DNA from: an uncultured virus (IMG/VR IMGVR_UViG_3300021197_001353)
Taxonomy: Duplodnaviria; Heunggongvirae; Uroviricota; Caudoviricetes
Length of the DNA stretch: 64,000 nucleotides
Strand: one strand, 5' to 3'
IMG/VR virus record: IMGVR_UViG_3300021197_001353
Below, piece after piece: positions 1 to 64,000 of the stretch. A program made the translations under genes and the position numbers. How positions within the stretch are numbered: the first letter of the stretch is position 1; every line of letters starts with the position of its first letter. Below the pieces are notes generated by a model. It saw only the letters and a program-made list of their open reading frames with translations, did no database searches and was not told the DNA's origin.

Positions 1-1
1 G

Positions 2-59
2 AAACGCAGTGAGGAATCGAACCTCACTTAACTCGAGTATTAGCCACCAGGCTACGTTT
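2..59 (-). ncRNA. Minimal tRNA-like element (acceptor stem + T-arm, no canonical D or anticodon arms)
   Basis: Minus strand reads AAACGTAG-(25 nt)-TGAGG TTCGATT CCTCA-CTGCGTTT-C. This gives a 7-8 bp acceptor stem (one G.U) stacked on a 5-bp T-stem with a canonical TTCGANT loop. The 3' end (any CCA) lies outside the window. Confidence 0.55.
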
Positions 60-68
60 GTAACCAGT

Positions 69-422
69 TTACTTGGTTTTGTTTATGATACCCCAACTAC
101 CTGTTGGGTACTTGATCCTGTATGGCATGTCATCAAACTTAGGATGTTTGATTGTAATCCATAGCACAGTGTTCTTACGTCTGCGTTTGATGTCGAACAA
201 GTCTACATTGCAGACAATGTGGTCACACGTAGTAGCTGACTCAAGCTGTATAGTCTCGAGGTTCTCATTGAACCGTGCTACGTATGTCTCACCGTACATG
301 TCTTGCAACATGCCGAACATACCACAGTTGTATGCTTGTGCGTTTGCTTCCATAGCAAGCAGAAGGGACAGGAATGCCCCTAATGCTGCTACGATAGCGT
401 ATCGAATGATAGTATCTCTCAT
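69..422 (-). CDS. Hypothetical protein with N-terminal signal peptide/TM segment
   Basis: 117 aa; starts MRDTIIRYAIVAALGAFLSLLLAMEANAQ; start overlaps the stop of ORF 419-610 (ATGA). Confidence 0.7.
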   Translation of the reverse strand: MRDTIIRYAIVAALGAFLSLLLAMEANAQAYNCGMFGMLQDMYGETYVARFNENLETIQLESATTCDHIVCNVDLFDIKRRRKNTVLWITIKHPKFDDMPYRIKYPTGSWGIINKTK

Positions 423-610
423 GATTCTGTTGTTTCGTGCTCATCAAGGATGGCACTTAGTTCTTTGACAGTCTTCTGTCTCTCTGCAATCTCAAGCATT
501 AAGCGTTGACGCTCTGATTGTGCTGCATTGAGTATTACCCACTTGTCGTTCTTCCATGTCTTGTAACGGTGAACTACTGGGTTGTTGAGTTTGTTCTTAT
601 TGAGGTCCAT
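419..610 (-). CDS. Small hypothetical coiled-coil protein
   Basis: 63 aa; ATG start; translationally coupled to 69-422. Confidence 0.6.
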   Translation of the reverse strand: MDLNKNKLNNPVVHRYKTWKNDKWVILNAAQSERQRLMLEIAERQKTVKELSAILDEHETTES

Positions 611-664
611 GTGTCATACTGTTAGATGATGTGAAAAGGAAAGGAGTGGAAAACATACCAGAAA

Positions 665-722
665 GTGGTGAGTATGACCTGGTAGCCACACTCACACACT
701 GACTAGTATATCAGAGCACCAC
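665..722 (-). other. Intergenic RNA hairpin / multibranch structure
   Basis: Minus strand forms an 11-bp stem GTGAGTGTGGC/GTCATACTCAC (668-695) with G.U pairs that work only on this strand. There is a second small stem CTGA/TCAG and an outer GTGGTG/CACCAC pairing. Confidence 0.5.
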
Positions 723-732
723 GCAAGGAAGC

Positions 733-909
733 TTACGCTTCCCCGTTGATATTGTTTGCAACGAGCACGAAGGAGTCATACTCAGGATGGTCTGGTGTGA
801 CCCACTGAAACAGTTCGCCCACCTCGTTGGTCTTGGTGTTGACGGTTTGACGAGAGAATGCGATGCCATGATCGAGCACGCGAGCTTGGGTTGGAATGAA
901 ACTTGTCAT
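733..909 (-). CDS. Small hypothetical protein (58 aa, MTSFIPTQAR...)
   Basis: ATG at 909-907 preceded by an A-rich leader (ACAAATCTATC). The longer track version from 1017 overlaps a + strand promoter and ORF. Confidence 0.55.
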   Translation of the reverse strand: MTSFIPTQARVLDHGIAFSRQTVNTKTNEVGELFQWVTPDHPEYDSFVLVANNINGEA

Positions 910-998
910 GATAGATTTGTTGCGGGGGATGGTTTGATCCGCGTAGCATAGTAGGGGTCTTTGACTGTGTAGGTTGTCACGCTCAAAAAAAATTTTAT

Positions 999-1006
999 TA
1001 TATTTG
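999..1006 (+). promoter_or_regulatory. Bacteroidota sigma-70 -7 element (TATATTTG)
   Basis: Exact TAnnTTTG consensus at the strand-switch point, 4 nt before ATG 1011. Confidence 0.7.
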
Positions 1007-1010
1007 CCGA

Positions 1011-1145
1011 ATGGCAAAACAAACTACCTTCCAAGAATTCGTTCAAAAAAAAGTATCACGACCTGGAATCCATGGCAAAACTAAATCGTCTCAGCACAAG
1101 TCTTCTAAGCTATACAAGAAGGCATATCGCGGTCAAGGCCGCTAG
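1011..1145 (+). CDS. 44-aa basic protein ending YKKAYRGQGR (not in the ORF track)
   Basis: Manual translation: MAKQTTFQEFVQKKVSRPGIHGKTKSSQHKSSKLYKKAYRGQGR*. It follows the promoter directly. The C-terminal YRGQGR resembles small basic phage proteins I recall. Confidence 0.65.
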   Translation: MAKQTTFQEFVQKKVSRPGIHGKTKSSQHKSSKLYKKAYRGQGR

Positions 1146-2910
1146 TCTAACAGCACTACTATTAATATCTCTAACCGCTCTATCACAGAGTTGGGTTAAC
1201 GTAGAGTTACAAGCAGATCAATACTCGACAGAAACGAGTTGGTCTATTGTACAGGGGGATAGCACGTTTGCATCAGGGGGTCCTTACACAGAGCCCTTTC
1301 AGTATGTACAACAACTCGTAGAACTACCACCGGGTGAATACAACTTCGTAGTTGATGATGCTTTCGGGGATGGTATCTGTTGTGGGTTTGGGGAAGGATG
1401 GATTGGGATAAGCAATGCGTGCGGTCTCAATGATTACTATTACGACTTCAGCACTAGCCAACTCGTAGTATTCTTTGACCTACTACCATGTCCCCCACCT
1501 ATCTATGGATGTGGAGACCCACAAGCCCTCAACTATAACCCGGATGCATTCTTCGAAACTGATGACTGTGTGTACAATATCACATTCCAACTCGACCTGA
1601 ATGGACCACACCCACCAGAGATAGATATCCCAGAAGTTAACTCTTCAGTAAATGGATGGTGTGGAGACTGTTGGGCGATGAGTGATGATGACGGCGACGG
1701 GGTGTGGGAGATAACAGTCCCCATGCCACAAGGACAACACCTGTGGAAATTCTCCGCAGACGAATGGGAGGTTCAGGAACAACCAGTAGGTGTTTCTGAG
1801 TCTCCTTGTTTTTTGTTCGATGAAAACGGGTTTGTAAATAGGACCATCAATGTAGAAGGGCCTATGACCCTACCCCCATTCTGTTGGGAGAGCTGCCTAC
1901 CNNNNNNNNNNNNNNNNNNNNNNNNNNNNNNNNNNNNNNNNNNNNNNNNNNNNNNNNNNNNNNNNNNNNNNNNNNNNNNNNNNNNNNNNNNNNNNNNNNN
2001 NGGGAACGAAGAGGTCTTCGACATAGTTCTGTCAGCCCAGCAGGATATCGAGATATTCTTTTTCACCACACCGCAGTCACAGAATCAAATAGCACAATGT
2101 GGGTTCATGCTCGAAGGACCGACAGGGGACACACTGATTAATGTACCTCAGTGGAGCATGATCCCATTCCCCAACACATACAGCGTACGACCATACTGCG
2201 GGAATACCTGTATCCCATTCTCGTACGGATGCACAGACACACTAGCCTACAACTTTGACGTCAACGCCAACAGTGAGAACGGGACTTGCTACTACAACCC
2301 AGGCTGCACACAAGCAGGCTACTTGGAATACTACACGCAAGACTTTGAAGCTGACTATGATGACGGGAGTTGCCAGACACTAGCCATCTTTGGATGCACG
2401 GATGAAGAAGCAATGAACTACGAACCTGAGGCTAACGTAGACAACAACAGCTGCATAGCCATACTAGAGGGGTGCATGGACCCAGACGCCTACAACTATG
2501 ATGACGAGGCAAACACATCTACCCAATGCTTCTATGACGCTGGATGTATTACAGGTCCAGGAGAACCTTACTGGTTAAATGACCAATGCTATGCGTGGGT
2601 TATATCTGTTGACCCCTACTGCTGCCAAACAGCGTGGGACAATGTATGCGTAGAGCTGTATGAGTACTGCGGTGATGGGATAACCAATATACCCACTTAC
2701 GTTAACGACATCAACGTATTCCCTAACCCAACGAAAGATGCAATAAGTATACAGGCGCCGGAGGGTACAATAACAACTGTCTACAACTCTGTCGGGCAGA
2801 AGATCACAACAACCTCAGAGAAAAGAATTACCCTCCCAGCAGCTGGGGTGTACACGGTAGTAATCAACTACAAGGGTAGAGTAATAAAAGAAACAATAGT
2901 AAAACAATGA
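1072..2910 (+). CDS. Secreted Cys-rich protein with GCxD repeats, a CBM/Ig-like domain and a T9SS (Por) type-A C-terminal sorting domain
   Basis: Signal-like SLTALLLISLTALSQ; WAMSDDDGDGVWEITVPM motif (CBM48/early-set-like); about five GC(T/M/G)D..A.N(Y/F)-type repeats; C-terminus INVFPNPTKD...VYNSVGQ...GVYTVVI...TIVKQ. The ORF spans the 100-N gap and its start is uncertain. Confidence 0.8.
   Translation: MAKLNRLSTSLLSYTRRHIAVKAASLTALLLISLTALSQSWVNVELQADQYSTETSWSIVQGDSTFASGGPYTEPFQYVQQLVELPPGEYNFVVDDAFGDGICCGFGEGWIGISNACGLNDYYYDFSTSQLVVFFDLLPCPPPIYGCGDPQALNYNPDAFFETDDCVYNITFQLDLNGPHPPEIDIPEVNSSVNGWCGDCWAMSDDDGDGVWEITVPMPQGQHLWKFSADEWEVQEQPVGVSESPCFLFDENGFVNRTINVEGPMTLPPFCWESCLXXXXXXXXXXXXXXXXXXXXXXXXXXXXXXXXXXGNEEVFDIVLSAQQDIEIFFFTTPQSQNQIAQCGFMLEGPTGDTLINVPQWSMIPFPNTYSVRPYCGNTCIPFSYGCTDTLAYNFDVNANSENGTCYYNPGCTQAGYLEYYTQDFEADYDDGSCQTLAIFGCTDEEAMNYEPEANVDNNSCIAILEGCMDPDAYNYDDEANTSTQCFYDAGCITGPGEPYWLNDQCYAWVISVDPYCCQTAWDNVCVELYEYCGDGITNIPTYVNDINVFPNPTKDAISIQAPEGTITTVYNSVGQKITTTSEKRITLPAAGVYTVVINYKGRVIKETIVKQ
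1902..2001. other. Assembly gap (100 N)
   Basis: Run of exactly 100 N, likely a placeholder; the true gap length is unknown. Confidence 0.98.
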
Positions 2911-3947
2911 GATACGTAATAGCACTTACACTACTAGCACTTACCTTTAGTGCAAATGGGCAAGACTTCTACAACAAAGTCCTCCGACGAGCGACGTTCT
3001 ATGCAGCAGCCAACGGAGGGAATTCAATCTCGGATCAAAGCATCTATTCCTTATCCTCCGGGTCACTTGCAACGGATGTTGTTGAGACCCCCTTCGACTA
3101 CAGTCTCACCCTTGGGATTCGGAAGATTGCTCGATTCGGTTATGAGAATAGAGCTAATGTGTTCTATGATGGCACTGAAAACACGTACGGGGACGCAGCC
3201 ACAGTCGGTAAGAGGAACGGGTTTGAGTTCCTCGCGGAAGCAGACTGGAGACGTCAACAAGGACGCAACTTTCTCGACCAAGACTACTTTGTAAGATACG
3301 TAGCGGACAACTGGATTGTCAAGGCAGAGTGGTTGCAGGACGGGTTTGCAGACATACGATACTTCGAAGGGTCACAGAGAGTTAGAGCTAGAATTGGGGA
3401 CAAGCTATCCTTAAATGCAGGCATCGTACAGCGTATATCAGAGCCTTACGGGTACGACCCGCTTAGCGAGCTTACAATAGACAATCAACTACACTATACA
3501 TCGCTTGCATTAGACGAGGGGTATACAATAGATGTTAACACTGGTGAATTCTTTGACCCTAGTGGAGCACTAGCAGCAAACGATCCTGCAGTGTGGGAGC
3601 AGGTAGTGATTCCCCAAGTTCTAAATGACTACGTTTCTAGAAAGCGAGCTGAACTCCCCGACCAGTGGGTGCATTCTGTTGTAGTAGGCTATGATTTTTA
3701 CCACTACAGCAAAGATTTTTGGCTGCACTCATGGGGTAACATGATGCCCTATCACGTGAACACAAATGGGGAATATTCTTACCACAACTTTGTAAACAGT
3801 TCACAGTGGGTAGATTACTCATTAGGTATTATCTTTGGGGTAAAGTTCAACAAAAGCTTTGGGATATTCCTAGAGGGTAAGTACAACAAGTATTGGGATA
3901 GAGAATGGCATGACTTCTCTGTAGGTTTGAACTACATACTTATTTAA
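2907..3947 (+). CDS. Putative outer-membrane beta-barrel protein
   Basis: Signal peptide MRYVIALTLLALTFSANGQ; alternating aromatic/hydrophobic strands; C-terminal FSVGLNYILI resembles a beta-signal. Confidence 0.6.
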   Translation: MRYVIALTLLALTFSANGQDFYNKVLRRATFYAAANGGNSISDQSIYSLSSGSLATDVVETPFDYSLTLGIRKIARFGYENRANVFYDGTENTYGDAATVGKRNGFEFLAEADWRRQQGRNFLDQDYFVRYVADNWIVKAEWLQDGFADIRYFEGSQRVRARIGDKLSLNAGIVQRISEPYGYDPLSELTIDNQLHYTSLALDEGYTIDVNTGEFFDPSGALAANDPAVWEQVVIPQVLNDYVSRKRAELPDQWVHSVVVGYDFYHYSKDFWLHSWGNMMPYHVNTNGEYSYHNFVNSSQWVDYSLGIIFGVKFNKSFGIFLEGKYNKYWDREWHDFSVGLNYILI

Positions 3948-3948
3948 C

Positions 3949-4233
3949 ATGGCTAAGAAGATAGGTGAGGATACTCAGGTAACACTAGACCTGAAGACAA
4001 TAGGGATGGCAGCGACGGGGTTAGGAGCCCTTATCAGTATGTGGTTTGTCCTGCAGGCCGACATCGCAGAAGCGAAAGAGCTACCACTTCCTGCTGATCC
4101 CGAGATCACTCGAATGGAATTTGATATGAAAGACCAACTTGTACGTCAGACTATTATGACTACACAAGAGGATGTATCAGAACTTAAGCAGGATCTTGAC
4201 CGGATTGAGGAAAAAATCGATAAACTTAAATAA
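3949..4233 (+). CDS. Small membrane protein (1 TM + coiled coil)
   Basis: IGMAATGLGALISMWFVL TM segment followed by a heptad-rich tail. Confidence 0.7.
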   Translation: MAKKIGEDTQVTLDLKTIGMAATGLGALISMWFVLQADIAEAKELPLPADPEITRMEFDMKDQLVRQTIMTTQEDVSELKQDLDRIEEKIDKLK

Positions 4234-4241
4234 CATGAAAC

Positions 4242-4604
4242 ATGAAAACTGTAATGCTATATGCGCTATTGTTTGCGTTGTTACTGGTACCTGCATCCAC
4301 GGTAAGTAATAGTGACCCATCAATAGACAGTGGCATCTATGTCGTTGAGTTCAATGCGAGCTTTAACGCACAGAATAGTGTGCCCTGGATAGAAAGCATA
4401 ACTGAGTGCAAGCCCCTACGCGTAGACATAGGAAAAGCACCAGATATGCAAAAGGAGCACAAGATTGTGGTAGTACCAACGATCATTGTGTTCAGTGAGG
4501 GTGAGGAAATAGAACGTTTCCAAGCTAACATCATGATGACAATGGAGGCTACTTCAGACGAAGTTCAAGAAGTAGTTGATGAAATTATTTTGAGCGACTT
4601 CTAA
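4242..4604 (+). CDS. Exported thioredoxin-fold protein lacking CxxC
   Basis: Signal peptide; YVVEFNASFN in place of the WCxxC motif; cis-Pro loop IVVVPTIIVFSEGEEIERF. Confidence 0.7.
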   Translation: MKTVMLYALLFALLLVPASTVSNSDPSIDSGIYVVEFNASFNAQNSVPWIESITECKPLRVDIGKAPDMQKEHKIVVVPTIIVFSEGEEIERFQANIMMTMEATSDEVQEVVDEIILSDF

Positions 4605-4619
4605 GTTGCCGTATATTTG
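4589..4619 (+). promoter_or_regulatory. Bacteroidota promoter (-33 TTTG, 19-nt spacer, -7 TATATTTG)
   Basis: TTTG at 4589-4592 and TATATTTG at 4612-4619. Confidence 0.75.
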
Positions 4620-4860
4620 CAACCGAAACCGCTTTGCGACCGGCCCTAGGTAATCAGTAAGGGTCTAGACATCGGGTTACATTAGCTGTCAACATAGGCA
4701 GTGAACGTTGTCCCCGGTAGTTTCAAAAAGTGCGTTGGTATAAAACTCGGGTGGGAACCAGGCTATAGGCTGAAAGAAATGCCCCCACACAGGCTAAAAA
4801 CGGCGAGTGGAAGTCCAACTGCTAAACATTAAAAACCCAAGGGGGTAAATTGTATCTAGT
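4620..4860 (+). ncRNA. Candidate structured non-coding RNA or long 5' leader
   Basis: Longest ORF-free stretch in a tightly packed window, directly behind a full promoter. Several stems are visible: GGCCCT/AGGGTC, CTGTC/GGCAG, CCG..AGTTT/AAACTCGG, GTGGG/CCCAC. Confidence 0.5.
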
Positions 4861-4861
4861 C

Positions 4862-5278
4862 ATGAGAGAAATTAAGCGCATCATCCTGCACTGCTCCGCC
4901 ACTCCAGAAGGTAGAGACATAGACGCAGCAACAATAAAGGACTGGCACGTTAACGGAAACGGCTGGTCGGATATTGGGTATCACTACGTCATAAAAATTG
5001 ACGGTGATATTGAGACTGGTAGGCAATTGGATCGCGTAGGTGCGCATACCAAGGGTCATAACAAAGATTCCATAGGTATTTGCTATATTGGGGGCATGGA
5101 TGCAGACATGAACCCCAAGGATACAATGAACGAAGTTCAGGAGTCAGCAATGAAAGAGTTGATCTACTCGCTGAGAATGGTGTGGGACAAGCCTCTCACC
5201 CTGCACGGGCACAACGAGTACGCTAGTAAAGCGTGCCCTAGCTTTAAAGTAAGCGAGAAGTTCCCCAATCTTCTATGA
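4862..5278 (+). CDS. N-acetylmuramoyl-L-alanine amidase endolysin (T7 lysozyme / Amidase_2 type)
   Basis: Motifs IILHCSAT, GWSDIGYHYVI, GAHTKGHN, SIGICYIGG, HGHNE..KACPSF. ATG 4862 preferred over TTG 4850. Confidence 0.93.
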   Translation: MREIKRIILHCSATPEGRDIDAATIKDWHVNGNGWSDIGYHYVIKIDGDIETGRQLDRVGAHTKGHNKDSIGICYIGGMDADMNPKDTMNEVQESAMKELIYSLRMVWDKPLTLHGHNEYASKACPSFKVSEKFPNLL

Positions 5279-6000
5279 AAGTATTAATACACACTTTGGT
5301 GTGGAAAAGACCTGAGGCCACAGAGCTCACGTACAAGGGTTTTGATAGGATACAGGAAAGACTTAAAGAGTCAGGCATAGATTCCGAGGTGCTAATAACA
5401 TCGTCAGAACCTGACCACACTGCTAGAGCCATAATCAGAGGCTACAATGTCTTTGATTACAAGAACCTACCAGTGGCTGAGAAGTATGATGCAGCAATGC
5501 ATGAAACACTTGACTACGAGTGGGACTTCCTAATGGAGATGGGCAGCAATAATCTGCTATCCGATGAATACATCCAAAGGTGGGTAGATAAATGTAACCA
5601 GAAAGAAAACAGATTCTTTGGAAGCAACAGATTCCTGTGTTTGTCTGCAGATAGGAGACACACCGCCGAGTTTGTAACCCCAACCGTAAACAAACTAACC
5701 AACTTGGGGAGAGGGGCAAGAAGAGATGTATGGGAAAGACTGCAGGATATAGGATCGTTTGTACCAAATAAGGAAAGAAACGAAGGTCTTGACACCATGA
5801 GCAACTATATGGCCAAGAAGTTTGTGCTTGGTAGAAGAGGATACCGACACAACATATGTAAAGACTACAACGGAATGCTAGACTTCAAAAGCGTTGAAGA
5901 TATGCACGATGATTCCAAGCATGTCCCAGAAAAACGAAGGAAAAAGGCCGACGCACCATACCTAATAAAGTTATTTCCAGAACTACAGGATTGGATGTAA
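5275..6000 (+). CDS. Putative GT-A fold glycosyltransferase-like protein
   Basis: N-terminal strand plus W-K-R, then NLPVAEKY and WDFLMEMGSNNLL at the usual DxD position. Confidence 0.5.
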   Translation: MKVLIHTLVWKRPEATELTYKGFDRIQERLKESGIDSEVLITSSEPDHTARAIIRGYNVFDYKNLPVAEKYDAAMHETLDYEWDFLMEMGSNNLLSDEYIQRWVDKCNQKENRFFGSNRFLCLSADRRHTAEFVTPTVNKLTNLGRGARRDVWERLQDIGSFVPNKERNEGLDTMSNYMAKKFVLGRRGYRHNICKDYNGMLDFKSVEDMHDDSKHVPEKRRKKADAPYLIKLFPELQDWM

Positions 6001-6012
6001 GGAAATCTTTTA

Positions 6013-6020
6013 TATATTTG
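6013..6020 (+). promoter_or_regulatory. Bacteroidota -7 promoter element (TATATTTG)
   Basis: Consensus match; TTG at 5991-5993 with a 19-nt spacer; upstream of groES. Confidence 0.7.
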
Positions 6021-6036
6021 CCAAAACCAAACAATT

Positions 6037-6318
6037 ATGGCAAATATCAAATTCCAACCAACCCGAGATTGGGTTGTACTCCCAACTCAGCGTAGAAGCA
6101 AGACCGATAGTGGTATCGAGCTTGTAGGGGGAGCAGAGCGCTCTCTAAAAACAAACATACTTAAGGTAGTCGCTGTAGGACCAACGTGTGAGATGGTCAA
6201 ACAAGGCGACACAGTTATGGTTCACCCTAACTCAGAAGGACTAGTAATCCATCTGGATGAGGGTGAATTTGTTATGGTCAATGAATTCCAGATCTGCGGG
6301 GTATTCCCAGAGGGATGA
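6037..6318 (+). CDS. groES: Co-chaperonin GroES/Cpn10 homolog
   Basis: FQPTRDWVVL, mobile loop KTDSGIEL, VVAVGP, VKQGDTVMV, EFVMVNEFQICGV. Confidence 0.85.
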   Translation: MANIKFQPTRDWVVLPTQRRSKTDSGIELVGGAERSLKTNILKVVAVGPTCEMVKQGDTVMVHPNSEGLVIHLDEGEFVMVNEFQICGVFPEG

Positions 6319-6548
6319 ACGGAACAGTCACCATACCTCTAGAAGAGTTTGACAAACTCCGGAAAGCAGGGGACGTAGCAGAAGAAAAAGACAAACAACT
6401 GCACCGTGCTGCCCGCGAACTGGAGGTTTTCCTGTCATTCCTTGTTACTAGAGAGCATATACAAGAGTATGTAGAAGAGTTTAACAGGCAATCCTCCAGC
6501 AGCAGAATCGATGTTGAGGAGGGGAGAGCAAAAATCGTATTGAGATGA
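6315..6548 (+). CDS. Hypothetical protein
   Basis: 77 aa; ATGA overlaps at both ends. Confidence 0.75.
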   Translation: MNGTVTIPLEEFDKLRKAGDVAEEKDKQLHRAARELEVFLSFLVTREHIQEYVEEFNRQSSSSRIDVEEGRAKIVLR

Positions 6549-6874
6549 GTAAGAACATCAATATAGCAGTGAAAACTACCTATCAATTTCTGCAGGTATT
6601 CAATGGTATACTGGAGCTAACAGACCGGGAACTACAAGTTCTCTCCAACTTTGTAGATACGGGAGAAGCAGTAAATCTGTGCGCCCCTGCTACAAAGAAG
6701 AAGGTAGCCGCAAGCCTTGGGATCAAAGATCCAAACACGTTAAACAACTATGTCAAGCGATTGAAGGATAAGGGTGCCATACAAAAGACAGATAGTGGCT
6801 ATAGGCTCAGCGGTCTGCTTAATTCAAAGAAAGGGGTTACAATAACTGTAAATGATGAGCGTAGTTCAGACTAG
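6545..6874 (+). CDS. Winged helix-turn-helix DNA-binding protein
   Basis: LTDRELQVL...KKKVAASLGI..NTLNNYVKRLKDKGAI pattern. Confidence 0.7.
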   Translation: MSKNINIAVKTTYQFLQVFNGILELTDRELQVLSNFVDTGEAVNLCAPATKKKVAASLGIKDPNTLNNYVKRLKDKGAIQKTDSGYRLSGLLNSKKGVTITVNDERSSD

Positions 6875-7007
6875 TTTTCTGTATGACCCGTGGGCAGTAA
6901 GCATAATATATCACAGAACGGGTAAAAGCGCTACAGTACTAATAATTAACATAGATACAGATGAAGAAGAAGCCATCAATGTTAGAAATGCTAAAGAATT
7001 TTGCTAA
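6852..7007 (+). CDS. Possible 51-aa hypothetical protein (below track cutoff)
   Basis: MMSVVQTSFLYDPW...NAKEFC* fills the gap between 6874 and 6961. Confidence 0.35.
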   Translation: MMSVVQTSFLYDPWAVSIIYHRTGKSATVLIINIDTDEEEAINVRNAKEFC

Positions 7008-7338
7008 GGAAGTAAAAGACTACGCAAAAGAAGGAGCACCTAACGTAAGTGAAGAAGATTATGAAGAAAGACTAGGGACATGCGACGGATGTGAGTTCCT
7101 AAGGAAAGATGTAATGCGGTGTGGATCATGCGGATGTCTTGTAGAACACAAGGCAAAGTGGGCCACATCCAGCTGCCCAGAAGGATTCTGGAAGAAACAG
7201 ATGATAGGGCAGAATGGGACAAGCGTAACGTTGTCAACGAGGAATAAGAAGAAGAAGGAACGCATGGATAAGATCATAGAAAACCGTAAAAAAAGAAGAG
7301 ATGGAGCAGAAGGTGATAATACAGAAGCTAGCAACTAA
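6961..7338 (+). CDS. Cys-rich metal-binding protein
   Basis: RLGTCDGC...RCGSCGC...K......CP..W pattern with a basic tail. Confidence 0.75.
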   Translation: MKKKPSMLEMLKNFAKEVKDYAKEGAPNVSEEDYEERLGTCDGCEFLRKDVMRCGSCGCLVEHKAKWATSSCPEGFWKKQMIGQNGTSVTLSTRNKKKKERMDKIIENRKKRRDGAEGDNTEASN

Positions 7339-7501
7339 ATATGCGTTGCCTATCCATAAGGTTGAAGAAGCAGTGTACTATCAATTCAAATACACTGCAC
7401 GCATAATAAAGGATGGCGAGTTCCAATCAGTGAGGTTACCTTATCTTGGTAAGTTCCACGTCTTGCCTGGACGATTAAAACATCTAAATAATGTCAAGTA
7501 A
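7301..7501 (+). CDS. HU/IHF-like DNA-binding protein
   Basis: IIQKLATKY..., then GEFQSVRLPYLGKFHV, the HU beta-arm base signature. Confidence 0.7.
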   Translation: MEQKVIIQKLATKYALPIHKVEEAVYYQFKYTARIIKDGEFQSVRLPYLGKFHVLPGRLKHLNNVK

Positions 7502-7940
7502 CATCACTCAAACAAAACTGCTATACTTCAGAGACAGCTCTGGTAGCGAAGTATACTACCCATTATCGGATCTGAAAGGAATCAAGAATGACTTCTCCAC
7601 TAACTACTACGTAGAGTTCTGGTTCCATTCTATGAAGAACGATGGGATGACTAAGCATGCCTATGAGGGTACAGATGACGGTGCAGACTTTGTCAGGCTA
7701 CGGTTTAACAATCGTGACGTTATATACGGATCAATATTGTATTTCTGGCAAAAGGTGTATACAGCGAAAGACATTGTATTCAAAGTAGCGGATGCAGTTG
7801 ACAACGGCAATGGATTCTTCAAGTCTGCTGCGTTTGGGGAGACCTACAACCGATTCTTGGTTGGGCACTCAACAAATACAGATGCAACCGCACCAGATCT
7901 CGCAGACGCTTGTGTAATCAACCTTCAGCCTGAGTCGTGA
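7491..7940 (+). CDS. Hypothetical protein
   Basis: 149 aa; overlaps neighbours. Confidence 0.7.
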   Translation: MSSNITQTKLLYFRDSSGSEVYYPLSDLKGIKNDFSTNYYVEFWFHSMKNDGMTKHAYEGTDDGADFVRLRFNNRDVIYGSILYFWQKVYTAKDIVFKVADAVDNGNGFFKSAAFGETYNRFLVGHSTNTDATAPDLADACVINLQPES

Positions 7941-8434
7941 GGGATTTGATAACTGTCAGTAAGAATGTAGTTGTCCCAAGCGCGTACGCACTTACCATCA
8001 ACGAATTCAAGAGTCTGAAACCCAGCGAATTGAGCGCGATATACTTCTATACGGACCACCGCTCCCCCTACGCTGTGTATGAGGAACAAGAACGAATGGG
8101 TAAGATTGGACAAGACCTTAAGGTTAAGTTTACTCCCAAGGTTATGGGGGCAGTTGACAAGTATAAGGAACTGTCAGAAACATCAGCTATCAAACTGTTA
8201 AAATCTGCACGCAGTTCGGTAGCTAAGTTGGAAAGATACTTTGAGACCATAAACCTAAACGTACTTGACGACCACGGCAAGCCTATATATCACGCCAAGG
8301 ATCTAATAATGAACCTATCTAACATGGGTAAAGTGCTGAATGGGCTAGAAGAACTCGAGGAAATCGTAAAGAAGCATCAACAGAAGGACAACCCCAATAG
8401 GGGTGGCGTAGTAACCAACAAATACTCTTACTGA
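7937..8434 (+). CDS. Conserved crAss-like protein, possible terminase small subunit
   Basis: Helical 165-aa protein upstream of TerL; GTG start; C-terminal coiled coil then RGG. The TerS call is positional only. Confidence 0.5.
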   Translation: MRDLITVSKNVVVPSAYALTINEFKSLKPSELSAIYFYTDHRSPYAVYEEQERMGKIGQDLKVKFTPKVMGAVDKYKELSETSAIKLLKSARSSVAKLERYFETINLNVLDDHGKPIYHAKDLIMNLSNMGKVLNGLEELEEIVKKHQQKDNPNRGGVVTNKYSY

Positions 8435-8859
8435 TGGAATTAAACTATAAGAGGAAATATCTGATCGTAGGACCCTGGCCTAGAAACAGAAAGATAGTCA
8501 GGGATATACTAAGTAAGAACACCAATCTAGTCGTATCTCCTAGAAAACTCAGGCCTGTACAGCTTGCTCACTCAGATGTAGAGGTAGCTATAGGGGATGG
8601 TACCATGTCGTTTAACAATAGCCAGATATCCGTAAAAGACGGAGAAAACGACGTTAATGCCATGCGCAAATACAATATCCGTTTGATATACGTGTCTTCA
8701 TATAAATCCAGAGAGTCTCATATCCTCATAAGAGCTCATATAGAGCATTATAAAGACCTTGTTGAAGTCACACTACCAGAACCTATGTTTGAGAGGGAAG
8801 GAGCGGGTGCAGAAAGCAAGCTATTGACGATTTTCAAGGATAGATGGAATCATGTTTAA
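8434..8859 (+). CDS. Hypothetical protein
   Basis: 141 aa; TGATG coupling to the upstream ORF. Confidence 0.65.
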   Translation: MELNYKRKYLIVGPWPRNRKIVRDILSKNTNLVVSPRKLRPVQLAHSDVEVAIGDGTMSFNNSQISVKDGENDVNAMRKYNIRLIYVSSYKSRESHILIRAHIEHYKDLVEVTLPEPMFEREGAGAESKLLTIFKDRWNHV

Positions 8860-10804
8860 AAACAGCCACAAATATTCACCGGCTGCAAATCACTATCTAG
8901 AAAGAGGGTTTTATACTGATGCCATACCAGGTACTAGAGAATACTACGATCATTGGGATGAACAAAAACGAAGATGCTTAGAAGGGTACGAGGGATTAAC
9001 GGGTTATCACTATTTCTATCTCAATTACTGCCCAATAGACCGGGTAGTGGACGACATCATGGCAGATGGTACCAAGATCGCAAGAAGAGAAAGAACATTT
9101 CCTGCCTTCTACGACGGAGACCACGAGTACTTCACTGCGGTAGACGAGTGCAGAAAAACAAATAAGCATATGGTCGTGCTAAAAGCACGCCGTAAGGGAT
9201 TCTCATACAAAGCAGGGGCTATGCTGGCAAGGAACTACTTCCTAATGCGCAACAGCAAGAACTACGTGTTCGCCTCACAGAAAGAATACCTAATAGGTGA
9301 CGGCTTGCTGTCCAAGGCTTGGGATTTCCTGTCTTTTATAGACGATAATACAGCGTGGACCCAACCTCGCCTGCGTGACAGGGAGATGCACAAGCAGTCT
9401 GGGTATAAAAAGAATGTAAACGGAGCTGATGTAGAGCTGGGTATGAAATCCCAGATTATTGGCGTATCTTTAAAAGATAACCCAGACAAAGTCCGTGGTA
9501 AAGCGGGTGATCTCATATTCTTTGAGGAAGCAGGTTCATTCTCCGGGCTATTAAAGGCTTGGGAGGTAGCTATGCCAACAATGAGACAGGGATCAAAAAC
9601 CCTGGGTACAATGATAGCATTTGGAACAGGTGGAGAAGAAGGAAGCGGGTTTGACGGGATGGAAGAACTATTCTATCACCCAGACTCATACGACTGCATG
9701 GCATTCGACAACGTATGGGATGCCGGGGCCATGGGTACCCAGTGCGGATACTTTGTACCAATTCAACAAAACCTAGACGGCTTCATAGATGAAGACGGAA
9801 ACTCACTAAAACAACAAGCTAAAGAACATGAAGAACAGCAACGCGAAAAAAAGAAAGGGGCCAACGACCCAAAAGCGCTCGACCAATACACGGCAGAACA
9901 CCCGTTCACGCCGCAGGAAGCAACCCTCCAAGTCACAGCCAACCTCTTTGATGTTACGTCTCTTAAAGAGCAGTACAACAAAATTAAAACTCATGGTCTC
10001 GAAAGTGAAGGCACTTCTGGGATAATGTATTACGACAAGGAAGGTAAGTCAAAGTTTAGACCTTCCGCAGATGTATCAGCAGTTTACAAATTCCCACACA
10101 GAAAGGGGGACAAAACCGAAGGGGCAGTTGTAGTATACCAAGCTCCGCACCTCACAAAAGAGGGGGAGGTGCCACACAACCTGTATTTAATATGCCATGA
10201 CCCCTACGCGCAATCTAAGTCTACAAGCAATGAATCGCTTGGAGCGGCCTATGTAATAAAGAGACCTAATAACCTGTCCAAGCCGGACGATATAATAGTA
10301 GCTAGCTATGTTGGGAGACCACGAACGCAAGATGAATACAACCGCAATCTATTTATGCTCGCGGAGTATTATAACGCAAAAATCGGATTCGAAAACGACC
10401 GTGGGGAGCTTATTGCTTACGCGAAGAGATATCGCAAACTGCATAAGCTACAGGAAGAGTTTGAAATGCTGGACAAGAGGGAACTCAGATCTAGGAATGT
10501 AAAGCGTCAGTACGGAATGCATATGACAGAGCAACGTAAAAGACAGGGAGAGTTGTATATTAGAGACTGGTTGATAACTCCTAGGCACACTGACGAGGAA
10601 GGCAATGTGACATTGAATCTGCATAAGATCTATGATCCAGCCCTCCTCCAGGAGTTCATCAAGTTTAATCACAAAGGAAACTTCGACCGTGTGATGGCTT
10701 TTATGGTGGGCATGTACCACACACGAGAGTTATATAATAGAGAAGTAGTAGAAATAGTAAACGACAGGTCAACCGATAACTGGTTTGACCGACTTTATAA
10801 GTAA
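8852..10804 (+). CDS. terL: Terminase large subunit
   Basis: TGYHYFYLNY; Walker A LKARRKGFSY; Walker B LIFFEEAG; FGTGG; nuclease motifs CHDPY and GNFDRVMA. Typical of crAss-like TerL. Confidence 0.95.
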   Translation: MFKNSHKYSPAANHYLERGFYTDAIPGTREYYDHWDEQKRRCLEGYEGLTGYHYFYLNYCPIDRVVDDIMADGTKIARRERTFPAFYDGDHEYFTAVDECRKTNKHMVVLKARRKGFSYKAGAMLARNYFLMRNSKNYVFASQKEYLIGDGLLSKAWDFLSFIDDNTAWTQPRLRDREMHKQSGYKKNVNGADVELGMKSQIIGVSLKDNPDKVRGKAGDLIFFEEAGSFSGLLKAWEVAMPTMRQGSKTLGTMIAFGTGGEEGSGFDGMEELFYHPDSYDCMAFDNVWDAGAMGTQCGYFVPIQQNLDGFIDEDGNSLKQQAKEHEEQQREKKKGANDPKALDQYTAEHPFTPQEATLQVTANLFDVTSLKEQYNKIKTHGLESEGTSGIMYYDKEGKSKFRPSADVSAVYKFPHRKGDKTEGAVVVYQAPHLTKEGEVPHNLYLICHDPYAQSKSTSNESLGAAYVIKRPNNLSKPDDIIVASYVGRPRTQDEYNRNLFMLAEYYNAKIGFENDRGELIAYAKRYRKLHKLQEEFEMLDKRELRSRNVKRQYGMHMTEQRKRQGELYIRDWLITPRHTDEEGNVTLNLHKIYDPALLQEFIKFNHKGNFDRVMAFMVGMYHTRELYNREVVEIVNDRSTDNWFDRLYK

Positions 10805-10809
10805 TTTTG
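10802..10809 (+). promoter_or_regulatory. Possible -7 promoter element (TAATTTTG)
   Basis: TAnnTTTG 4 nt before the portal ATG; no well-spaced -33 element. Confidence 0.5.
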
Positions 10810-10813
10810 CGAG

Positions 10814-13027
10814 ATGTACGGTAGCTATAAAATACCGCAGCAAAGGCTGCCGCGTTCTAAGAAAACAACCAAGTGGGCAGAAGATTGCGTAAAAGCATTT
10901 GTTGACATGTCAAAGTTTGGATTGTCTGAACGACGATCTGATCTAACACAGTTGTACGAATACTACAATGGAGTTGTCAACGACGATGACTACAGCTACG
11001 TACTAAAGCCTTATGGAAAGTCACGATCTAACTTTCCCTCTAAGATGCGTAACTACCCAATCATCAAGCCTATCATTGACTTGTTGCTGGGAGAGAAAGC
11101 AAAGAGACCGCTCAACTACTCGGTCACAGTAAGTAACGCAGACTCCGTATCTCAAAAAGAAGAAGCTAAAAAGAAAGCATTGTTTACACAAGTGCAGAAG
11201 ATGTACTTGAATGAGTTTGCAAAGCAAACAGACTTCGACCTGCAGGAACAAGAATTAGAGCTGCCCAAGCAGATTATGGAGGAGTTTGAACGTACTTACG
11301 TAGACAACAGAGCCATCAAGGGACAAAGTGCCGTCAACTATATCATGCATCACCAAGAGATGTATGACAAGTTCCAGAAAGGATTCTTCCACTTCTTGGT
11401 TACGGGTGAGTCTTACTCCCACAAAGGAGTGCGCCGTGGTGAGCCGTTCTATGACATCATCAACCCACTTGATGTAGACTTTGACAAAGACCCAGACATA
11501 GAGTTTGTGGAAGACGGGGACTGGGCAATTATACGTAGGTACGCACACGCGTCTACAGTAGTAGATATCCTGGGAAACTACTTGACACCCGAACAGGTAC
11601 TGGAGCTTGAGAACCCTAGACAGGAATCAGCCGAAACATATCTATTGTCCCGATCAGAAATGGCCGGTGCGAATGAAAACATGTACCGCAACAGGATGAT
11701 GGAGGTTGTTACTGTGTACTGGAAGAGCCGTAAGCGTATAGGCTTCGTGACTTACAAAGACCCCAATACAGGCACAATTGAAGAGATGGAGGTAGAGGAC
11801 GGCTTCAGAATGCCCGCTGAAATGAAAGCACAAGGAGGCAAGTTGAAGTACGAGTGGGTAAACGAAGTATGGGAAGGCACACGAATCGATGGTAGATTCT
11901 TTGTCAAGATGTCCCCGATATCTAACCAGAGAACGTCACTAGACAATCCGTCACTGTGTAAGCTCCCAATCAACGGACGTCGTTACTCTGACATCAACTC
12001 AAAGAACATATCACTCGTGTCTTTGGGTATCCCGTTCCAATTGAACTACAACATATTCAAGTACCGCATGGAGCTGGCGATTGCGAGGTCTAAGGACATC
12101 ATCGCTCAGTTTGATATCAACATGATACCCAAGAAATGGGACATGGACAAGTTCATGTACTTCGTTGAGGGCACTGGTATTGCTTGGGTAGACTACAATA
12201 AAGAAGGTATACAACTCTCACCTCAACACCAGTCCGTGCTGGATATGTCCATCAAGACTATATCACAATACCTCCAGCTGCTGGAATCTATTATGATGGA
12301 GTGGGAGAAGATATCAGGTGTAAACAGACAACGCCAAGGCGGCATCGGTCCCTATGAAGGAAAAGCAACATCCCAACAAGCGATTGTTCAGTCATCGCAC
12401 ATTACTGAAGATCTTTTCCGCAAATTCTCACGATTTGAGCAAAGAGAACTCCAAGGCCTTTTGGATTACTCTAAGGAAGCTTGGCTTACAGGGAAAAAAG
12501 CGATGTACGTCATGCCCGACATGACCACAGAAATGATTGAGATAGACGCTATGCAGCACATGGAAAGTGAGTATGGCATATTTGTTTCTGATGCTGGACG
12601 CGACCAAGATAAATTAGAGCAAGCAAAAGCACTTTCTCAATCAATGATACAGAATGGGGTTCCGGCTTCAGCAGTCATGGATTTGTTTGACACAGAGAAC
12701 TATGCAGGGATTAAGGATAAGATTGCTTCTGCAGAACGAGCACAGAAAGCGTTGGAGGCAGAGCAACAGAAAGCTCAGCAGGCCGCTCAGATAGAGCAGC
12801 AGAAGACTCAGCAGATGCAGATACAGCAACAAGCTGTAGACAAAGAAAAGGATCGTCAGTTGGCTATCGAGATTGAACTTATCAAGGCGGAATCTAGAGA
12901 TACTGATAACCGTCTAGAGATAGACATGGCTAAGATGGCCAAGGACTTCGAGATTAAGGAGAGAGAGCTAGAGCTGAAGCAGCAAGCACTCAACAAGGAG
13001 GGAGATCTTACACCTGATGGCAAATGA
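10814..13027 (+). CDS. Portal protein
   Basis: Follows TerL; motifs PQQRLP, NYPIIKPIIDLLLGE, WVNEVWEGTRI, ISGVNRQRQG; C-terminal Q-rich coiled coil. Confidence 0.92.
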   Translation: MYGSYKIPQQRLPRSKKTTKWAEDCVKAFVDMSKFGLSERRSDLTQLYEYYNGVVNDDDYSYVLKPYGKSRSNFPSKMRNYPIIKPIIDLLLGEKAKRPLNYSVTVSNADSVSQKEEAKKKALFTQVQKMYLNEFAKQTDFDLQEQELELPKQIMEEFERTYVDNRAIKGQSAVNYIMHHQEMYDKFQKGFFHFLVTGESYSHKGVRRGEPFYDIINPLDVDFDKDPDIEFVEDGDWAIIRRYAHASTVVDILGNYLTPEQVLELENPRQESAETYLLSRSEMAGANENMYRNRMMEVVTVYWKSRKRIGFVTYKDPNTGTIEEMEVEDGFRMPAEMKAQGGKLKYEWVNEVWEGTRIDGRFFVKMSPISNQRTSLDNPSLCKLPINGRRYSDINSKNISLVSLGIPFQLNYNIFKYRMELAIARSKDIIAQFDINMIPKKWDMDKFMYFVEGTGIAWVDYNKEGIQLSPQHQSVLDMSIKTISQYLQLLESIMMEWEKISGVNRQRQGGIGPYEGKATSQQAIVQSSHITEDLFRKFSRFEQRELQGLLDYSKEAWLTGKKAMYVMPDMTTEMIEIDAMQHMESEYGIFVSDAGRDQDKLEQAKALSQSMIQNGVPASAVMDLFDTENYAGIKDKIASAERAQKALEAEQQKAQQAAQIEQQKTQQMQIQQQAVDKEKDRQLAIEIELIKAESRDTDNRLEIDMAKMAKDFEIKERELELKQQALNKEGDLTPDGK

Positions 13028-14025
13028 CAAATCAGGAACGTAGACAGCTACTGAGCAGGTTCCGCCAATCAGGTATGGAAGGGTCTATACTAGACGTCTT
13101 CCAAGCCGCTGAGCAAGGAAGAGACTTAATAGGAGAGTTTCAGCAACAGCAGGAAAGAGAACAACCTGTAGTAGCTTCAACTCCAGACGAACAAAGGGAA
13201 GGACTACGTCCCTACCATGCAGCCGGGGAAACGGATCGCTCTATGATTTTCAAAGACGTGCCTCCTAACACCCCATTCAACACGATGGGCATGAAGCGTC
13301 CCATCAATATAGAGAAGCGTGACCCAGAGACGGGACATCTTATAGAATCGCACAAGAGCGTTCCCCCCGGCATTCGCAACGTACCCACAGGACCGTACAG
13401 AGGAGATGTGATAGAAACACCAGCTGATGGCTACCAGGATGGGGGCTTTGTCTTCCAGAGGAGTATGCAGACTGGGGGCTTTACTGAAGGTGGAGAGTTA
13501 GACGAGTCACTGGACGCAGTGACAACTGAGCACTATCTAGCCAAGACTAGGGGCCAGACCCCTGAGTTCTGGAGAGCTACAACAGACACTCTTGCCTTCC
13601 ATGAGTCAGGACCACATCAACGCATGAGCCCAACAGCTGTACAAGACGAAGGAGGACCTGGTAGAGGCCTGTTGCAGTTTGAGCCAGAAGCCTTGAAGAC
13701 TGCACAAAAGAGACATGCTGTTGTAGCTAGAACAATGGGACTGCAGCCAGATCCAGAGATCATGCAGGCAACAAGTGCAGACCAACTATCTAAGGATCAA
13801 CAGTATACACTGTTCTACTCTGATATAATACAGAACGAAAACGTACCACTGAAGGACTACGCCAAAGGCAAGATGTCAATAGAAGACCTGTGGATAAAAG
13901 GCCACAAGAAGAAAGAGGCAGAAAGAGACAGAGGGTCTTTCCAAGAATCTCGGAAAGCCGCTAAAACCGGGCTAAAAGACTTTGGCCTGAAAATGGGCGG
14001 GGCAAGGCGGAGATGGAGCAAGTGA
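13024..14025 (+). CDS. Virion-associated protein with a lysozyme-like C-terminal domain
   Basis: LAFHES...GGPGRGLLQFE resembles the catalytic-Glu and GLLQ motifs of lysozyme/transglycosylase folds; several xxxGG motifs. Confidence 0.55.
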   Translation: MTNQERRQLLSRFRQSGMEGSILDVFQAAEQGRDLIGEFQQQQEREQPVVASTPDEQREGLRPYHAAGETDRSMIFKDVPPNTPFNTMGMKRPINIEKRDPETGHLIESHKSVPPGIRNVPTGPYRGDVIETPADGYQDGGFVFQRSMQTGGFTEGGELDESLDAVTTEHYLAKTRGQTPEFWRATTDTLAFHESGPHQRMSPTAVQDEGGPGRGLLQFEPEALKTAQKRHAVVARTMGLQPDPEIMQATSADQLSKDQQYTLFYSDIIQNENVPLKDYAKGKMSIEDLWIKGHKKKEAERDRGSFQESRKAAKTGLKDFGLKMGGARRRWSK

Positions 14026-14083
14026 TATATAGTAATAGCGACTATAGAAAATAATTTTACAGAAATACAAACCAAACCATTAA

Positions 14084-14091
14084 TATTTTTG
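14084..14091 (+). promoter_or_regulatory. -7 promoter element (TATTTTTG) upstream of the scaffold/capsid genes
   Basis: TAnnTTTG in an AT-rich spacer, 4 nt before ATG 14096. Confidence 0.55.
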
Positions 14092-14095
14092 CACA

Positions 14096-15226
14096 ATGTC
14101 AAACCCAAACAACAAATTAGACTTCAGCGCAATCTCATTCGACAATGTCGTAGGAGAGGGAGCAGAAGGACTGGAAACAGTAGAAGAGGTTCAGAACGCT
14201 GAACCGCTTGACGACGATATCGAAAAAGAGGTAGAGTCAGTCGATCAAGACCCAAGAGAATACGGAGACGAAGATCAGGAAGATTACGTTGACGAAGAGT
14301 ATGGTGAAGAGGAAGAAACCTCAGTCGAAGACGATTACGACAATGAGGAAGAATCAGAATCAGAACTAGACCTAGAAGACCTAACAATCTCTGACCAGAT
14401 ATCTGAAGTCTTGGGCGTTGAAATGGAGCATGAATACGCAGACACCGTAGAGGGTCTCACGAACTACGTAAGAGATGTATCAGAAGAAGTGGCTGAGTCA
14501 CAGATACAAGATCTCTTCCAAGAGTTTCCAGAAGTACAACGACACTTAGAGTACGTACTTGCTGGAGGAGACGAACAAGAGTTCTACGCTGCTAATAACC
14601 CATCGTCAGACTACAACAACATACAGATGTCTGAAGGAGATATTACACTACAGCGAGCTATGCTTGGTGAATATCTTAAGGAGATGGGCCACGGAGATGA
14701 TTTCATAATGGAAATGCTCAATGACTATGAAGACAACGGTAAGTTGTACAACAAAGCATTGACTGCCCAGGAAGAACTCGCCATAGCTCAAACGGAACAG
14801 CGAGAGCAGTTGTATCAACAACAGCTTGAGCTCAAAGAATCCGAAGAGGTAGAACAAGAAGAATTCTGGAACGGAGTTGCAGGAATCATCGATAGTGGTA
14901 ACGAATTTGGTGGTATCGTCATCCCAGACGTAGATAAGTCAGAGTTCTTTGACTATATCTCTTCTCCGGTGGATGAAGAAGGTAACACCCAACGTGATTT
15001 GGATTACGCTGAGGCAGACATGGACATTAAGTTGGCCCTTGACTACCTAATGTACAGCGGCTTCAATCTTAATGAGATCATAGATACTAAAGCACGTACA
15101 CAAAGCGTGCAGAATCTAAGAAATCGTATACAGACAAATGAAGACCGCGTCAAGAGTGCACATCGTAACCAAAGACGTACTAAGAAATTTGATCCAGATC
15201 AACTGGACATAAACGCGCTTTTTTAA
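14096..15226 (+). CDS. Acidic capsid scaffolding-like protein
   Basis: Very D/E-rich N-terminus and helical C-terminus; sits immediately upstream of the MCP gene. Confidence 0.7.
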   Translation: MSNPNNKLDFSAISFDNVVGEGAEGLETVEEVQNAEPLDDDIEKEVESVDQDPREYGDEDQEDYVDEEYGEEEETSVEDDYDNEEESESELDLEDLTISDQISEVLGVEMEHEYADTVEGLTNYVRDVSEEVAESQIQDLFQEFPEVQRHLEYVLAGGDEQEFYAANNPSSDYNNIQMSEGDITLQRAMLGEYLKEMGHGDDFIMEMLNDYEDNGKLYNKALTAQEELAIAQTEQREQLYQQQLELKESEEVEQEEFWNGVAGIIDSGNEFGGIVIPDVDKSEFFDYISSPVDEEGNTQRDLDYAEADMDIKLALDYLMYSGFNLNEIIDTKARTQSVQNLRNRIQTNEDRVKSAHRNQRRTKKFDPDQLDINALF

Positions 15227-15254
15227 ACAAGCAAAAACTTTTAAATAAACAATC

Positions 15255-16679
15255 ATGGCTTTGATGCAAGTACTTAAGTCGTACTATAACGACCAGCAGA
15301 TGACCGACACTAATTCGTTGGTCAATGCATTAATGGAGAAGCCCGAAGAGCTCTCTCCTATTATTACGCACTTGGCCGGACGTGAAGAAAAGAAATTTCC
15401 TCTTTCCTTCTTGTCTGAGGGGGTTGGAAACACGAGATCGATCGATAGATTCGAGTACGAGTACCGTGTCAAAACTCATGAAGTAAACGTCCGACCAGTG
15501 GTTTCCGCTAGTGGAACCGGTGCGGGTGGAGCAACGTTTACCGTTGTTTTCCCCGACAAGTGGTTCATTTTCCCTTACACCCTCGTATCTCAGAGTGGTG
15601 CTTTGGCTCGTATTATGGAAGAGCCCAAGCCTGTTTCTGGTGGATATGAATACACCCTTAAGTTGGTTAGCCCAGATCAAGGTGCTCTCGCATCTAGTGC
15701 TGGCGGTGACTTGGCAGCAGGTGCCCTCTTCGGCATGCTGTTTGCTAACGTCGGAATCGACTTCTCACGCGGAAACGCTTCTAACTGGAGCGCACCCGGG
15801 TTGGTGAGATCTAAGATCGGTACCGTACGTAAGTCTTACCACTTCTCTGGTAATGCTAAAGACTACGTTGCTGAGTTTACTCTCCCACTGAAAGAAGGCT
15901 CATCCACGAAGTTGTGGATGGACTACGAGGAGTACCGTCACATGCTCAAGTTTAAGGAAGAGTGTGAGATGTACTACTGGTACGGAAGCAAGACTTATGA
16001 TGACAAGGGTGCCAACAAAATGTTGGACGAGAACGGTCAGCCAGTTATCTCTGGACCTGGTTTGTTCGAGCAGATCATCAATAAGGACAGTTACTCTACC
16101 CTAACTCAGAATAAGATCGAGGAAGTCATTGGTGACTTGTTCTACGGCATGACTGATGCTACGGACAAGCAAGTGACATTGTTCACTGGTGTTGGTGGTG
16201 CACGTGAGTTCGATAAGGCTCTGCGTAACTACTACAACGGTAACCCATACCTCCAGACTACCGAGTCTAAGTTCATCACCGGTAGCGGTCGTAGTCTTGG
16301 AATCACTGGTTACTTCAACTCTTATGAGCACATTGATGGTCATAGGGTGAACGTAGTTAAGGTTCCTCTTTTCGATCACGGTCCTGTTGCTCAGGCTTCT
16401 AAGAAGCACCCTGAGTCTGGATTGCCGTTGGAGTCCTACAGAATGACATTCGTTGACCAATCTTCTTACGATGGAGAAAACAACCTCCAGATGATCAATA
16501 AGAAGGGTCGTGAAATGTTGCGCTGGTGTGTCGCTGGTTCAGTTGTGCCTAAGGGCTTCAATGAGACCGACACTCGCGCAAGTGATATAGACGGTGCTTC
16601 TGTGCACATGTTGAAGACAGCTGGTATCCTGCTCCGCAGATTCGATACTTCGCTCGACTTGACTTGCACTGCATCGTAA
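15255..16679 (+). CDS. Major capsid protein (crAss-like)
   Basis: 474 aa; MTDTNSL, GPGLFEQI, LFTGVGGAREFD, PLFDHG, PLESYRM motifs; strongly biased codon usage; position after portal and scaffold. Confidence 0.92.
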   Translation: MALMQVLKSYYNDQQMTDTNSLVNALMEKPEELSPIITHLAGREEKKFPLSFLSEGVGNTRSIDRFEYEYRVKTHEVNVRPVVSASGTGAGGATFTVVFPDKWFIFPYTLVSQSGALARIMEEPKPVSGGYEYTLKLVSPDQGALASSAGGDLAAGALFGMLFANVGIDFSRGNASNWSAPGLVRSKIGTVRKSYHFSGNAKDYVAEFTLPLKEGSSTKLWMDYEEYRHMLKFKEECEMYYWYGSKTYDDKGANKMLDENGQPVISGPGLFEQIINKDSYSTLTQNKIEEVIGDLFYGMTDATDKQVTLFTGVGGAREFDKALRNYYNGNPYLQTTESKFITGSGRSLGITGYFNSYEHIDGHRVNVVKVPLFDHGPVAQASKKHPESGLPLESYRMTFVDQSSYDGENNLQMINKKGREMLRWCVAGSVVPKGFNETDTRASDIDGASVHMLKTAGILLRRFDTSLDLTCTAS

Positions 16680-16699
16680 TTTGGTGTTTGGTTTGCAGA

Positions 16700-16727
16700 G
16701 GGGGGAGCTGAAATGTCGGCTCTCCCC
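16700..16727 (+). terminator. GC-rich hairpin after the MCP gene (weak U-tract)
   Basis: 12-bp stem GGGGGGAGCTGA/TCGGCTCTCCCC with an AATG loop, followed by GATTTG. Confidence 0.55.
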
Positions 16728-16780
16728 GATTTGCAAGTACACACCCCCCAATCTAGTTTATTCTTTCAACTAAAAAGAAC

Positions 16781-17587
16781 ATGAAAAAAGTTATAATCAG
16801 ACGCAAAGAAGTCCTCAACCATCTCCCACAGGAGATCAGAGCTGGGGCAAAGATCAGCATTGGTTCAATCTATGTTGGTCGCCAACCACTCAAAGGAGTG
16901 GAAGGAGAAGAAGCAAACAAACTCCTTAGCGGGATACTTGATGTACCCCCGGGACACCCCGACTGGCCAAAGCAAGTAAAGAACTTCTGGGCCAGCATGA
17001 CGGTAAAGGTTCCGTTCGAAGGTAAGGAGTTGGATATTGCAGTAGATGAGGATGGTAATCCTCATAACGTAATAGACTACGTCACTTATAAGTGGTGTAA
17101 GAAGCACAGACAAGTTGCAGATACAAAAGAGGAGATGGAGAAAGTCTCAGGCAAAAAATTCTACATCTACGATCCGCAACGTGACTTGCTCAAGAAAAGT
17201 GCAAAGGTTAAGGTGCAAAAGGAGGCAGACAAAGAATTTATAAAGGCATCAACAGATGCAGCTAAAATGAAAAGATTGCTGAGACTTTTGTCTAAGGGAA
17301 GTAACCCAGAAAAACTCTCTAACCTTGAAGTAGAGAATAACTTGTATGATATAAAGAGCAGAGAACCCGTCAAGTTTTTGAAGCTCGTGCTGGACAAAGA
17401 TCTTGACCTGCGTGCAGAGATAGAAGAAATGGCAAGCAAAGATGTACTCCGTAAGATTGGAAATCAGTATATTTATGGAGACGAGACCATTGGCGAGAAC
17501 ATAACCGACACTATAGTTTACTTTAAAAACAAAAAGAACTCTGGATCAGTAAATGCTATCAGAGCTCAATTGAAAACACTAGCGTGA
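16781..17587 (+). CDS. Conserved crAss-like protein downstream of MCP
   Basis: 268 aa; position matches the crAss capsid module. Confidence 0.75.
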   Translation: MKKVIIRRKEVLNHLPQEIRAGAKISIGSIYVGRQPLKGVEGEEANKLLSGILDVPPGHPDWPKQVKNFWASMTVKVPFEGKELDIAVDEDGNPHNVIDYVTYKWCKKHRQVADTKEEMEKVSGKKFYIYDPQRDLLKKSAKVKVQKEADKEFIKASTDAAKMKRLLRLLSKGSNPEKLSNLEVENNLYDIKSREPVKFLKLVLDKDLDLRAEIEEMASKDVLRKIGNQYIYGDETIGENITDTIVYFKNKKNSGSVNAIRAQLKTLA

Positions 17588-18876
17588 CAGTACAAGAGAT
17601 GCATATAGCGGTCAACCTGGGGGTGCAAAAACTTGCATCTTTCCAGGTTGACAATCTCTTACCCGAAGAGATCGATCATGAGATTAACATGGCTATTCGT
17701 CGGTTCATAAACCAACGTTACAGCCCTCAGTCTAATTCAAAGAGACGAGGCTTTGAGCAATCTCAGAAAAGAATAGACGATCTAAGAACTCTTCTGGAGG
17801 ACTTTCATGTCCCTATGCTAGAGAGAAATACTACAAGGCAACTTTACGTAAGCTCAGGAAGCTCTTTTGGGGTAGTATATACATCACCAGTAGCAGGACC
17901 TATAAGACTCGAAAGATTCAAACTTCCTGTAGACTACATGTACTTGGTAAACATCAAGACAGACTTAGCAAAAACATGCAACAACCCATTAACCTTTGGT
18001 GATAGTTTCTTTGAAGAAGCTTTCCTAAGGATAAAATCTTCCGGACCAAAGCCTGGGATGGTAATAAGAAGAATCTCAGTTCCAGGAGAAGGTCTCTCTC
18101 AGTTTGAGAAAATATTTGAAACTCTCGGCAATGCCAACAATATGGAGGAGCTGCTCAATCCAGCTTTCTACGGTAAAGGGTTTGAACCTAGTTTCTCTAA
18201 CAACGACGGACTAAGCGACATGTTTGATCCCTCTATTACTGCAGACTCTCCTCATGCAGATTCAAGCGAGATATACCTAAAGTATCCGATAAGAAGAAGC
18301 ACTGATGTTACAGGGGATTTTGTCTTAGAGGGGAGTTCTGTAGTTACTTCAGGAGTAAACACAGAGAACGGCGAACTAGATGGGGTGTACGCAACCGTAG
18401 AATACGATTATCCTTACACAGATTTGGATGCTGTGACTCACGGTGAGACTGAAAGCACAACCCAAACTATTAAAATAATGACTGCCCCTACAGTAAGTAG
18501 AAAAGTTTTTAGATCAGCATCTCTAAGTAGTCACCCAAACTCTAGTATTCAAAGGACTTTATGCAAGTATGTTGCACATGATGATTTGTTTGCATTACTT
18601 GATGATCCTTTTAATACAGCTAAAAGTGATAGGATACTGTACACAATACAGGAGAATTTCGTAGATTTGTACTCTAACAACAGAAGCTTACCTCTGGGGG
18701 TAACTATTAAGTACTTACGTAGACCTGCCAGCGTAAACATAAACGCTGGTGTAGGCTGCGAACTGGCAGAACACACTCATCATGAGATCGTGGAGATGAC
18801 AGTGAAAAGCATCTTGGAGGCATTCGAGTCTCCAAGGTATCAATCACAATCTGGGGAAGTCCTAGAGAGTGAATAA
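17584..18876 (+). CDS. Tail ring / head-tail connector protein
   Basis: MTVQEMH..., GFEQSQKRIDDLRTL, YLRRP, CELAEHTHHEIVEMTV; with a central insertion. Confidence 0.75.
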   Translation: MTVQEMHIAVNLGVQKLASFQVDNLLPEEIDHEINMAIRRFINQRYSPQSNSKRRGFEQSQKRIDDLRTLLEDFHVPMLERNTTRQLYVSSGSSFGVVYTSPVAGPIRLERFKLPVDYMYLVNIKTDLAKTCNNPLTFGDSFFEEAFLRIKSSGPKPGMVIRRISVPGEGLSQFEKIFETLGNANNMEELLNPAFYGKGFEPSFSNNDGLSDMFDPSITADSPHADSSEIYLKYPIRRSTDVTGDFVLEGSSVVTSGVNTENGELDGVYATVEYDYPYTDLDAVTHGETESTTQTIKIMTAPTVSRKVFRSASLSSHPNSSIQRTLCKYVAHDDLFALLDDPFNTAKSDRILYTIQENFVDLYSNNRSLPLGVTIKYLRRPASVNINAGVGCELAEHTHHEIVEMTVKSILEAFESPRYQSQSGEVLESE

Positions 18877-18908
18877 ATTTTTTTTAACGCCATAATACAT
18901 TAGAAAAC

Positions 18909-20033
18909 ATGGCTAATATGGGAACAAACCTTTCACAGGTTTTTATTGCTAACGACGCTGATTTGGGCCCAACTTCTGGGTCTGCTTTTAACTCACTTGT
19001 GTCTACAGCGGCCAGCACTGAGTGCGGCATTTGGGATGCTGTTGCGGGATCATATCATACAACTGCTCTTTACAGCACAGCTGTCGACGTTACAGACGAA
19101 GTTGCTGGAGCTGATACAGAAGAAGTTACTGACAACATTACTACTGTCGCTAACCCTCTCTGGTTGAAGTCAAGAATTCAGCTTGTACAGGGTGCTAGTG
19201 GTCAACCAATCGCTACTCCTTTGATCGATACACGTAACATTCGTAGCATTCGCTTCGATCCTTACGTGGCAACAGCTGGACATAAAGTTGTATGCACGCC
19301 AAATAGTACGTTCACTGATGCATCAGTTAATACAGTAACCCTCAAGGTTATTATGAGAACTTTGCCGGTTGATCAGTTGAGCTACCACGACGCTGGTGGA
19401 ACAGACTACACAATCTTGTCTGGTTCTGATCCACTTCCAATGGGTGTGTTCAACGCTACTAACCACAAGTCTATCAGCGTTGAGTTTAGTTGCACAAACA
19501 CAGCTACTTTCTGCTCTGCAGGTAAGGTTGCTGTTGATAATCACCCTTTGTTGAAGAAGATCGTTGCTGCTACCGACACTGGTACTGGTACTTCTTTGGA
19601 TCTCCAGTCTAAGCACGTTGGGGTTATCTTCGACGTTGTTATTCAGGACGCAGATGGTAATGCAGCTACCGCTGCATCAGCTGCATCTAACAAGGTTGTT
19701 GTTGCTGCAACTGGTCAAGTCTTGGGTGTTGGTAACCCTTGGCAGGTTTTGGGTGAGGAGATTCGTTGCAGAAGCCGTCAGGGTGACTTCAACAGAATGT
19801 ACCTTCCTACGAATCAGACCACGTACACGTTGGCGGGCAATGAGTACTCTAAGGTTACTATTTCGTATGAGCACAACTGGCCAACTTCTACAGGTATTGC
19901 ACCTGCAGGCACGTTGAACCAGGCGGTTCTCTACATTGGTGACTCAGGTGGACAGCTCGCAGCTGGCGATACTAACATTGACACAGTCTTTACGATCGCA
20001 GCAATGGACGCGGCACAAGAGTTTGTATGGTAA
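18909..20033 (+). CDS. Structural protein, probable auxiliary capsid protein
   Basis: A/T/V-rich beta protein; MCP-like codon bias; followed by a terminator; position in the crAss module. Confidence 0.55.
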   Translation: MANMGTNLSQVFIANDADLGPTSGSAFNSLVSTAASTECGIWDAVAGSYHTTALYSTAVDVTDEVAGADTEEVTDNITTVANPLWLKSRIQLVQGASGQPIATPLIDTRNIRSIRFDPYVATAGHKVVCTPNSTFTDASVNTVTLKVIMRTLPVDQLSYHDAGGTDYTILSGSDPLPMGVFNATNHKSISVEFSCTNTATFCSAGKVAVDNHPLLKKIVAATDTGTGTSLDLQSKHVGVIFDVVIQDADGNAATAASAASNKVVVAATGQVLGVGNPWQVLGEEIRCRSRQGDFNRMYLPTNQTTYTLAGNEYSKVTISYEHNWPTSTGIAPAGTLNQAVLYIGDSGGQLAAGDTNIDTVFTIAAMDAAQEFVW

Positions 20034-20041
20034 TTTAAATT

Positions 20042-20069
20042 GGGGGGCACATAGGGTGTCCCCCTTTAT
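20042..20069 (+). terminator. Rho-independent terminator
   Basis: GGGGGGCAC-ATAGG-GTGTCCCCC stem-loop followed by TTTAT. Confidence 0.7.
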
Positions 20070-20080
20070 AACTTTCAATC

Positions 20081-20542
20081 ATGGCAATAAGAGGACAATT
20101 TTCAGGTAAGCGAATACTCGTAACAGAGCGAGGGCTTAAGAGAAACCAGAGGTATAAGGTAGAGATAAAGAACCTTACTACTGGTTCCAAGTCTACAACA
20201 ACTAGAACTCCTTCTGGCGGAAAAATTCGTACCAGTGTAGCCATGGATTCTAAGGGGGTAGTAAGATCAACCATCACCGATCGGAATGGTGCTGTGGTAA
20301 AAACACAGGTTGCTGTAGTAACAGCAGATATAGATTGCTGCATTGCCAAATTGGTACATGACGCAATCAATTGCACATGCAAGTGCGATCAGTGCAAAGA
20401 AGACCTAAAGCTTGCTGAGAAGATATTTCTGCTGATACAATCTGCGGAATATGATGCAACCTTGGGAAACAGTACAGGAGCTCAAGAGAAATACGACAAA
20501 GCAAAATCATTCTGCACAGAGCGATGTGCATGTGGATGTTAA
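20081..20542 (+). CDS. Cys-rich structural protein (tail-hub-like)
   Basis: DCCIAK..CTCKCDQC...FCTERCACGC C-terminus; position in the tail module. Confidence 0.55.
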   Translation: MAIRGQFSGKRILVTERGLKRNQRYKVEIKNLTTGSKSTTTRTPSGGKIRTSVAMDSKGVVRSTITDRNGAVVKTQVAVVTADIDCCIAKLVHDAINCTCKCDQCKEDLKLAEKIFLLIQSAEYDATLGNSTGAQEKYDKAKSFCTERCACGC

Positions 20543-20548
20543 TACAGC

Positions 20549-23500
20549 ATGGCAAATTTTGTAGCATATACCAAGCGTCTTTCCGATAGACGCTTTCCCA
20601 CAATACATGTAGTAGACGCTTACGCAGGCGGAGGCGGAGACTTCATAAATGTGGGATTGGACGGCGCGGATCAAAGATTCTACGGAGACGATGCAACTAT
20701 AGATGGGATGTGTGGTAGCTCTGGTCCTGATAATATATCGTATCACGAGGGGGTAGTCGGCACCAATGAACCAAATTTTGCTACGCGTCAAGTTGTAGGA
20801 GTGCAGGTAACTCGCATTGAATCATACAGCAGCACCGGTACCAAGATTAGTGCTGTTAAAGGTGCAGCTCTTTGCCAATATGTAGAAAAAACTGAACACC
20901 TGTACTTAGCAAACGGGCACCTTCAGATAATGGTGTACTTCCTAGAAGACTCTATGAATAGTATATCCTCAACTAATGGAGGATTAGTCTTACAATTTAA
21001 TGTTCTTCTTCAAGGTTCTAACTCTCTAATCGCCGGTGTTACAGAAATGCGAGGGAGTAAAGAGCACGTAAAAGTTACTCTCAATGTGCCTTTTGACGAT
21101 GGGGATACGGCATCCCACAATCCTTCAATAGACCTAGACGCATGGCTATACGGCGGCGGCGGTACTGATTTTGGCCATCATGTTCGGGTTCAAGACATAG
21201 GGCTCACTCAGACTAAGCAAATATGGAACACCGTAAGAACACAAGTAGTCGGCCATACTACGTTTGGGGCAAACACGCTGCCGGACCCCCTCACTAGCGG
21301 TAATTATTCGTATCCAGCGGGAAGTAGAATATACCCCCTGCATGGTGTTATACCGCGAAAAAAGACTGCCGAGCCTGCAGGATACAGCTTTAGACATATA
21401 GACAATTGTAGAGAGCTAACCTCAAGGTCAACCTACCAATCTCTAATTACCAATTTCGGCGGAGAACAAATCCAAGGAAGTGATTCTTACAAGCGTCTAC
21501 TGGTGTACGAGGAGTTTACAGCGAGTGGCGATTTACTACACTTAGGAGAATTGTTCGGGCACGCCCAACAAGACACTCTAAACAGTGATGGGTTCTCGAC
21601 CAAAGAACAATGGGGAAAGTACACAGGAGTCCTTTGCTCCTCATTTAGTAGACAAGATCCTAATTACGGCCCCGAATCTCTCACTGACTATCCCGGAGGA
21701 TGGCCTACGACCGGTACCGGAAATGCACTATCGTCAAACGCTTGGCAGGCTAGTACACCACTAGGGCTTTTTACTTCTTTTGGTGGTCAATCAAGAGTTT
21801 TCCTAGATGGAAGTAGTAGAAATCCGTACGATGGAGTAATACCTATTACTTCGACTACCCAGGGCAACGTGAACGGGCGGTTACTTAACAAACAATATAG
21901 CAACTACGTAACATTTTACTGTATAGATGGAACAAGCTGGGGGGACAATAAAAACATACCTAGCGATATCACCAATACTCCTGCCGACCAAGGACGAATC
22001 TCGTGGGGTGGGCACGTAGGGGATATTATCAGGCAGAGTGTATCCGACATACTTGGAACAACTGCAACAACCCTCGTTGATGATAACTGCACTAGATATA
22101 CAGAAAGCGGGCCGTTTGAATATGGAAGTTTAACTTCCTACCACGAGTATGTTGGCCAAGGTTTTGGAAACTGGCAAAACTACGTAGGATTTCTTTTCAA
22201 CGGGACATCTGTTCCTAATGTTGTCTCTGCCAAAGAAGACGAGTTTACCTCACTTACAGGAGGCACCAATCATAGTGATGCACTGCCTGATATATTTGAT
22301 GTAAAATTCTCAGCCGCAATATCCCCTGTCTCCAAAATGACCGGGGTCAAGATGCTGGCAATGAATAAGGGCATAGATCTTCTTACGAACCCTGTAGAAA
22401 CAGATCAATTCTACGGCATGAGTGGAGCTTTTGGCGGCGGCAACGCTGACCCCACTATAGACGTAAGAGGTAAAAAATTGTTTACCTACACAGTGTTTGT
22501 TTACACAGACAGTTCGCAATCTAAAGTGCCTGTTGGCGACCAAGTACATCCATTTGGATCAGTCAGCGGGGAGCCTGCGGAAATCTCTGAACAATATCTC
22601 AACGAAGCCTATAGTGGTAATGGTGATATTGTTAGTACGCAAGCTAGTATATCGGACATCCCTCATATTCAAGACTTGACATTTGATGTGTTCATCAATA
22701 GTAGTTTTAGCCTTACAGTTGGTCTCCCTCACTTTGACTGGGGAGCCGCCAACCTAGTGGATAACAAATGTGTAGATAGAAATAGTGAAGAGTTCTCTCC
22801 AATATTTGAAATTAATTCAAATACTTCCGACTTCATATACATCAACGCAAATGTATGCGGCGACATTGATTACGGAAGATGTGGATGCGGGGAGGATCGT
22901 CAAGACTATATTACAGACGAACTAGGGTATTTAAGCGCCTTTAATTTTACTGAATCTGGTAGAAACCAGTATGAAGCGGTGATAACCTACCCACGTCCGG
23001 TAACTACTCACCAAAGCAGCGTACTTTCTCCGACAGCTACATACACAAGTATTCTGTATGTGAACAGTTACTTTTCTGTTAAAAGTACAGCTGCAAGCCC
23101 CCTAGCCAATAACAGCTACGCGGCATTGTACCTTAATATATCGAATGAGAATCCTTCCCAGGTTACGTATCGTACAAGCGATGACACACCCCACACTCAC
23201 CTACTTCAGGACGGAGACTTTTCTACACTATCCGTATATCCTCAAACCATATGGTTTGATGAGCTGGACGATAAGTCGATAGCAGACAATACGTTTACAT
23301 TCTTCTACCTGCCCGGCAGGGATCACTACGAGACTGTTGACGGATCTTCGTTCTTCGCACACGATGAGTCTACTGAAGCTAAAGCTTATCTGACTGTAGG
23401 AAGCCACCTCAATCAATACCAAAGTAGCCCATTTGGAGTAGGAGTTGGGCAGCTAATACCTAACAGGCAGTACTTGCTGTTCGAAGCGGAGACCGCAGCC

Positions 23501-26500
23501 ACTAAGGAATTGAGTAGTCAAAGGGCTCACTCGGACCTGGAGTTTGGTGAAAGCTGGACACAGTCGGATACAGAAGCTAGCTATATATCATTAGGAGCAA
23601 CTGCAGATTGTATAACTGCTGAACAAGACAAACCAAAACGTAAAGTCAATTGGTTTGTTAATGTAGGAAGAAAGGTATCTCAAGGCGTAGATGATGGTGG
23701 TGGAGATGATGGCGGTGGCGGAGACGACGACAAGCCGGGGTGCACAGACCCCAACGCACTGAATTACGATGCCGGTGCAAACCTCGATGACGGGACCTGT
23801 GTATTTTGCGATGACACCTTTACTGAGAACGCATCAGCAACATTTGCAAATCTAGATCCAATATTCCTACTACCCCATGCATACGGGGGTCGAGACACCA
23901 CCAACTACATCACTGGGTCTACGGCCAAAACGCAAGGAGCGCAAACCGTAAATGATGGAGGATGTGACGGAGACCTGCATAACTGTAATCCAGAAGTTTT
24001 ATTTGGGCAGGGATTTGCAGGCAACGAGGTGTTTGAGTGGTGGGACGGCAATTACTTTAATGCGTTTAACACAAGGGGTCCTAATACTGACTTTACTGTT
24101 GGTGCGTTAAATGGGGCTAATCCAAGTTCTCCGTTTGCTGGCTCCCCTTGGAACAACGAGGCTGATTCCGCACAAACGTTTTTCCAAGCTAAAGCTGGGA
24201 ACAGCGGTGCATTCAATGGAGCAACGGACGCTATATTTGATCAGTTTGGAGTTGAAGATGCGGGACTTAAGCAGCAGCTTCTGGAGGTGTGGGAATCGCT
24301 AGCCGCTGAGCAAGCTAGCAATCTTTCCATGCACATATTTAGATATGAGGACTGGAATAAACCAGAGCCTTTGGCGGTAAGAAGAAATGTAGACCAAGGC
24401 AATAACGGGTGGGCACTAGATAGCTATACAGGAACATTGGCTCCTGGGAAGTACAAAGCAAATGTTTATGCTGACACTCAGGGAGATTTCTCTGGTATAG
24501 GTTTTCATAACATGAACGAGCTTGCCACACTCCCAAACCAAGAAAGTGCCTCATTTGAGCTTGCGTATAAATTCGGAAACATAGGAGCTCCAAACAACCC
24601 TACAACTAACACAGACATAGGGCTTGAAGCTGGACACCACTACGTAGCAATACTTAAATTTAGACCGAAGAGGACATGTCCGGTCATAAACAATGAACCG
24701 TTGTTTTACTACTGGGCATACAATTTCTTTGTAGAGTACTGTGCTTGCACAAACGATGCTTCAGAGAATGGGGGATATGGAAATCCAGATCAAGCAGCCC
24801 TTTCTGCCACAGAAGCCCCTTACTGGGTGGATGCGCCTTGGGGAGGATCTTCTTATTTCCCAGCAACAAATGCACCCTACAGTGGGATAATGACCGGCAC
24901 ATTCGGAGCTACTGGAGCTTTCCCTACTACTTTCTGTGGAGCAGGAGCAGCCTCAAGACTCATAGGAGGAGGAAGAGATAGAGTTGACGATAGTGCACTT
25001 GGTAATACAGCTTTGTGTGCAGTAAGAGATCCTGATTCTATCAGACCCTGCGAGGACTTTTACTCGTGGTGTCTTTCTGACATCAGCGTAACTTGCAATT
25101 TTGATGGGGATGGAAATCCATTTTTAAGTTTGGACTTCGCAGTTTTGATAGATGGATTCTTTACCCAAAGTGAAACAGATCCGTACAACCTGCAGCCTAT
25201 ATATGAGACAGGGCAGATGCCTCCTAATGAATACTACTACTGGAGGATAAACGTTCTGCAAAACGGGGAGGAAACATATAGCATTGATAACTATATCCCA
25301 GCGTCGGGCAGCACATACGAATTAAACCCAGCAATTGACATTACCAATTCGCAGGCTGAAGGTGCAACAGATTACATAGGAAATCTTGCATCCCTTAATT
25401 TTACAGGCATAGAATGGTCAGATGATGTAGACGGTGTTGCCGGAGTAGATGATCTGCAATTAAATGTACAGCTAGTTTATCTAGGAACGATAAATATAGT
25501 AACTGGTGCGATTAACAATTCTTACCCAGACTTCATAGTAGACGCCGAAGATAATCCTGTCGACACCTGCCCAGTATCTGAATTAAGCTATACAGCAAGT
25601 CTAGGTGGATGTGAGGCGGAAGTGCCAGGATGCACAGATCCGTTAGCCAGCAACTTCGATCCCCTTGCCTCCGAGGACGACGGGTCATGTAGATACACTG
25701 ATTGCGAAGAGCTATTTGATTCTTTCAAATCTTCCATATTCATAACAGACGTAACAACAACTAATGATACTCTGCAATGCACTGAGTTCTTAGACATCGA
25801 TGTAGACATAGATTACTACATACCCCAATATTCTGCTACGATGGTGATCACCATAGAAGACTATGCTGCAGGAGTGTTAGGTGTAAGTAACCTAGGCTTG
25901 ACGGAAGGTCAGTTTACAATATGTGTTCTTAGGATGCAGGAAGGTGCAGCGACATTGCTCCCATCAGCTTTGCAGTATTTCAATGACAATGCTGAAGCTA
26001 TACAAGCTTTGAATCCTGGAGTTGCATTTAATATAGGTGCAGAAGGCAATGGTCTAAATGGGTGTTTCCTTGCACCAGAGGTAGCCTCATCGCCTAACGT
26101 AACATCAACAGCTTCACAAACAGATCCTGCAGGCCTGCCCGGCACTAAGTATATTACCGACCTGCCCGCAGACACAATATTCAGTGACGGAGAACAACTT
26201 CTCACAGCTGGTCAGTATTTGATATTCGTTATACCTTTTGTTGACCTATCTGGTATTCAAGACGCCGAAGGAAACGGACTGGGGCAATGTGATGATATAT
26301 TCATTAACTACATAGATGAAGTAACTATCTCTACCATTGGAGCAACTGTAGATCCCTCTGCTACATGTCCTGAACCCTGTAACCAGTTTACAAACCCAGA
26401 GGACTGTCCAGATGCCAAACCAGGGTGCACCAATCCAGACGCGGAAAACTACAATGAGGAAGCCACCTTTGACGATGGAAGTTGTGAGTTCTGCACGGAC

Positions 26501-27694
26501 TGCGACCCCTGCGTTTTATACCCGCTTGCAGCTGGGTGTGGAGACTGCGAGAAAGGAGAAGGTGCGCAATCCGGAAATAGAGTTGCAGGATTTGGAGCAC
26601 GTATACGAGAATGCGATGGTGAAACAGAAGAATGCTGCACCGATCCTACGGCTTGTAATTACAGAGAAGAATGCCAAGTTGGTAAAAACGAACTATGTGA
26701 ATACAACTGCAATGATGGGGGAGATGATTGTGAGGGTGTAGCAGACGAAGACTGCGATGATGAAGAGCCAACATGTCCTGATCCAAATAACCCGGAGTGT
26801 GAGGGAGACCCTATAGGTAACTGCCTTGACGACGGCGACTGCCCTTGTGTAGGTACACAGTGTAACGAAGATTGCATATTTGAAGATGAGAATTGCAATC
26901 CCCCTGTCGTCGATCCCGAAGGTGACGATCCAATAACGGATGTATTTACAACTACAACTGCTATTTGCATCCCGACGGCAGGGCCCGGCGCAGACATGTC
27001 AGTATACTTTGCAGACGGTAGTCAAGCAACAGACTTAGGGGAAGCAGGAGCTGTGTGCAGTGCTCACAATGGCGACAAGATGCTCATGAAGATGAGAACA
27101 GGTGTCACCTATGATACTACGGACCTTTTGAAGCTGTCTCTGATAAACTACTTGTTGACTAAAGCAGCAACCACTCAGCTTGATTGTATACTCGACTGCA
27201 ACAACTACGACTCGGGAGCTAAAAGCGGAGGTAAAATTCTAGCTCATACGTCTAGATTCAGAGGAGAGATAAACTGCCAAGAGAGGTGGAAGGCCGGAAG
27301 ACGTCAATATTTTGCAGGAAGCAGCTCCTTTAAGAGGGGAGATATAGTACGGTATCTGCGAGTAATGAATGGAGTAATGACAGGATCATACTTTATTGCG
27401 AAAAACGACTGGATTCCAGGGATGGACATACCAGGATCAGTTAGGGACATAACAGTCTCAAGCTGGACTCCCTGTATCAACGTCAAGTATCAGGAAAATA
27501 CAAACCCAGAGAACTACTACCAGACCTTTTATGAGTTCATCAATAGGTACTGCCAGTCTTGTAGAGTAGTACTATCACCAGAAGAAAACAGATCAAATTA
27601 TATGAACTCTCAAAATTCAAAATCGACATACGTCCCGAACAGAAGTTTCGGAGCGGGCTTTGCTGACGAAGATGGCAACGAGATAATATTCTAA
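20549..27694 (+). CDS. Giant (2381 aa) acidic Cys-rich virion surface/fibre protein with GCTD repeats
   Basis: Uninterrupted ORF; repeats PGCTDPNALNY, PGCTDPLASNF, PGCTNPDAENY; dense C/D/E/P region near 26350-26950; no signal peptide. Confidence 0.75.
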   Translation: MANFVAYTKRLSDRRFPTIHVVDAYAGGGGDFINVGLDGADQRFYGDDATIDGMCGSSGPDNISYHEGVVGTNEPNFATRQVVGVQVTRIESYSSTGTKISAVKGAALCQYVEKTEHLYLANGHLQIMVYFLEDSMNSISSTNGGLVLQFNVLLQGSNSLIAGVTEMRGSKEHVKVTLNVPFDDGDTASHNPSIDLDAWLYGGGGTDFGHHVRVQDIGLTQTKQIWNTVRTQVVGHTTFGANTLPDPLTSGNYSYPAGSRIYPLHGVIPRKKTAEPAGYSFRHIDNCRELTSRSTYQSLITNFGGEQIQGSDSYKRLLVYEEFTASGDLLHLGELFGHAQQDTLNSDGFSTKEQWGKYTGVLCSSFSRQDPNYGPESLTDYPGGWPTTGTGNALSSNAWQASTPLGLFTSFGGQSRVFLDGSSRNPYDGVIPITSTTQGNVNGRLLNKQYSNYVTFYCIDGTSWGDNKNIPSDITNTPADQGRISWGGHVGDIIRQSVSDILGTTATTLVDDNCTRYTESGPFEYGSLTSYHEYVGQGFGNWQNYVGFLFNGTSVPNVVSAKEDEFTSLTGGTNHSDALPDIFDVKFSAAISPVSKMTGVKMLAMNKGIDLLTNPVETDQFYGMSGAFGGGNADPTIDVRGKKLFTYTVFVYTDSSQSKVPVGDQVHPFGSVSGEPAEISEQYLNEAYSGNGDIVSTQASISDIPHIQDLTFDVFINSSFSLTVGLPHFDWGAANLVDNKCVDRNSEEFSPIFEINSNTSDFIYINANVCGDIDYGRCGCGEDRQDYITDELGYLSAFNFTESGRNQYEAVITYPRPVTTHQSSVLSPTATYTSILYVNSYFSVKSTAASPLANNSYAALYLNISNENPSQVTYRTSDDTPHTHLLQDGDFSTLSVYPQTIWFDELDDKSIADNTFTFFYLPGRDHYETVDGSSFFAHDESTEAKAYLTVGSHLNQYQSSPFGVGVGQLIPNRQYLLFEAETAATKELSSQRAHSDLEFGESWTQSDTEASYISLGATADCITAEQDKPKRKVNWFVNVGRKVSQGVDDGGGDDGGGGDDDKPGCTDPNALNYDAGANLDDGTCVFCDDTFTENASATFANLDPIFLLPHAYGGRDTTNYITGSTAKTQGAQTVNDGGCDGDLHNCNPEVLFGQGFAGNEVFEWWDGNYFNAFNTRGPNTDFTVGALNGANPSSPFAGSPWNNEADSAQTFFQAKAGNSGAFNGATDAIFDQFGVEDAGLKQQLLEVWESLAAEQASNLSMHIFRYEDWNKPEPLAVRRNVDQGNNGWALDSYTGTLAPGKYKANVYADTQGDFSGIGFHNMNELATLPNQESASFELAYKFGNIGAPNNPTTNTDIGLEAGHHYVAILKFRPKRTCPVINNEPLFYYWAYNFFVEYCACTNDASENGGYGNPDQAALSATEAPYWVDAPWGGSSYFPATNAPYSGIMTGTFGATGAFPTTFCGAGAASRLIGGGRDRVDDSALGNTALCAVRDPDSIRPCEDFYSWCLSDISVTCNFDGDGNPFLSLDFAVLIDGFFTQSETDPYNLQPIYETGQMPPNEYYYWRINVLQNGEETYSIDNYIPASGSTYELNPAIDITNSQAEGATDYIGNLASLNFTGIEWSDDVDGVAGVDDLQLNVQLVYLGTINIVTGAINNSYPDFIVDAEDNPVDTCPVSELSYTASLGGCEAEVPGCTDPLASNFDPLASEDDGSCRYTDCEELFDSFKSSIFITDVTTTNDTLQCTEFLDIDVDIDYYIPQYSATMVITIEDYAAGVLGVSNLGLTEGQFTICVLRMQEGAATLLPSALQYFNDNAEAIQALNPGVAFNIGAEGNGLNGCFLAPEVASSPNVTSTASQTDPAGLPGTKYITDLPADTIFSDGEQLLTAGQYLIFVIPFVDLSGIQDAEGNGLGQCDDIFINYIDEVTISTIGATVDPSATCPEPCNQFTNPEDCPDAKPGCTNPDAENYNEEATFDDGSCEFCTDCDPCVLYPLAAGCGDCEKGEGAQSGNRVAGFGARIRECDGETEECCTDPTACNYREECQVGKNELCEYNCNDGGDDCEGVADEDCDDEEPTCPDPNNPECEGDPIGNCLDDGDCPCVGTQCNEDCIFEDENCNPPVVDPEGDDPITDVFTTTTAICIPTAGPGADMSVYFADGSQATDLGEAGAVCSAHNGDKMLMKMRTGVTYDTTDLLKLSLINYLLTKAATTQLDCILDCNNYDSGAKSGGKILAHTSRFRGEINCQERWKAGRRQYFAGSSSFKRGDIVRYLRVMNGVMTGSYFIAKNDWIPGMDIPGSVRDITVSSWTPCINVKYQENTNPENYYQTFYEFINRYCQSCRVVLSPEENRSNYMNSQNSKSTYVPNRSFGAGFADEDGNEIIF

Positions 27695-27697
27695 AAA

Positions 27698-29263
27698 ATG
27701 GCTAGAAAAGTAACACAACTCCCTACTAGAACGAAAAGCCAAACCTCATCGAAAGATGTGTTGCTGCTTTCGAATGTAGAAACCGGCAAAAACTACCAGC
27801 TGCCGGTCACCGATGTATTCCCTACACTAAACAATGGGGCCCTCACAGGAAATTCAGGTAATGCACTTACTGCTATATCTGCAGCTAATACTGCAAAGAT
27901 TTTCCAAGGTGGAGGAAGCGGAGATACCGTTACAGGAGTTGAAAGAGGTACACTTGTATTTAGGGGATTCCGATTAGATACAGCTGGGTCAGGCACAGTG
28001 GGGGCTTCGGCCAATCATAACAGCACCACTTGCCCTATAAAACTGTTTGAGGAAACAGTCACAACAAACAGCGCAACGGGTAATATCCTGCTCGCGTGGG
28101 ATGCTAGTAACTACGGCCTGTCAAACTTTAACAACGACTCGTCTTTCCTGACAACAGCTAACCTAGCGACGCAGGTAACAGGCATTCTCCCCGTCACTAG
28201 TGGAGGCACAGGGTTAAGCAGTATTGCACAAGGCTCTGTGGTGGTTGCTACATCTAGCAACACACTGGCAGCAGCTACTCCTAGTGGTAATGGTAAAGTC
28301 TTGATATCAAACGCAAGTACAGGATACCCAGCGTGGGCTACACTTACTGCGGGTACCAATGTAACAATTAGTGAGAGTGCCGGGGGGATTAGTATAGCCT
28401 CTTCAATCGGCTCCATATCAAGTACTCTGGATATGAGCAACAACAACATCGACTTAGGAAATGGATTCCTGAGCGGTGATGGAACAAGTGAAGGCATTCA
28501 AATCGATGCTGCCGGTAAAGTATTTATAGGACAAAACACTCCCGCAGACCCATACTTTACCAGCGACCTTAATGTCCATGGCAACATAAGCCTTGGTACT
28601 TCTACAAGTGGTAATGGTGTTACAATATCAGCTAAGCCTACGACGTCAGGAACATCTGGCATATTCGGCATAACCGGATCTAGTGCTTCTGGCACAGGTA
28701 ATGCAGGGGGTGTGTTGTTGATGTCAGCAGGTAACGGGGATGGTAATGGTAACGGGGGTGACCTCCAGCTTAACGCGGGACTCAAAGCAGGCAGTGGTAT
28801 AGACGGAGACGTAATTATCAAAACTGGTGCTTCAGGCACGCTTGCTGCAGCCCTTACTGTGGATGAAAACCAAGACGTAACTGTAAATGCAGGTAGCTTG
28901 ATTGTGACTGCGGCTACTGAAGGCATTGTGCATACAGGCAGTGGAACTGTTACTCAGGCAACAAATCATACCACAGCTGTAACCATTAATGCTACTTCTG
29001 GCGTAATACAACTAGCTGCTGCTGCACTTAATGCTGCAACAAACGCAGAGTTTACTGTCACTAACAGCACTGTACAAGCAGACTCAGTTATTATTCTAAC
29101 AGTACAAGATGAGAACACAACAAACAACGCTCAGCTTACAGCATGCACGCATACAATAGCTGGGGGTAGTTTTAAGATCTCGGTATTTAACCCTGCAGCA
29201 ACCGGAGCTACTTCTGCAACAGCAAGCAAGATTCACTTCTTGATTATAAACAATTCTGTGTAA
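27698..29263 (+). CDS. Tail fibre protein
   Basis: G/S/T/A-rich; VTGILPVTSGGTG fibre repeat; Gly-rich beta repeats. Confidence 0.75.
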   Translation: MARKVTQLPTRTKSQTSSKDVLLLSNVETGKNYQLPVTDVFPTLNNGALTGNSGNALTAISAANTAKIFQGGGSGDTVTGVERGTLVFRGFRLDTAGSGTVGASANHNSTTCPIKLFEETVTTNSATGNILLAWDASNYGLSNFNNDSSFLTTANLATQVTGILPVTSGGTGLSSIAQGSVVVATSSNTLAAATPSGNGKVLISNASTGYPAWATLTAGTNVTISESAGGISIASSIGSISSTLDMSNNNIDLGNGFLSGDGTSEGIQIDAAGKVFIGQNTPADPYFTSDLNVHGNISLGTSTSGNGVTISAKPTTSGTSGIFGITGSSASGTGNAGGVLLMSAGNGDGNGNGGDLQLNAGLKAGSGIDGDVIIKTGASGTLAAALTVDENQDVTVNAGSLIVTAATEGIVHTGSGTVTQATNHTTAVTINATSGVIQLAAAALNAATNAEFTVTNSTVQADSVIILTVQDENTTNNAQLTACTHTIAGGSFKISVFNPAATGATSATASKIHFLIINNSV

Positions 29264-29293
29264 CTTTACATAAACTCATATAATCCAAACACT

Positions 29294-29710
29294 ATGATTA
29301 ATTTTAAGGGCACTAACCGCCAACTCCTTAACCTCTACAGAGGCCTCGAGAATGTTAAGAACATCAAGGGCTCGCGCTTCGCAGTTCTTGTAGGTAAGAA
29401 CATGAAAGAGATTAAGCACATTCTCCAACCTATTGAGGATGCTGCTCTTCCATCACCTTCATTCCAAACAGTATCTATACAGATGCGAGACCTTATGGAA
29501 GCAGAAGACAAGGAGGCAATGACTCAATTGGAGGAAGAGAACAAAGATCTTATTGAGGAACGCCAAGAGCAGATGAAGAGGGTAGAGGAGTTGTTGGAGG
29601 GGGATGCTGAAATTAAACTGCACGCCGTGCGCGACGACCAACTCCCAGAAGATATTACTGGCGAGCAAGTAGAAAAAATTCTAGAAATTATAACCGATGG
29701 CAACGATTAA
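29294..29710 (+). CDS. Hypothetical helical protein, possible fibre chaperone
   Basis: 138 aa, acidic coiled coil, directly after the fibre gene. Confidence 0.6.
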   Translation: MINFKGTNRQLLNLYRGLENVKNIKGSRFAVLVGKNMKEIKHILQPIEDAALPSPSFQTVSIQMRDLMEAEDKEAMTQLEEENKDLIEERQEQMKRVEELLEGDAEIKLHAVRDDQLPEDITGEQVEKILEIITDGND

Positions 29711-30089
29711 TACAAGGCTGAGTCTTCAGTCCAAAAACCTGTTCACAAACTCTCTAAACCAGAGAGTGGACAAAGCATACAGCGTTACTAGCGAGGTACT
29801 CAAGAGAACAAAAAACATAACTGCAGCCTCCAGTGGTGCAGCTGAGACTATTCTTACGGTAGCGGAGTATGGGGCTGATAAGTCAGTGTTTGTGTTTTTA
29901 CGCAACAGGTCTACTAAGACAGATAAACATATCTACGTAATCGTAGGATCACAACAAGTCATGAGGCTTTCTCCTGGACAGTATACTCTATTTCCTTGGA
30001 GAACAGAAAGCGGAGATGACCTTAAAATCTATGGTAACGATGCTGCTGGTATAAACATTGAGTACCTAGTAGGAAAAATGAATGCCTGA
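29697..30089 (+). CDS. Small beta-rich structural protein (likely paralog of 34407-34799)
   Basis: 130 aa; VFVFLRN, RLSPGQYTLFPW, IEY motifs. Confidence 0.65.
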   Translation: MATINTRLSLQSKNLFTNSLNQRVDKAYSVTSEVLKRTKNITAASSGAAETILTVAEYGADKSVFVFLRNRSTKTDKHIYVIVGSQQVMRLSPGQYTLFPWRTESGDDLKIYGNDAAGINIEYLVGKMNA

Positions 30090-30528
30090 TATGCCTGGAC
30101 GTAAGAAAATAAAAGATACCCTCCTTGGCAAGTGGTTGGCGGAGAAGGCACCTAACGTACTCGGTACAGTAGGTGACCTTCTTCCTGACAGCGGTGCTTT
30201 GGGTGTCGTAAAGAACCTCTTGGATAAAGATCCAAATGTTGACCCAGCTGAAGCAAAGGCTAAAATTGATGCTGAGATAGCATTCCAAAACAACGTTACT
30301 GAGCGTTGGAAGGCTGATATGGGCAGCGATGTCAAACTCGCTAAGCTTATTAGACCCCTTACACTTATAGCTCTCATGGTCATGTTTGTAGGTACCATGG
30401 TAGCAGATAGTATGGACGGTTGGCCTTTCAATGTAAAAGACTCCTATGTGTCTCTCTTGGAGATACTGATGCTCACAGCATTCGGTGCATACTTCGCAGG
30501 GCGTACCATAGAAAAAGCTAAAAGGTAA
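30082..30528 (+). CDS. Holin (GTA 3TM-holin-like)
   Basis: VTERWKADM, LAKLIRPLTL, two TM segments, AFGAYFAGRTIEK. Confidence 0.8.
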   Translation: MPDMPGRKKIKDTLLGKWLAEKAPNVLGTVGDLLPDSGALGVVKNLLDKDPNVDPAEAKAKIDAEIAFQNNVTERWKADMGSDVKLAKLIRPLTLIALMVMFVGTMVADSMDGWPFNVKDSYVSLLEILMLTAFGAYFAGRTIEKAKR

Positions 30529-30544
30529 TGTGCAAACCAACCAC

Positions 30545-31690
30545 ATGACAATAAATGAAATCAAAGACTTCCTAGCTGAGAAGGCAGGATATCTTAAAAA
30601 GAGCGCTGACGTACTATCTGAAAGACTTAATTGCCCAATTGAAGATTGTGAGACAGCACTCTACGAAGCCAGAAAGCTGGCTCGTAACACAGAAGACAAC
30701 GATAACGATAGCGATAACGTTATCAATGAATTCGAACAGTTCCTTGACAAAAACGGCATCAGCCAGTCTGATGTATCTAGCGTAAAGTTCTGGCAGACAG
30801 TGTCTGGACACCAACGATTCTCCGTCGTAACAAAGGGAGAGTCTATGAGTGTTGAAGCAATCAAAGAAGAGATAGAAAACTTTGCTGCTGTTTACAGCCC
30901 TGTAGTTAAAGAAGTAGATCGTTTAAAAAAATGGCCTACTCAGAACCCCATCGCCTATGAGATATCTCTTCCCGATATCCATTACGGCAAGCTCCATGAC
31001 TTCAATCTTACAGAGGTTGAAAATGAATACATGAGGATTGTTCAAGACCTGGTGCGAAAAGCCTCAGGCCTAGATATAGAAAAGTTCATACTGCCGATAG
31101 GCAATGATGGTATGAACTCAGAAGGCATGAGAGGTACCACAACTAAGGGTACCCCACAACAAGACTCTGGTGGGTGGAAAGATACATTCAGAGGATACTG
31201 GCAATTGATTACACAGGCTGTGAATTTCCTAAAAGAAAGAGCACCTGTAGATATCATTGTTGTATCAGGTAACCACGACTACGAACGCATGTTCTATGCA
31301 GGAGATGTACTTGCAGGGTGGTACCGGAATGATGCCGATGTAACTGTAGATAACAGCTACAGCTCTCGCAAGTACTACGAGTACGGCAAGAACATGTTGA
31401 TGTTTACACACGGTGACAAAGAGAAGCCTGCGGATATGCCACTCATAATGGCAACGGAAAAACCAGAAATGTTTGCACGTACGTCACATCGTGAAGTGCA
31501 CTGCGGGCATCTTCATAAAGAGATGGTCAATGAGTACAGGGGTATCAAAGTACGGTTCATTCCTTCTATTTGTCCTAACGATGAATGGCACAAGCAGATG
31601 GGGTACGAAGCTAAAAGAACAGGGCAAGCATATATATGGAATAAGTTCACAGGACTTGAAGGATATTTACAATCAAATGTTAGAGTTTGA
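30545..31690 (+). CDS. Calcineurin-like metallophosphoesterase
   Basis: PDIHYG, IGND, SGNHD, THGD and GHLH motifs; ATG 30545 preferred over GTG 30530. Confidence 0.85.
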   Translation: MTINEIKDFLAEKAGYLKKSADVLSERLNCPIEDCETALYEARKLARNTEDNDNDSDNVINEFEQFLDKNGISQSDVSSVKFWQTVSGHQRFSVVTKGESMSVEAIKEEIENFAAVYSPVVKEVDRLKKWPTQNPIAYEISLPDIHYGKLHDFNLTEVENEYMRIVQDLVRKASGLDIEKFILPIGNDGMNSEGMRGTTTKGTPQQDSGGWKDTFRGYWQLITQAVNFLKERAPVDIIVVSGNHDYERMFYAGDVLAGWYRNDADVTVDNSYSSRKYYEYGKNMLMFTHGDKEKPADMPLIMATEKPEMFARTSHREVHCGHLHKEMVNEYRGIKVRFIPSICPNDEWHKQMGYEAKRTGQAYIWNKFTGLEGYLQSNVRV

Positions 31691-31964
31691 CGACATAGAA
31701 GACGATGACCACGCCTCAATAGAGGAGGAGGTTGAGATACTAGACGAAGCATACCGTAACGCCTATGCTATTGCTGTGGGCAAAATGACCGTACGTGAGC
31801 TTTTAAACAAGGCTGACGATATGATATTCCTGCCGTTTGATCCTTCTTCTCCTGAGACATTTGCAATGATCGTAGACGACATCATACAATACTTTGAAGA
31901 CACGGAAGAATACGAAAAGTGTGCTGAGCTAGTACACGCTAAAAAGAAGTTTGATGACACTTGA
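31677..31964 (+). CDS. Small acidic protein with UVR-like C-terminus
   Basis: MLEFDDIED...YFEDTEEYEKCAEL. The real start is probably ATG 31677, not 31473. Confidence 0.65.
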   Translation: MLEFDDIEDDDHASIEEEVEILDEAYRNAYAIAVGKMTVRELLNKADDMIFLPFDPSSPETFAMIVDDIIQYFEDTEEYEKCAELVHAKKKFDDT

Positions 31965-32628
31965 CGAGATTGCATACAACATACTGAACCTTCTTAGAGG
32001 CGGCAGGACTCACAATGATGAGCTTATATCTATTGACCAGATTAAGTTCAACATACAACACTACCGTGCTATGCTCATACGTAGGGACTACGCCCGCAAT
32101 GGCTACGTCTCTAAATCGATAGAGCAGGATCTAGGCTGTCTATTCCTAGAGTCTGTAGACATGTCCAAATGCTGCGGTATGGATCTGCCTACGGGATGCA
32201 CTGTACACAGAACAAAGAGACGTCTACCCAAAACTGTACGGTTCAATTTGTCAGATGCATTCACGTTTATAGGTAAACCTAATGGTGCAAGCACTATACC
32301 TAAGATGGAAGCCTATGAGTTAGATTGGGTACCTTACGATAAATATACATCTAGAGAAATGCGTTACTACGTAATTGATGAGTATATTTACGTCTACGAA
32401 CCTCAAGGCTTAGAAGCAATAAATGTTCGTGGCGTATTCGAAGATCCTGAGGAGATAGGAAATTTTGCTACATGTGATAGCGATTTTTGTTATGACGAGC
32501 AAAGTCACTATCCCTTACCTATGGATATGGTTAGCGCTATAACAAATGGTTTGGTACGAGGAGAGCTGTCACTCCTAACCACAACTATTAACGATACTGA
32601 GAACGACAGACAACAAGATAAGCAATAA
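31951..32628 (+). CDS. Tail ring / tubular structural protein (crAss-like)
   Basis: MTLDEIAYNI, QIKFNIQHYRA, YIYV, RGVFEDPEE, YPLP motifs. Confidence 0.75.
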   Translation: MMTLDEIAYNILNLLRGGRTHNDELISIDQIKFNIQHYRAMLIRRDYARNGYVSKSIEQDLGCLFLESVDMSKCCGMDLPTGCTVHRTKRRLPKTVRFNLSDAFTFIGKPNGASTIPKMEAYELDWVPYDKYTSREMRYYVIDEYIYVYEPQGLEAINVRGVFEDPEEIGNFATCDSDFCYDEQSHYPLPMDMVSAITNGLVRGELSLLTTTINDTENDRQQDKQ

Positions 32629-32630
32629 CA

Positions 32631-33095
32631 ATGGGACTTAATACAACAACAGATAGGATGCTTAGCAGGGTTTCAGACAAGCTGACACAAAATCAGACAA
32701 GTCTGGATACTATAGCAACCGACGGAGCAGCCTCTAAAAGCTCTAACAACACCACTCAATCAGAAGTAACTCAGCACAATGCAAGAGCTTTTGGACAGAG
32801 TGGGTGCATCTTGGTTACAGGGACTGCTAACGTAATTGCTACAGCTGGATCAGGTTCTTTGAAATTTGTAGCTATACAATTTCTAGAAGACACTGTTTTT
32901 GCTTCGGCTGCAGGAGGCTTAGTAGCTAGCACTGAAAACTTATACCTAGATGATGATGCAACAGGTGCAGGTGTTGCTTCAGGTGGTGGTGGTGCAAATA
33001 CAGATGGCATCACCTTCCCAAAGGGAATGACCTTGTACGGTAGGTACACCAGCTTCACACTGGCATCAGGTAAAGTAGTAGCATACTTGGGATGA
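32631..33095 (+). CDS. Small structural beta protein
   Basis: FVAIQFLEDTVF...FPKGMTLYGRYTSFTLASGKVVAY. Confidence 0.7.
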   Translation: MGLNTTTDRMLSRVSDKLTQNQTSLDTIATDGAASKSSNNTTQSEVTQHNARAFGQSGCILVTGTANVIATAGSGSLKFVAIQFLEDTVFASAAGGLVASTENLYLDDDATGAGVASGGGGANTDGITFPKGMTLYGRYTSFTLASGKVVAYLG

Positions 33096-33865
33096 TCGGT
33101 CTAGGACTAAATACAGCTGAGGATACTTCGCACCCTACATTGTTTGGTGGACTACCTGCTGAGACACAGAACTATTCTGTGTACTTGGATGGGGCCAGTG
33201 ACCGTATCCAAGCTGGGAGTATGGCAGTCAGCTGGCTAAAGGTTTTTACTGCTAATAATCCCTTCAGTCTGCACTTCGCCGTAAAGCTTAATACTCTTAA
33301 TATGACTATAAGTTTCACGGGAAACTCTACTAACTACGTCTGGCTTTTTGTTGACGCGGGAGGTGATTTAAAACTAGCTTATGGAATAAGTAGCACACTG
33401 AGCGGCCAAGAAATTTGGGATACAAACCTTTCTACAGGCACTTGGTATGATATAGTTATTACAGCAGATGCTTCTACAAACAGAGACGTTAAGTGCTACG
33501 TCAACAAAGTTGAAAAAACTAGTACAAGTGCGGTGGCCATGCCTAAGGCTGATAATCCTGCGGGTCTCAGTGGTAAGTTTACTATGGGTACATTCGCGAA
33601 CATAGTTGATTACGACTTTAGAATTGATAGGCTTGCTTCTTGGACCAGTGTACTAACATCTGCTGAGATTACAGAGATTTACGATAACTACCCAGATCTC
33701 ACAGCAGACTCAGGAAACTATGTTTCCTCTGACGACCTAGAGACTTACTACAAGATGGAGGAAGGATCAGGCACTACAATGGCAGATAGTTCTGGTAATG
33801 GTAACGCCAGTCTTAGTGTTGTAAATGCGAGTGTAAACTTCTGGAGCTCAGATACTAGAATATAA
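33092..33865 (+). CDS. LamG / concanavalin A-like lectin domain protein
   Basis: YSVYLDG, LSTGTWYDIVIT, IDRLASWTSVLTSAEI, YYKMEEGSGTTMADSSGNGN. Confidence 0.85.
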   Translation: MIGLGLNTAEDTSHPTLFGGLPAETQNYSVYLDGASDRIQAGSMAVSWLKVFTANNPFSLHFAVKLNTLNMTISFTGNSTNYVWLFVDAGGDLKLAYGISSTLSGQEIWDTNLSTGTWYDIVITADASTNRDVKCYVNKVEKTSTSAVAMPKADNPAGLSGKFTMGTFANIVDYDFRIDRLASWTSVLTSAEITEIYDNYPDLTADSGNYVSSDDLETYYKMEEGSGTTMADSSGNGNASLSVVNASVNFWSSDTRI

Positions 33866-34119
33866 TGGCAACGAAGTACGTAATCATAGAGGCAAGCGAG
33901 GTAAGCTCTGTAGACTTCTCACAAGTACGTGAAGATTCTGCAGACACTGTACGCTACAACCTCGACAACAGCAAAGCACTTGTCAAGTTTGATGGTAGCA
34001 CTCCGTCATTCCTAGACGGTAAAGCTGAGTACACCCACTCGCAGATAAGAACAATACTAACCGATGAAGCGCAAGGCTGGTACATAGCCGACACGCAGGC
34101 ATATCTAGATAGCTTATAA
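33865..34119 (+). CDS. Small hypothetical protein coupled to the LamG gene
   Basis: 84 aa; TAATG coupling; YVII...VDFSQV..DS..TVRY. Confidence 0.75.
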   Translation: MATKYVIIEASEVSSVDFSQVREDSADTVRYNLDNSKALVKFDGSTPSFLDGKAEYTHSQIRTILTDEAQGWYIADTQAYLDSL

Positions 34120-34121
34120 TT

Positions 34122-34394
34122 ATGGCAACGGCAGCATGGACACGGAAAGAGGGTAAGAACCCATCAGGAGGACTAAACCGAAAGGGCATTGCTTCTTATC
34201 GTAAAGCCAACCCCGGCAGTAAGTTGTCTATGGCTGTTACAGAAAAGAACCCCACAGGTAAGAAGAAGTCTAGACGTAAGTCATTCTGCTCTCGTATGTG
34301 CGGGATGAAAGCAAAAAGGACAGGCTCCAAAGGTAAGAGAGATCCGAACTCAAGAATTAACAAAGCACTACGCAAGTGGAGATGTAGATGCTAA
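34122..34394 (+). CDS. Small basic protein (DUF6321-like, from memory)
   Basis: AWTRKEGKNPSGGLN...RRKSFCSRM...SRINKALRKWRC. Confidence 0.75.
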   Translation: MATAAWTRKEGKNPSGGLNRKGIASYRKANPGSKLSMAVTEKNPTGKKKSRRKSFCSRMCGMKAKRTGSKGKRDPNSRINKALRKWRCRC

Positions 34395-34406
34395 TAAAGA
34401 ACAACA

Positions 34407-34799
34407 ATGGGAACAATTAAACAACGATTTACGCTGACTTCTAGCGGGTCTTCAACCACAACATCTTCAGGATTTACGGTAAACTTTGCCGACAGCTTGG
34501 CTATTGAACAGCCTGTGGTAAACATGGCGTCTGGAACAGTGACAAGTTCGACGGGACCTGATACGCTTATATCTAACTCCGTATCGGATTCCACGTACAT
34601 ATACATTAAGTACGTAAGTGCATCGGCAGGCACTCCTGTTATGGTACTAAGCACTGTGGCAGGTACCCAGAACTTTTCTGACATGACTGTAGGGGAGGCA
34701 ATCTTCCTGCCACTAAAAGGTGCTACCGGTATTAGAGTAACAAGCAGTGACACCAACGCCATTCGTTATGAATACGGGTACTGGACCAAAAATGTCTAA
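34407..34799 (+). CDS. Small beta-rich structural protein (likely paralog of 29697-30089)
   Basis: 130 aa; YIYIKY, MTVGEAIFLP, YEY motifs. Confidence 0.65.
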   Translation: MGTIKQRFTLTSSGSSTTTSSGFTVNFADSLAIEQPVVNMASGTVTSSTGPDTLISNSVSDSTYIYIKYVSASAGTPVMVLSTVAGTQNFSDMTVGEAIFLPLKGATGIRVTSSDTNAIRYEYGYWTKNV

Positions 34800-35026
34800 T
34801 GGCCAGCGAAGGACTAAAGAAGTGGTTTGGTAGAAATCAAGGCCGCGGATGGGTTGACTGTAAGGCAGCTAAGGCTGCTGGTAAGTTTGTACCCTGCGGC
34901 AGGAAATCAGCAAGTAAAAGTAGGAAAACAGGATACCCGGCCTGCCGCCCTACTATGAGCGCATGTACTAAGGTAGGCATGCGTAGAAAAAAATCATCAC
35001 AACGGGTATCTTGGAAAAATAAATAA
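34799..35026 (+). CDS. Small basic Cys-containing protein (DUF5872-like, from memory)
   Basis: GLKKWF..WVDC...CGRKS...YPACRP. Confidence 0.7.
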   Translation: MASEGLKKWFGRNQGRGWVDCKAAKAAGKFVPCGRKSASKSRKTGYPACRPTMSACTKVGMRRKKSSQRVSWKNK

Positions 35027-35028
35027 CA

Positions 35029-37161
35029 ATGAATTACGGTAAAAAGAAAATGAGGCCAGGCGGACTCAAAGCAGCTACAGCCAAGCTCAAGAAGAAGAGC
35101 TACGGTGGTAAAAAAAGAATGCAGAAAGGCGGAGCTAAGCCTGACTACCTTGACCTTGATGGTGACGGTAACAGAACCGAACCTATGAAGGGCGCAGCCA
35201 AAAAGAAAATGATGGGCGGCGACTACATGCAAGAGTCTAACGAAGTCAAGTTTGGTGGACCTAGCAAAATGCAGCGAGGTGGAGCATCCGAATCGCAAAA
35301 GAAAGGACGTGAGGCTGCAAACGCTTATGAAGCAAAGCAGAAGAAGAAGAGAGAGGCAGCGAAAAGAAAGGCTGCCAATGAATCTCCTAGAGCTCGTAAG
35401 CAAAACACACCTCAAGGTACTGGCGGAGGAGCTAAGTCTAAAATGGACCAGATAGCTATCGGCAGGGCTCAAGGAGCTACTAAGGTAAAACCAAAGTCGA
35501 AAGTCACTTCGAAGCTGAACCAGCTTAACAAAGCACCCAGCAAAAAAACAGGCAATGACAGGTCATTCAATACAGCTTTTAGTGATGCCCGTAAAGCCGG
35601 CAAAACCACATTCATGTGGAGAGGCAAGAAGTATGGCACCAAGACAAAGGCAGAGGCTTCGAAGACAAAGCCTATGAGCACAATTGCTAAAAAGTCTGCT
35701 AAGGCTATTGGTGTAGAAACAAGCAAAGACCTTAAGATGTCAGCGCCCCTTAAATCTGCTGCACCCGCACCTAAGACTAAATCTAAATCTAAGTCTACGC
35801 GTGCTGATAGAATAACAGCTAGAGGTACAAAGAAGGCTGGTAAGATTACAGCTAAAGCAAATAAGAGGGCTAGTAAGATTACTAGACGTTCTAACATCAA
35901 GTCAGCTAAGGCAGACGCTAAGAAGGCGATCAGAGCTGCTAAGGGAAAGCCAGAGAAGAAGTTTATCGGTGGACTCGTTGGTGCTGCAAGAGGCTTTAGA
36001 AAAAACAAAGGAAAAGGTCTTGGTGCTAGACTCAAAGGTTTGGCTTCAGGTGCTGCTGGCGGATCGATGCTCGGCAGAGCAGCTGGTGCTCTCAAAGGTA
36101 TGAGAGGGGCCAAAGGCAAGGGACTCAAGGGTAGACTCAAAGGAGCTATGAGCGGTGCACTGAGAGGCAGCGGCGATGAGATCCAAGGAGGAATGGACCG
36201 GGCAGGAAGAGCAGGAAAAAGAATGGCTCGTAGAGCTGGTCGTATGGCTCGTAAGGGTATTGGAATGGCTAAGGACGCAGCATCTGTTGCACTCGGAGGT
36301 CAGGATGAGATGATGTACGGAGGTAAGAAGAAAATGTACGGAGGCTCAAAAAAAAAAGTAGATAAAAAACTGTTCGGTGGCAGAGCAGCTAGACAGGAGC
36401 GTCGTGAGGACAGACAAGAACGTCGTGGTGCTCGTCAAGAGGCTCGCCAAGATGCTAGGGCTCAGGGTGCAGGATTCTTTGGTGCAATGGGTGCAGGTAT
36501 GCAAGCTGGTAGTGACATGCGTCAAGAGCAGCAGCAACAGGCTATGGGTCAACAGGCCCAGCCACAACAACCTGCTCCAATGAATCCGGCCCCGCCTGCC
36601 CCAATGGTACCAGCTATGATGCAGAAAGGTATGGTTAAAGGACAGATGCCTACAAAAACCATTGACGGTAGTGGTGATGATCAGTTCGCGGCTGGTGCTC
36701 TCAAATCTGCACCTCCAGGCACCATGAGAAAAGGTGGTGTAGCTAAGAAGCTATTCGGAGGTAAAGGTAAAGAGCGCAGGGAAGACAGAAGAGAGAGACG
36801 CGGTATTCGTAAAGCTCAAAAGGCTGAAGACAAAGCAGCACTTGAGGGCTTGAGCGGAAAGGAGAAGAGACAGGCTCGTAGGAGTATGCGCCAAGACAGA
36901 CGTCAAGACAATAGAGAGCTTAGAAAAGAGCAGCGTCTTGAAAGGAGGGGAGTAATGCCGGGTGCCGAAGGTTTTGAGGATGTGCAAGAGACAGATGCAG
37001 CATTGACAGGTTCAGCGGCTGGAGGTATAGACTTGAGAGCCAAGAAGGTCGGACTGGATACTGGCGGAGGTGCAGCTAAGAGAGGTGGATTTAAAGACCG
37101 CCGCAAAGGCCGCAAGAAGAGCAAAACAATGGGTAAAGGTGGTAGAAAAAACAAAAGATAA
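35029..37161 (+). CDS. Highly basic low-complexity protein with repeated xxxGG motifs
   Basis: 710 aa, K/R/A/G/M-rich, about 14 xxxGG motifs; DLDGDG and F..AF..AR..G...F.W.GK.Y.T modules. Confidence 0.85.
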   Translation: MNYGKKKMRPGGLKAATAKLKKKSYGGKKRMQKGGAKPDYLDLDGDGNRTEPMKGAAKKKMMGGDYMQESNEVKFGGPSKMQRGGASESQKKGREAANAYEAKQKKKREAAKRKAANESPRARKQNTPQGTGGGAKSKMDQIAIGRAQGATKVKPKSKVTSKLNQLNKAPSKKTGNDRSFNTAFSDARKAGKTTFMWRGKKYGTKTKAEASKTKPMSTIAKKSAKAIGVETSKDLKMSAPLKSAAPAPKTKSKSKSTRADRITARGTKKAGKITAKANKRASKITRRSNIKSAKADAKKAIRAAKGKPEKKFIGGLVGAARGFRKNKGKGLGARLKGLASGAAGGSMLGRAAGALKGMRGAKGKGLKGRLKGAMSGALRGSGDEIQGGMDRAGRAGKRMARRAGRMARKGIGMAKDAASVALGGQDEMMYGGKKKMYGGSKKKVDKKLFGGRAARQERREDRQERRGARQEARQDARAQGAGFFGAMGAGMQAGSDMRQEQQQQAMGQQAQPQQPAPMNPAPPAPMVPAMMQKGMVKGQMPTKTIDGSGDDQFAAGALKSAPPGTMRKGGVAKKLFGGKGKERREDRRERRGIRKAQKAEDKAALEGLSGKEKRQARRSMRQDRRQDNRELRKEQRLERRGVMPGAEGFEDVQETDAALTGSAAGGIDLRAKKVGLDTGGGAAKRGGFKDRRKGRKKSKTMGKGGRKNKR

Positions 37162-37163
37162 TT

Positions 37164-37406
37164 ATGTACAAAGCACTAGATTACAAGAAGAAGGGAGGCT
37201 TTAAGATAAGCGGACCCTGTAAATCTGCAGCTAAGAGTAAGTTTGATGTATACCCTTCGGCATATGCCAATGCCTGGGGTGTACGTTGTACTAAAGCTGG
37301 TGGGCCTGGAAGTATGGGCAAGTCAAAGAAGAAGGATGGCGGTGCTATAGATTACGACTTCGACAAAGAGTACGGTAACAAGATATACGGTAGAAGAAAA
37401 AAGTAA
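37164..37406 (+). CDS. Small basic protein (YPSAYAN motif)
   Basis: C.SAAKSKFDVYPSAYANAW..RC flanked by KKKGG and KKDGG. Confidence 0.75.
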   Translation: MYKALDYKKKGGFKISGPCKSAAKSKFDVYPSAYANAWGVRCTKAGGPGSMGKSKKKDGGAIDYDFDKEYGNKIYGRRKK

Positions 37407-37889
37407 ATGCACACGATAAAGGACATACATAAAGATTACCTGCGGAAAGTTGAAGACCCCATAGAGACTCGCATATTTAAACAGCTCTGTGAGGAGTTCA
37501 ACATGCAGGTAATTGACATTGTCCTTAGTGGCAAGGAGTTCAGTATGGGCAATAATCTGTCCACTCTGTCTATCCGACGCATCGAACGCAACCCCAGCAA
37601 GCCTACAATAGACTGGTGGGAAAGCAACAAGTACAAACAAGAGCTACTTGCTGAAAACAAAAAGCTCTACGACGCAGAATCAGGTGAAGGTGAAAAGTGG
37701 TTTATCTACTACACCGACCCCTGGTACTGTAAATACCACTGGCAAAAGTCTAGGTGCAAACTAGCTAATAAAACTGCCTACAGGTTTACCCCAACCCGAG
37801 GACTAAAGGGGAACAAGGAAAAGCTTACGGCTCTCCTGAAGAATGATGATCTAGCATACCTCAGATTCAAGAAACATGGCAACATATAA
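37407..37889 (+). CDS. crAss-like IHF/HU-related protein
   Basis: FSMGNNLSTLSI, IDWWES, YRFTPTR; located before the ring and muzzle genes. Confidence 0.6.
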   Translation: MHTIKDIHKDYLRKVEDPIETRIFKQLCEEFNMQVIDIVLSGKEFSMGNNLSTLSIRRIERNPSKPTIDWWESNKYKQELLAENKKLYDAESGEGEKWFIYYTDPWYCKYHWQKSRCKLANKTAYRFTPTRGLKGNKEKLTALLKNDDLAYLRFKKHGNI

Positions 37890-38865
37890 TACAACATCTA
37901 CACAGCATATCATTCGTAAGGTCATGCGGGACATCAAACCGGATGACGCTAACTGGACGTACGATGCTGTAGAGTGGGTAGGAGAAGCATTGGAGCATAT
38001 AGGTGCCGGTGCGCATGTAGAAACTAGAGGCTGCGTTATCGATGTTAAAGACTTTAAGGCATCACTGCCTGCTGACGTATACTATGTCAATCAAGTTTCA
38101 ATTAACGAAGTAATAGGAGCTAACACCTCAGCATTGGATACCCAATTGGAACAAGCTGTTACTAGTATAAAGAGCGATCTTAATGCTATTGACTTCATAA
38201 ATACCAGTCTTAGAAATACCATCGATATTGATCCTGTAACTGGGCAAAATGCTGTCTACATAAGTGAAGGTGCAGCAGACCTATTGAGTAGCGTGGGTAA
38301 AGGGCTAGACGGGTCAGTTCAACGAGCATTAATACGACTGGAAGTGTACGCAAGAGATTACTACACTAGAGATCAACAAACTGTATTGGCGTACTGTACA
38401 ACAAACTTTCCAGACGCACTTCACTGCGAGGGGTGTGTAAACAAAGAAGCCCAATCCAAAGAATGTTACTACATAGAGAATGGTAGAATAAAAACATCTT
38501 TTAAGGAGGGAAAAGTTTGTTTGACCTACACAGCATTTGCAACTGATACTGACTGTTACCCTCTGATACCGGATGACATTAGCTACAAAGAGGCTGCATT
38601 CTGGTACATATACAAAAAGCTTTTGCTTGCTGGGCTGCATGACCCAAGCAACAACGGCATAGACTACAACTTCGCAGATCAGAAGTGGAAGTACTACTGC
38701 ACTCAAGCACGCAATGATGCTAAGTTCCCAGACATCGCAAAGTACGAGTCATTCATGAACCAATGGGTTCGTTTAGTTCCCAGAATCAATCTCTTTGATG
38801 AAGGCTTTGAAAGCCTAGGAGACAGAGAAAACTTGTACAGAGGTAATTACACTACTAGCTCATGA
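37876..38865 (+). CDS. Tail ring / tubular protein (P22 gp4-like position)
   Basis: EWVGEALEHIG, IKTSFKEGKVCLTY, YPLIPDD, WKYYCTQA. Confidence 0.8.
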   Translation: MATYNTTSTQHIIRKVMRDIKPDDANWTYDAVEWVGEALEHIGAGAHVETRGCVIDVKDFKASLPADVYYVNQVSINEVIGANTSALDTQLEQAVTSIKSDLNAIDFINTSLRNTIDIDPVTGQNAVYISEGAADLLSSVGKGLDGSVQRALIRLEVYARDYYTRDQQTVLAYCTTNFPDALHCEGCVNKEAQSKECYYIENGRIKTSFKEGKVCLTYTAFATDTDCYPLIPDDISYKEAAFWYIYKKLLLAGLHDPSNNGIDYNFADQKWKYYCTQARNDAKFPDIAKYESFMNQWVRLVPRINLFDEGFESLGDRENLYRGNYTTSS

Positions 38866-41800
38866 AGAAGTTTGTCGGAGGCATGAATAAAGATACGTCC
38901 AAGGCTGACCAGCCTAATGGAACGTATCGTGATGCATTGAATGCGGTCGTCAGTCTAGAGACTGGAACTGTAAATAACGAGTATGGAACAAACTCAGCAA
39001 CAGGCGCCAACATAGACGTATGCGGTGCAATACCAATTACAGAAGAAAGGGTAATATTTCTAGGTCTGGATTTAGATGGAGTGTCTACTATAGCAATGTC
39101 TAATCCTAGCAAAGGGGAAAGCACTGTACTGTACAAAGACTCCAATTTGAATTTTAAGCTGTCTCACCCAATAGCCGGTGAGTACAGACAGGATGCAAAA
39201 AATGACATCATTATATACTTCACAGATAACTACTTCGAGTTTGATGAAGATATCAATGAGGCAACGTATGTGTCGAATTACAACCCACCTAGAACATTCA
39301 ACGTAACTCGACAGCTGCAGGCTTTTGCAAACTTAGGTGTTGACACGAGTAGACTTTATGGAGAAAGTAATTACAACGTAGACAAGCTGACCTTGTTTCC
39401 TGACGTAGGTGCACACAGCAGAATAAAAAATGCATACGTAAGAGAAGGGGGTGCAGTAGTAGCAGCTACTTACCACTTAGCATTGGCCTATGCAGACGAG
39501 GATTTTGTAGAGACGAACTACTTTGTAGTGTCCAACCCTCTCTACGTAGTACCAGAGCCAGACAATACACTTCCCGCTGACATCGTAATTGGTGCGCAGA
39601 AGGGTACAGTGACTACAAAGTCGCTACACTGGGAGCTTTACGTGCCGCGTAACGTAAACTACAAATATGTCCAGCCTGCTGTCATACAGAGGATAGGAGA
39701 TGCTGAGAACGTTTACAGAATGAACCGTGTAGAAATACAGTTTAGCGGTAACGAAGATTTGGGACAGTTAAGTAATGTAGATGGGCAGGATATAAGTGGT
39801 AGTCCCAGCATACCAACACAATCTTTTGATGTGCCCTCCGTACTGGTAGATGAAGGTGTATCGTCTGGAAGAACACCTGTTATAGAAAGGAACCAAGAAA
39901 ATCAGGATACGTACAGGGACCTCAGAACAGAAGCTGCGAGAACCCCAGCCGCACAGACTAGATTTGTAAATATAGTATTTACAGGCAGAGAGGATGTGTC
40001 TACGCTTTCTACACTAGATATTGTAGCAGACAGAATTAAGTACTTGACGGCAAAGACACTGACTCAGCTTAACGATCAGCTCTATCTGGGCAATCTTATC
40101 TCTAGGAAAGATATAGGATTCCAAAGGTACTGTACCAATATACGTGTCAAGCCTGTAGTCAAGGCAGTAGAAGGGTTTGATAGAAGATCTTTCGACATCA
40201 TCACATTGAACAAAGGTTATGGTACAATGACAATGCCGTACTGGCATGCAGTCAACCATCCTAGAGGTTTTGATGGAGTGGGACAATCTTATTACCAATC
40301 TGTAGGAGGCACAGACGGGGCTCCTCTAACCAACCTGCCTGCAGGATCTCCGACTGCAAACCACATGTACCCAGATTACATTAGCGCTATTGCTGATTAC
40401 CTGAGATACGACTCTACTGGGTCTAACATACTGCGCATAGGGTCAGCAAAAACTGGAGTGCAGTACTCCTTGGCAGACGCAACACGTCGTGGGTACAAGG
40501 ACAACAGATTTACATATCGTGGTAAGACGTTTAAGAGAGGCGATGTATATGCATTCTACATATCGTTTGTACTAAAAGACGGAACAGAGACATACGCATA
40601 CCACATACCAGGTAGGCCGCCACTTCCACTATTTTGGTCCAGCACTCACAAAGACGTGATGGGTCTAGAGGGATACACAGAAGATCAACGGTGGCAGTTC
40701 TTGCTTAAGAAAGATCTCGGCACTTGGTATACAGGCACTAGTTATCTGATGGAGAACGATAAGTTCACAACTATGTCAGGTATGCAGTGGTATTCTCACG
40801 GGTATTATCCTAACGAGATAGTAGACCAAAATAAAGACGCTAGGATACACCAATACCTAGACACTTCCTACACGGTAAACTCTTCCAATGTAGAGATTCC
40901 CAACTTCGATGATTACCGATACAACATGGGGTTTTGGGAGAACGAGAACGAGTACTACCCAACATCACCTGACTTTAGATTTACTGATGTAAATGCAACC
41001 AACGGCTCAGCATTGGACCAGATACTTGTGCCCTCGGGGCCTGGGGAATACGACCATCTGTTCTACACTCTACAAAGACGTCGTGTGCGGCACCACAAAA
41101 TGCCGTCTAACTACAGCAGAGACTTCTCTTACATACAGTACTCAAGTGCGTCTGTAGCCGGTTCTGAACCAAGCACAGGAACAGCAAACAACGCGGTTGG
41201 AAGCTTGTCCTTCGACAGAAACTATGGAGCTTTGTTCTTTGAGAACACAGCAAATCTGGAGAAGCGAGGTTTCATGGCAGGATACGAAGGGCCAGAGGGC
41301 CCAAATACAATAGATGACTTCGATCCTAAAACGCTTGTGGGTGCTCCTTGGATAGCAAGTCACAGAGACTCTACTACCTCTGGGTATGGGTACACAAAGA
41401 AGAGATTGATCTCCAACGAGACAGCAAGAATACTAGGGGTTCAGTTTGAGAATATTAAGATACCTAGGCACATACTGAAAGAGGTGCAGGGGTATAAGAT
41501 ATACTACGCCAAACGTACTAACTCAGACAAGATCGTGGCTGGGCAAAGTTTGGCCATACCATGCATGCCCAGGTTTGCTTCTTCCCCCAATCAAAATAGA
41601 TTGTTGGCACGCAAGGGTCCTTACTTCAACGCTTTCTATGCGTATGGAGGTTTGCGCAACGATATGGAAACAGCAATGGCTGTAGCAGCAGACTGGAGAG
41701 GTTCGTACCACACAGACAATGAACCGAACCCGGAGGATCCAACAATACTAAGAGCACCCGAAGTATTGGGAAACACTACTCCTGTAGATACAATGTTTCG

Positions 41801-44800
41801 ATACTACGGAAACCCAGTATTTACGTTCCATGACTTTGGTATGCTTCGTAAGCGCCCATCCCTCAACACCGTCACCCACGTACAGTGTCAAGCTGCCATT
41901 GGGTTTAGGCACTATCAAGGAGGCCCAGGTGTATTTGGTAATAGAAAAGAAGATCAGGAGCTTAAGGATGATGGATCATCTTATACACTCCTTACAACGT
42001 TCCCTTCGCTGGGTTGGATATCGCAAGGCCTGGGTAACATAGTAGACTACAATGTAGACGGTGAGATATACGACGTTACAGATACATTCATTGACGCAGA
42101 TGAGGACGTTAACAACCCATACGGCAATGACAACCCACCAGCGAACGATGAAGATAAGCCTGGAGGGTTCTTTAAAAGATCGTTTAGACGTCTGAGAGGT
42201 AAAGAAAAGGACATTGATGATGTTGAGGATTACAGCGACGTTAGTGAACTTCGTGCACGTAGGTATAGAATACGTCAATATAGGGGTGGGGCATACATAG
42301 CGTGTGCGCATTACTACCCAGAAGACATCTACAAGCACCCGGAGATAATTGTAGGAGGTGATCACAGAAAGGACAGTGAGAATGATTGGGCTAATACTGG
42401 ATACACTGATGGCTATGGATTTGATTTTTCCAACACACATGCTAGACCAGCCAACAATCAGTTCCTGTTTGCAACAGACCCCGGCAGTAAAACATATCTA
42501 CCTGGACTTAAAAATCTAAGGACACCTGAATCAAGCTCCTTCAAAGGTGCTCAGTACATATTCAATAGAGGCGGTGAAACTTCTATTGTAATGGGACTAG
42601 TGTCAGGATTACCTCACCTAAAAGGAATTGTACCATTCAGAGCAAACGCTGGAGAGTACGAACCATTCTATACAGGTGCGGCAGATGGAGGTATAACGGG
42701 ACCATACAACATCGCTGCATGGGGTGACGAAGACAAGTTCTTGTTCCCAGACGCATTTGTATCAGGCACAGATCCTAAGAGGGACTTCCCGATACCAGAC
42801 TATTTTGCGCAAAACCCTGCTGTATCCGATGACCTAAATGGTCCCGGATCGCAATATAAAGGACTGAACTACACGTTGTCTGGAGCGGACTCTAAGTTTG
42901 GCTTCCCAATGGCATGGCTAATCAATGTATGTGCTGCTAAGACAGATGTGTACAACCCATTTGACAAACAGCCTCTGGTATGGACAGGATTCTATCATTC
43001 TATCACTGAAGAGTTTGAGGACTTCGAACAAGCAGCGGGGTTGGATGAAGGTACAATTGCTGCAGAGCTTTTAAAAGAGACACCAACAACAGCTTATCCG
43101 CACGTACTCTTTGACATAGACGTAGCAGCTCCGTACATGAAGTATTTTGAAGGCGCTTCCTCTGACGAAGTGTTCGGTGGTGACACATACATTAGCAGAT
43201 ACTCATTTAGAACTACCTCTCACAGTTACGGACACTCTTGGTTTAGAGCTTCTGTTGATCTAGGAGATGCTGGTCCTGATGGTCAGAACAGCAATGAAGA
43301 GTATGAGGTTATTGCACATCCAGGTGCTGTAGGCAACAGTAAAAATACCAGCCAAAAAGACGTACCAGACTTCCTGTCCCTAAACGACTTTGGGACTGCT
43401 TGGGGTACTACGTCAGGAATGCTTGTATGGAAGGGCACAAACAATGCTTCCGATATAGGCACCAACATTGACCTAACAGACGGGCTGAATGGAAATGAAT
43501 CCCAGAAGATAGAGGACTTCGTAGCGAATACACTGATGAACGCTCAGAACTGGCAGCAGGGCAAGTCTGACCCGATGACTGCAATGTTCAGCTTTATGAT
43601 AGAGTCTGATGACAACATCGGATTGAGACATGCTCGTGACACAGAGAAAGGAGTAGGCACTAAGTTTTTTGACTTCAATACAGCTGCCGAAGTCTTGTTC
43701 TCTCCGCCCACACAGGACTTCACCAAGCAGGATAATCTGTTGTATGAAGATCACCTGAGCTATTTGCAGGACAAAAAGGTAACAGTACCCTTCCCAAAGG
43801 AGCGTGCGGGTGTAGAAGAGAATGACTCTTTTGCAACTAGAATTATAAGATCTAAGACAGCAACAGGTTCATTGTCAGATAGATACAGAGAATTCCTCGC
43901 CAACGACTATGCCGATATACCAAAGAACCGAGGCGAAGTAACAAACCTGTTTACCATAGGAGACACTTTGTATATACACGCAGAGAAAGCTATCTTCCAA
44001 ACAAAGGGTAATGAACAGCTGGAGCTTGGTAGCGTCAAAGCATTCATAGGCAGCGGTGATATATTTGCAATTGCACCAACAGAGCTGCAGAACTCAGAGA
44101 TAGGGTACGGAGGCACTACATCGTTCTTGTCATCGTTGACTACACAGTTCGGTCACTTCTACGTAGCGCGGAGGAATCGCAAGGTGCACATGCTTACCCA
44201 AGGCATAGAAGAGGTCATGACGGGCATGGAGCATTGGTTCAGAGATAACATCCCATTTGCCATAGAATCGTACGGTATCAATGTAGATGCAGAAGACTTT
44301 GCTTACAACCCTGATTCGCCGCTAGACATCAACAACCCAATGGGATTCCATGTGGGGTACGATGCTAAGTTCAAGCGCATCGTCTTAACAAAACGAGACT
44401 TAAAGCCTACACAGGCGCTTATAGATGGGATAGCTGACGGATCAATAGAGGTAAAAAACAACTCGTTCGTTACCACAGAAGATACAGGTACCAAATCAGC
44501 AGCAAGAATAGAAAAACTAAACAGTCTCGTTGAAAACACAACTAAGCACAGCCCTCTAGGACCTGGAGATAGAGCTAGGGAAGTAGCTAACAACCCCGAC
44601 GATGGTTCCAACAAAGGCAAAGTAACAGATGACATTATAGGCTTGGGCAATGAAACTTACTTTGAACGTGTGGGGTGGACCCTGTCTTACCTGCCAGAGC
44701 TCAAGATGTGGATCAGCAGGCACAGCTACACCCCAAACCTATATATAAATGGTGAGTACGACTTATACTCTGTAGAGGGCAAAGGATTCTTCAAGCATGA

Positions 44801-45374
44801 TAATGAGAGCAAGCCCGGTGACTTCTACAATGTTAAGTACAACTTTGAGTTGGAGTACATAGACAACGCAGAGCCTGGATCAAACAAACTGTACAGCAAT
44901 GTATACTACTGGGCTGATGCTAAGAAAAGAGATGATGTCAACGTTACGGAGTTCAAACGACAGACGTTCCCAATCTTTGATAGGTTCTACGTATACAACG
45001 TAGATCAGATATCAGGAGAGTACACAGATATTTCGTATCTTAACAACTGCAGATTAGTTGACAAGATATGGTATATCAACTCGTTCAGGGACCTGTCTTC
45101 TACAGTAACTAATACCAACAGTTACATAAATACAGGGAAGCCAAACGTTGTAGGTAACTTGACTACGTCTATACAATCCACTAAGGAGGATACACCCATG
45201 TTCACCGAAGAGGGTATACCTAATCCTGATTATATAACTGCAGATAAACAATGGTTCTTGCAAAAGAAGTTCTCTGGTCACTATCTAGGGGTCAGACTTA
45301 TAAGCAACAACCAGAGTGAAAACCTGATACACTTGTACGCTGCAGGTACAAAGTATCGCAGATCTTTTAGATAA
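38862..45374 (+). CDS. Muzzle / tail stabilisation protein
   Basis: MKKFVGGMNKD start; IYFTDN, LYLGNL, FKRGDVYAFYI, FGGDTYISRY, WTLSY, W.S.HSYTP; 2170 aa. Confidence 0.85.
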   Translation: MKKFVGGMNKDTSKADQPNGTYRDALNAVVSLETGTVNNEYGTNSATGANIDVCGAIPITEERVIFLGLDLDGVSTIAMSNPSKGESTVLYKDSNLNFKLSHPIAGEYRQDAKNDIIIYFTDNYFEFDEDINEATYVSNYNPPRTFNVTRQLQAFANLGVDTSRLYGESNYNVDKLTLFPDVGAHSRIKNAYVREGGAVVAATYHLALAYADEDFVETNYFVVSNPLYVVPEPDNTLPADIVIGAQKGTVTTKSLHWELYVPRNVNYKYVQPAVIQRIGDAENVYRMNRVEIQFSGNEDLGQLSNVDGQDISGSPSIPTQSFDVPSVLVDEGVSSGRTPVIERNQENQDTYRDLRTEAARTPAAQTRFVNIVFTGREDVSTLSTLDIVADRIKYLTAKTLTQLNDQLYLGNLISRKDIGFQRYCTNIRVKPVVKAVEGFDRRSFDIITLNKGYGTMTMPYWHAVNHPRGFDGVGQSYYQSVGGTDGAPLTNLPAGSPTANHMYPDYISAIADYLRYDSTGSNILRIGSAKTGVQYSLADATRRGYKDNRFTYRGKTFKRGDVYAFYISFVLKDGTETYAYHIPGRPPLPLFWSSTHKDVMGLEGYTEDQRWQFLLKKDLGTWYTGTSYLMENDKFTTMSGMQWYSHGYYPNEIVDQNKDARIHQYLDTSYTVNSSNVEIPNFDDYRYNMGFWENENEYYPTSPDFRFTDVNATNGSALDQILVPSGPGEYDHLFYTLQRRRVRHHKMPSNYSRDFSYIQYSSASVAGSEPSTGTANNAVGSLSFDRNYGALFFENTANLEKRGFMAGYEGPEGPNTIDDFDPKTLVGAPWIASHRDSTTSGYGYTKKRLISNETARILGVQFENIKIPRHILKEVQGYKIYYAKRTNSDKIVAGQSLAIPCMPRFASSPNQNRLLARKGPYFNAFYAYGGLRNDMETAMAVAADWRGSYHTDNEPNPEDPTILRAPEVLGNTTPVDTMFRYYGNPVFTFHDFGMLRKRPSLNTVTHVQCQAAIGFRHYQGGPGVFGNRKEDQELKDDGSSYTLLTTFPSLGWISQGLGNIVDYNVDGEIYDVTDTFIDADEDVNNPYGNDNPPANDEDKPGGFFKRSFRRLRGKEKDIDDVEDYSDVSELRARRYRIRQYRGGAYIACAHYYPEDIYKHPEIIVGGDHRKDSENDWANTGYTDGYGFDFSNTHARPANNQFLFATDPGSKTYLPGLKNLRTPESSSFKGAQYIFNRGGETSIVMGLVSGLPHLKGIVPFRANAGEYEPFYTGAADGGITGPYNIAAWGDEDKFLFPDAFVSGTDPKRDFPIPDYFAQNPAVSDDLNGPGSQYKGLNYTLSGADSKFGFPMAWLINVCAAKTDVYNPFDKQPLVWTGFYHSITEEFEDFEQAAGLDEGTIAAELLKETPTTAYPHVLFDIDVAAPYMKYFEGASSDEVFGGDTYISRYSFRTTSHSYGHSWFRASVDLGDAGPDGQNSNEEYEVIAHPGAVGNSKNTSQKDVPDFLSLNDFGTAWGTTSGMLVWKGTNNASDIGTNIDLTDGLNGNESQKIEDFVANTLMNAQNWQQGKSDPMTAMFSFMIESDDNIGLRHARDTEKGVGTKFFDFNTAAEVLFSPPTQDFTKQDNLLYEDHLSYLQDKKVTVPFPKERAGVEENDSFATRIIRSKTATGSLSDRYREFLANDYADIPKNRGEVTNLFTIGDTLYIHAEKAIFQTKGNEQLELGSVKAFIGSGDIFAIAPTELQNSEIGYGGTTSFLSSLTTQFGHFYVARRNRKVHMLTQGIEEVMTGMEHWFRDNIPFAIESYGINVDAEDFAYNPDSPLDINNPMGFHVGYDAKFKRIVLTKRDLKPTQALIDGIADGSIEVKNNSFVTTEDTGTKSAARIEKLNSLVENTTKHSPLGPGDRAREVANNPDDGSNKGKVTDDIIGLGNETYFERVGWTLSYLPELKMWISRHSYTPNLYINGEYDLYSVEGKGFFKHDNESKPGDFYNVKYNFELEYIDNAEPGSNKLYSNVYYWADAKKRDDVNVTEFKRQTFPIFDRFYVYNVDQISGEYTDISYLNNCRLVDKIWYINSFRDLSSTVTNTNSYINTGKPNVVGNLTTSIQSTKEDTPMFTEEGIPNPDYITADKQWFLQKKFSGHYLGVRLISNNQSENLIHLYAAGTKYRRSFR

Positions 45375-47878
45375 TGAGTAATTGGATACGAAAGGCAAAG
45401 AACGAAATGGAAAAGAAAGGCACTACCGGTGCTTTCACTAGCTGGTGCAGTGACCGTGGGTACGGCAGTGTGACGGACAAGTGCATACAAGAAGGCCTTG
45501 ACTCCAAGAACATCACCACTCGTAAACGAGCACAGTTTGCAAAGAACGTGCAGAAGAAAGAAGCAGGTGGTGCCGTGCTACAATCTATACTATCCAATGC
45601 AGGTGCTAAAGAGGGGCAGGGCATGAAGTCATTGCTAGAGGATAAGTTTATGGACATGCGAGGACAGATGGGTGGTGGTCAGATCAAAGACGCACTCAAA
45701 GACGGGATAAAAGGATTGAAGCCTAGCATGGGTACTATTGTAAATTTAGGTGCACAGGCTTTGGCTAAGAGAGCTGAGAACAAGGCAGGGGCTGTATCCA
45801 TGGCTGACCCATACCGCAACAATGTAATGGAGCGTAAAGCCTCAAAGAGGAGAGGTTTTGGTACAGGATTTAAAGCAGCGTCAGATAGTCAAGTTGGTCA
45901 AGCACTTGGTAAAGTACCAGTGTTTGGTAAGGTGCTTCAAGCTGGTGCTGGTCTTGTAGGTGGTCTTTTGGGTGGTAAGAAAGCTGAAAAGCAGCAGGAG
46001 GCAGACCGTAAAGAATCAGTAAAGCAGCTACGAACTACGCAGCAAGCTCAGCTTGCACAACAGGCTTCTCAAGCTTCGCAGTTTGACTCTTCTGGTGAGA
46101 CTGGATATGCAGACGTAGGTGCTAGCATAACAAATTCATACCTAGCTCAGAGAAGAAGAGGCGGCAAGTATCAAGAGGGCGGGGTGTACCAAGGCAAGAA
46201 ACTTCCAGGTGGTAAGACTGAACCACTACCCGGAGGGGCACTAGAATTTGTTGGAAAAAAGCACAGTCAGGGTGGTATCATGCTCGATGCTCAGACGGAA
46301 GTCGAGGGTGGGGAAACAATGGATAAAGTACAAATGAAAAAAACAGGGGGCGCTATGCAAGACTATATATTCTCAGACCACCTCAAGCTTGGGGGTAAAA
46401 CCTTTGCTGCTAGACACAAGGAACTTGTGGAAGGTGGTGCTAGGCAGGAAAAAGTACAAGAGCTTGCTAAGATGCAAGAAAAGAAAGCAGGTAGAACTCC
46501 CAAGGTTATGCAATTTGGGGGCGCTACACAGTATCAACGTATGCAGGAAGGAGGCGTAAGCTCTGCTAGAGCGCAGAATGCAGATGAAAATCTAGACGCT
46601 GAAAATGCATCAGGTATGGATGCTGGTGAAATAATGGTAGGCGATCAGGCTTGGAGCGATACCAACAGACAAGCAGAATCTACGGACGGTCTCTACGGGG
46701 GGCAGAGCCAAGAAGATGTGTCTAGGAATCTGGAGAGAAATGAGTGGTTTGATACAAAAGACCAAAGGTTTGGCCCCGGTGGATTTGATGCAACAAACGA
46801 GGAACATGTAACAATATTCCAAAAAGAATACAATAAGCGGGCCGGCAGCGCAAATAAGACAGAGATCAAGGTAGATGGTAAGTGGGGTAAACAAACAACT
46901 ACAGCAACCATACCAAGTGCAGTGCCTGAGCTGGACCCGAAAGGGGTAACTAAGGAGAATCAAGAAGTAGAGAAAGAGCTTATTGTCCCACCTACACAGG
47001 AAGGAGAAGATAAAGTTGTAGAAGAAACAGGTGGTAACCCACCGGTCAAGACTAACAATGTACCTACACTAGGGTACCTAGGCGGTGGTCTTCAACTCGT
47101 TCCTCCTATGTACGCATTGAAGAACCCACCTGCATACATATCAGGTCCCGGTGCTGCATCAGTGCAGTCTCCTGATATGCCTAGGGTAAACTACAACGCA
47201 GAACGCTCAGCCAATGCCAATGACTTCAGAGGTGTGGTGAATGCAATACAGAGCAATGCGGGTGGTCCTGCTGGCATGGTAAACATGCTTGCAGCATTGG
47301 ATAAGAAGCAGTCAGCTGACAGGCAGATAGCAACTGCAGAAAGCAGAGCCAACAAAGAGCTAGCTGGTGAAGAGAAGCGTATGAAGTTTGCGGCAAGCAA
47401 AGCCAACGCTTCCCTAGGTTTGGAGGCCAGCATGTTTGCATCTAAGATTGCACGTGAGCAGATAAGGGACAGACGTGAAGAGAAGCTCGGAGCTCTTGAT
47501 TCCCTAAGTGAGCGACTTGCAGGTATGGGTAGAGACCGCATGAACTATCAAGCTACTGAGAGACTCGCAAGAGCTATCGGCAGAGACGGTGTTTATGACA
47601 GAGAAAGATTGTACGAGTACTACCTCGGCCAGGGTATGGATGAGACAACAGCATTGGAGCTTGCAGCAAAAGGGGCACAGCAAGAAGCAGAGGTAGAAGA
47701 AAGAAGTACAGGAGATGTCAGAAAGGAGATGCGGACGGAGGACAGAGCGTCTAGAAAAGCTACCAATCAAGCCACCAGAAGCGCTCGTAAACAAGGTCGT
47801 AAAGCGGTAAGAGATGCTAGAAAATCTAAAAGAGGTGGTATCTTTAGCAAACTTAACAAGTATAGAAGACGTAAGTAA
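45374..47878 (+). CDS. Virion cargo (ejection) protein 1
   Basis: GKKHSQGGI, EVEGGET, YIFSDHL core; Gly-rich amphipathic segments; VDGKWG peptidoglycan-binding-like motif; multiple xxxGG motifs. Confidence 0.75.
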   Translation: MSNWIRKAKNEMEKKGTTGAFTSWCSDRGYGSVTDKCIQEGLDSKNITTRKRAQFAKNVQKKEAGGAVLQSILSNAGAKEGQGMKSLLEDKFMDMRGQMGGGQIKDALKDGIKGLKPSMGTIVNLGAQALAKRAENKAGAVSMADPYRNNVMERKASKRRGFGTGFKAASDSQVGQALGKVPVFGKVLQAGAGLVGGLLGGKKAEKQQEADRKESVKQLRTTQQAQLAQQASQASQFDSSGETGYADVGASITNSYLAQRRRGGKYQEGGVYQGKKLPGGKTEPLPGGALEFVGKKHSQGGIMLDAQTEVEGGETMDKVQMKKTGGAMQDYIFSDHLKLGGKTFAARHKELVEGGARQEKVQELAKMQEKKAGRTPKVMQFGGATQYQRMQEGGVSSARAQNADENLDAENASGMDAGEIMVGDQAWSDTNRQAESTDGLYGGQSQEDVSRNLERNEWFDTKDQRFGPGGFDATNEEHVTIFQKEYNKRAGSANKTEIKVDGKWGKQTTTATIPSAVPELDPKGVTKENQEVEKELIVPPTQEGEDKVVEETGGNPPVKTNNVPTLGYLGGGLQLVPPMYALKNPPAYISGPGAASVQSPDMPRVNYNAERSANANDFRGVVNAIQSNAGGPAGMVNMLAALDKKQSADRQIATAESRANKELAGEEKRMKFAASKANASLGLEASMFASKIAREQIRDRREEKLGALDSLSERLAGMGRDRMNYQATERLARAIGRDGVYDRERLYEYYLGQGMDETTALELAAKGAQQEAEVEERSTGDVRKEMRTEDRASRKATNQATRSARKQGRKAVRDARKSKRGGIFSKLNKYRRRK

Positions 47879-50733
47879 TGGCATATAAGTTCCAACCATA
47901 TGTAAGCATGTACGTTGATCCTCAGTCAGTGAAGATCAACGAAGTGCTACGCAAAAGATACGTAGACAACTTTGCTGCTGAGAACATGCTGGATAAAAGC
48001 ATGCAGGACATGCTTGTTGCCGCAGAGTTTGAAGGCGATATGCAGAAAGCAAACGAGCTTAAAGCAAAGATCCAAGAGAGTGCTCAAAGCCGTTCTCAAC
48101 GAGGTGACTACGAAAGCTTGGGTATGAACATCCAGCGTGATGTCAGCGACTTCTACAAAGAGTACAAACCTCTGGAGCAGAATTACCAAGCCCGTGAGAA
48201 AGACAAGCAGGTAAAACAGGAGCAGTTGTCTAGAGGTATCATCACCAACAGTGAGTACGAATCTTGGTTGGACTACTCTATGTACAACAAGCAAGAGGAT
48301 GGATCATACGCTAGACGTCAAGGCATACAGTACGATGACAACGGTAACCTAGACAGGACCAGCATGTACCAGTCTGTAGGTATTGAAGCCACGGTAGATT
48401 ACAGTGAAGAGATACGTAAAGGTTTGCAAGGTCTGCCTGCTTCAAAGAGCGGGGGCTACCAAATATCTGGTGTGAAACCACAGAAAGATGCAAACGGGAA
48501 CGAGGTAAAGGATGAGTTCGGGAACACTGTGATGGTTGCGTATGATAGCAAGGGTAAGATCATCGAAGAGATTACCCCTGACCAGATACAGTCTGTCGTA
48601 CAGAACGTATTCAGAGACCCCCAGGTAAAAGCTCACCTCAATCAAACAGGTGAGTTTGCTACATACAACTTGGGAGAGCAGGATCTTAACAACAAGTTGG
48701 CTGCTAGAATCCAAGAGGTGGAAGAGAGACTTACTGTTGCTGGAGGTGACAGTAGACGCAAACTACAAGAAGAAATTGGTGATCTCCAAAAAGCTTTGGA
48801 GGGCACAGATGCTGAGAAGAGAGCAGCTGCTAAGCGTTCTCACATCAATGGCATATACGACAAGTATCTTGAAGATACAATCGATGCAAGAGCGTACAGA
48901 ACCGAGTACGGTGGTGGTTACGGAGAGCAGCTTTCAGAGGGCTATAAGATTAGACTTAGAAATGATCTGACTGAGGCAAGATCTGCTGCTAAAACACAGC
49001 AGGAATCCCTCGGCGACTACAGTACTTACATCGGCATATCAGGTGGTGACCCACAAACTGTGAGTAATCCATTTGATGCAGACGGGGACGGTACAGTTAC
49101 GGCTTCTGAGGTGCAGCAAGCTAAACGCGTTGCAGAGGCTGCAAGACTCACCACAGTAAGTAATCTTCTTGAAGCACACCCAACCATACTCAGCTCTTTG
49201 GGTGATTTCCAAGGACAGACTGAGGATGAGCAAATAGGTGAGGTGGGAGACTTCCTTGCCAAGATGAGTGACGCACAGTTAGGTACTGTAGCTAGTCAGA
49301 TAGCCGAAGAAGAAGGCATAAGATTGGAAGTCGCACAACAGGATGTTAGAATAGCAAGGCAGACCATGCTCAGCGCAATGGAGGAAGAGTCAGCTGCTAG
49401 AGAGATGGTAACTAGAATCAACAAGGAGGCAGGATTCACAGGTGAAAGCCTGGTAGAAGCAGCCAAAGCTGCATCAGACTTTAAGTTTGATCCTACTATC
49501 ATAGGAGACATGTCACCGCAACAGGTTGCTCAGGGTGTAGCCAACAGCATCGTACACAACATTGTTAGGGGAGGTCTAGGAGATGAAGGAAACATACAGA
49601 TGACGTTTATGGATCAGAAGAGTGGGGAGCAGGTTAATCTTGCAGGTATTCTTACACCACTCCTGACTGCAGACGTAGCCGCAGGCGGTTTTGGGATGCA
49701 GGAACAAGAAGCAGCTGACATCGTTGAAAGGGCAGTAGAGATAAACAGACAGCTGCAAGAAGCACATCCAAATGAGTTTGCTATGTCAAACCAATACAAC
49801 CTGAACCTCAGACTCAACGATCTTGGTGTTTCTGACACCTTTATAGCTACACGAGGAGGAGGCAGTGGAGATAGAGTAAGTATACAAAGACAATTCCCCA
49901 CACTGACAGGAGAAGCCATAAGCTCAATTGCTGGGCTTACTGCAGATTACAGCGGTGCATACATTGATGCATTCAACACAGCCAGCGCAGCAGTCAGAGA
50001 GAAGTTTGCAGGCAACAGCACATCCCAAGTACAGTTCGAAAGAAGTAACCGTGCGCTTGAAGACTACGATGGAGAAGCATCTAAAGCAGTAGTCAAGACG
50101 TTTGTGGGTCAGGATATCTCAGTGCTCAGAGGACTTGAAGACACCAATGGTAATATGATAACCGTGAACGAAAACGGTGTAGCATCTATAGGAGACGTAG
50201 CGATGTCTAAGGTTAACACTGCGGCCAAACAGCAGAAGATAGAGGGTGTCAGGTTTACCAGATACATAGGAGAAGACGGCACTGCTAGGCCTGCACTGGC
50301 CATGACATTGCCTGGAGGCAGAGAAGTAGTTGTAGACCAAAGTCAAGCTGCATCTGGTGTGAAAGACGTAGACGGAACGTCGGTGCAGAACTTAGAAAAT
50401 GCTATCGTAGGTACTGGAGTTACCAGTGATATTCTTAATAGAGTATTCGTACGTATGGCTACAGATCCTACAGCACAGCAACATGTTCTGCAAGTACCTG
50501 AGTTTAGCGGTAACGGAGGCAACTGGACAGTAGAGTTTAAACCTACTTACATAGAAAAGGAAGACGTACAGATGCAAACTGGGTTCAGCAACATCGTAGT
50601 TATGAAAGATGGACAGCCTGTTGAGTTCTTCTTGCCAAACGGTAGAGGCGTGGTCAACATGACACAGTCTGAGTTTACCGCAGCCATGGCAGTTGTCCAG
50701 AGAAACATGAGAATAGCCGCTGGGTATGCTTAA
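47878..50733 (+). CDS. Virion cargo (ejection) protein 2
   Basis: 951 aa, helical; YVSMYVD N-terminus; position in the cargo cluster. Confidence 0.7.
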   Translation: MAYKFQPYVSMYVDPQSVKINEVLRKRYVDNFAAENMLDKSMQDMLVAAEFEGDMQKANELKAKIQESAQSRSQRGDYESLGMNIQRDVSDFYKEYKPLEQNYQAREKDKQVKQEQLSRGIITNSEYESWLDYSMYNKQEDGSYARRQGIQYDDNGNLDRTSMYQSVGIEATVDYSEEIRKGLQGLPASKSGGYQISGVKPQKDANGNEVKDEFGNTVMVAYDSKGKIIEEITPDQIQSVVQNVFRDPQVKAHLNQTGEFATYNLGEQDLNNKLAARIQEVEERLTVAGGDSRRKLQEEIGDLQKALEGTDAEKRAAAKRSHINGIYDKYLEDTIDARAYRTEYGGGYGEQLSEGYKIRLRNDLTEARSAAKTQQESLGDYSTYIGISGGDPQTVSNPFDADGDGTVTASEVQQAKRVAEAARLTTVSNLLEAHPTILSSLGDFQGQTEDEQIGEVGDFLAKMSDAQLGTVASQIAEEEGIRLEVAQQDVRIARQTMLSAMEEESAAREMVTRINKEAGFTGESLVEAAKAASDFKFDPTIIGDMSPQQVAQGVANSIVHNIVRGGLGDEGNIQMTFMDQKSGEQVNLAGILTPLLTADVAAGGFGMQEQEAADIVERAVEINRQLQEAHPNEFAMSNQYNLNLRLNDLGVSDTFIATRGGGSGDRVSIQRQFPTLTGEAISSIAGLTADYSGAYIDAFNTASAAVREKFAGNSTSQVQFERSNRALEDYDGEASKAVVKTFVGQDISVLRGLEDTNGNMITVNENGVASIGDVAMSKVNTAAKQQKIEGVRFTRYIGEDGTARPALAMTLPGGREVVVDQSQAASGVKDVDGTSVQNLENAIVGTGVTSDILNRVFVRMATDPTAQQHVLQVPEFSGNGGNWTVEFKPTYIEKEDVQMQTGFSNIVVMKDGQPVEFFLPNGRGVVNMTQSEFTAAMAVVQRNMRIAAGYA

Positions 50734-50738
50734 CTTTG
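50731..50738 (+). promoter_or_regulatory. Possible -7 element (TAACTTTG) before the giant RNAP gene
   Basis: TAnnTTTG overlapping the upstream stop codon, 6 nt before ATG 50745. Confidence 0.45.
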
Positions 50739-50744
50739 TAAAAC

Positions 50745-53700
50745 ATGTCTGAACCATTAGATCCAGTAACAGGCCTACCTGTAAAAGAAGGCCCTACCGA
50801 TCCCGTAACAGGTTTGCCTGCTGTGGGACCACTCAATCCTTTTTATAGATCTCCGCTCGCGGGTACGACTGTGTATACAGGAGACTCTGATAAGTATAAA
50901 GACTACAACGTACCACTAACTCCATACGGAGACATAGACGAGGCACGTGCCCAGAACCAGTCCGCCTGGGAACAGGTACGTAATGGCTTTGGTAAGGCAG
51001 CAGTTACAGCAGCAGGAGCTACAGCAGAGAACACCCTTGGATATGCTATGGGTCTTGGAGACTTCGTACTTAGTGGGTTCGAAGACTTTGATGAATCTAT
51101 GACAAACAACCCCGTGGGTAGATTTGTGGATGAAGCAAACGAATACGCTAGAGAGCATCTCCCCAACTACTATACAAAAGAGGAGGAAGCAAACACAGGT
51201 AAGATTGGGAACATCTTTACTGCAAACTTCCTAGCTGATAAGTTCCTGAACGGAGCAGCATACTCACTGGGCTCTATTGCTAGCATGTATTTGACAGGCG
51301 GCACAGGTCTAGTTGCAAAAGGATTGCTCGGTGCTGGTAAGATGAGTAATGCTATGGCAGCACTCAAAGCTGCACGTGCAGTCAAGTCAGGTAAGCCCAT
51401 TAGAGAAGCCATGCAGGCTGGGGCTAGCCTCAACAGAGCAAAGAACGCATTTGGTTACTTGGAGGGTGGAGCCATGATGTCTATTGCAGAGAGTGCAGTA
51501 GAGTCAAGAGAGGTAGGGAAGAGGGTGAAGGAAGAACTGCAGCAAGAGTTTATGCAGCAACGAGGTCTCAGCAATCCCAATGACATACCAGCACACGACA
51601 GGGCACGCATTGAGCAGTTTGCAGAAGAGCAGGAGACGTTAGCATTCTACGGCAACATGGCTGTGTTGATGCCAACAAACCTGATGATGTTCGGCAAAGC
51701 ACTAAGACCATTCAAGGCTGGTAAAGATGCTACCAACACAATAGTAAAGACTGCAGCAAAGGAGGGGGAGAAGAAAGCATACATCACTGCGTTAGACAAC
51801 CTGCCCGGGTATGCTCAGAAGGGGGTAGCTGTAGGGCAGAAGATAGCTCCTTTCATAGAGGGTGCAGCCATAGAGGCGTTCCAAGAAGGAGCACAGTACT
51901 CTATATCTGAGGCACTCAACGACTATGCTTTGGCTAAGTACAAGGAGGATGACGGTAGTGCAGAGCTAGCAGACGGATTGTTGCAGGGTGCTTTTTACAA
52001 GTCAGCAAAAGATGCATCAGCTGTGCTCGGGGAACAGATCATGAAGACTGTTAACAGCCCTGAGGGCAGAGAGCAGATGTTGATTGGTGGTCTGGTTGGT
52101 TTGTTGTCTGGTGGTCTTGGTGGTGGTGGTAGATCTAGACGTAAGGCAAAGGACAAAGCCACAAAGAACGCACTTGACAAATTCAACCTCAGCGACCAGG
52201 CATTTGTAGGAATGTCCGAGCGGGCTGACCACAACAAGCTGCAGAAGCTCTACATCAAGATGATGGAGGGAGCAAGAGAAGCGGGGGACCAAGAGTCCTA
52301 TGACAATGCACGCCACGCACTACTTGCTCATGAAGCCATGTTCCACATAGAGCATGGTACTACGGACATGTACAAGGACAGACTTGAGGAACTTAAGAAC
52401 CTCCCAGCAGAAGAGTTTGCCAAAGTCATGAACATGGATACTGCTACAAAAGAAGAGCAGACAAAGATCATTGATGATGTCATCGAATCTGCTGAGCGGA
52501 TGGAGATGAATTACAATGCCATCTATGACAGATTCCCAGGCACCACTCCTTCCACAGGTTTGAAAAAGGCTCTTATGTCTAAGGAGGCATTGAAAGAGGA
52601 GAAGGCATCGCGGCAGGACGAAGAGCTCATGCGCCGCAGCATGCTGTACTACAGCTCTGTGCAGGGAAATAGAACTACGAGAACCAACGACGCTCTGGAT
52701 AGAATCTCTGAACTTGATACCCAGTTTGACCGCAGTGTTGTAGACATCTTCAGAGATAGCAAGTACAACCAGCGTCAAGAGGGTGAGGAAAAACAAACAC
52801 AACCTGACAGAGCAGAGTACGAAAGAGAGAAGGCAGCCACCATAGAGAGAGTTTCTCAGCTTGATGCTATTGCCGGAGAGATTGTAGCGAAGGAGTTCGA
52901 GAAGATCGAGGGCTTGATGGACGAAAGAGACAGAGCTTACAATGCTTACAAGGAACTGATGACCAACCCTACAGAGCGTAGGGGATATTTGCAAAGACAG
53001 AGGGCCAAACAAGAAGCTCTCAAGCAAGAAAAGCTAGATGCTCTTGGAGACAAAGCTGTTGAAGAGACTAATACAGATCAGGAACTTTCTGAAAAGCTGA
53101 CAGGTTTGAAAGAGGCTGGGGTATCTGATGAAAAGCTTGATGAGCTCCGGCAGGTAGCAAACGACAGAAGAAACCAAGCAGCAGCAGCTGAGATGAGGTT
53201 TGCTCGTATGAAAACAAGCGAACTCAAGGGGCTGCTTAACGACGATAGCTTGTCTGCTATTGAGCGTGCTGCTATACAGAGAGAGCTTGAAGAGTTGAGA
53301 CCAGAAGGCCAGGAGGCACCACGTGAGAGATCACCACAGCCCACGACCGAGTCGGTGAACAAAGATGTCAACGAGTCAGCACAAGAAGCTGACGGTACGC
53401 AGTCTAACAAGAGCGCACAAGAGAAGTTGGCAGAGAAAGCCAACAAGAAGAAAGTTGGTAGAGGTGCGGGGGAGCTTCAGACACGGCATGATGGACAAGG
53501 AGAACTATCTGCATCAGGCGACACACACTTGGTATCTACATCAGGTGAGCTGCTCCCCAACCCTGAGTACCATACTGTAGGTGAGGATGAGAAGCCACTC
53601 ATAGATGGTAGAGAGATGCTGGCCACACCAGACTTGGTTGGGAGAGAGGTTATTCTTAGACCCGTAGAAACCAATTGGTGGTTGAGAGAGGGGCAGAGAC

Positions 53701-56700
53701 TCGATCCAGAGAACCCACACATCCACATGCCTATTGCTGTGGAGATAGACGGAAAGGTTATCGGTGTGCTTGGTTCAGGCAACACGCAGATGAGAAAGGC
53801 GGTCCTTGACAACCCGACCGGTTCGATCACAACTACGATCACTGATCGTATGCTGAACAACCTCATCACTGCTACATCCATGGAGAACAACGTGGCTACA
53901 GGCAGCCCGTTCTTCTTCAACCCCCAAGACCTTGGTGACTCCTATCTCGCAGTAGTAAGAATCAACTCACAGGGTGAGCTGTACTACGACCTCAACCTCC
54001 CTGAGGACATGGAGGCTGCAGGTATTAGTGCTGAGGAACAGGAGGCACTCACCAAGTCACTGCAAAAGAACGAAGCTAGGCTCAACGAACTGCGTGAGGA
54101 CGGCAGTGAAAGACTAGCACCTGGTCAGCTTGTGATGTTCCGTCGTGACCCTAACGGTGACCTCAGAGTTATTGTGGGTAGCACCAGCAACCTCACAGAA
54201 GCTGACGTACAGTTTGCTCTTGACCAGATGGCTAAGGGCGATCAGGAAGCACTCAAGGCATTGGTGGGTCTGAATGCACAGTACGACCTCGAGGCTATGG
54301 CAGCCAACAAAGCACAGAACTCCAAGAGACTTCTGTCTGAAGCTGCCGGTGACCTTGTACTCTACACGTTTGACCCACTCGATGCACAGGGCAACAGAGT
54401 GTTGAAGCCTGGTGAGATGGCACAGGTCAGCGACAAGATGATTGCTCGCATGATGGCGGGTGAAATGATACCTTGGAATGAACTCGAACCTATCGAGCGT
54501 CAGAAGATGGTTGTCATCCCTACTGTATCAGCAGAGGGTGGTGTCAACACCAAGGGTAGGCCTGAGTCAGACACTGATGCACAGGCTAGAGGTAAGGATA
54601 TCTACGAGAACCTGCAAGGTTACCTTACTAACTTGCTGCAAAACAAGAAGATACACGTAGAGGCATCACTGTTGAACCAAACTAGGTTTGGCAGTAAGGA
54701 AGCATTCCCACACCCAGCAGGTAGACGGACTGCACCATACAACAACTACGAGGAGTATCTCTTCGACCCACAGAATGGTCAGCAAGGCAATGGCTTCTCT
54801 GGTATCTTCAGAGTACAGACCAAAGAACGTAACGGCACTGTCTACACAGACGTGGGCCTGAAGTTCTCACCTGCATACAAGGTGAACGGTGAGCAGGTTG
54901 ACCCTGCTACGACAGTCGTGGCTGAACCCAAGCAAGAAAAGAAGCCTGCCAAGCCGCAGGGTGCTAAGCCTAAGAAGAAGACACGCAAGAGCCGTAGTAA
55001 GACAGGCAAGAAAGGTGGTGTCAGCAAGGAGAAGTTTGAGAGTCAGAAGGAAGAGGGTCCTACAACCAGTGGAGGTATAGTTACGGGCAGTGCTGCACAG
55101 ATAGCCAAGGTAGCCTATGAGAGCTTGATGGCGACAGGACAGACCTCTCAAGAGGAGGCGCTACGTCAAGCAAGACAGATCTTCCCGCCCTTCGCACCAA
55201 AGCTTGGGACCAAGAAGTCCAAGGTGTTGGACAAGAAGAAGTCCGAGGCATGGCTGAAGAAGAGAGGCATACCAGTAGAGTGGTACGATACAGCACAGAA
55301 GCTGGGTGGTGCACACTTGCATGGTTACTACCAGAACGCAGCAGTATATCTGTGGACCAATGGTGCTGCAGGCACAGAGTTTCACGAGGCATTCCACTTC
55401 GTGTTCAGATCATCTGTAGATGAGAAACAGAGAGATGCTTTGTATAAGGAGATGCGTACACGCATCAACAAGAGCGATGAGCTCAAGGAGACATACGACC
55501 AGAAGCTCGCAGAACTGCGCAAGGCATTCCCCAATGCATCAGTAGAGCTGTTGGCCTTGGAGGAGATGATGGCTGATGAGTTTGCTGACTACGTGACAAC
55601 ACAAGAGGAGACAGCAAAGACACTCCCTGCCAAGATCAAGAAGTTCTTCAAGGACTTGTATGCTATCATCAAGTCACTGTTCAAGAATCCTCTCACCATG
55701 AAGGAGCTGTACAGTGTCATTGAGAGTGGGTACAAAGCGTTCCCTGCAGAGAGAGGTACATCGTTCATGCAAGACATGGCACCTCGTATGGTGCAGGAGT
55801 ATGCTGATGAACCAGAGCTGCATCAGGACATAGTCAACACACTGGTGACTGACTTCGAGAACCAGTACAAGAAACTGCAAGAGTCAGGTAAGACAGCTGC
55901 GGAGATAGAGCAGGACGTATTGCAGTTGATGGGCGACAGCGCTACCAACAGAGGTAAGATTGCAGAGACAGCATTGCTGAGAGGATTCTCTCTAGCAGAC
56001 AGAGAAACTATTGATGAGAACTCAGAAGAGTTTGAACAGTTGAAGGCTGCCTTCCACGACAACACATCTGAATTGGGTAGGGTAGATCAAGAAGGCTTTG
56101 AGAATACAATAGAAGAGCTAAGCAAGAAAGGCATCTTCGCCGTAGCGCCTAAAGGGATCAACGAGGTGATCGATGACATGGGTTACGAAGAGACCATGCT
56201 GCTGTCCGAAAGTATGCAGAACGTATACTTCTCTTGGATGGACGAGATAGCTGACCCTAACACAGGGAACATAGCTAGCTCTGGGTGGAGAACTGCAATG
56301 CTTGATGAACTGCAGTTGTATGGGTACACCTTCGGTGATACCAGACTTGCAGAGAATGCACTGTCCGAGGACGAGATGGACCAGTACGACAAGATCTACT
56401 CACTGGGTTCATTCGAACAGCTACCTGACGAAAGGTTGTCCCCTAGCGCGCGTGCGTTACTACATAGCATTAGCGACCCAACCCCCAATGAATTGGGGCT
56501 GTACGTAAACTACAATGGATTCGAGTTGTACCGCAAGGCAATCAAGACTGTAGCGGGTGCAGATACCATCAATGAGATGCGTACTAAACTTAGAGGTAAA
56601 GCAGCTGTAAGCCCTGAACTTGGTGAGCTTGCCAGCTTCCTTGAAGATGAGAACACACCAGGGTGGGCGAAGGCCACACTCTTCAGAGCACTGCGTGTTG

Positions 56701-59700
56701 ACTACACAAAGAACGTGACTGTCGTACAGTCATATGATAAGAAAGGGGGAGTCACACAGAAGAGCACGAAGATTGTAAACTCTGATAACTCTAGCGCTGC
56801 ACGGCAAGCACTGCAGGAGTGGAGAGCAAATGCAATACAGGGTGAAAAGGTGGACAAGCCTACCGCTGTGTATGTGCAGACAGAGGAGGGACTCAGAACG
56901 AAAGACACATCCAAAGAAAAGCTGCAGCGTGCACAGCTTGCATACAAAACATTTGCTGAGGGTGAGACAATAGCCGACAGAGCACTTGGTTTATCTGACT
57001 TGTTGTGGGAGGTTGGTGTCCGCTTTGGGGACAACCAGACTACAGCAGCTATGAACCTGCAGACTTACCTGACAGCTATGGCTGAGAAGGATGGTGTGAC
57101 AGAAGCCAAGGTATTCCAAGATCTGATCGACAACATACAGATTGCAAACATGGTGAAGGCTATGTTTGAGACTGCGGGTGGTAGAAGAATCACTGATATC
57201 AAAGCAGTCAAGGAGAACCCAACCAACATCTTCACAAGTGAGGGTAGTTCTATAAACTACCTTGGTGAACAGGTCATGGGTTTTGTTAACTCAGGCAGCA
57301 TGGCAACGTTTGTGTCAGGTGGTAAGACTCTGTCTGCATTCCAATCTCCCACAGACATGAACGACATGCTTAAGGAGATGGGTCAGCCTAGCACGCCCAA
57401 CACAATGTCCAATTTGAAGAGCGACATGACACAAGATCCGTCGTTCTCTATGGGCAATCAGATTCCCTACCAGATGTTTATCTACAGACTGATGGGTAAG
57501 CAGACATTCAAGCCTGAGGTACAACAGGTCTCATTGCTTAGAGATGAGGAGGACAACGGTGGTGACGAGTACAGACAGTTGACTCCTAGGCAGGAGCTGC
57601 AACTGAAGATAGACATGTACCTGAACAACGGTAACAAAGCAGACGCACAGTATTTCGTATCCACACAAGAGACAAGAGGCAGGTTCCAACCTGTAGCCAT
57701 GCCGCGATTCACTCGTAAGAGTGCTATGCAGAAGCACGGTATCACTGACAACTCAATGCGTGGTTGGATACGTGGTGCTATTATGCAGGAACTGGTACGC
57801 GTAGGTAAAGCTAGAGACGAGGTACGTTTGGTGGAGAAGGGAATCATGAAGTCTGAGGATCTCCTCGAGGGTTACCATGACGGAGGATATAACTTCATAG
57901 CCATACCCGGTGTAGAGGATACTATGTTCAACGAGCAGTACCTGTCCGACATGATCTATCAGGGTATCACCAATGGGCACATCACCCCCAACCTTGTAGC
58001 TTCGCAGTATGAAGAAGCCATGGGCGCTGTTACTGAGATGGCAAACAGGTTCATGCAGGCTACGCTAGAGACAGCAGTATCAGAGTTGAAGGATCAGATC
58101 GTTGAGTACAACCTGTGGAATGCTGAAGAGAAGGATGAGAAGACCGGTAAGGTTATCAAGAAACTCCGCCACAACTTTGACAACAAAGCCATGGAGCGGT
58201 TGTACAAGAATGACCTAGACCTCATGCTGAGAGAGTATGTAGAGAATGACTTCATCTTCCGCTACGAGATGTCACGTGTTACACGTGGCAACATGGCATT
58301 CCTCAAGCCTGGTAACCAGCTTATCGATTTCTATAAGCGTAATGGTCTGCTCAACTCACCGGGTATAACTATGTTCATCAGAGAGGAAGAGGGAGGCTAC
58401 GGTGCTGACCCCTTCATGAACGTTGCCAACATGCAAGACACTTGGATATACGACGAGGCACACAATGTGATTGCAGATAGAATACAACAGTCTGTACAAC
58501 GAAGCTTAGAGTTGCAGGGTATGGACGCATCTCTTGCCAAAGAAGAAGCTAAAGCAATAGCTGACGAGTACAAGACTACAGCCAATGGTAAGGGGTCTGA
58601 CGCACAGGCATTCTTGAGTGAAGAAGGAACTAGACAGTTCATGATGGGTGAGGGTCTGTGGAACAAAGAACTCAGACAGCACCCAGACGGTAGATTGCTG
58701 ACAGATGACGAGTGGTTCCAAGAGTACATGGAGAGTGACGAAGCACCATGGCTTGCTCCTACCACCCCAAGGAAGTACATGGCACTGCACACATTTGCAA
58801 TGGGCAATACGTATGCCCCATCACTGCAGAAAAACTCTTTCGTCTCGCTGACTAGGGACTTCACTGCAGGTCACCCACTCCTTGATAAGATGCGTAGAGA
58901 AATGCGCGCTAAGAACATCCACGTTGTCAACACAATCAGTGGTGAGAAGGGGGCGAAGCGTGCTGTAGCAGACTACGAGAACGGGGGTGAGCTGATAGGT
59001 AAGCCCATGGAGACTCGTAAGTTCAGACAGTCACAGACTATCATGGACAAGAAGTCTAGCAACGTGAGGCTGAACATTCAGATCACCAAGAACCAGTTCG
59101 CTGGTATACAGCTAGAATCAAACGAGTACAAGTATGATGCAGGAGTTAAAGGGGTTGAGCGTCAGGTCTCAGGACAGCAGGTGTTCACTGACTTCCACGA
59201 GAGCTTTGTAGAACTGCAGCGTAGAGCATTTGATGACATGAAGCAGGAGCTTGGGTTCGATGCTCTCATGCAGCCACTGACAGAAGAGGCACGTAACCTT
59301 GCTAAGCTGCAAGTACTGCAGAACATACGTAAGCTGTTCATACAACAGAAGATTAAGAACAACATGCTCGATGACAACGTCGTCAAGCAGATGGAGATTG
59401 TCAAAGACTTTGACGGTAGCTATAACTTCGCTCTACCGATGACGTTCGCACAGAACCAGAAGGAGTACGAGAACATGTTCTGGGCAATCTTTAAGAAGCG
59501 TATCCTACGCATGAACATGCCAGGTAAGGAGCTGGTACAAGTAGCATCACCCGGTGCGTTCTCTGTGTTCAACTTCAAGACCAAAGAGTATGAGCAAAGA
59601 GAGCTGCAATACATGAGTGTGGATGACAATGGGTATGCAGCACACGCAGAGGTCATGGTGAGGGCTGATATCCTTGAGAAGCTTGGACTACAGCCAGGAG

Positions 59701-62126
59701 ATGACCTGTCTCAGATACCTGCAGAGGCATTGAGAGCCGTGGGTTATCGTATCCCACACCAAGGCAAGAGCTCTACAGTCATCATGAAGGTAGTGGGCGT
59801 ACTTCCTGCATCATATAGCAAGTCTATTGTGCTTCCAGCAAACGTGACAGTCATGACTGGTTCTGACTTTGACGTTGATAAGATGTTCGTCATCTTCCCC
59901 GAGACCACAGATGCAGGAGATAAGCTACAGGCTAGAAAGGGTATGCCTTATGACATACAAACAAACGAAGAGTTGCGTAACAACATGTTCAACTCTCTTG
60001 AAGCTATGTCTACGTCACCGCTGCACGCAGCTGAGCAGTTCAGACCGCTCACTACAGACAGAGTAGAAGGTGCCCTGAAGGATATTGGAATAAGAGTTGA
60101 GAGAATACAGACAAGCTTTGTCAACCCACTCATCGAAACAGAAATATCCAGCAAGTTTAAGCAAGCGCAGAGTGGTGTAGGTGTGTTTGCCAATGCTATG
60201 TCAGGCCAAGCTGTAGCCATACTGAACAAGAGTGCAATCTCTGGAATAATAGGTGTGCCAGTACACGACCAGGCTCAGGTAAAATACATAAACGCTGCTG
60301 GGGAAGCAGTCAGGTTGACTCACGTCACAAACAAATCAAAGATTGACAACAGCGATATCATGCACCTGATGCAGGAGATGGTGTCAGCGTTTGTTGATGC
60401 TGGTAACAAGCCGGTCCCTGCAGCGATGAACTTGAACCCCACCACTTACAATGCGTTTGCATATATGGCAGCTGTGGGTGTACCTGTTGAAGACTTGGTA
60501 CGCATGCTGCAGATGCCGCTGGTAAAAGAGTACATCAAAATGAGAACCATCAACGAGAAGCTGTCACCAAGACAGGCTTACGCACAGATGGCTCGCACGA
60601 TGAAGACAGATACTAGCACTAACAGACAGAACAGAGTGCTGCGTAGAGAGGACGGAGAAGGGTTCCGACCATTCAACAGAGAGATGTTGGACAACATCAT
60701 GGATGAGAAGGAGACTTCACAGGAAGCCATGGACATGTTCTACAACTTCATGGTAGCAGACCTCAACGGTCAGCAGCTAGCTACATTCCTGAAGTCTATC
60801 ACCCCTGACACCATGCAGAACATGGGTGAGATTGCTCTCTTCCAAGAGTACACGGACAACGTGGAGAAGTATCAGCGTATGGGGGACAAGGCAGTCATCG
60901 CACCAGATGTGATGCAGTCGTTCCTCGGCCTGGAAGAGGGGGGTGTATCTCAAGTACCAGTGCAGAGCAACTACTACAACCTGTACAAAGAAGGACTGGA
61001 TGTATCGTCACAGTTGTTTGTCACTGCAACAGAGGCATTCGATGACTTCAAGAACCTAGTCAAGGATGTGACAGGCCAAGACTCCCTGACTGCCAAGCAG
61101 CACAGAGAGATCAACAGACGCCTACACTACAACATGGCTAGCATGATTGTGAAAGACATCAACGGTAAGGACATCAACCCGCTGGCCAAGTACCTGACTG
61201 TAGAAGCAGCAGAGAGAATCTTCTTGGGTAAGGGAGCTGGCGGCAGAAACATAGCCACCAGACTTGAAGCTGTGATTGAGGTCATGCCCGAGCTGAAGGA
61301 CAACAAGTTCATCGCGTCACTCAGACGCTCACCGAACTTGGAGGTTCCGGGTGGTGCAACCATTGAAGCATTCAACACGGATAAGATGGATGCCAATCAG
61401 AAGAATGCATTGTCAAGAGACTTCCATCTCTTGCTCAACGAGCCGGAGACATACACAACAGATTCTGCACAGCTCAAAGCATTGGCTAGACTAACAGAGG
61501 ACCTGATCTCACACTCACTGATATCATCCAGCATGTCACCTGGCTACGGAAACTACTACCACGCTGTACCTACAGAGTTCTTCTTGAGCATAGGGTTGGG
61601 TGAATTTGCTAGGAGCCAAGAGAGAGACGTCAGACTGAACAGAGCTATGTTTACTGACCCCGCGTTCTTGTTTGAGTTTATGCGTAACTACGGACTCAAG
61701 AAGTTCGAGGGTAGGACATTGGTACAAGAAGCCAAGTTTACCACATCTCCAGCATCTGGTGTAGAAGGTGCTATCTTTGTAGCAGCCAACAACAATGCTC
61801 CCTTGTTTATAGCAAAGCAGGATAAGAATGCGGAGATAGACAAGCTGCAGTTGTATGTGAAAGCTCAACGTACAGATCAGAATGGTAAAGGTGGTCACAT
61901 ATACATGAAGGTAGAACGCAAAGGATATGCTGCAAGCTTTGACGAGCTGAACCTCAGAAATGAGTCAGGTGATATTGCTATGAACAGTATCTTGTCAGGG
62001 ACCAGCGGTCGTAATGCGTACAGAGCAGCGAATCAGGGCATGTACCAGAACATGTTGGAGGCAGTGCAGATGCTTGAGGGGTCTACCCCTGAGGCTGGTA
62101 AGAACTACGAACACAAATGCGAATAA
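50745..62126 (+). CDS. Giant virion RNA polymerase polyprotein (cargo domain + zincin-like domain + crAss-type two-barrel RNAP)
   Basis: 3793 aa; HEAFH (55383-55397) with downstream LEEMMADEF; GYRIPHQGKSS and TGSDFDVDKMF (DFDVD at 59865-59879), matching the DFDID catalytic motif of phi14:2 gp66. Confidence 0.92.
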   Translation: MSEPLDPVTGLPVKEGPTDPVTGLPAVGPLNPFYRSPLAGTTVYTGDSDKYKDYNVPLTPYGDIDEARAQNQSAWEQVRNGFGKAAVTAAGATAENTLGYAMGLGDFVLSGFEDFDESMTNNPVGRFVDEANEYAREHLPNYYTKEEEANTGKIGNIFTANFLADKFLNGAAYSLGSIASMYLTGGTGLVAKGLLGAGKMSNAMAALKAARAVKSGKPIREAMQAGASLNRAKNAFGYLEGGAMMSIAESAVESREVGKRVKEELQQEFMQQRGLSNPNDIPAHDRARIEQFAEEQETLAFYGNMAVLMPTNLMMFGKALRPFKAGKDATNTIVKTAAKEGEKKAYITALDNLPGYAQKGVAVGQKIAPFIEGAAIEAFQEGAQYSISEALNDYALAKYKEDDGSAELADGLLQGAFYKSAKDASAVLGEQIMKTVNSPEGREQMLIGGLVGLLSGGLGGGGRSRRKAKDKATKNALDKFNLSDQAFVGMSERADHNKLQKLYIKMMEGAREAGDQESYDNARHALLAHEAMFHIEHGTTDMYKDRLEELKNLPAEEFAKVMNMDTATKEEQTKIIDDVIESAERMEMNYNAIYDRFPGTTPSTGLKKALMSKEALKEEKASRQDEELMRRSMLYYSSVQGNRTTRTNDALDRISELDTQFDRSVVDIFRDSKYNQRQEGEEKQTQPDRAEYEREKAATIERVSQLDAIAGEIVAKEFEKIEGLMDERDRAYNAYKELMTNPTERRGYLQRQRAKQEALKQEKLDALGDKAVEETNTDQELSEKLTGLKEAGVSDEKLDELRQVANDRRNQAAAAEMRFARMKTSELKGLLNDDSLSAIERAAIQRELEELRPEGQEAPRERSPQPTTESVNKDVNESAQEADGTQSNKSAQEKLAEKANKKKVGRGAGELQTRHDGQGELSASGDTHLVSTSGELLPNPEYHTVGEDEKPLIDGREMLATPDLVGREVILRPVETNWWLREGQRLDPENPHIHMPIAVEIDGKVIGVLGSGNTQMRKAVLDNPTGSITTTITDRMLNNLITATSMENNVATGSPFFFNPQDLGDSYLAVVRINSQGELYYDLNLPEDMEAAGISAEEQEALTKSLQKNEARLNELREDGSERLAPGQLVMFRRDPNGDLRVIVGSTSNLTEADVQFALDQMAKGDQEALKALVGLNAQYDLEAMAANKAQNSKRLLSEAAGDLVLYTFDPLDAQGNRVLKPGEMAQVSDKMIARMMAGEMIPWNELEPIERQKMVVIPTVSAEGGVNTKGRPESDTDAQARGKDIYENLQGYLTNLLQNKKIHVEASLLNQTRFGSKEAFPHPAGRRTAPYNNYEEYLFDPQNGQQGNGFSGIFRVQTKERNGTVYTDVGLKFSPAYKVNGEQVDPATTVVAEPKQEKKPAKPQGAKPKKKTRKSRSKTGKKGGVSKEKFESQKEEGPTTSGGIVTGSAAQIAKVAYESLMATGQTSQEEALRQARQIFPPFAPKLGTKKSKVLDKKKSEAWLKKRGIPVEWYDTAQKLGGAHLHGYYQNAAVYLWTNGAAGTEFHEAFHFVFRSSVDEKQRDALYKEMRTRINKSDELKETYDQKLAELRKAFPNASVELLALEEMMADEFADYVTTQEETAKTLPAKIKKFFKDLYAIIKSLFKNPLTMKELYSVIESGYKAFPAERGTSFMQDMAPRMVQEYADEPELHQDIVNTLVTDFENQYKKLQESGKTAAEIEQDVLQLMGDSATNRGKIAETALLRGFSLADRETIDENSEEFEQLKAAFHDNTSELGRVDQEGFENTIEELSKKGIFAVAPKGINEVIDDMGYEETMLLSESMQNVYFSWMDEIADPNTGNIASSGWRTAMLDELQLYGYTFGDTRLAENALSEDEMDQYDKIYSLGSFEQLPDERLSPSARALLHSISDPTPNELGLYVNYNGFELYRKAIKTVAGADTINEMRTKLRGKAAVSPELGELASFLEDENTPGWAKATLFRALRVDYTKNVTVVQSYDKKGGVTQKSTKIVNSDNSSAARQALQEWRANAIQGEKVDKPTAVYVQTEEGLRTKDTSKEKLQRAQLAYKTFAEGETIADRALGLSDLLWEVGVRFGDNQTTAAMNLQTYLTAMAEKDGVTEAKVFQDLIDNIQIANMVKAMFETAGGRRITDIKAVKENPTNIFTSEGSSINYLGEQVMGFVNSGSMATFVSGGKTLSAFQSPTDMNDMLKEMGQPSTPNTMSNLKSDMTQDPSFSMGNQIPYQMFIYRLMGKQTFKPEVQQVSLLRDEEDNGGDEYRQLTPRQELQLKIDMYLNNGNKADAQYFVSTQETRGRFQPVAMPRFTRKSAMQKHGITDNSMRGWIRGAIMQELVRVGKARDEVRLVEKGIMKSEDLLEGYHDGGYNFIAIPGVEDTMFNEQYLSDMIYQGITNGHITPNLVASQYEEAMGAVTEMANRFMQATLETAVSELKDQIVEYNLWNAEEKDEKTGKVIKKLRHNFDNKAMERLYKNDLDLMLREYVENDFIFRYEMSRVTRGNMAFLKPGNQLIDFYKRNGLLNSPGITMFIREEEGGYGADPFMNVANMQDTWIYDEAHNVIADRIQQSVQRSLELQGMDASLAKEEAKAIADEYKTTANGKGSDAQAFLSEEGTRQFMMGEGLWNKELRQHPDGRLLTDDEWFQEYMESDEAPWLAPTTPRKYMALHTFAMGNTYAPSLQKNSFVSLTRDFTAGHPLLDKMRREMRAKNIHVVNTISGEKGAKRAVADYENGGELIGKPMETRKFRQSQTIMDKKSSNVRLNIQITKNQFAGIQLESNEYKYDAGVKGVERQVSGQQVFTDFHESFVELQRRAFDDMKQELGFDALMQPLTEEARNLAKLQVLQNIRKLFIQQKIKNNMLDDNVVKQMEIVKDFDGSYNFALPMTFAQNQKEYENMFWAIFKKRILRMNMPGKELVQVASPGAFSVFNFKTKEYEQRELQYMSVDDNGYAAHAEVMVRADILEKLGLQPGDDLSQIPAEALRAVGYRIPHQGKSSTVIMKVVGVLPASYSKSIVLPANVTVMTGSDFDVDKMFVIFPETTDAGDKLQARKGMPYDIQTNEELRNNMFNSLEAMSTSPLHAAEQFRPLTTDRVEGALKDIGIRVERIQTSFVNPLIETEISSKFKQAQSGVGVFANAMSGQAVAILNKSAISGIIGVPVHDQAQVKYINAAGEAVRLTHVTNKSKIDNSDIMHLMQEMVSAFVDAGNKPVPAAMNLNPTTYNAFAYMAAVGVPVEDLVRMLQMPLVKEYIKMRTINEKLSPRQAYAQMARTMKTDTSTNRQNRVLRREDGEGFRPFNREMLDNIMDEKETSQEAMDMFYNFMVADLNGQQLATFLKSITPDTMQNMGEIALFQEYTDNVEKYQRMGDKAVIAPDVMQSFLGLEEGGVSQVPVQSNYYNLYKEGLDVSSQLFVTATEAFDDFKNLVKDVTGQDSLTAKQHREINRRLHYNMASMIVKDINGKDINPLAKYLTVEAAERIFLGKGAGGRNIATRLEAVIEVMPELKDNKFIASLRRSPNLEVPGGATIEAFNTDKMDANQKNALSRDFHLLLNEPETYTTDSAQLKALARLTEDLISHSLISSSMSPGYGNYYHAVPTEFFLSIGLGEFARSQERDVRLNRAMFTDPAFLFEFMRNYGLKKFEGRTLVQEAKFTTSPASGVEGAIFVAANNNAPLFIAKQDKNAEIDKLQLYVKAQRTDQNGKGGHIYMKVERKGYAASFDELNLRNESGDIAMNSILSGTSGRNAYRAANQGMYQNMLEAVQMLEGSTPEAGKNYEHKCE

Positions 62127-62129
62127 CAG

Positions 62130-64000
62130 ATGGCTTGTGAAGTAAAAATAAACGGTAAGCCGTCAGCTATCATGACGGAGATCTTCCAGTATCTAGAAGA
62201 CAACGACGGAACAACTCGTAGCCCTCAGGATATCTACACCATCATGGAAAACTATGGTGTGGTGAAGTTCTTCCCAGAGCAGGGTCAGTTCGTAGCAGAG
62301 AAAGACATGGAGGAAGCGTTGAGTGACATCAACAAAGCTGTGCAAGGACTGCTCGAGACAGACCTACCAATACTGGTGTTCAGGGATAGAGGCAAGTACT
62401 TACAGGTTGAGGTAGACATGAACAGTCTCAACCAGATACCTATGCCCAACCCTAATAATCCTGGCACTCACGTAGGTGAGGAGGACGTAACTCAGGACTC
62501 TACAGAAGAGGAGCAGGAGTTGGATGAGGAAGAAGATAACGTAGAGGGCGGTAAGCAAGGGGAGGACACAGCTGGTAAGAACCTGGAGAAGGAAGCCTTT
62601 GCAATGAAGGATGACCTCGAGTATGTGACAGAGCAGATCGTTGTCAATTTGGACAAACAGATAGAGAGACTCGAGAGACTGTCTATAGACTCACCCAAAG
62701 CCAACGAATACGTAAGGGAGATGGAACTGTTGCGCAGACAGATGCGTAAGGTGAAGAAGGGCAAAGAGAAGTTGGACGATTACATCGACTTTATTCTGTA
62801 CGCAGGCAGAGTTGCTGACAGATCTCAGGTGTTGGTAGACAAGATACGTCAGGAGTATGCCGGTACATGGAAGACACAGTCAACAGAAGAAAGAGCAAAG
62901 ACTTTGCGCAAGATGGTAGAGCTGCAAGAGACACTCAACGCATTCTATTCTAAAGACGAAGAGAACTCCCTGATGAACATGTTGGCTCGTAAGATTCGTA
63001 ATACGCCAGGCAACATATCAGAGGAAGCAGCAGACATGCTGGCTGCAATCGATGAGACCAACAACACGATGGGACTGATCAACAAAGCATACATGGATAC
63101 GATCATACCTATCCTTGGTGACTACCTGTTGTCGTTTGCACCCATGGATGTGAACAAAGAGCTGGATGAGAAGATCGCAGCTATCAAAGAGAACAAGAGA
63201 CTAATAGGTTACTCCCGGTTGGACCGTCGCCACAAAAGAGGCTTGAGCTTTCAAGAGAAGCTTGACCTGAACGTACTCCAACTGCAGGAGAAGAAGCTGA
63301 GCCGTCAGAAGATTATCGATGAACTCAGAGAGACACACAAAGATGTCTCCATGTTCTCGTTGTACCTTGATCCACTTGTACACAGTTCAGATGTAACACT
63401 GCAGCTGTTCGGGATGAGCATGAAGGAACTTGAGGTTAATGCATACGAGCAGAGCCTGCAAGACAAGTACGAGATAGGGGAAGCATTTGCTGCATTCAAG
63501 GCAGCCAATTCTGCTAGTGAGGACAACCCAGCCAACTTTTACAGAGACGTCATCGAGAAGGTGACGCTGTCACGTAGAGGCAAGGATGGCAAGTACGAAC
63601 TGCAAGAGGTGATGAGCTTTGTGCAGCCATTCGACGTGACTAAGTTCTACAAGAGTCAGCATGCAGCCTTTCAGAAAGCACGTAAGCGTTGGAACATGCC
63701 AGAAGATCCATCAGAGTTGGACAACTGGTTCGAGAGTGAGCAAGGCAAGGGTTATCTGAATGAGACAGCTCAATGGTACAGGGACAATACAGAGAAGATA
63801 CCTGACGCCGATCAGATGTTCCAGGACATGCTAGAGAGACAGCGTGATTTGGAGATAGAAATACAAGGAGCACGCAACGAAGGTGACGAGATGAAACTGC
63901 AGATGTTGTATCTCGATAAGAATGCAGTAGACGATGACATCGAACGCAGCCGTGGCTATGTCATGGATGAGAGTGGTGCTAGAACGATGGTATACAAGGG
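62130..64000 (+). CDS. Large virion cargo protein, partial (runs off the window; not in the ORF track)
   Basis: Manual translation MACEVKINGKPSAIMTEIFQY... is open with no stop for 623 codons to the window end; starts 3 nt after the RNAP stop. Confidence 0.88.
   Translation, partial: MACEVKINGKPSAIMTEIFQYLEDNDGTTRSPQDIYTIMENYGVVKFFPEQGQFVAEKDMEEALSDINKAVQGLLETDLPILVFRDRGKYLQVEVDMNSLNQIPMPNPNNPGTHVGEEDVTQDSTEEEQELDEEEDNVEGGKQGEDTAGKNLEKEAFAMKDDLEYVTEQIVVNLDKQIERLERLSIDSPKANEYVREMELLRRQMRKVKKGKEKLDDYIDFILYAGRVADRSQVLVDKIRQEYAGTWKTQSTEERAKTLRKMVELQETLNAFYSKDEENSLMNMLARKIRNTPGNISEEAADMLAAIDETNNTMGLINKAYMDTIIPILGDYLLSFAPMDVNKELDEKIAAIKENKRLIGYSRLDRRHKRGLSFQEKLDLNVLQLQEKKLSRQKIIDELRETHKDVSMFSLYLDPLVHSSDVTLQLFGMSMKELEVNAYEQSLQDKYEIGEAFAAFKAANSASEDNPANFYRDVIEKVTLSRRGKDGKYELQEVMSFVQPFDVTKFYKSQHAAFQKARKRWNMPEDPSELDNWFESEQGKGYLNETAQWYRDNTEKIPDADQMFQDMLERQRDLEIEIQGARNEGDEMKLQMLYLDKNAVDDDIERSRGYVMDESGARTMVYK

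Follow-up and report, generated by a model that had tools for sequence, protein, structure and literature searches.

crAss-like phages are among the most abundant phages of Bacteroidota, both in the gut and in the sea, and we know of no mechanism described for the switch-on of their late genes. The DNA analyzed here is a stretch of 64,000 nucleotides (the window) from an uncultured marine crAss-like phage, and its sizeable ORFs all lie on the + strand. Between a thioredoxin-like ORF and an Amidase_2 ORF, a promoter is followed by a gap without a gene. What does this gap contain, and what could it do in front of the genes that follow? Our results show that positions 4621-4859 of the + strand are a structured RNA of about 235 nt, which was matched by a covariance model across all 238 model positions. 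The RNA family was previously uncatalogued (absent from Rfam 15).

The ORF on the 5′ side of the RNA (4242..4604, + strand, 120 aa) is thioredoxin-like, although its match to Pfam Thioredoxin is weak (E 0.0011) and falls below the cut-off. Not all relatives keep this ORF beside the RNA, and the gene in the upstream place varies among them. On the 3′ side, an ORF of 138 aa (4862..5278, + strand; ATG at 4862) encodes an N-acetylmuramoyl-L-alanine amidase (Pfam Amidase_2, E 2.5e-13; PHROG 822 amidase, E 8.8e-54). It is followed on the same strand by a GroES-like co-chaperonin ORF (6037..6318; PHROGs and Pfam) and, by PHROGs, the large terminase (8852-10804), the portal (10814-13027) and the major head protein (15255-16679). 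Giant virion proteins were also detected in the window by PHROGs. The terminase of the window shows 41-43% identity to those of gut crAss-like phages.

A regex scan located a Bacteroidota-type promoter at 4589..4619 (+ strand), which consists of the -33 element TTTG (4589-4592), a 19-nt spacer and the -7 element TATATTTG (4612-4619). This result confirmed the full promoter that the first-pass annotation had placed before the gap. Only two full -33/-7 matches occur in the 64-kb window, and one of them is the promoter before the RNA. Among the relatives described below, a TAnnTTnG box was present just 5′ of the RNA and its first helix (H1) in 48 of the 52 distinct upstream sequences, despite the differing upstream genes, and 37 of the 52 carried the strict form TAnnTTTG. 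Several downstream genes have promoter-like boxes of their own (at 6013, 10802, 14084 and 50731). The next one after the RNA, TATATTTG at 6013-6020 (+ strand), is ahead of the GroES-like ORF. The leader had been called anomalous because the other promoters were said to sit 4-16 nt from their ATG. This was correct for four of the five other intergenic -7 boxes (6013, 10802, 14084 and 50731) and incorrect for the box at 999, which is 65 nt away.

No credible ORF was found in the gap (4605-4861), and stop codons occur in all frames, in agreement with the first-pass annotation. That the gap is the largest ORF-free one in the window is not clear, since the region 469-786 is longer (318 nt, by a crude + strand ORF call). 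The sole longer frame over the RNA is a GTG frame of 43 codons (4701-4832). A coding gene or a decayed ORF was rejected, because this frame is broken by one-base indels in the relatives L161, L172 and L175; thus, an open frame is not kept among the relatives.

We then compared the RNA with known families. With Rfam 15 (4227 models) at the gathering thresholds, no match was detected in the whole window. When the region 4500-4950 was searched at E values up to 10, only a chance snoRNA match (E 2.5) was obtained, and a search of 15 divergent loci at E values up to 5 gave nothing on the RNA. The earlier proposal of a novel phage ncRNA is thus supported: the RNA matches no Rfam 15 family, and, as described below, it is conserved, covarying, strand-specific and promoter-driven. 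RNase P RNA (RF00010) was rejected: none of the four RNA-bearing phage records matched at E values up to 10, and the control was positive in 11 of 14 genomes. The short RNase P-like motifs GGAAATCC and ACAGAAA are a superficial likeness. A tRNA or tmRNA was also rejected, as ARAGORN detected no such gene in the window and the four-way junction of domain 1 has different junction lengths.

To obtain relatives, 160 IMG/VR loci were collected via the amidase and the thioredoxin-like protein. By blastn, the gap matched 33 of these 160 loci at 82-91% identity. In all of 12 pairwise comparisons, the nucleotide identity of the RNA (80-91%) was higher than that of the amidase coding sequence (65-79%), and the amino acid identity of the amidase in the same comparisons was 68-86%. 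An exact 20-nt word of domain 2 was present in 55 IMG/VR contigs, and a pattern of two invariant motifs of domain 1 in 75. Homologues are therefore present in viral metagenomes, in at least 75 IMG/VR contigs by the domain-1 pattern. Judged by contig name, 23 of the domain-1-pattern loci were counted as new. We used 19 sequences to build a covariance model, R1. With cmsearch, R1 gave a single match in the window (261.8 bits, E 6e-79). All 56 sources in the first set also carried it (56 matches), as did all 23 further sources (23 matches), and the scores for the 23 new sources ranged from 244 down to 29.7 bits.

The position of the RNA was examined in four phage records, three of which are complete. 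Each record carries one copy, and in each the large terminase is 2.2-8.5 kb downstream on the same strand. The terminases of the four records are 89, 87, 37 and 34% identical to that of the window. Since the RNA is kept before the terminase despite terminase identities of 34-37%, the RNA and its position are old within this crAss-like branch. Thus, in a clade of aquatic crAss-like phages, the RNA heads the train of lysis, packaging and structural genes. The RNA is not universal. R1 found no RNA within 2.5 kb in six GroES-bearing relatives, and nothing in 99 loci collected via more distant amidase or thioredoxin-like relatives. The phage phi14:2 matched neither R1 nor the domain-1 pattern at up to 3 mismatches. 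With filters off, the best R1 scores were at noise level in the gut crAss-like phage cr125_1 (7.9 bits in 20 kb around the terminase) and in the Flavobacterium phage FpV4 (6.9 bits in 12 kb). A blastn search of the region 3900-5400 against 50,697 phage records gave no match, and a 19-mer scan of 185,579 prokaryote genomes gave one chance match inside a bacterial gene (7.8 bits).

The fold was derived with RNAalifold and pair counts, and comprises ten helices in two domains on the + strand. Compensatory changes were counted in a close set of 44 distinct rows and in a divergent set of 16 distinct members. The MAFFT alignments A2 and A5 misaligned the 5′ helices of divergent members and were excluded from the counts and as the basis for a second model.

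Domain 1 (4625..4724) is a four-way junction of H1, H2, H3 and H4/H5. It is closed by H1, in which GAAAC (4625-4629) pairs with GTTTC (4720-4724); compensatory changes were found in 3 of 5 pairs in the close set and in 4 of 5 in the divergent set, where the helix is 100% paired. The H2 hairpin (CGC 4630-32 with GCG 4636-38) is compensatory in 3 of 3 pairs in the divergent set, and its middle pair in the close set is GC in 18 rows, AU in 14, UA in 6 and CG in 2. H3 (GGCCCT 4642-47 with AGGGTC 4660-65) carries a loop with GGTAAT and is compensatory in 3 of 6 pairs in the close set and 5 of 6 in the divergent set. H4, predicted by RNAalifold (ATCGGG 4671-76 with CCCGGT 4713-18), is flanked by invariant TAGAC and GT..AG. 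Covariation is uninformative for H4, because this helix never varies: all 41 distinct rows in the set collected with the domain-2 word have it unchanged. Invariance is not imposed by design there, but it is in the second set, collected with the domain-1 pattern. H5 (GCTGTC 4685-90 with GGCAGT 4697-4702) is a variable hairpin, compensatory in 3 of 6 pairs in the close set and in 6 of 6 in the divergent set.

Domain 2 (4732..4822) is closed by H6, in which GCGTTGG (4732-38) pairs with CCAACTGC (4815-22); compensatory changes were detected in 4 of 7 pairs in the close set and in all 7 in the divergent set. The inner helices hardly vary among close relatives. H7 (ACTC 4745-48 with GAGT 4805-08) is invariant in the close set and compensatory in 4 of 4 pairs in the divergent set. 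H8 (GGGTGGG 4749-55 with CCCACAC 4784-90) is nearly invariant in the close set and compensatory in 6 of 6 pairs in the divergent set. H9 (GGC 4761-63 with GCC 4781-83) closes a conserved 17-nt loop; it is likewise invariant in the close set and compensatory in 3 of 3 pairs in the divergent set. H10 (GCT 4793-95 with GGC 4802-04), inside the conserved AGGCTAAAnACGG stretch, is weak; compensatory changes in the divergent set affect 1 of its 3 pairs.

In the close set, 98.4% of the cells were paired and 15 of 51 pairs were compensatory; in the divergent set, 94.7% were paired and 41 of 51 pairs were compensatory. Fitting the alignments A3 and A4 to the model has made these pair counts lean towards the structure. 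None of 500 shuffles reached the observed values in either set, although these shuffle counts are not probabilities, since the sequences are related. When the partners were slid by 1-3 columns in the close set, pairing fell to 28-48%. In contrast to the covariation, the folding energy is unremarkable. Against dinucleotide shuffles, the minimum free energy (MFE) of the + strand had a z of +0.67, and 155 of 200 shuffles reached an equal or better energy; that of the - strand had a z of +1.08. The first-pass annotation had named an energy no better than shuffles as grounds against a structured RNA; such an energy was indeed obtained, and covariation overrides it. Thus, the evidence for the structure is comparative and not energetic. 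The numerous G-U pairs settle that the RNA is on the + strand, and the alignments agree with the earlier remark that such pairs favour this strand. From these results, it is close to certain that a real structured RNA is present on the + strand.

Three of the five stems proposed from the sequence of the window are retained in this fold: GGCCCT 4642-47 with AGGGTC 4660-65 (H3), CTGTC 4686-90 with GGCAG 4697-4701 (within H5) and GTGGG 4751-55 with CCCAC 4784-88 (within H8). The other two, 4621-26 with 4672-78 and 4714-23 with 4743-50, were wrong. The bases concerned form H4 (4671-76 with 4713-18), H1 (4625-29 with 4720-24) and H7 (4745-48 with 4805-08) instead. The suggested alternative pairing of CCCCC with GGGGG is lost in divergent members, in which the 3′ strand of H8 is not C-rich and the G-run stays.

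Two long-range pairings were found in addition to the helices. In PK-A, GTT of an internal loop of domain 1 (4707-4709) pairs with AAC of the linker after H6 (4825-4827) on the + strand. This pairing is 100% in 42 of 42 distinct rows, and one of its pairs switches between C-G (24 distinct rows) and U-A (18 distinct rows) without exception; the switch probably reflects few independent events. PK-B is a pseudoknot between TATAA (4739-4743) and TTGTA (4850-4854) on the + strand, and in its wider form between GGTATAA (4737-43) and TTGTATC (4850-56). Its 5′ strand directly follows the 5′ strand of H6. PK-B is 99.5% paired in the close set. Over 38 distinct combinations, divergent members among them, the number of paired positions was 6.24 of 7; shuffling the tails 500 times gave 4.38 +/- 0.14 and never more than 4.82. 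Since the changes are mostly one-sided (G-U, A-U, G-C), the support for PK-B is complementarity and not strong covariation.

The 3′ linker between H6 and PK-B contains the run AAGGGGG (4839..4845, + strand), and RAGGGG is present in every divergent member, even where no ORF abuts the RNA. This G-run is not an ordinary ribosome-binding site, because the phage hardly uses such sites (a Shine-Dalgarno-like word lies within 25 nt of only 3 of the 42 gene starts in the window), and because the run, at 16 nt from the ATG, is too far away.

We analyzed what follows the RNA in 61 distinct members. In 42 of them, an ORF of at least 40 codons opens with an ATG no more than 8 nt beyond the end of PK-B, in practice at 1-5 nt. 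In the rest, the next ORF is 9-40 nt away in 4 members and more than 40 nt away in 13, and is cut or missing in 2. The abutting ORF is mostly the amidase, and in divergent lineages unrelated ORFs of 454, 69, 49 and 49 aa. In the L161 group, a DUF5675 protein is encoded 27 nt after the RNA. In L179, L184, L196, L211, L252, L257 and L236, a GroES-like gene with its own TATATTTG box starts 70-80 nt after the RNA. In these stand-alone lineages the whole RNA is conserved, including its 3′ tail. Thus, the downstream genes (amidase, DUF5675 and unknowns) have no common theme. In every member examined, the next ORF, as taken for the downstream gene, was on the same strand as the RNA. The + strand beyond the RNA was scanned for canonical terminators in the window, L252 and L184, and none was detected; between the RNA and the GroES-like gene of the stand-alone lineages only AU-rich hairpins were found. 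Of the two marks of a stand-alone small RNA gene, an own promoter is therefore present and a canonical intrinsic terminator was not found.

Signs of expression were sought in marine metatranscriptomes. In the runs, 40-60% of the sampled words of the RNA were present. The junction of the RNA and the amidase is bridged by three RNA-library contigs from two studies, X1 (4710-4981), X2 (4730-4933) and X5 (4805-4955), which have at least 31 letters on each side and 0-1 differences. Their depth is 3-7, DNA carry-over is possible, and ends, strand and level are not readable from them. The contigs are compatible with co-transcription of the RNA and the amidase. A contig that starts at 4627 is not a mapped 5′ end, because it is only one read long. 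No metatranscriptome contig covered 5039-5900 or 4235-4301, to which we attach no evidential weight.

Some known RNAs resemble the present one in part. In translational riboswitches of the SAM-II and preQ1-II type, a pseudoknot takes in the ribosome-binding region. As in these, the RNA of the window is a 5′ leader that starts at a promoter, with a conserved covarying core and a pseudoknot whose 3′ strand immediately precedes the start codon. Unlike them, it is three to five times larger, matches neither their sequences nor their models, has downstream genes without a theme, and lacks an abutting ORF in a quarter of the members. The lambda pR′ leader and the put RNAs of HK022 are likewise promoter-proximal RNAs of about 200 nt that head an operon running from lysis to terminase, portal and capsid. 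In contrast to these, the present RNA has an unrelated and far more elaborate fold, and it is conserved across phage families. With GOLLD, ROOL and HEARO of Rfam it shares a phage-borne origin, an ornate structure, discovery by comparison and an orphan function, but it is shorter (about 235-300 nt), has a fixed position before the packaging genes and gives no Rfam match.

In the literature searched, no description of this RNA was found, which is not proof of its absence. In the paper on the crAss001 transcriptome (PMC8375218), the main text has 'non-coding' only among the references, and 'intergenic', 'leader' and 'untranslated' are absent. From IMG/VR, the source collection used here as well, Fremin et al. 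2023 (PMC10690425) catalogued over 10,000 candidate structured RNAs by the same kind of evidence. The main text of that paper contains no occurrence of 'crAss', 'amidase', 'endolysin' or 'Bacteroid', and the present family may be among its unnamed candidates. According to Drobysheva et al. (bioRxiv 10.1101/2020.03.07.982082), the marine crAss-like phage phi14:2 produces abundant non-coding transcripts of unknown function, and the host polymerase transcribes its middle and late genes. In this respect the two cases are alike, with orphan non-coding RNAs in a marine crAss-like phage. Unlike the present RNA, those of phi14:2 are in the early region, and phi14:2 has no homologue of the RNA of the window.

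As to function, the reading that we rank first, tentatively and at somewhat less than an even chance, is a cis-acting 5′ leader that gates the expression of what follows. We infer that the RNA is transcribed in vivo, presumably by host RNA polymerase from the conserved Bacteroidota-type -33/-7 promoter, and that it would act in cis as a leader with two domains tied by two long-range pairings. The 3′ strand of PK-B (4850-4856) and the G-run would fill the 25 nt before the following start codon, here that of the amidase. Full folding would lock the initiation region and gate the downstream gene or genes, and a trigger (a ligand, a protein or folding kinetics) would relieve or strengthen the gate. 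A cis-acting leader is favoured because the RNA starts at a promoter, same-strand genes always come after it, the scans detected no canonical terminator behind it and its fold would lock the 25 nt before a start codon, and because the pseudoknot ends 1-5 nt before the next ATG in 42 of the 61 members. The RNA-library contigs that bridge into the amidase support it further. The RNA has a conserved, covarying aptamer-like core, as a riboswitch does, and is a leader on the same strand as the next ORF, with the range of distances given above. With regard to an expression platform of mutually exclusive pairings, PK-B overlaps the initiation region, and neither a competing covarying helix nor a terminator-like site was found. 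Several results argue against the leader. No off/on alternative pairing or competing helix with covariation was found; the G-run lies farther from the ATG than a normal ribosome-binding site would; the downstream genes have no theme in common; and only assembled contigs at depth 3-7 serve as evidence of expression. The single-sequence MFE and the fitting of A3 and A4 to the model also count against this explanation, as do the six GroES-bearing relatives that lack the RNA within 2.5 kb. Furthermore, more than 40 nt separate the RNA from the next ORF in 13 of 61 members, and the GroES-like gene has its own box in several lineages. An autonomous function fits these cases better, because there the RNA is conserved in full, tail included, without an abutting ORF. 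A lysis-timing riboregulator, as the first-pass annotation suggested, is only a possibility: the start codon of the amidase adjoins the RNA here and in most relatives. This role is weakened by the other lineages, in which the RNA is followed by unrelated ORFs or by a GroES-like gene that has a separate promoter.

The stand-alone lineages speak for a stable ncRNA acting in trans, or a component of a ribonucleoprotein, which would bind a conserved host or phage partner such as RNA polymerase, the ribosome, a nuclease or a defence protein, and which an ORF would abut merely through the compactness of the genome. We regard this as possible, albeit doubtful. The extreme conservation of the core sequence across phages with terminases only 34-37% identical, higher than that of the adjacent gene and far beyond what is usual for a leader, is in its favour. 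So are the complex fold of two domains and two long-range pairings, the heterogeneous downstream genes, and the abundant non-coding transcripts reported for phi14:2 by Drobysheva et al. (bioRxiv 10.1101/2020.03.07.982082). Nevertheless, no terminator-like site follows the RNA, the RNA-library contigs continue into the amidase ORF, a same-strand ORF is always next and mostly abuts, and phi14:2 has no homologue. The RNA is promoter-proximal and single-copy, and it opens a train of lysis, packaging and structural genes that all point one way. Such a position would also suit a processive antitermination element, for which the put RNAs of phage HK022 and the leader-dependent antitermination of Bacteroides capsule operons are models. 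By analogy, the nascent RNA might modify its polymerase in cis to read more than 55 kb of same-strand late genes. A promoter-proximal element in a long operon, as in the put system, is indeed observed; the RNA is conserved even with a second promoter box downstream; and the AU-rich hairpins before the GroES-like gene of the stand-alone lineages are also in line with this. We judge antitermination unlikely, as the RNA is far larger than the two-hairpin put RNAs and built differently, the promoter-like boxes at 6013, 10802, 14084 and 50731 make one long transcript unnecessary, and the terminator scans of the window, L252 and L184 gave nothing to override.

Phages commonly carry small self-cleaving ribozymes, and this phage-borne RNA has many invariant unpaired junction nucleotides and a pseudoknotted fold. 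A ribozyme, for example one that cleaves or processes itself and so sets the 5′ end of the downstream mRNA, is still quite improbable, because none of the ribozyme families of Rfam 15 matched and the RNase P RNA search was negative in the four records with a working control. We give almost no credence to the view that the region is not a functional RNA, that is, a decayed ORF, a DNA-level element (an origin or a packaging site) or chance. The unremarkable MFE and the 43-codon GTG frame would fit this view, but compensatory changes keep G-U pairs on one strand only, indels interrupt the frame in relatives, and the region is conserved above the neighbouring coding sequence. As for an origin of replication, no GC-skew turn was detected at 4.6 kb. 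The cis-acting leader stays first among the readings.

RNAs so ornate and conserved are usually ribozymes, riboswitches or parts of ribonucleoproteins. In these phages, a single-copy complex RNA stands at the start of the lysis, packaging and capsid genes, and it is near-constant while the terminases drift to about 35% identity. A poor single-sequence folding score is no argument against such a real structured RNA. For RNA biologists the family is a ready alignment and model, and for phage biologists it is a handle on late-gene control. The RNA might even represent a new class of riboswitch or ribozyme, confined to crAss-like phages, which would sense a small molecule or the state of the cell and time lysis and the late genes. 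We consider this unlikely; if true, it would be the first RNA-based timer of lysis or late genes in the most abundant group of Bacteroidota phages.

The structured RNA of about 235 nt (window 4621-4859, + strand), which lies 5′ of the Amidase_2 ORF (4862-5278), carries the word TAGACA/TAAACA twice, at 4666-4671 on the 5′ side of helix H4 and at 4823-4828 on the 3′ side of helix H6, and both copies are conserved.

The phage has a further long leader at window 469-1071. The + strand is also ORF-poor at 469-786 (318 nt by a crude ORF call), and a full promoter-like site, TTG followed by TATATTTG at 999-1006, was found 3′ of this stretch. From the latter box, 65 nt lead to the start of a 612-aa ORF at 1072, for which a weak match to a type IX secretion sorting domain was obtained.

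At window 4101-4176, within the 94-aa ORF 3949-4233, metatranscriptome contigs less than 90% alike stack to summed depths of about 500 at most. A short motif of this ORF seems to be widely common to abundant marine transcripts. The window also holds three giant ORFs, at 20549-27694 (2381 aa), 38862-45374 (2170 aa) and 50745-62126 (3793 aa); of these, the second alone matches a PHROG, that of a virion structural protein.

In the crAss-like phage phi14:2, about 1.7 kb (2904-4602) has no gene annotation, the earlier calls having been withdrawn. This stretch matches the region for which very abundant non-coding transcripts are reported by Drobysheva et al. (bioRxiv 10.1101/2020.03.07.982082). By R1, the covariance model of the RNA, the phi14:2 region is unrelated to the RNA of the window.

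The lysis enzyme at the site after the RNA is exchangeable among the relatives' loci (L161, L165 and L195 versus L179, L184, L196, L211 and L252). In some phages, the position 3′ of the RNA is occupied not by the amidase but by a DUF5675 protein (159 aa, Pfam E 8.8e-26), which other phages encode upstream on the opposite strand. At L249, the tail of the RNA is followed by a two-codon mini-ORF (ATG AAG TAA), then a strong AGGAGG word and a 71-aa membrane-like ORF, an arrangement that is unusual in a Bacteroidota-type phage.

Downstream of the amidase ORF, the GroES-like gene (6037-6318, + strand) possesses its own TATATTTG box 16 nt 5′ of the ATG (6013-6036), and this box is conserved between the window and distant relatives (L252, L257 and L236, 3′ of the RNA). 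Therefore, the RNA and the lysis genes form a separate small unit ahead of the GroES-like gene.

Follow-up and report, generated by a model that had tools for sequence, protein, structure and literature searches.

Do the Gly-Gly motifs repeated along a large basic phage protein mark sites at which a polyprotein is cut, or do they serve, if anything, some other function? The question is raised by a 710-aa protein, designated P0001, encoded in the 64,000-nucleotide stretch of DNA (the window) that was analysed from an uncultured virus (IMG/VR IMGVR_UViG_3300021197_001353). The xxx-Gly-Gly motifs that divide P0001 into segments are termed joints.

The P0001 gene and its product

The source contig has 84,751 bases and may be incomplete; near-identical DNA is present in seawater metagenomes from several studies. 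The window holds the virion module of a crAss-like phage, with genes for a terminase, a P22-like portal, the crAss major capsid protein, tail rings, a muzzle and large cargo-type proteins, and Pfam and PHROG matches to Crass_capsid (PF23898, E 5e-75), CrAss rings 1 and 2 and a crAss-type terminase and portal place the P0001 gene within a Crassvirales virion module. This fast-evolving gene lies between a tail ring gene (31954-32628) and a gp42-like gene, and has three small basic genes as neighbours:

34122..34394, plus strand: free-standing basic DUF6321 module with a Met start and no joint; elsewhere fused via xxxGG or xxE
34799..35026, plus strand: free-standing basic GLxxWF module, 75 aa; fused after xxE in T4-like cyanophages
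35029..37161, plus strand: P0001, 710-aa basic modular protein
37164..37406, plus strand: 80-aa basic protein, a YPSAY module flanked by KKKGG and KKDGG

P0001 is encoded by a single open frame (window:35029-37161:+), with many stop codons on the opposite strand, and this frame contains all 14 motifs listed in the first-pass annotation. K and R contribute 16.2% and 10.0% of the residues, respectively (K+R 26%), G contributes 14.9%, and the net charge is +125. Protamines are short and mostly arginine. With 710 aa, and with Lys (16%) in excess of Arg (10%), P0001 is lysine-rich, and its initial description as protamine-like was an overstatement. The protein has 20 separate GG sites. The 14 motifs among them have their second Gly at residues 12, 27, 35, 64, 77, 85, 315, 432, 439, 451, 570, 578, 687 and 705, and form tandem runs with a spacing of 7-8 residues. 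Complete cutting at the 14 motifs is predicted to leave four large pieces (109-230 aa), one of 29 aa and ten short ones (5-18 aa). Joints and modules are arranged as follows:

35050..35283, plus strand: N-terminal cluster of six joints (MRPGG, KSYGG, MQKGG, KMMGG, VKFGG, MQRGG) around two modules
35563..35646, plus strand: F..AF..AR..G...F.W.GKKY module
35959..35973, plus strand: joint KFIGG, followed by a Gly/Ala/basic module that spans residues 316-381; all 11 distinct copies (11 of 11) have GG
36310..36381, plus strand: joints MMYGG, KMYGG and KLFGG, before the first R/E/D/Q-rich stretch
36724..36762, plus strand: joints MRKGG and KLFGG, before the second R/E/D-rich stretch
37075..37143, plus strand: C-terminal joints AKRGG and MGKGG

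The modules within the N-terminal cluster are DxDGDG (residues 36-58) and DYMQESNEVKF (65-77), and PHROG 24078 weakly matches residues 23-68. P0001 has no HExxH and no Pfam family match (E 0.01), so that the EF-hand and histone-H1 labels first attached to its segments lack Pfam support; the DLDGDG and F..AF..AR..G...F.W.G modules are, however, real and recur elsewhere. Two joints of the N-terminal cluster carry a Gly-to-Ser change in other strains. A 7-residue repeat, LKSAPPG (window 36688-36720), differs in copy number between strains, with indels of +21 and -18 bases in other runs. Contigs from RNA runs cover parts of the gene, a coverage to which DNA carry-over could have contributed.

Joints and module borders

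Motif counts in P0001 were evaluated against 2000 shuffles, and in a local variant against 40-aa local shuffles. Gly-Gly as such is barely enriched (22 versus 15.7 after shuffling, p 0.039; 17.6 after local shuffling, p 0.13), whereas [MKYFA]xxGG, the pattern singled out in the first-pass annotation, occurs 13 times versus 6.0 (p 0.006; local p 0.015). Two patterns chosen post hoc, [KR][MYFL]xGG and [FY]GG, occur 5 and 6 times, respectively, versus 0.5 each, and [MIL]xGG occurs 6 times versus 1.8 (local p 0.03), with most joints fitting a different spacing. What is enriched is thus the context, in the order K, M/Y/F, x, x, GG, and hardly the total of GG.

In a homology search with P0001, 12 proteins passed, one of them a 99% strain variant, and no close homolog was found in a cultured phage. 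Positional orthologs, anchored on the gp42-like neighbouring gene, were collected from 49 viral and 80 metagenome loci, 129 in all. Among those listed of 97 proteins, the basic genes at the P0001 position cannot be aligned over their full length and have the same short modules in a different order, sometimes spread over 2-3 genes. In 228 distinct basic ORFs of the 129 loci, whose sequences are related and not independent, [MYF]xxGG occurs 247 times versus 46 after shuffling, and M, Y or F is 4- to 5-fold enriched three residues before GG. No such enrichment was found in 88 gp42-like ORFs (0 versus 3.2), 251 unclassified ORFs (37 versus 35) or 29 phosphoesterase ORFs. The exceptions are ring 1 (43 versus 6.5), where a single internal KKMLLGG site accounts for the excess in the 12 contexts inspected, and the muzzle (144 versus 68). 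The N-terminus of the muzzle protein of this phage, MKKFVGG (window 38862-38882), has the letters of one P0001 joint type, a resemblance that may be due to chance or be structural.

The motif also coincides with the limits of homology. In local alignments of 88 representatives, 195 of 577 internal ends are within 6 residues of a motif, versus 73 expected, and the C-terminal ends of homology peak on the second Gly. Control motifs gave 26 versus 19, 12 versus 13 and 112 versus 103 in the same representatives, and values were also raised for other GG (111 versus 80) and for [MYFK]xxKG (61 versus 32). At homologous joints all four Gly codons are used and third positions vary freely with the Gly-Gly retained, which argues for constraint at the protein level. 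Variants do occur (AG, GA, GS, GK); after one module, 38 of 57 copies have GG, 6 GA and 4 GK. The motif is, therefore, non-random, constrained at the protein level and marks module borders.

Some of these features are those expected if the joints were flexible hinges and scars of recombination or duplication, Gly/Lys-rich repeats that permit shuffling and are read by nothing. The slight enrichment of total GG, the tandem 7-8-residue runs, the tolerated variants and the proximity of other GG to homology ends are all consistent with this explanation. A hinge would, however, not need M, Y or F three residues upstream, and a scar would not be expected to keep Gly-Gly as third codon positions drift, and we consider this explanation improbable.

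The small basic modules are not limited to crAss-like phages. DUF6321 is matched by 507 phage records, modules of this type are so common that about 59,000 stretches were estimated for a pattern scan, and small basic modules of this kind are shared with T4-like cyanophages; at the level of gene clusters the DUF6321, PSAY and GLxxWF modules are shared with T4-like phages, in which a DxDxDG stretch is also seen. In six T4-like cyanophage records, modules are strung together at VNE, VDE, VEE, LNE or IDE, with G, A or K as the next residue; one such polyprotein begins with a predicted propeptide that ends in FIEE. By analogy with T4, these xxE sites would presumably be cleaved. Crass-like and P22-like phages have xxxGG at module starts, and T4-like phages have xxE of the T4-gp21 type. 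Six shared modules gave 152 distinct starts, preceded by Met in 41, a G joint in 59, an E site in 25 and none of these in 27, and a G or E joint is directly upstream of 84 of the 111 internal starts, versus ~20% of 5000 random positions. DUF6321, at 80 viral loci (7 with no match), is preceded by Met in 41, xxE in 11, xxxGG in 10 and other sequences in 11; of this last group, 6 can be read by eye as GG or GS joints. The density of GG motifs in basic ORFs is 10.8 per 1000 aa at the 10 GG loci versus 0.7 at the 11 xxE loci. The register of the joint varies with the module: the starts of DUF6321 point to a cut between the two glycines, those of PSAY to one after GG. This difference in register and the joint variants, among them the Gly-to-Ser changes at two joints in other strains, count against cutting.

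Judged by position, xxxGG occupies the place that a free N-terminus or a gp21-type site occupies in other phages. As the joints stand at positions of the T4-like protease type, they may well be protease sites in a basic polyprotein of the head interior, a reading that we favour tentatively. Hinges or scars would not account for the fact that T4-like phages carry, at these sites, a protease-type sequence unrelated to xxxGG. We also considered that the joints could be uncut, repeated docking tags that bind the scaffold, the portal or the inner capsid wall and so load basic and ejected proteins. This appears unlikely, given that free modules usually start with Met and lack a joint (41 of the 152 starts, and the free DUF6321 and GLxxWF genes of the window, which have 0 motifs) and that the motif substitutes for xxE at the same place; the absence of the joint from free modules fits a release site and not an obligatory tag.

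The F..AF..AR module of P0001 occurs alone after Met between the portal and scaffold genes of the T7-like phage RHEph01, and also within cargo protein C1 of cr107_1. These locations, and that of the P0001 gene itself among ring, muzzle and cargo genes, argue against a role outside the virion, in intracellular nucleic-acid binding, in a condensate or at the lysis stage, with joints that signal turnover by the host. Such a role would accommodate the lack of virion evidence for P0001 or a close relative, and the crAss001 annotation, in which no P0001-like basic gene is found at the matching position, but we regard it as very improbable.

Joints in cargo proteins and in gp45 of crAss001

The combined motif pattern is enriched in 4 of the 23 proteins tested from this genome, namely P0001 (9 versus 1.1 after shuffling) and three likely cargo proteins:

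13024..14025, plus strand: portal-adjacent protein with joints bracketing a lysozyme/SLT-like domain (ESM Atlas leads only); motif 3 versus 0.2
45374..47878, plus strand: likely cargo protein C1, placed like gp45 in crAss001; shared basic module, E 1e-9
50745..62126, plus strand: 3793-aa likely cargo protein; motif 6 versus 2.0, p 0.014

In C1 the combined pattern occurs 3 times versus 0.8 (p 0.04), and the joints G263-G264, G382-G383 and G821-G822 show at least 90% conservation across 62 sequences with 28-85% protein identity. Such conservation would not be expected of hinges or scars, although the location of the C1 joints in low-confidence parts of the structure model (pLDDT 61) is what hinges would give. 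The combined motif is absent from the terminase, portal, scaffold, capsid and ring proteins of the genome, and there are 0 in two further genes for likely cargo, C2 (47878-50733) and a 1280-aa gene (62130-65972), which would be difficult to explain if the motif were a loading tag. The motif is thus restricted to basic and cargo-type proteins and is not special to P0001. Outside the window (L142:3980-4210), a 76-aa ORF that weakly matches dockerin/EF-hand directly follows the last cargo-type gene.

Structural information comes from crAss001 gp45, a C1-type virion protein (PMC10172136; PDB 7QOG and four more entries) with joints (AYGG, AEGG, AFGG, KDGG) around basic modules, at positions 209, 263, 332, 373, 427, 562 and 828. 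It shares a module with C1 of this genome, although gp45 matches the C1 profile with an E of only 0.024 and a fold search with the C1 model did not retrieve 7QOG. P0001 differs from gp45 in having no conserved C1 domain, and in the parts of the structural paper available gp45 is described as an uncut single chain. According to that text, the resolved segments are residues 214-245, located in the tail, and 425-552, bound to the portal, in 12 copies, and virion peptides were detected from 275-300 and 307-320 (PMC10172136). These peptides come from one basic module flanked by joints, and the tail segment, as reported, begins four residues past a joint. The portal-bound segment, as reported, begins with A425-F-G-G and thus spans a joint, and this is the best evidence against cutting. 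It also agrees with docking, as the joint begins the segment that is bound to the portal. In this paper (Bayfield 2023) gp45 is handled as a single chain and cleavage is never mentioned in the available text; the peer-review file has 0 matches for cleav/proteoly.

The MALDI peak lists from 13 virion gel bands of crAss001, as provided with the available part of the original report (Shkoporov 2018, PMC6235969), were re-matched to 31 crAss001 proteins, after a list of contaminant masses had been removed. Clear matches were obtained for gp44, gp47, gp50, gp49, gp20, gp26, gp22, gp25, gp23, gp32, gp36 and the ring proteins, and a weak match for gp29; no protein was assigned to band 10. In none of the 13 bands was gp45 matched above chance (best 5 versus 3.2), whereas the portal, which is also present in 12 copies and similar in size, was matched with 10 versus 0.9. 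The absence of a gp45 band is a weak hint of cutting, as gp46, which has no joints, is likewise unseen and gp45 offers fewer good peptides (6 versus 11 that end in Arg and have an aromatic residue). None of the 8 in-range semi-tryptic masses predicted for gp45 was matched in the peak lists.

Candidate enzymes and related maturation systems

No protease family match was obtained in scans with Pfam and PHROG (42 and 27 sequences), including C48, C39, adenain-type and gp21-type families, in a contig that may be incomplete and by a method that can miss remote folds. The Ulp1/C48 or C39 protease for which the first-pass annotation had proposed a search was, therefore, not recovered, and the sole protease-like sign is one HExxH (HEAFH, 55383-55397) in the 3793-aa protein. 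The region with this HExxH is conserved in one crAss-like relative and has no match in four other records that use GG or have DUF6321. One of these four is a 99%-complete P22-like record that uses GG, in which, from the ORF list inspected by eye, no ORF is readable as a head protease. In the ORF lists of two P22-like phages the motif is present in small basic and ejection-type proteins, with no readable head protease gene, and a protease common to the GG-using phages was not found, which weighs against cutting. The location of the motif near protein ends and in ejection-type proteins, in phages with no evident protease, agrees with docking, as does the recruitment of ejection proteins by the P22 scaffold, reported in the accessible part of a review of that phage (PMC8402733). 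Small basic proteins of P22-like phages (L001, L006, L230, L235) end in xxxGG followed by a Gly/Lys/Arg pattern, an arrangement more suggestive of a C-terminal tag than of a site for cutting.

Two other leads were followed and dropped. The conserved gp33-like gene that follows the capsid gene (16781-17587) gave a predicted fold (pLDDT 90) with no protease match, in which the first 130 residues were unmatched and barely tested; in the model, its C-terminal domain resembles the C-terminal dsDNA-binding domain of RecA (Z 9.9, rmsd 1.7, 60 residues aligned) together with SAP-like helices, and the ESM Atlas places the protein in unnamed clusters. Lambda gpH (L141:1043-3604) is cleaved at an unmapped site with release of ~14 kDa, as stated in the available text of a recent paper (PMC12617516). 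Near this cleavage, a short C-terminal stretch of gpH lies between FATGG and YATGG, but a cut at FATGG would give 12.2 kDa versus about 14 kDa, and the C1 profile is not matched by gpH.

A precedent is T4, in which gp21 cuts after L/I-X-E and the propeptide (CTS) of internal proteins both targets the protein and is cut, as reported in the accessible text (PMC9026906). Maturation of basic head polyproteins is, therefore, established in a tailed phage, and the first-pass statement that no such scheme was known there would hold only for the Gly-Gly chemistry, which alone would be new. The internal head proteins of T4, with gp21, and the DUF6321 polyproteins of cyanophages resemble P0001 in being basic, variable, dispensable-looking head-type proteins, with the same modules and with a recurring site at each module start. 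In contrast, the phage that encodes P0001 has Gly-Gly rather than Glu and a short tail, and no gp21-type protease or CTS was found; its joints are xxxGG, and P0001 has neither L/I-X-E sites of the T4 type nor an N-terminal CTS. As the two functions of the T4 propeptide are separable in the same account, the precedent is also compatible with a tag.

The adenovirus protease cuts (M/I/L)xGG-type sites, and ASFV pS273R cuts GG sites, in basic core precursors. These sites resemble the joints of P0001, being hydrophobic-x-Gly-Gly-like and located in basic core-type proteins, but in most P0001 joints the hydrophobic residue either is shifted upstream by one position or immediately precedes GG, there is no homology, and no clan CE/C48 enzyme was found. 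P0001 would work like the maturation code of T4 internal proteins, yet does not appear to belong to that system or to the adenain and ASFV systems. The core polyprotein cut at GG that was first proposed is consistent with a non-random motif at module borders and at gp21-type positions, and its C48, C39 or adenain-type enzyme was not found.

Two further systems bear on the choice of enzyme. Polyvalent phage proteins combine several enzymatic or globular domains in a chain, often including a zincin; those with a zincin-like MPTase domain are mosaic and packaged and are proposed to be processed by the zincin (PMC5512222, as far as available), and the zincin of phi14:2 gp65 is proposed, in the part of that report available, to act on cargo (10.1101/2020.03.07.982082). 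The giant cargo-type protein of this genome is similar in having one HExxH, but P0001 has no Pfam domain or HExxH and is not a multi-domain enzyme. Neither 'GG motif' nor 'glycine' occurs in the available main text of the Iyer paper (PMC5512222). In P22, the ejected protein gp7 is cut by host OpdA to give a new N-terminus Lys-Gly-Gly-Lys-Gly, according to the accessible text (PMC8402733). Here a host peptidase acts adjacent to Gly-Gly; the event differs from the situation in P0001 in being a single N-terminal cut upstream of GG that is dispensable and involves no repeated motif.

P0001 is made up of portable small modules linked by motifs of the K-(M/Y/F)-x-x-Gly-Gly type and, from its gene position and the modules shared with cargo protein C1, is likely loaded into the head. 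Under the favoured reading, that the joints are protease sites, cutting at the joints, suggested by their positional equivalence with gp21-type sites, would free the modules, and the pieces, given their composition, might bind DNA or neutralise charge. Candidates for the enzyme are the zincin-like HExxH domain of the cargo protein, at about 55125-55904, and a host peptidase; cutting could occur in the prohead or after ejection, and either within the Gly-Gly pair or on its C-terminal side. A broader and somewhat more tentative proposal is that crAss-like and P22-like short-tailed phages use a Gly-Gly maturation code, in which a phage or host protease would cut internal basic polyproteins and ejected cargo at hydrophobic-x-x-Gly-Gly, also in gp45, as the counterpart of xxE in T4, and that core modules cross phage orders by swapping cut sites.

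If the joints are cut, there would be an undescribed step of head or ejection maturation in crAss-like phages and a GG-specific protease to be discovered, and the description of gp45 as a single chain threaded through the portal would need revision. If they are instead an uncut tag, they would represent a general loading signal for these phages. In the literature searched, which included few subscription papers, no description of an xxxGG motif in phages was found. At the other end of the window (1072-2910), a gene that includes a run of N in the assembly encodes a Cys/Asp-rich protein whose C-terminal end weakly resembles the C-terminal domain of type IX secretion (PF18962; the score of 22 bits is below the cut-off).
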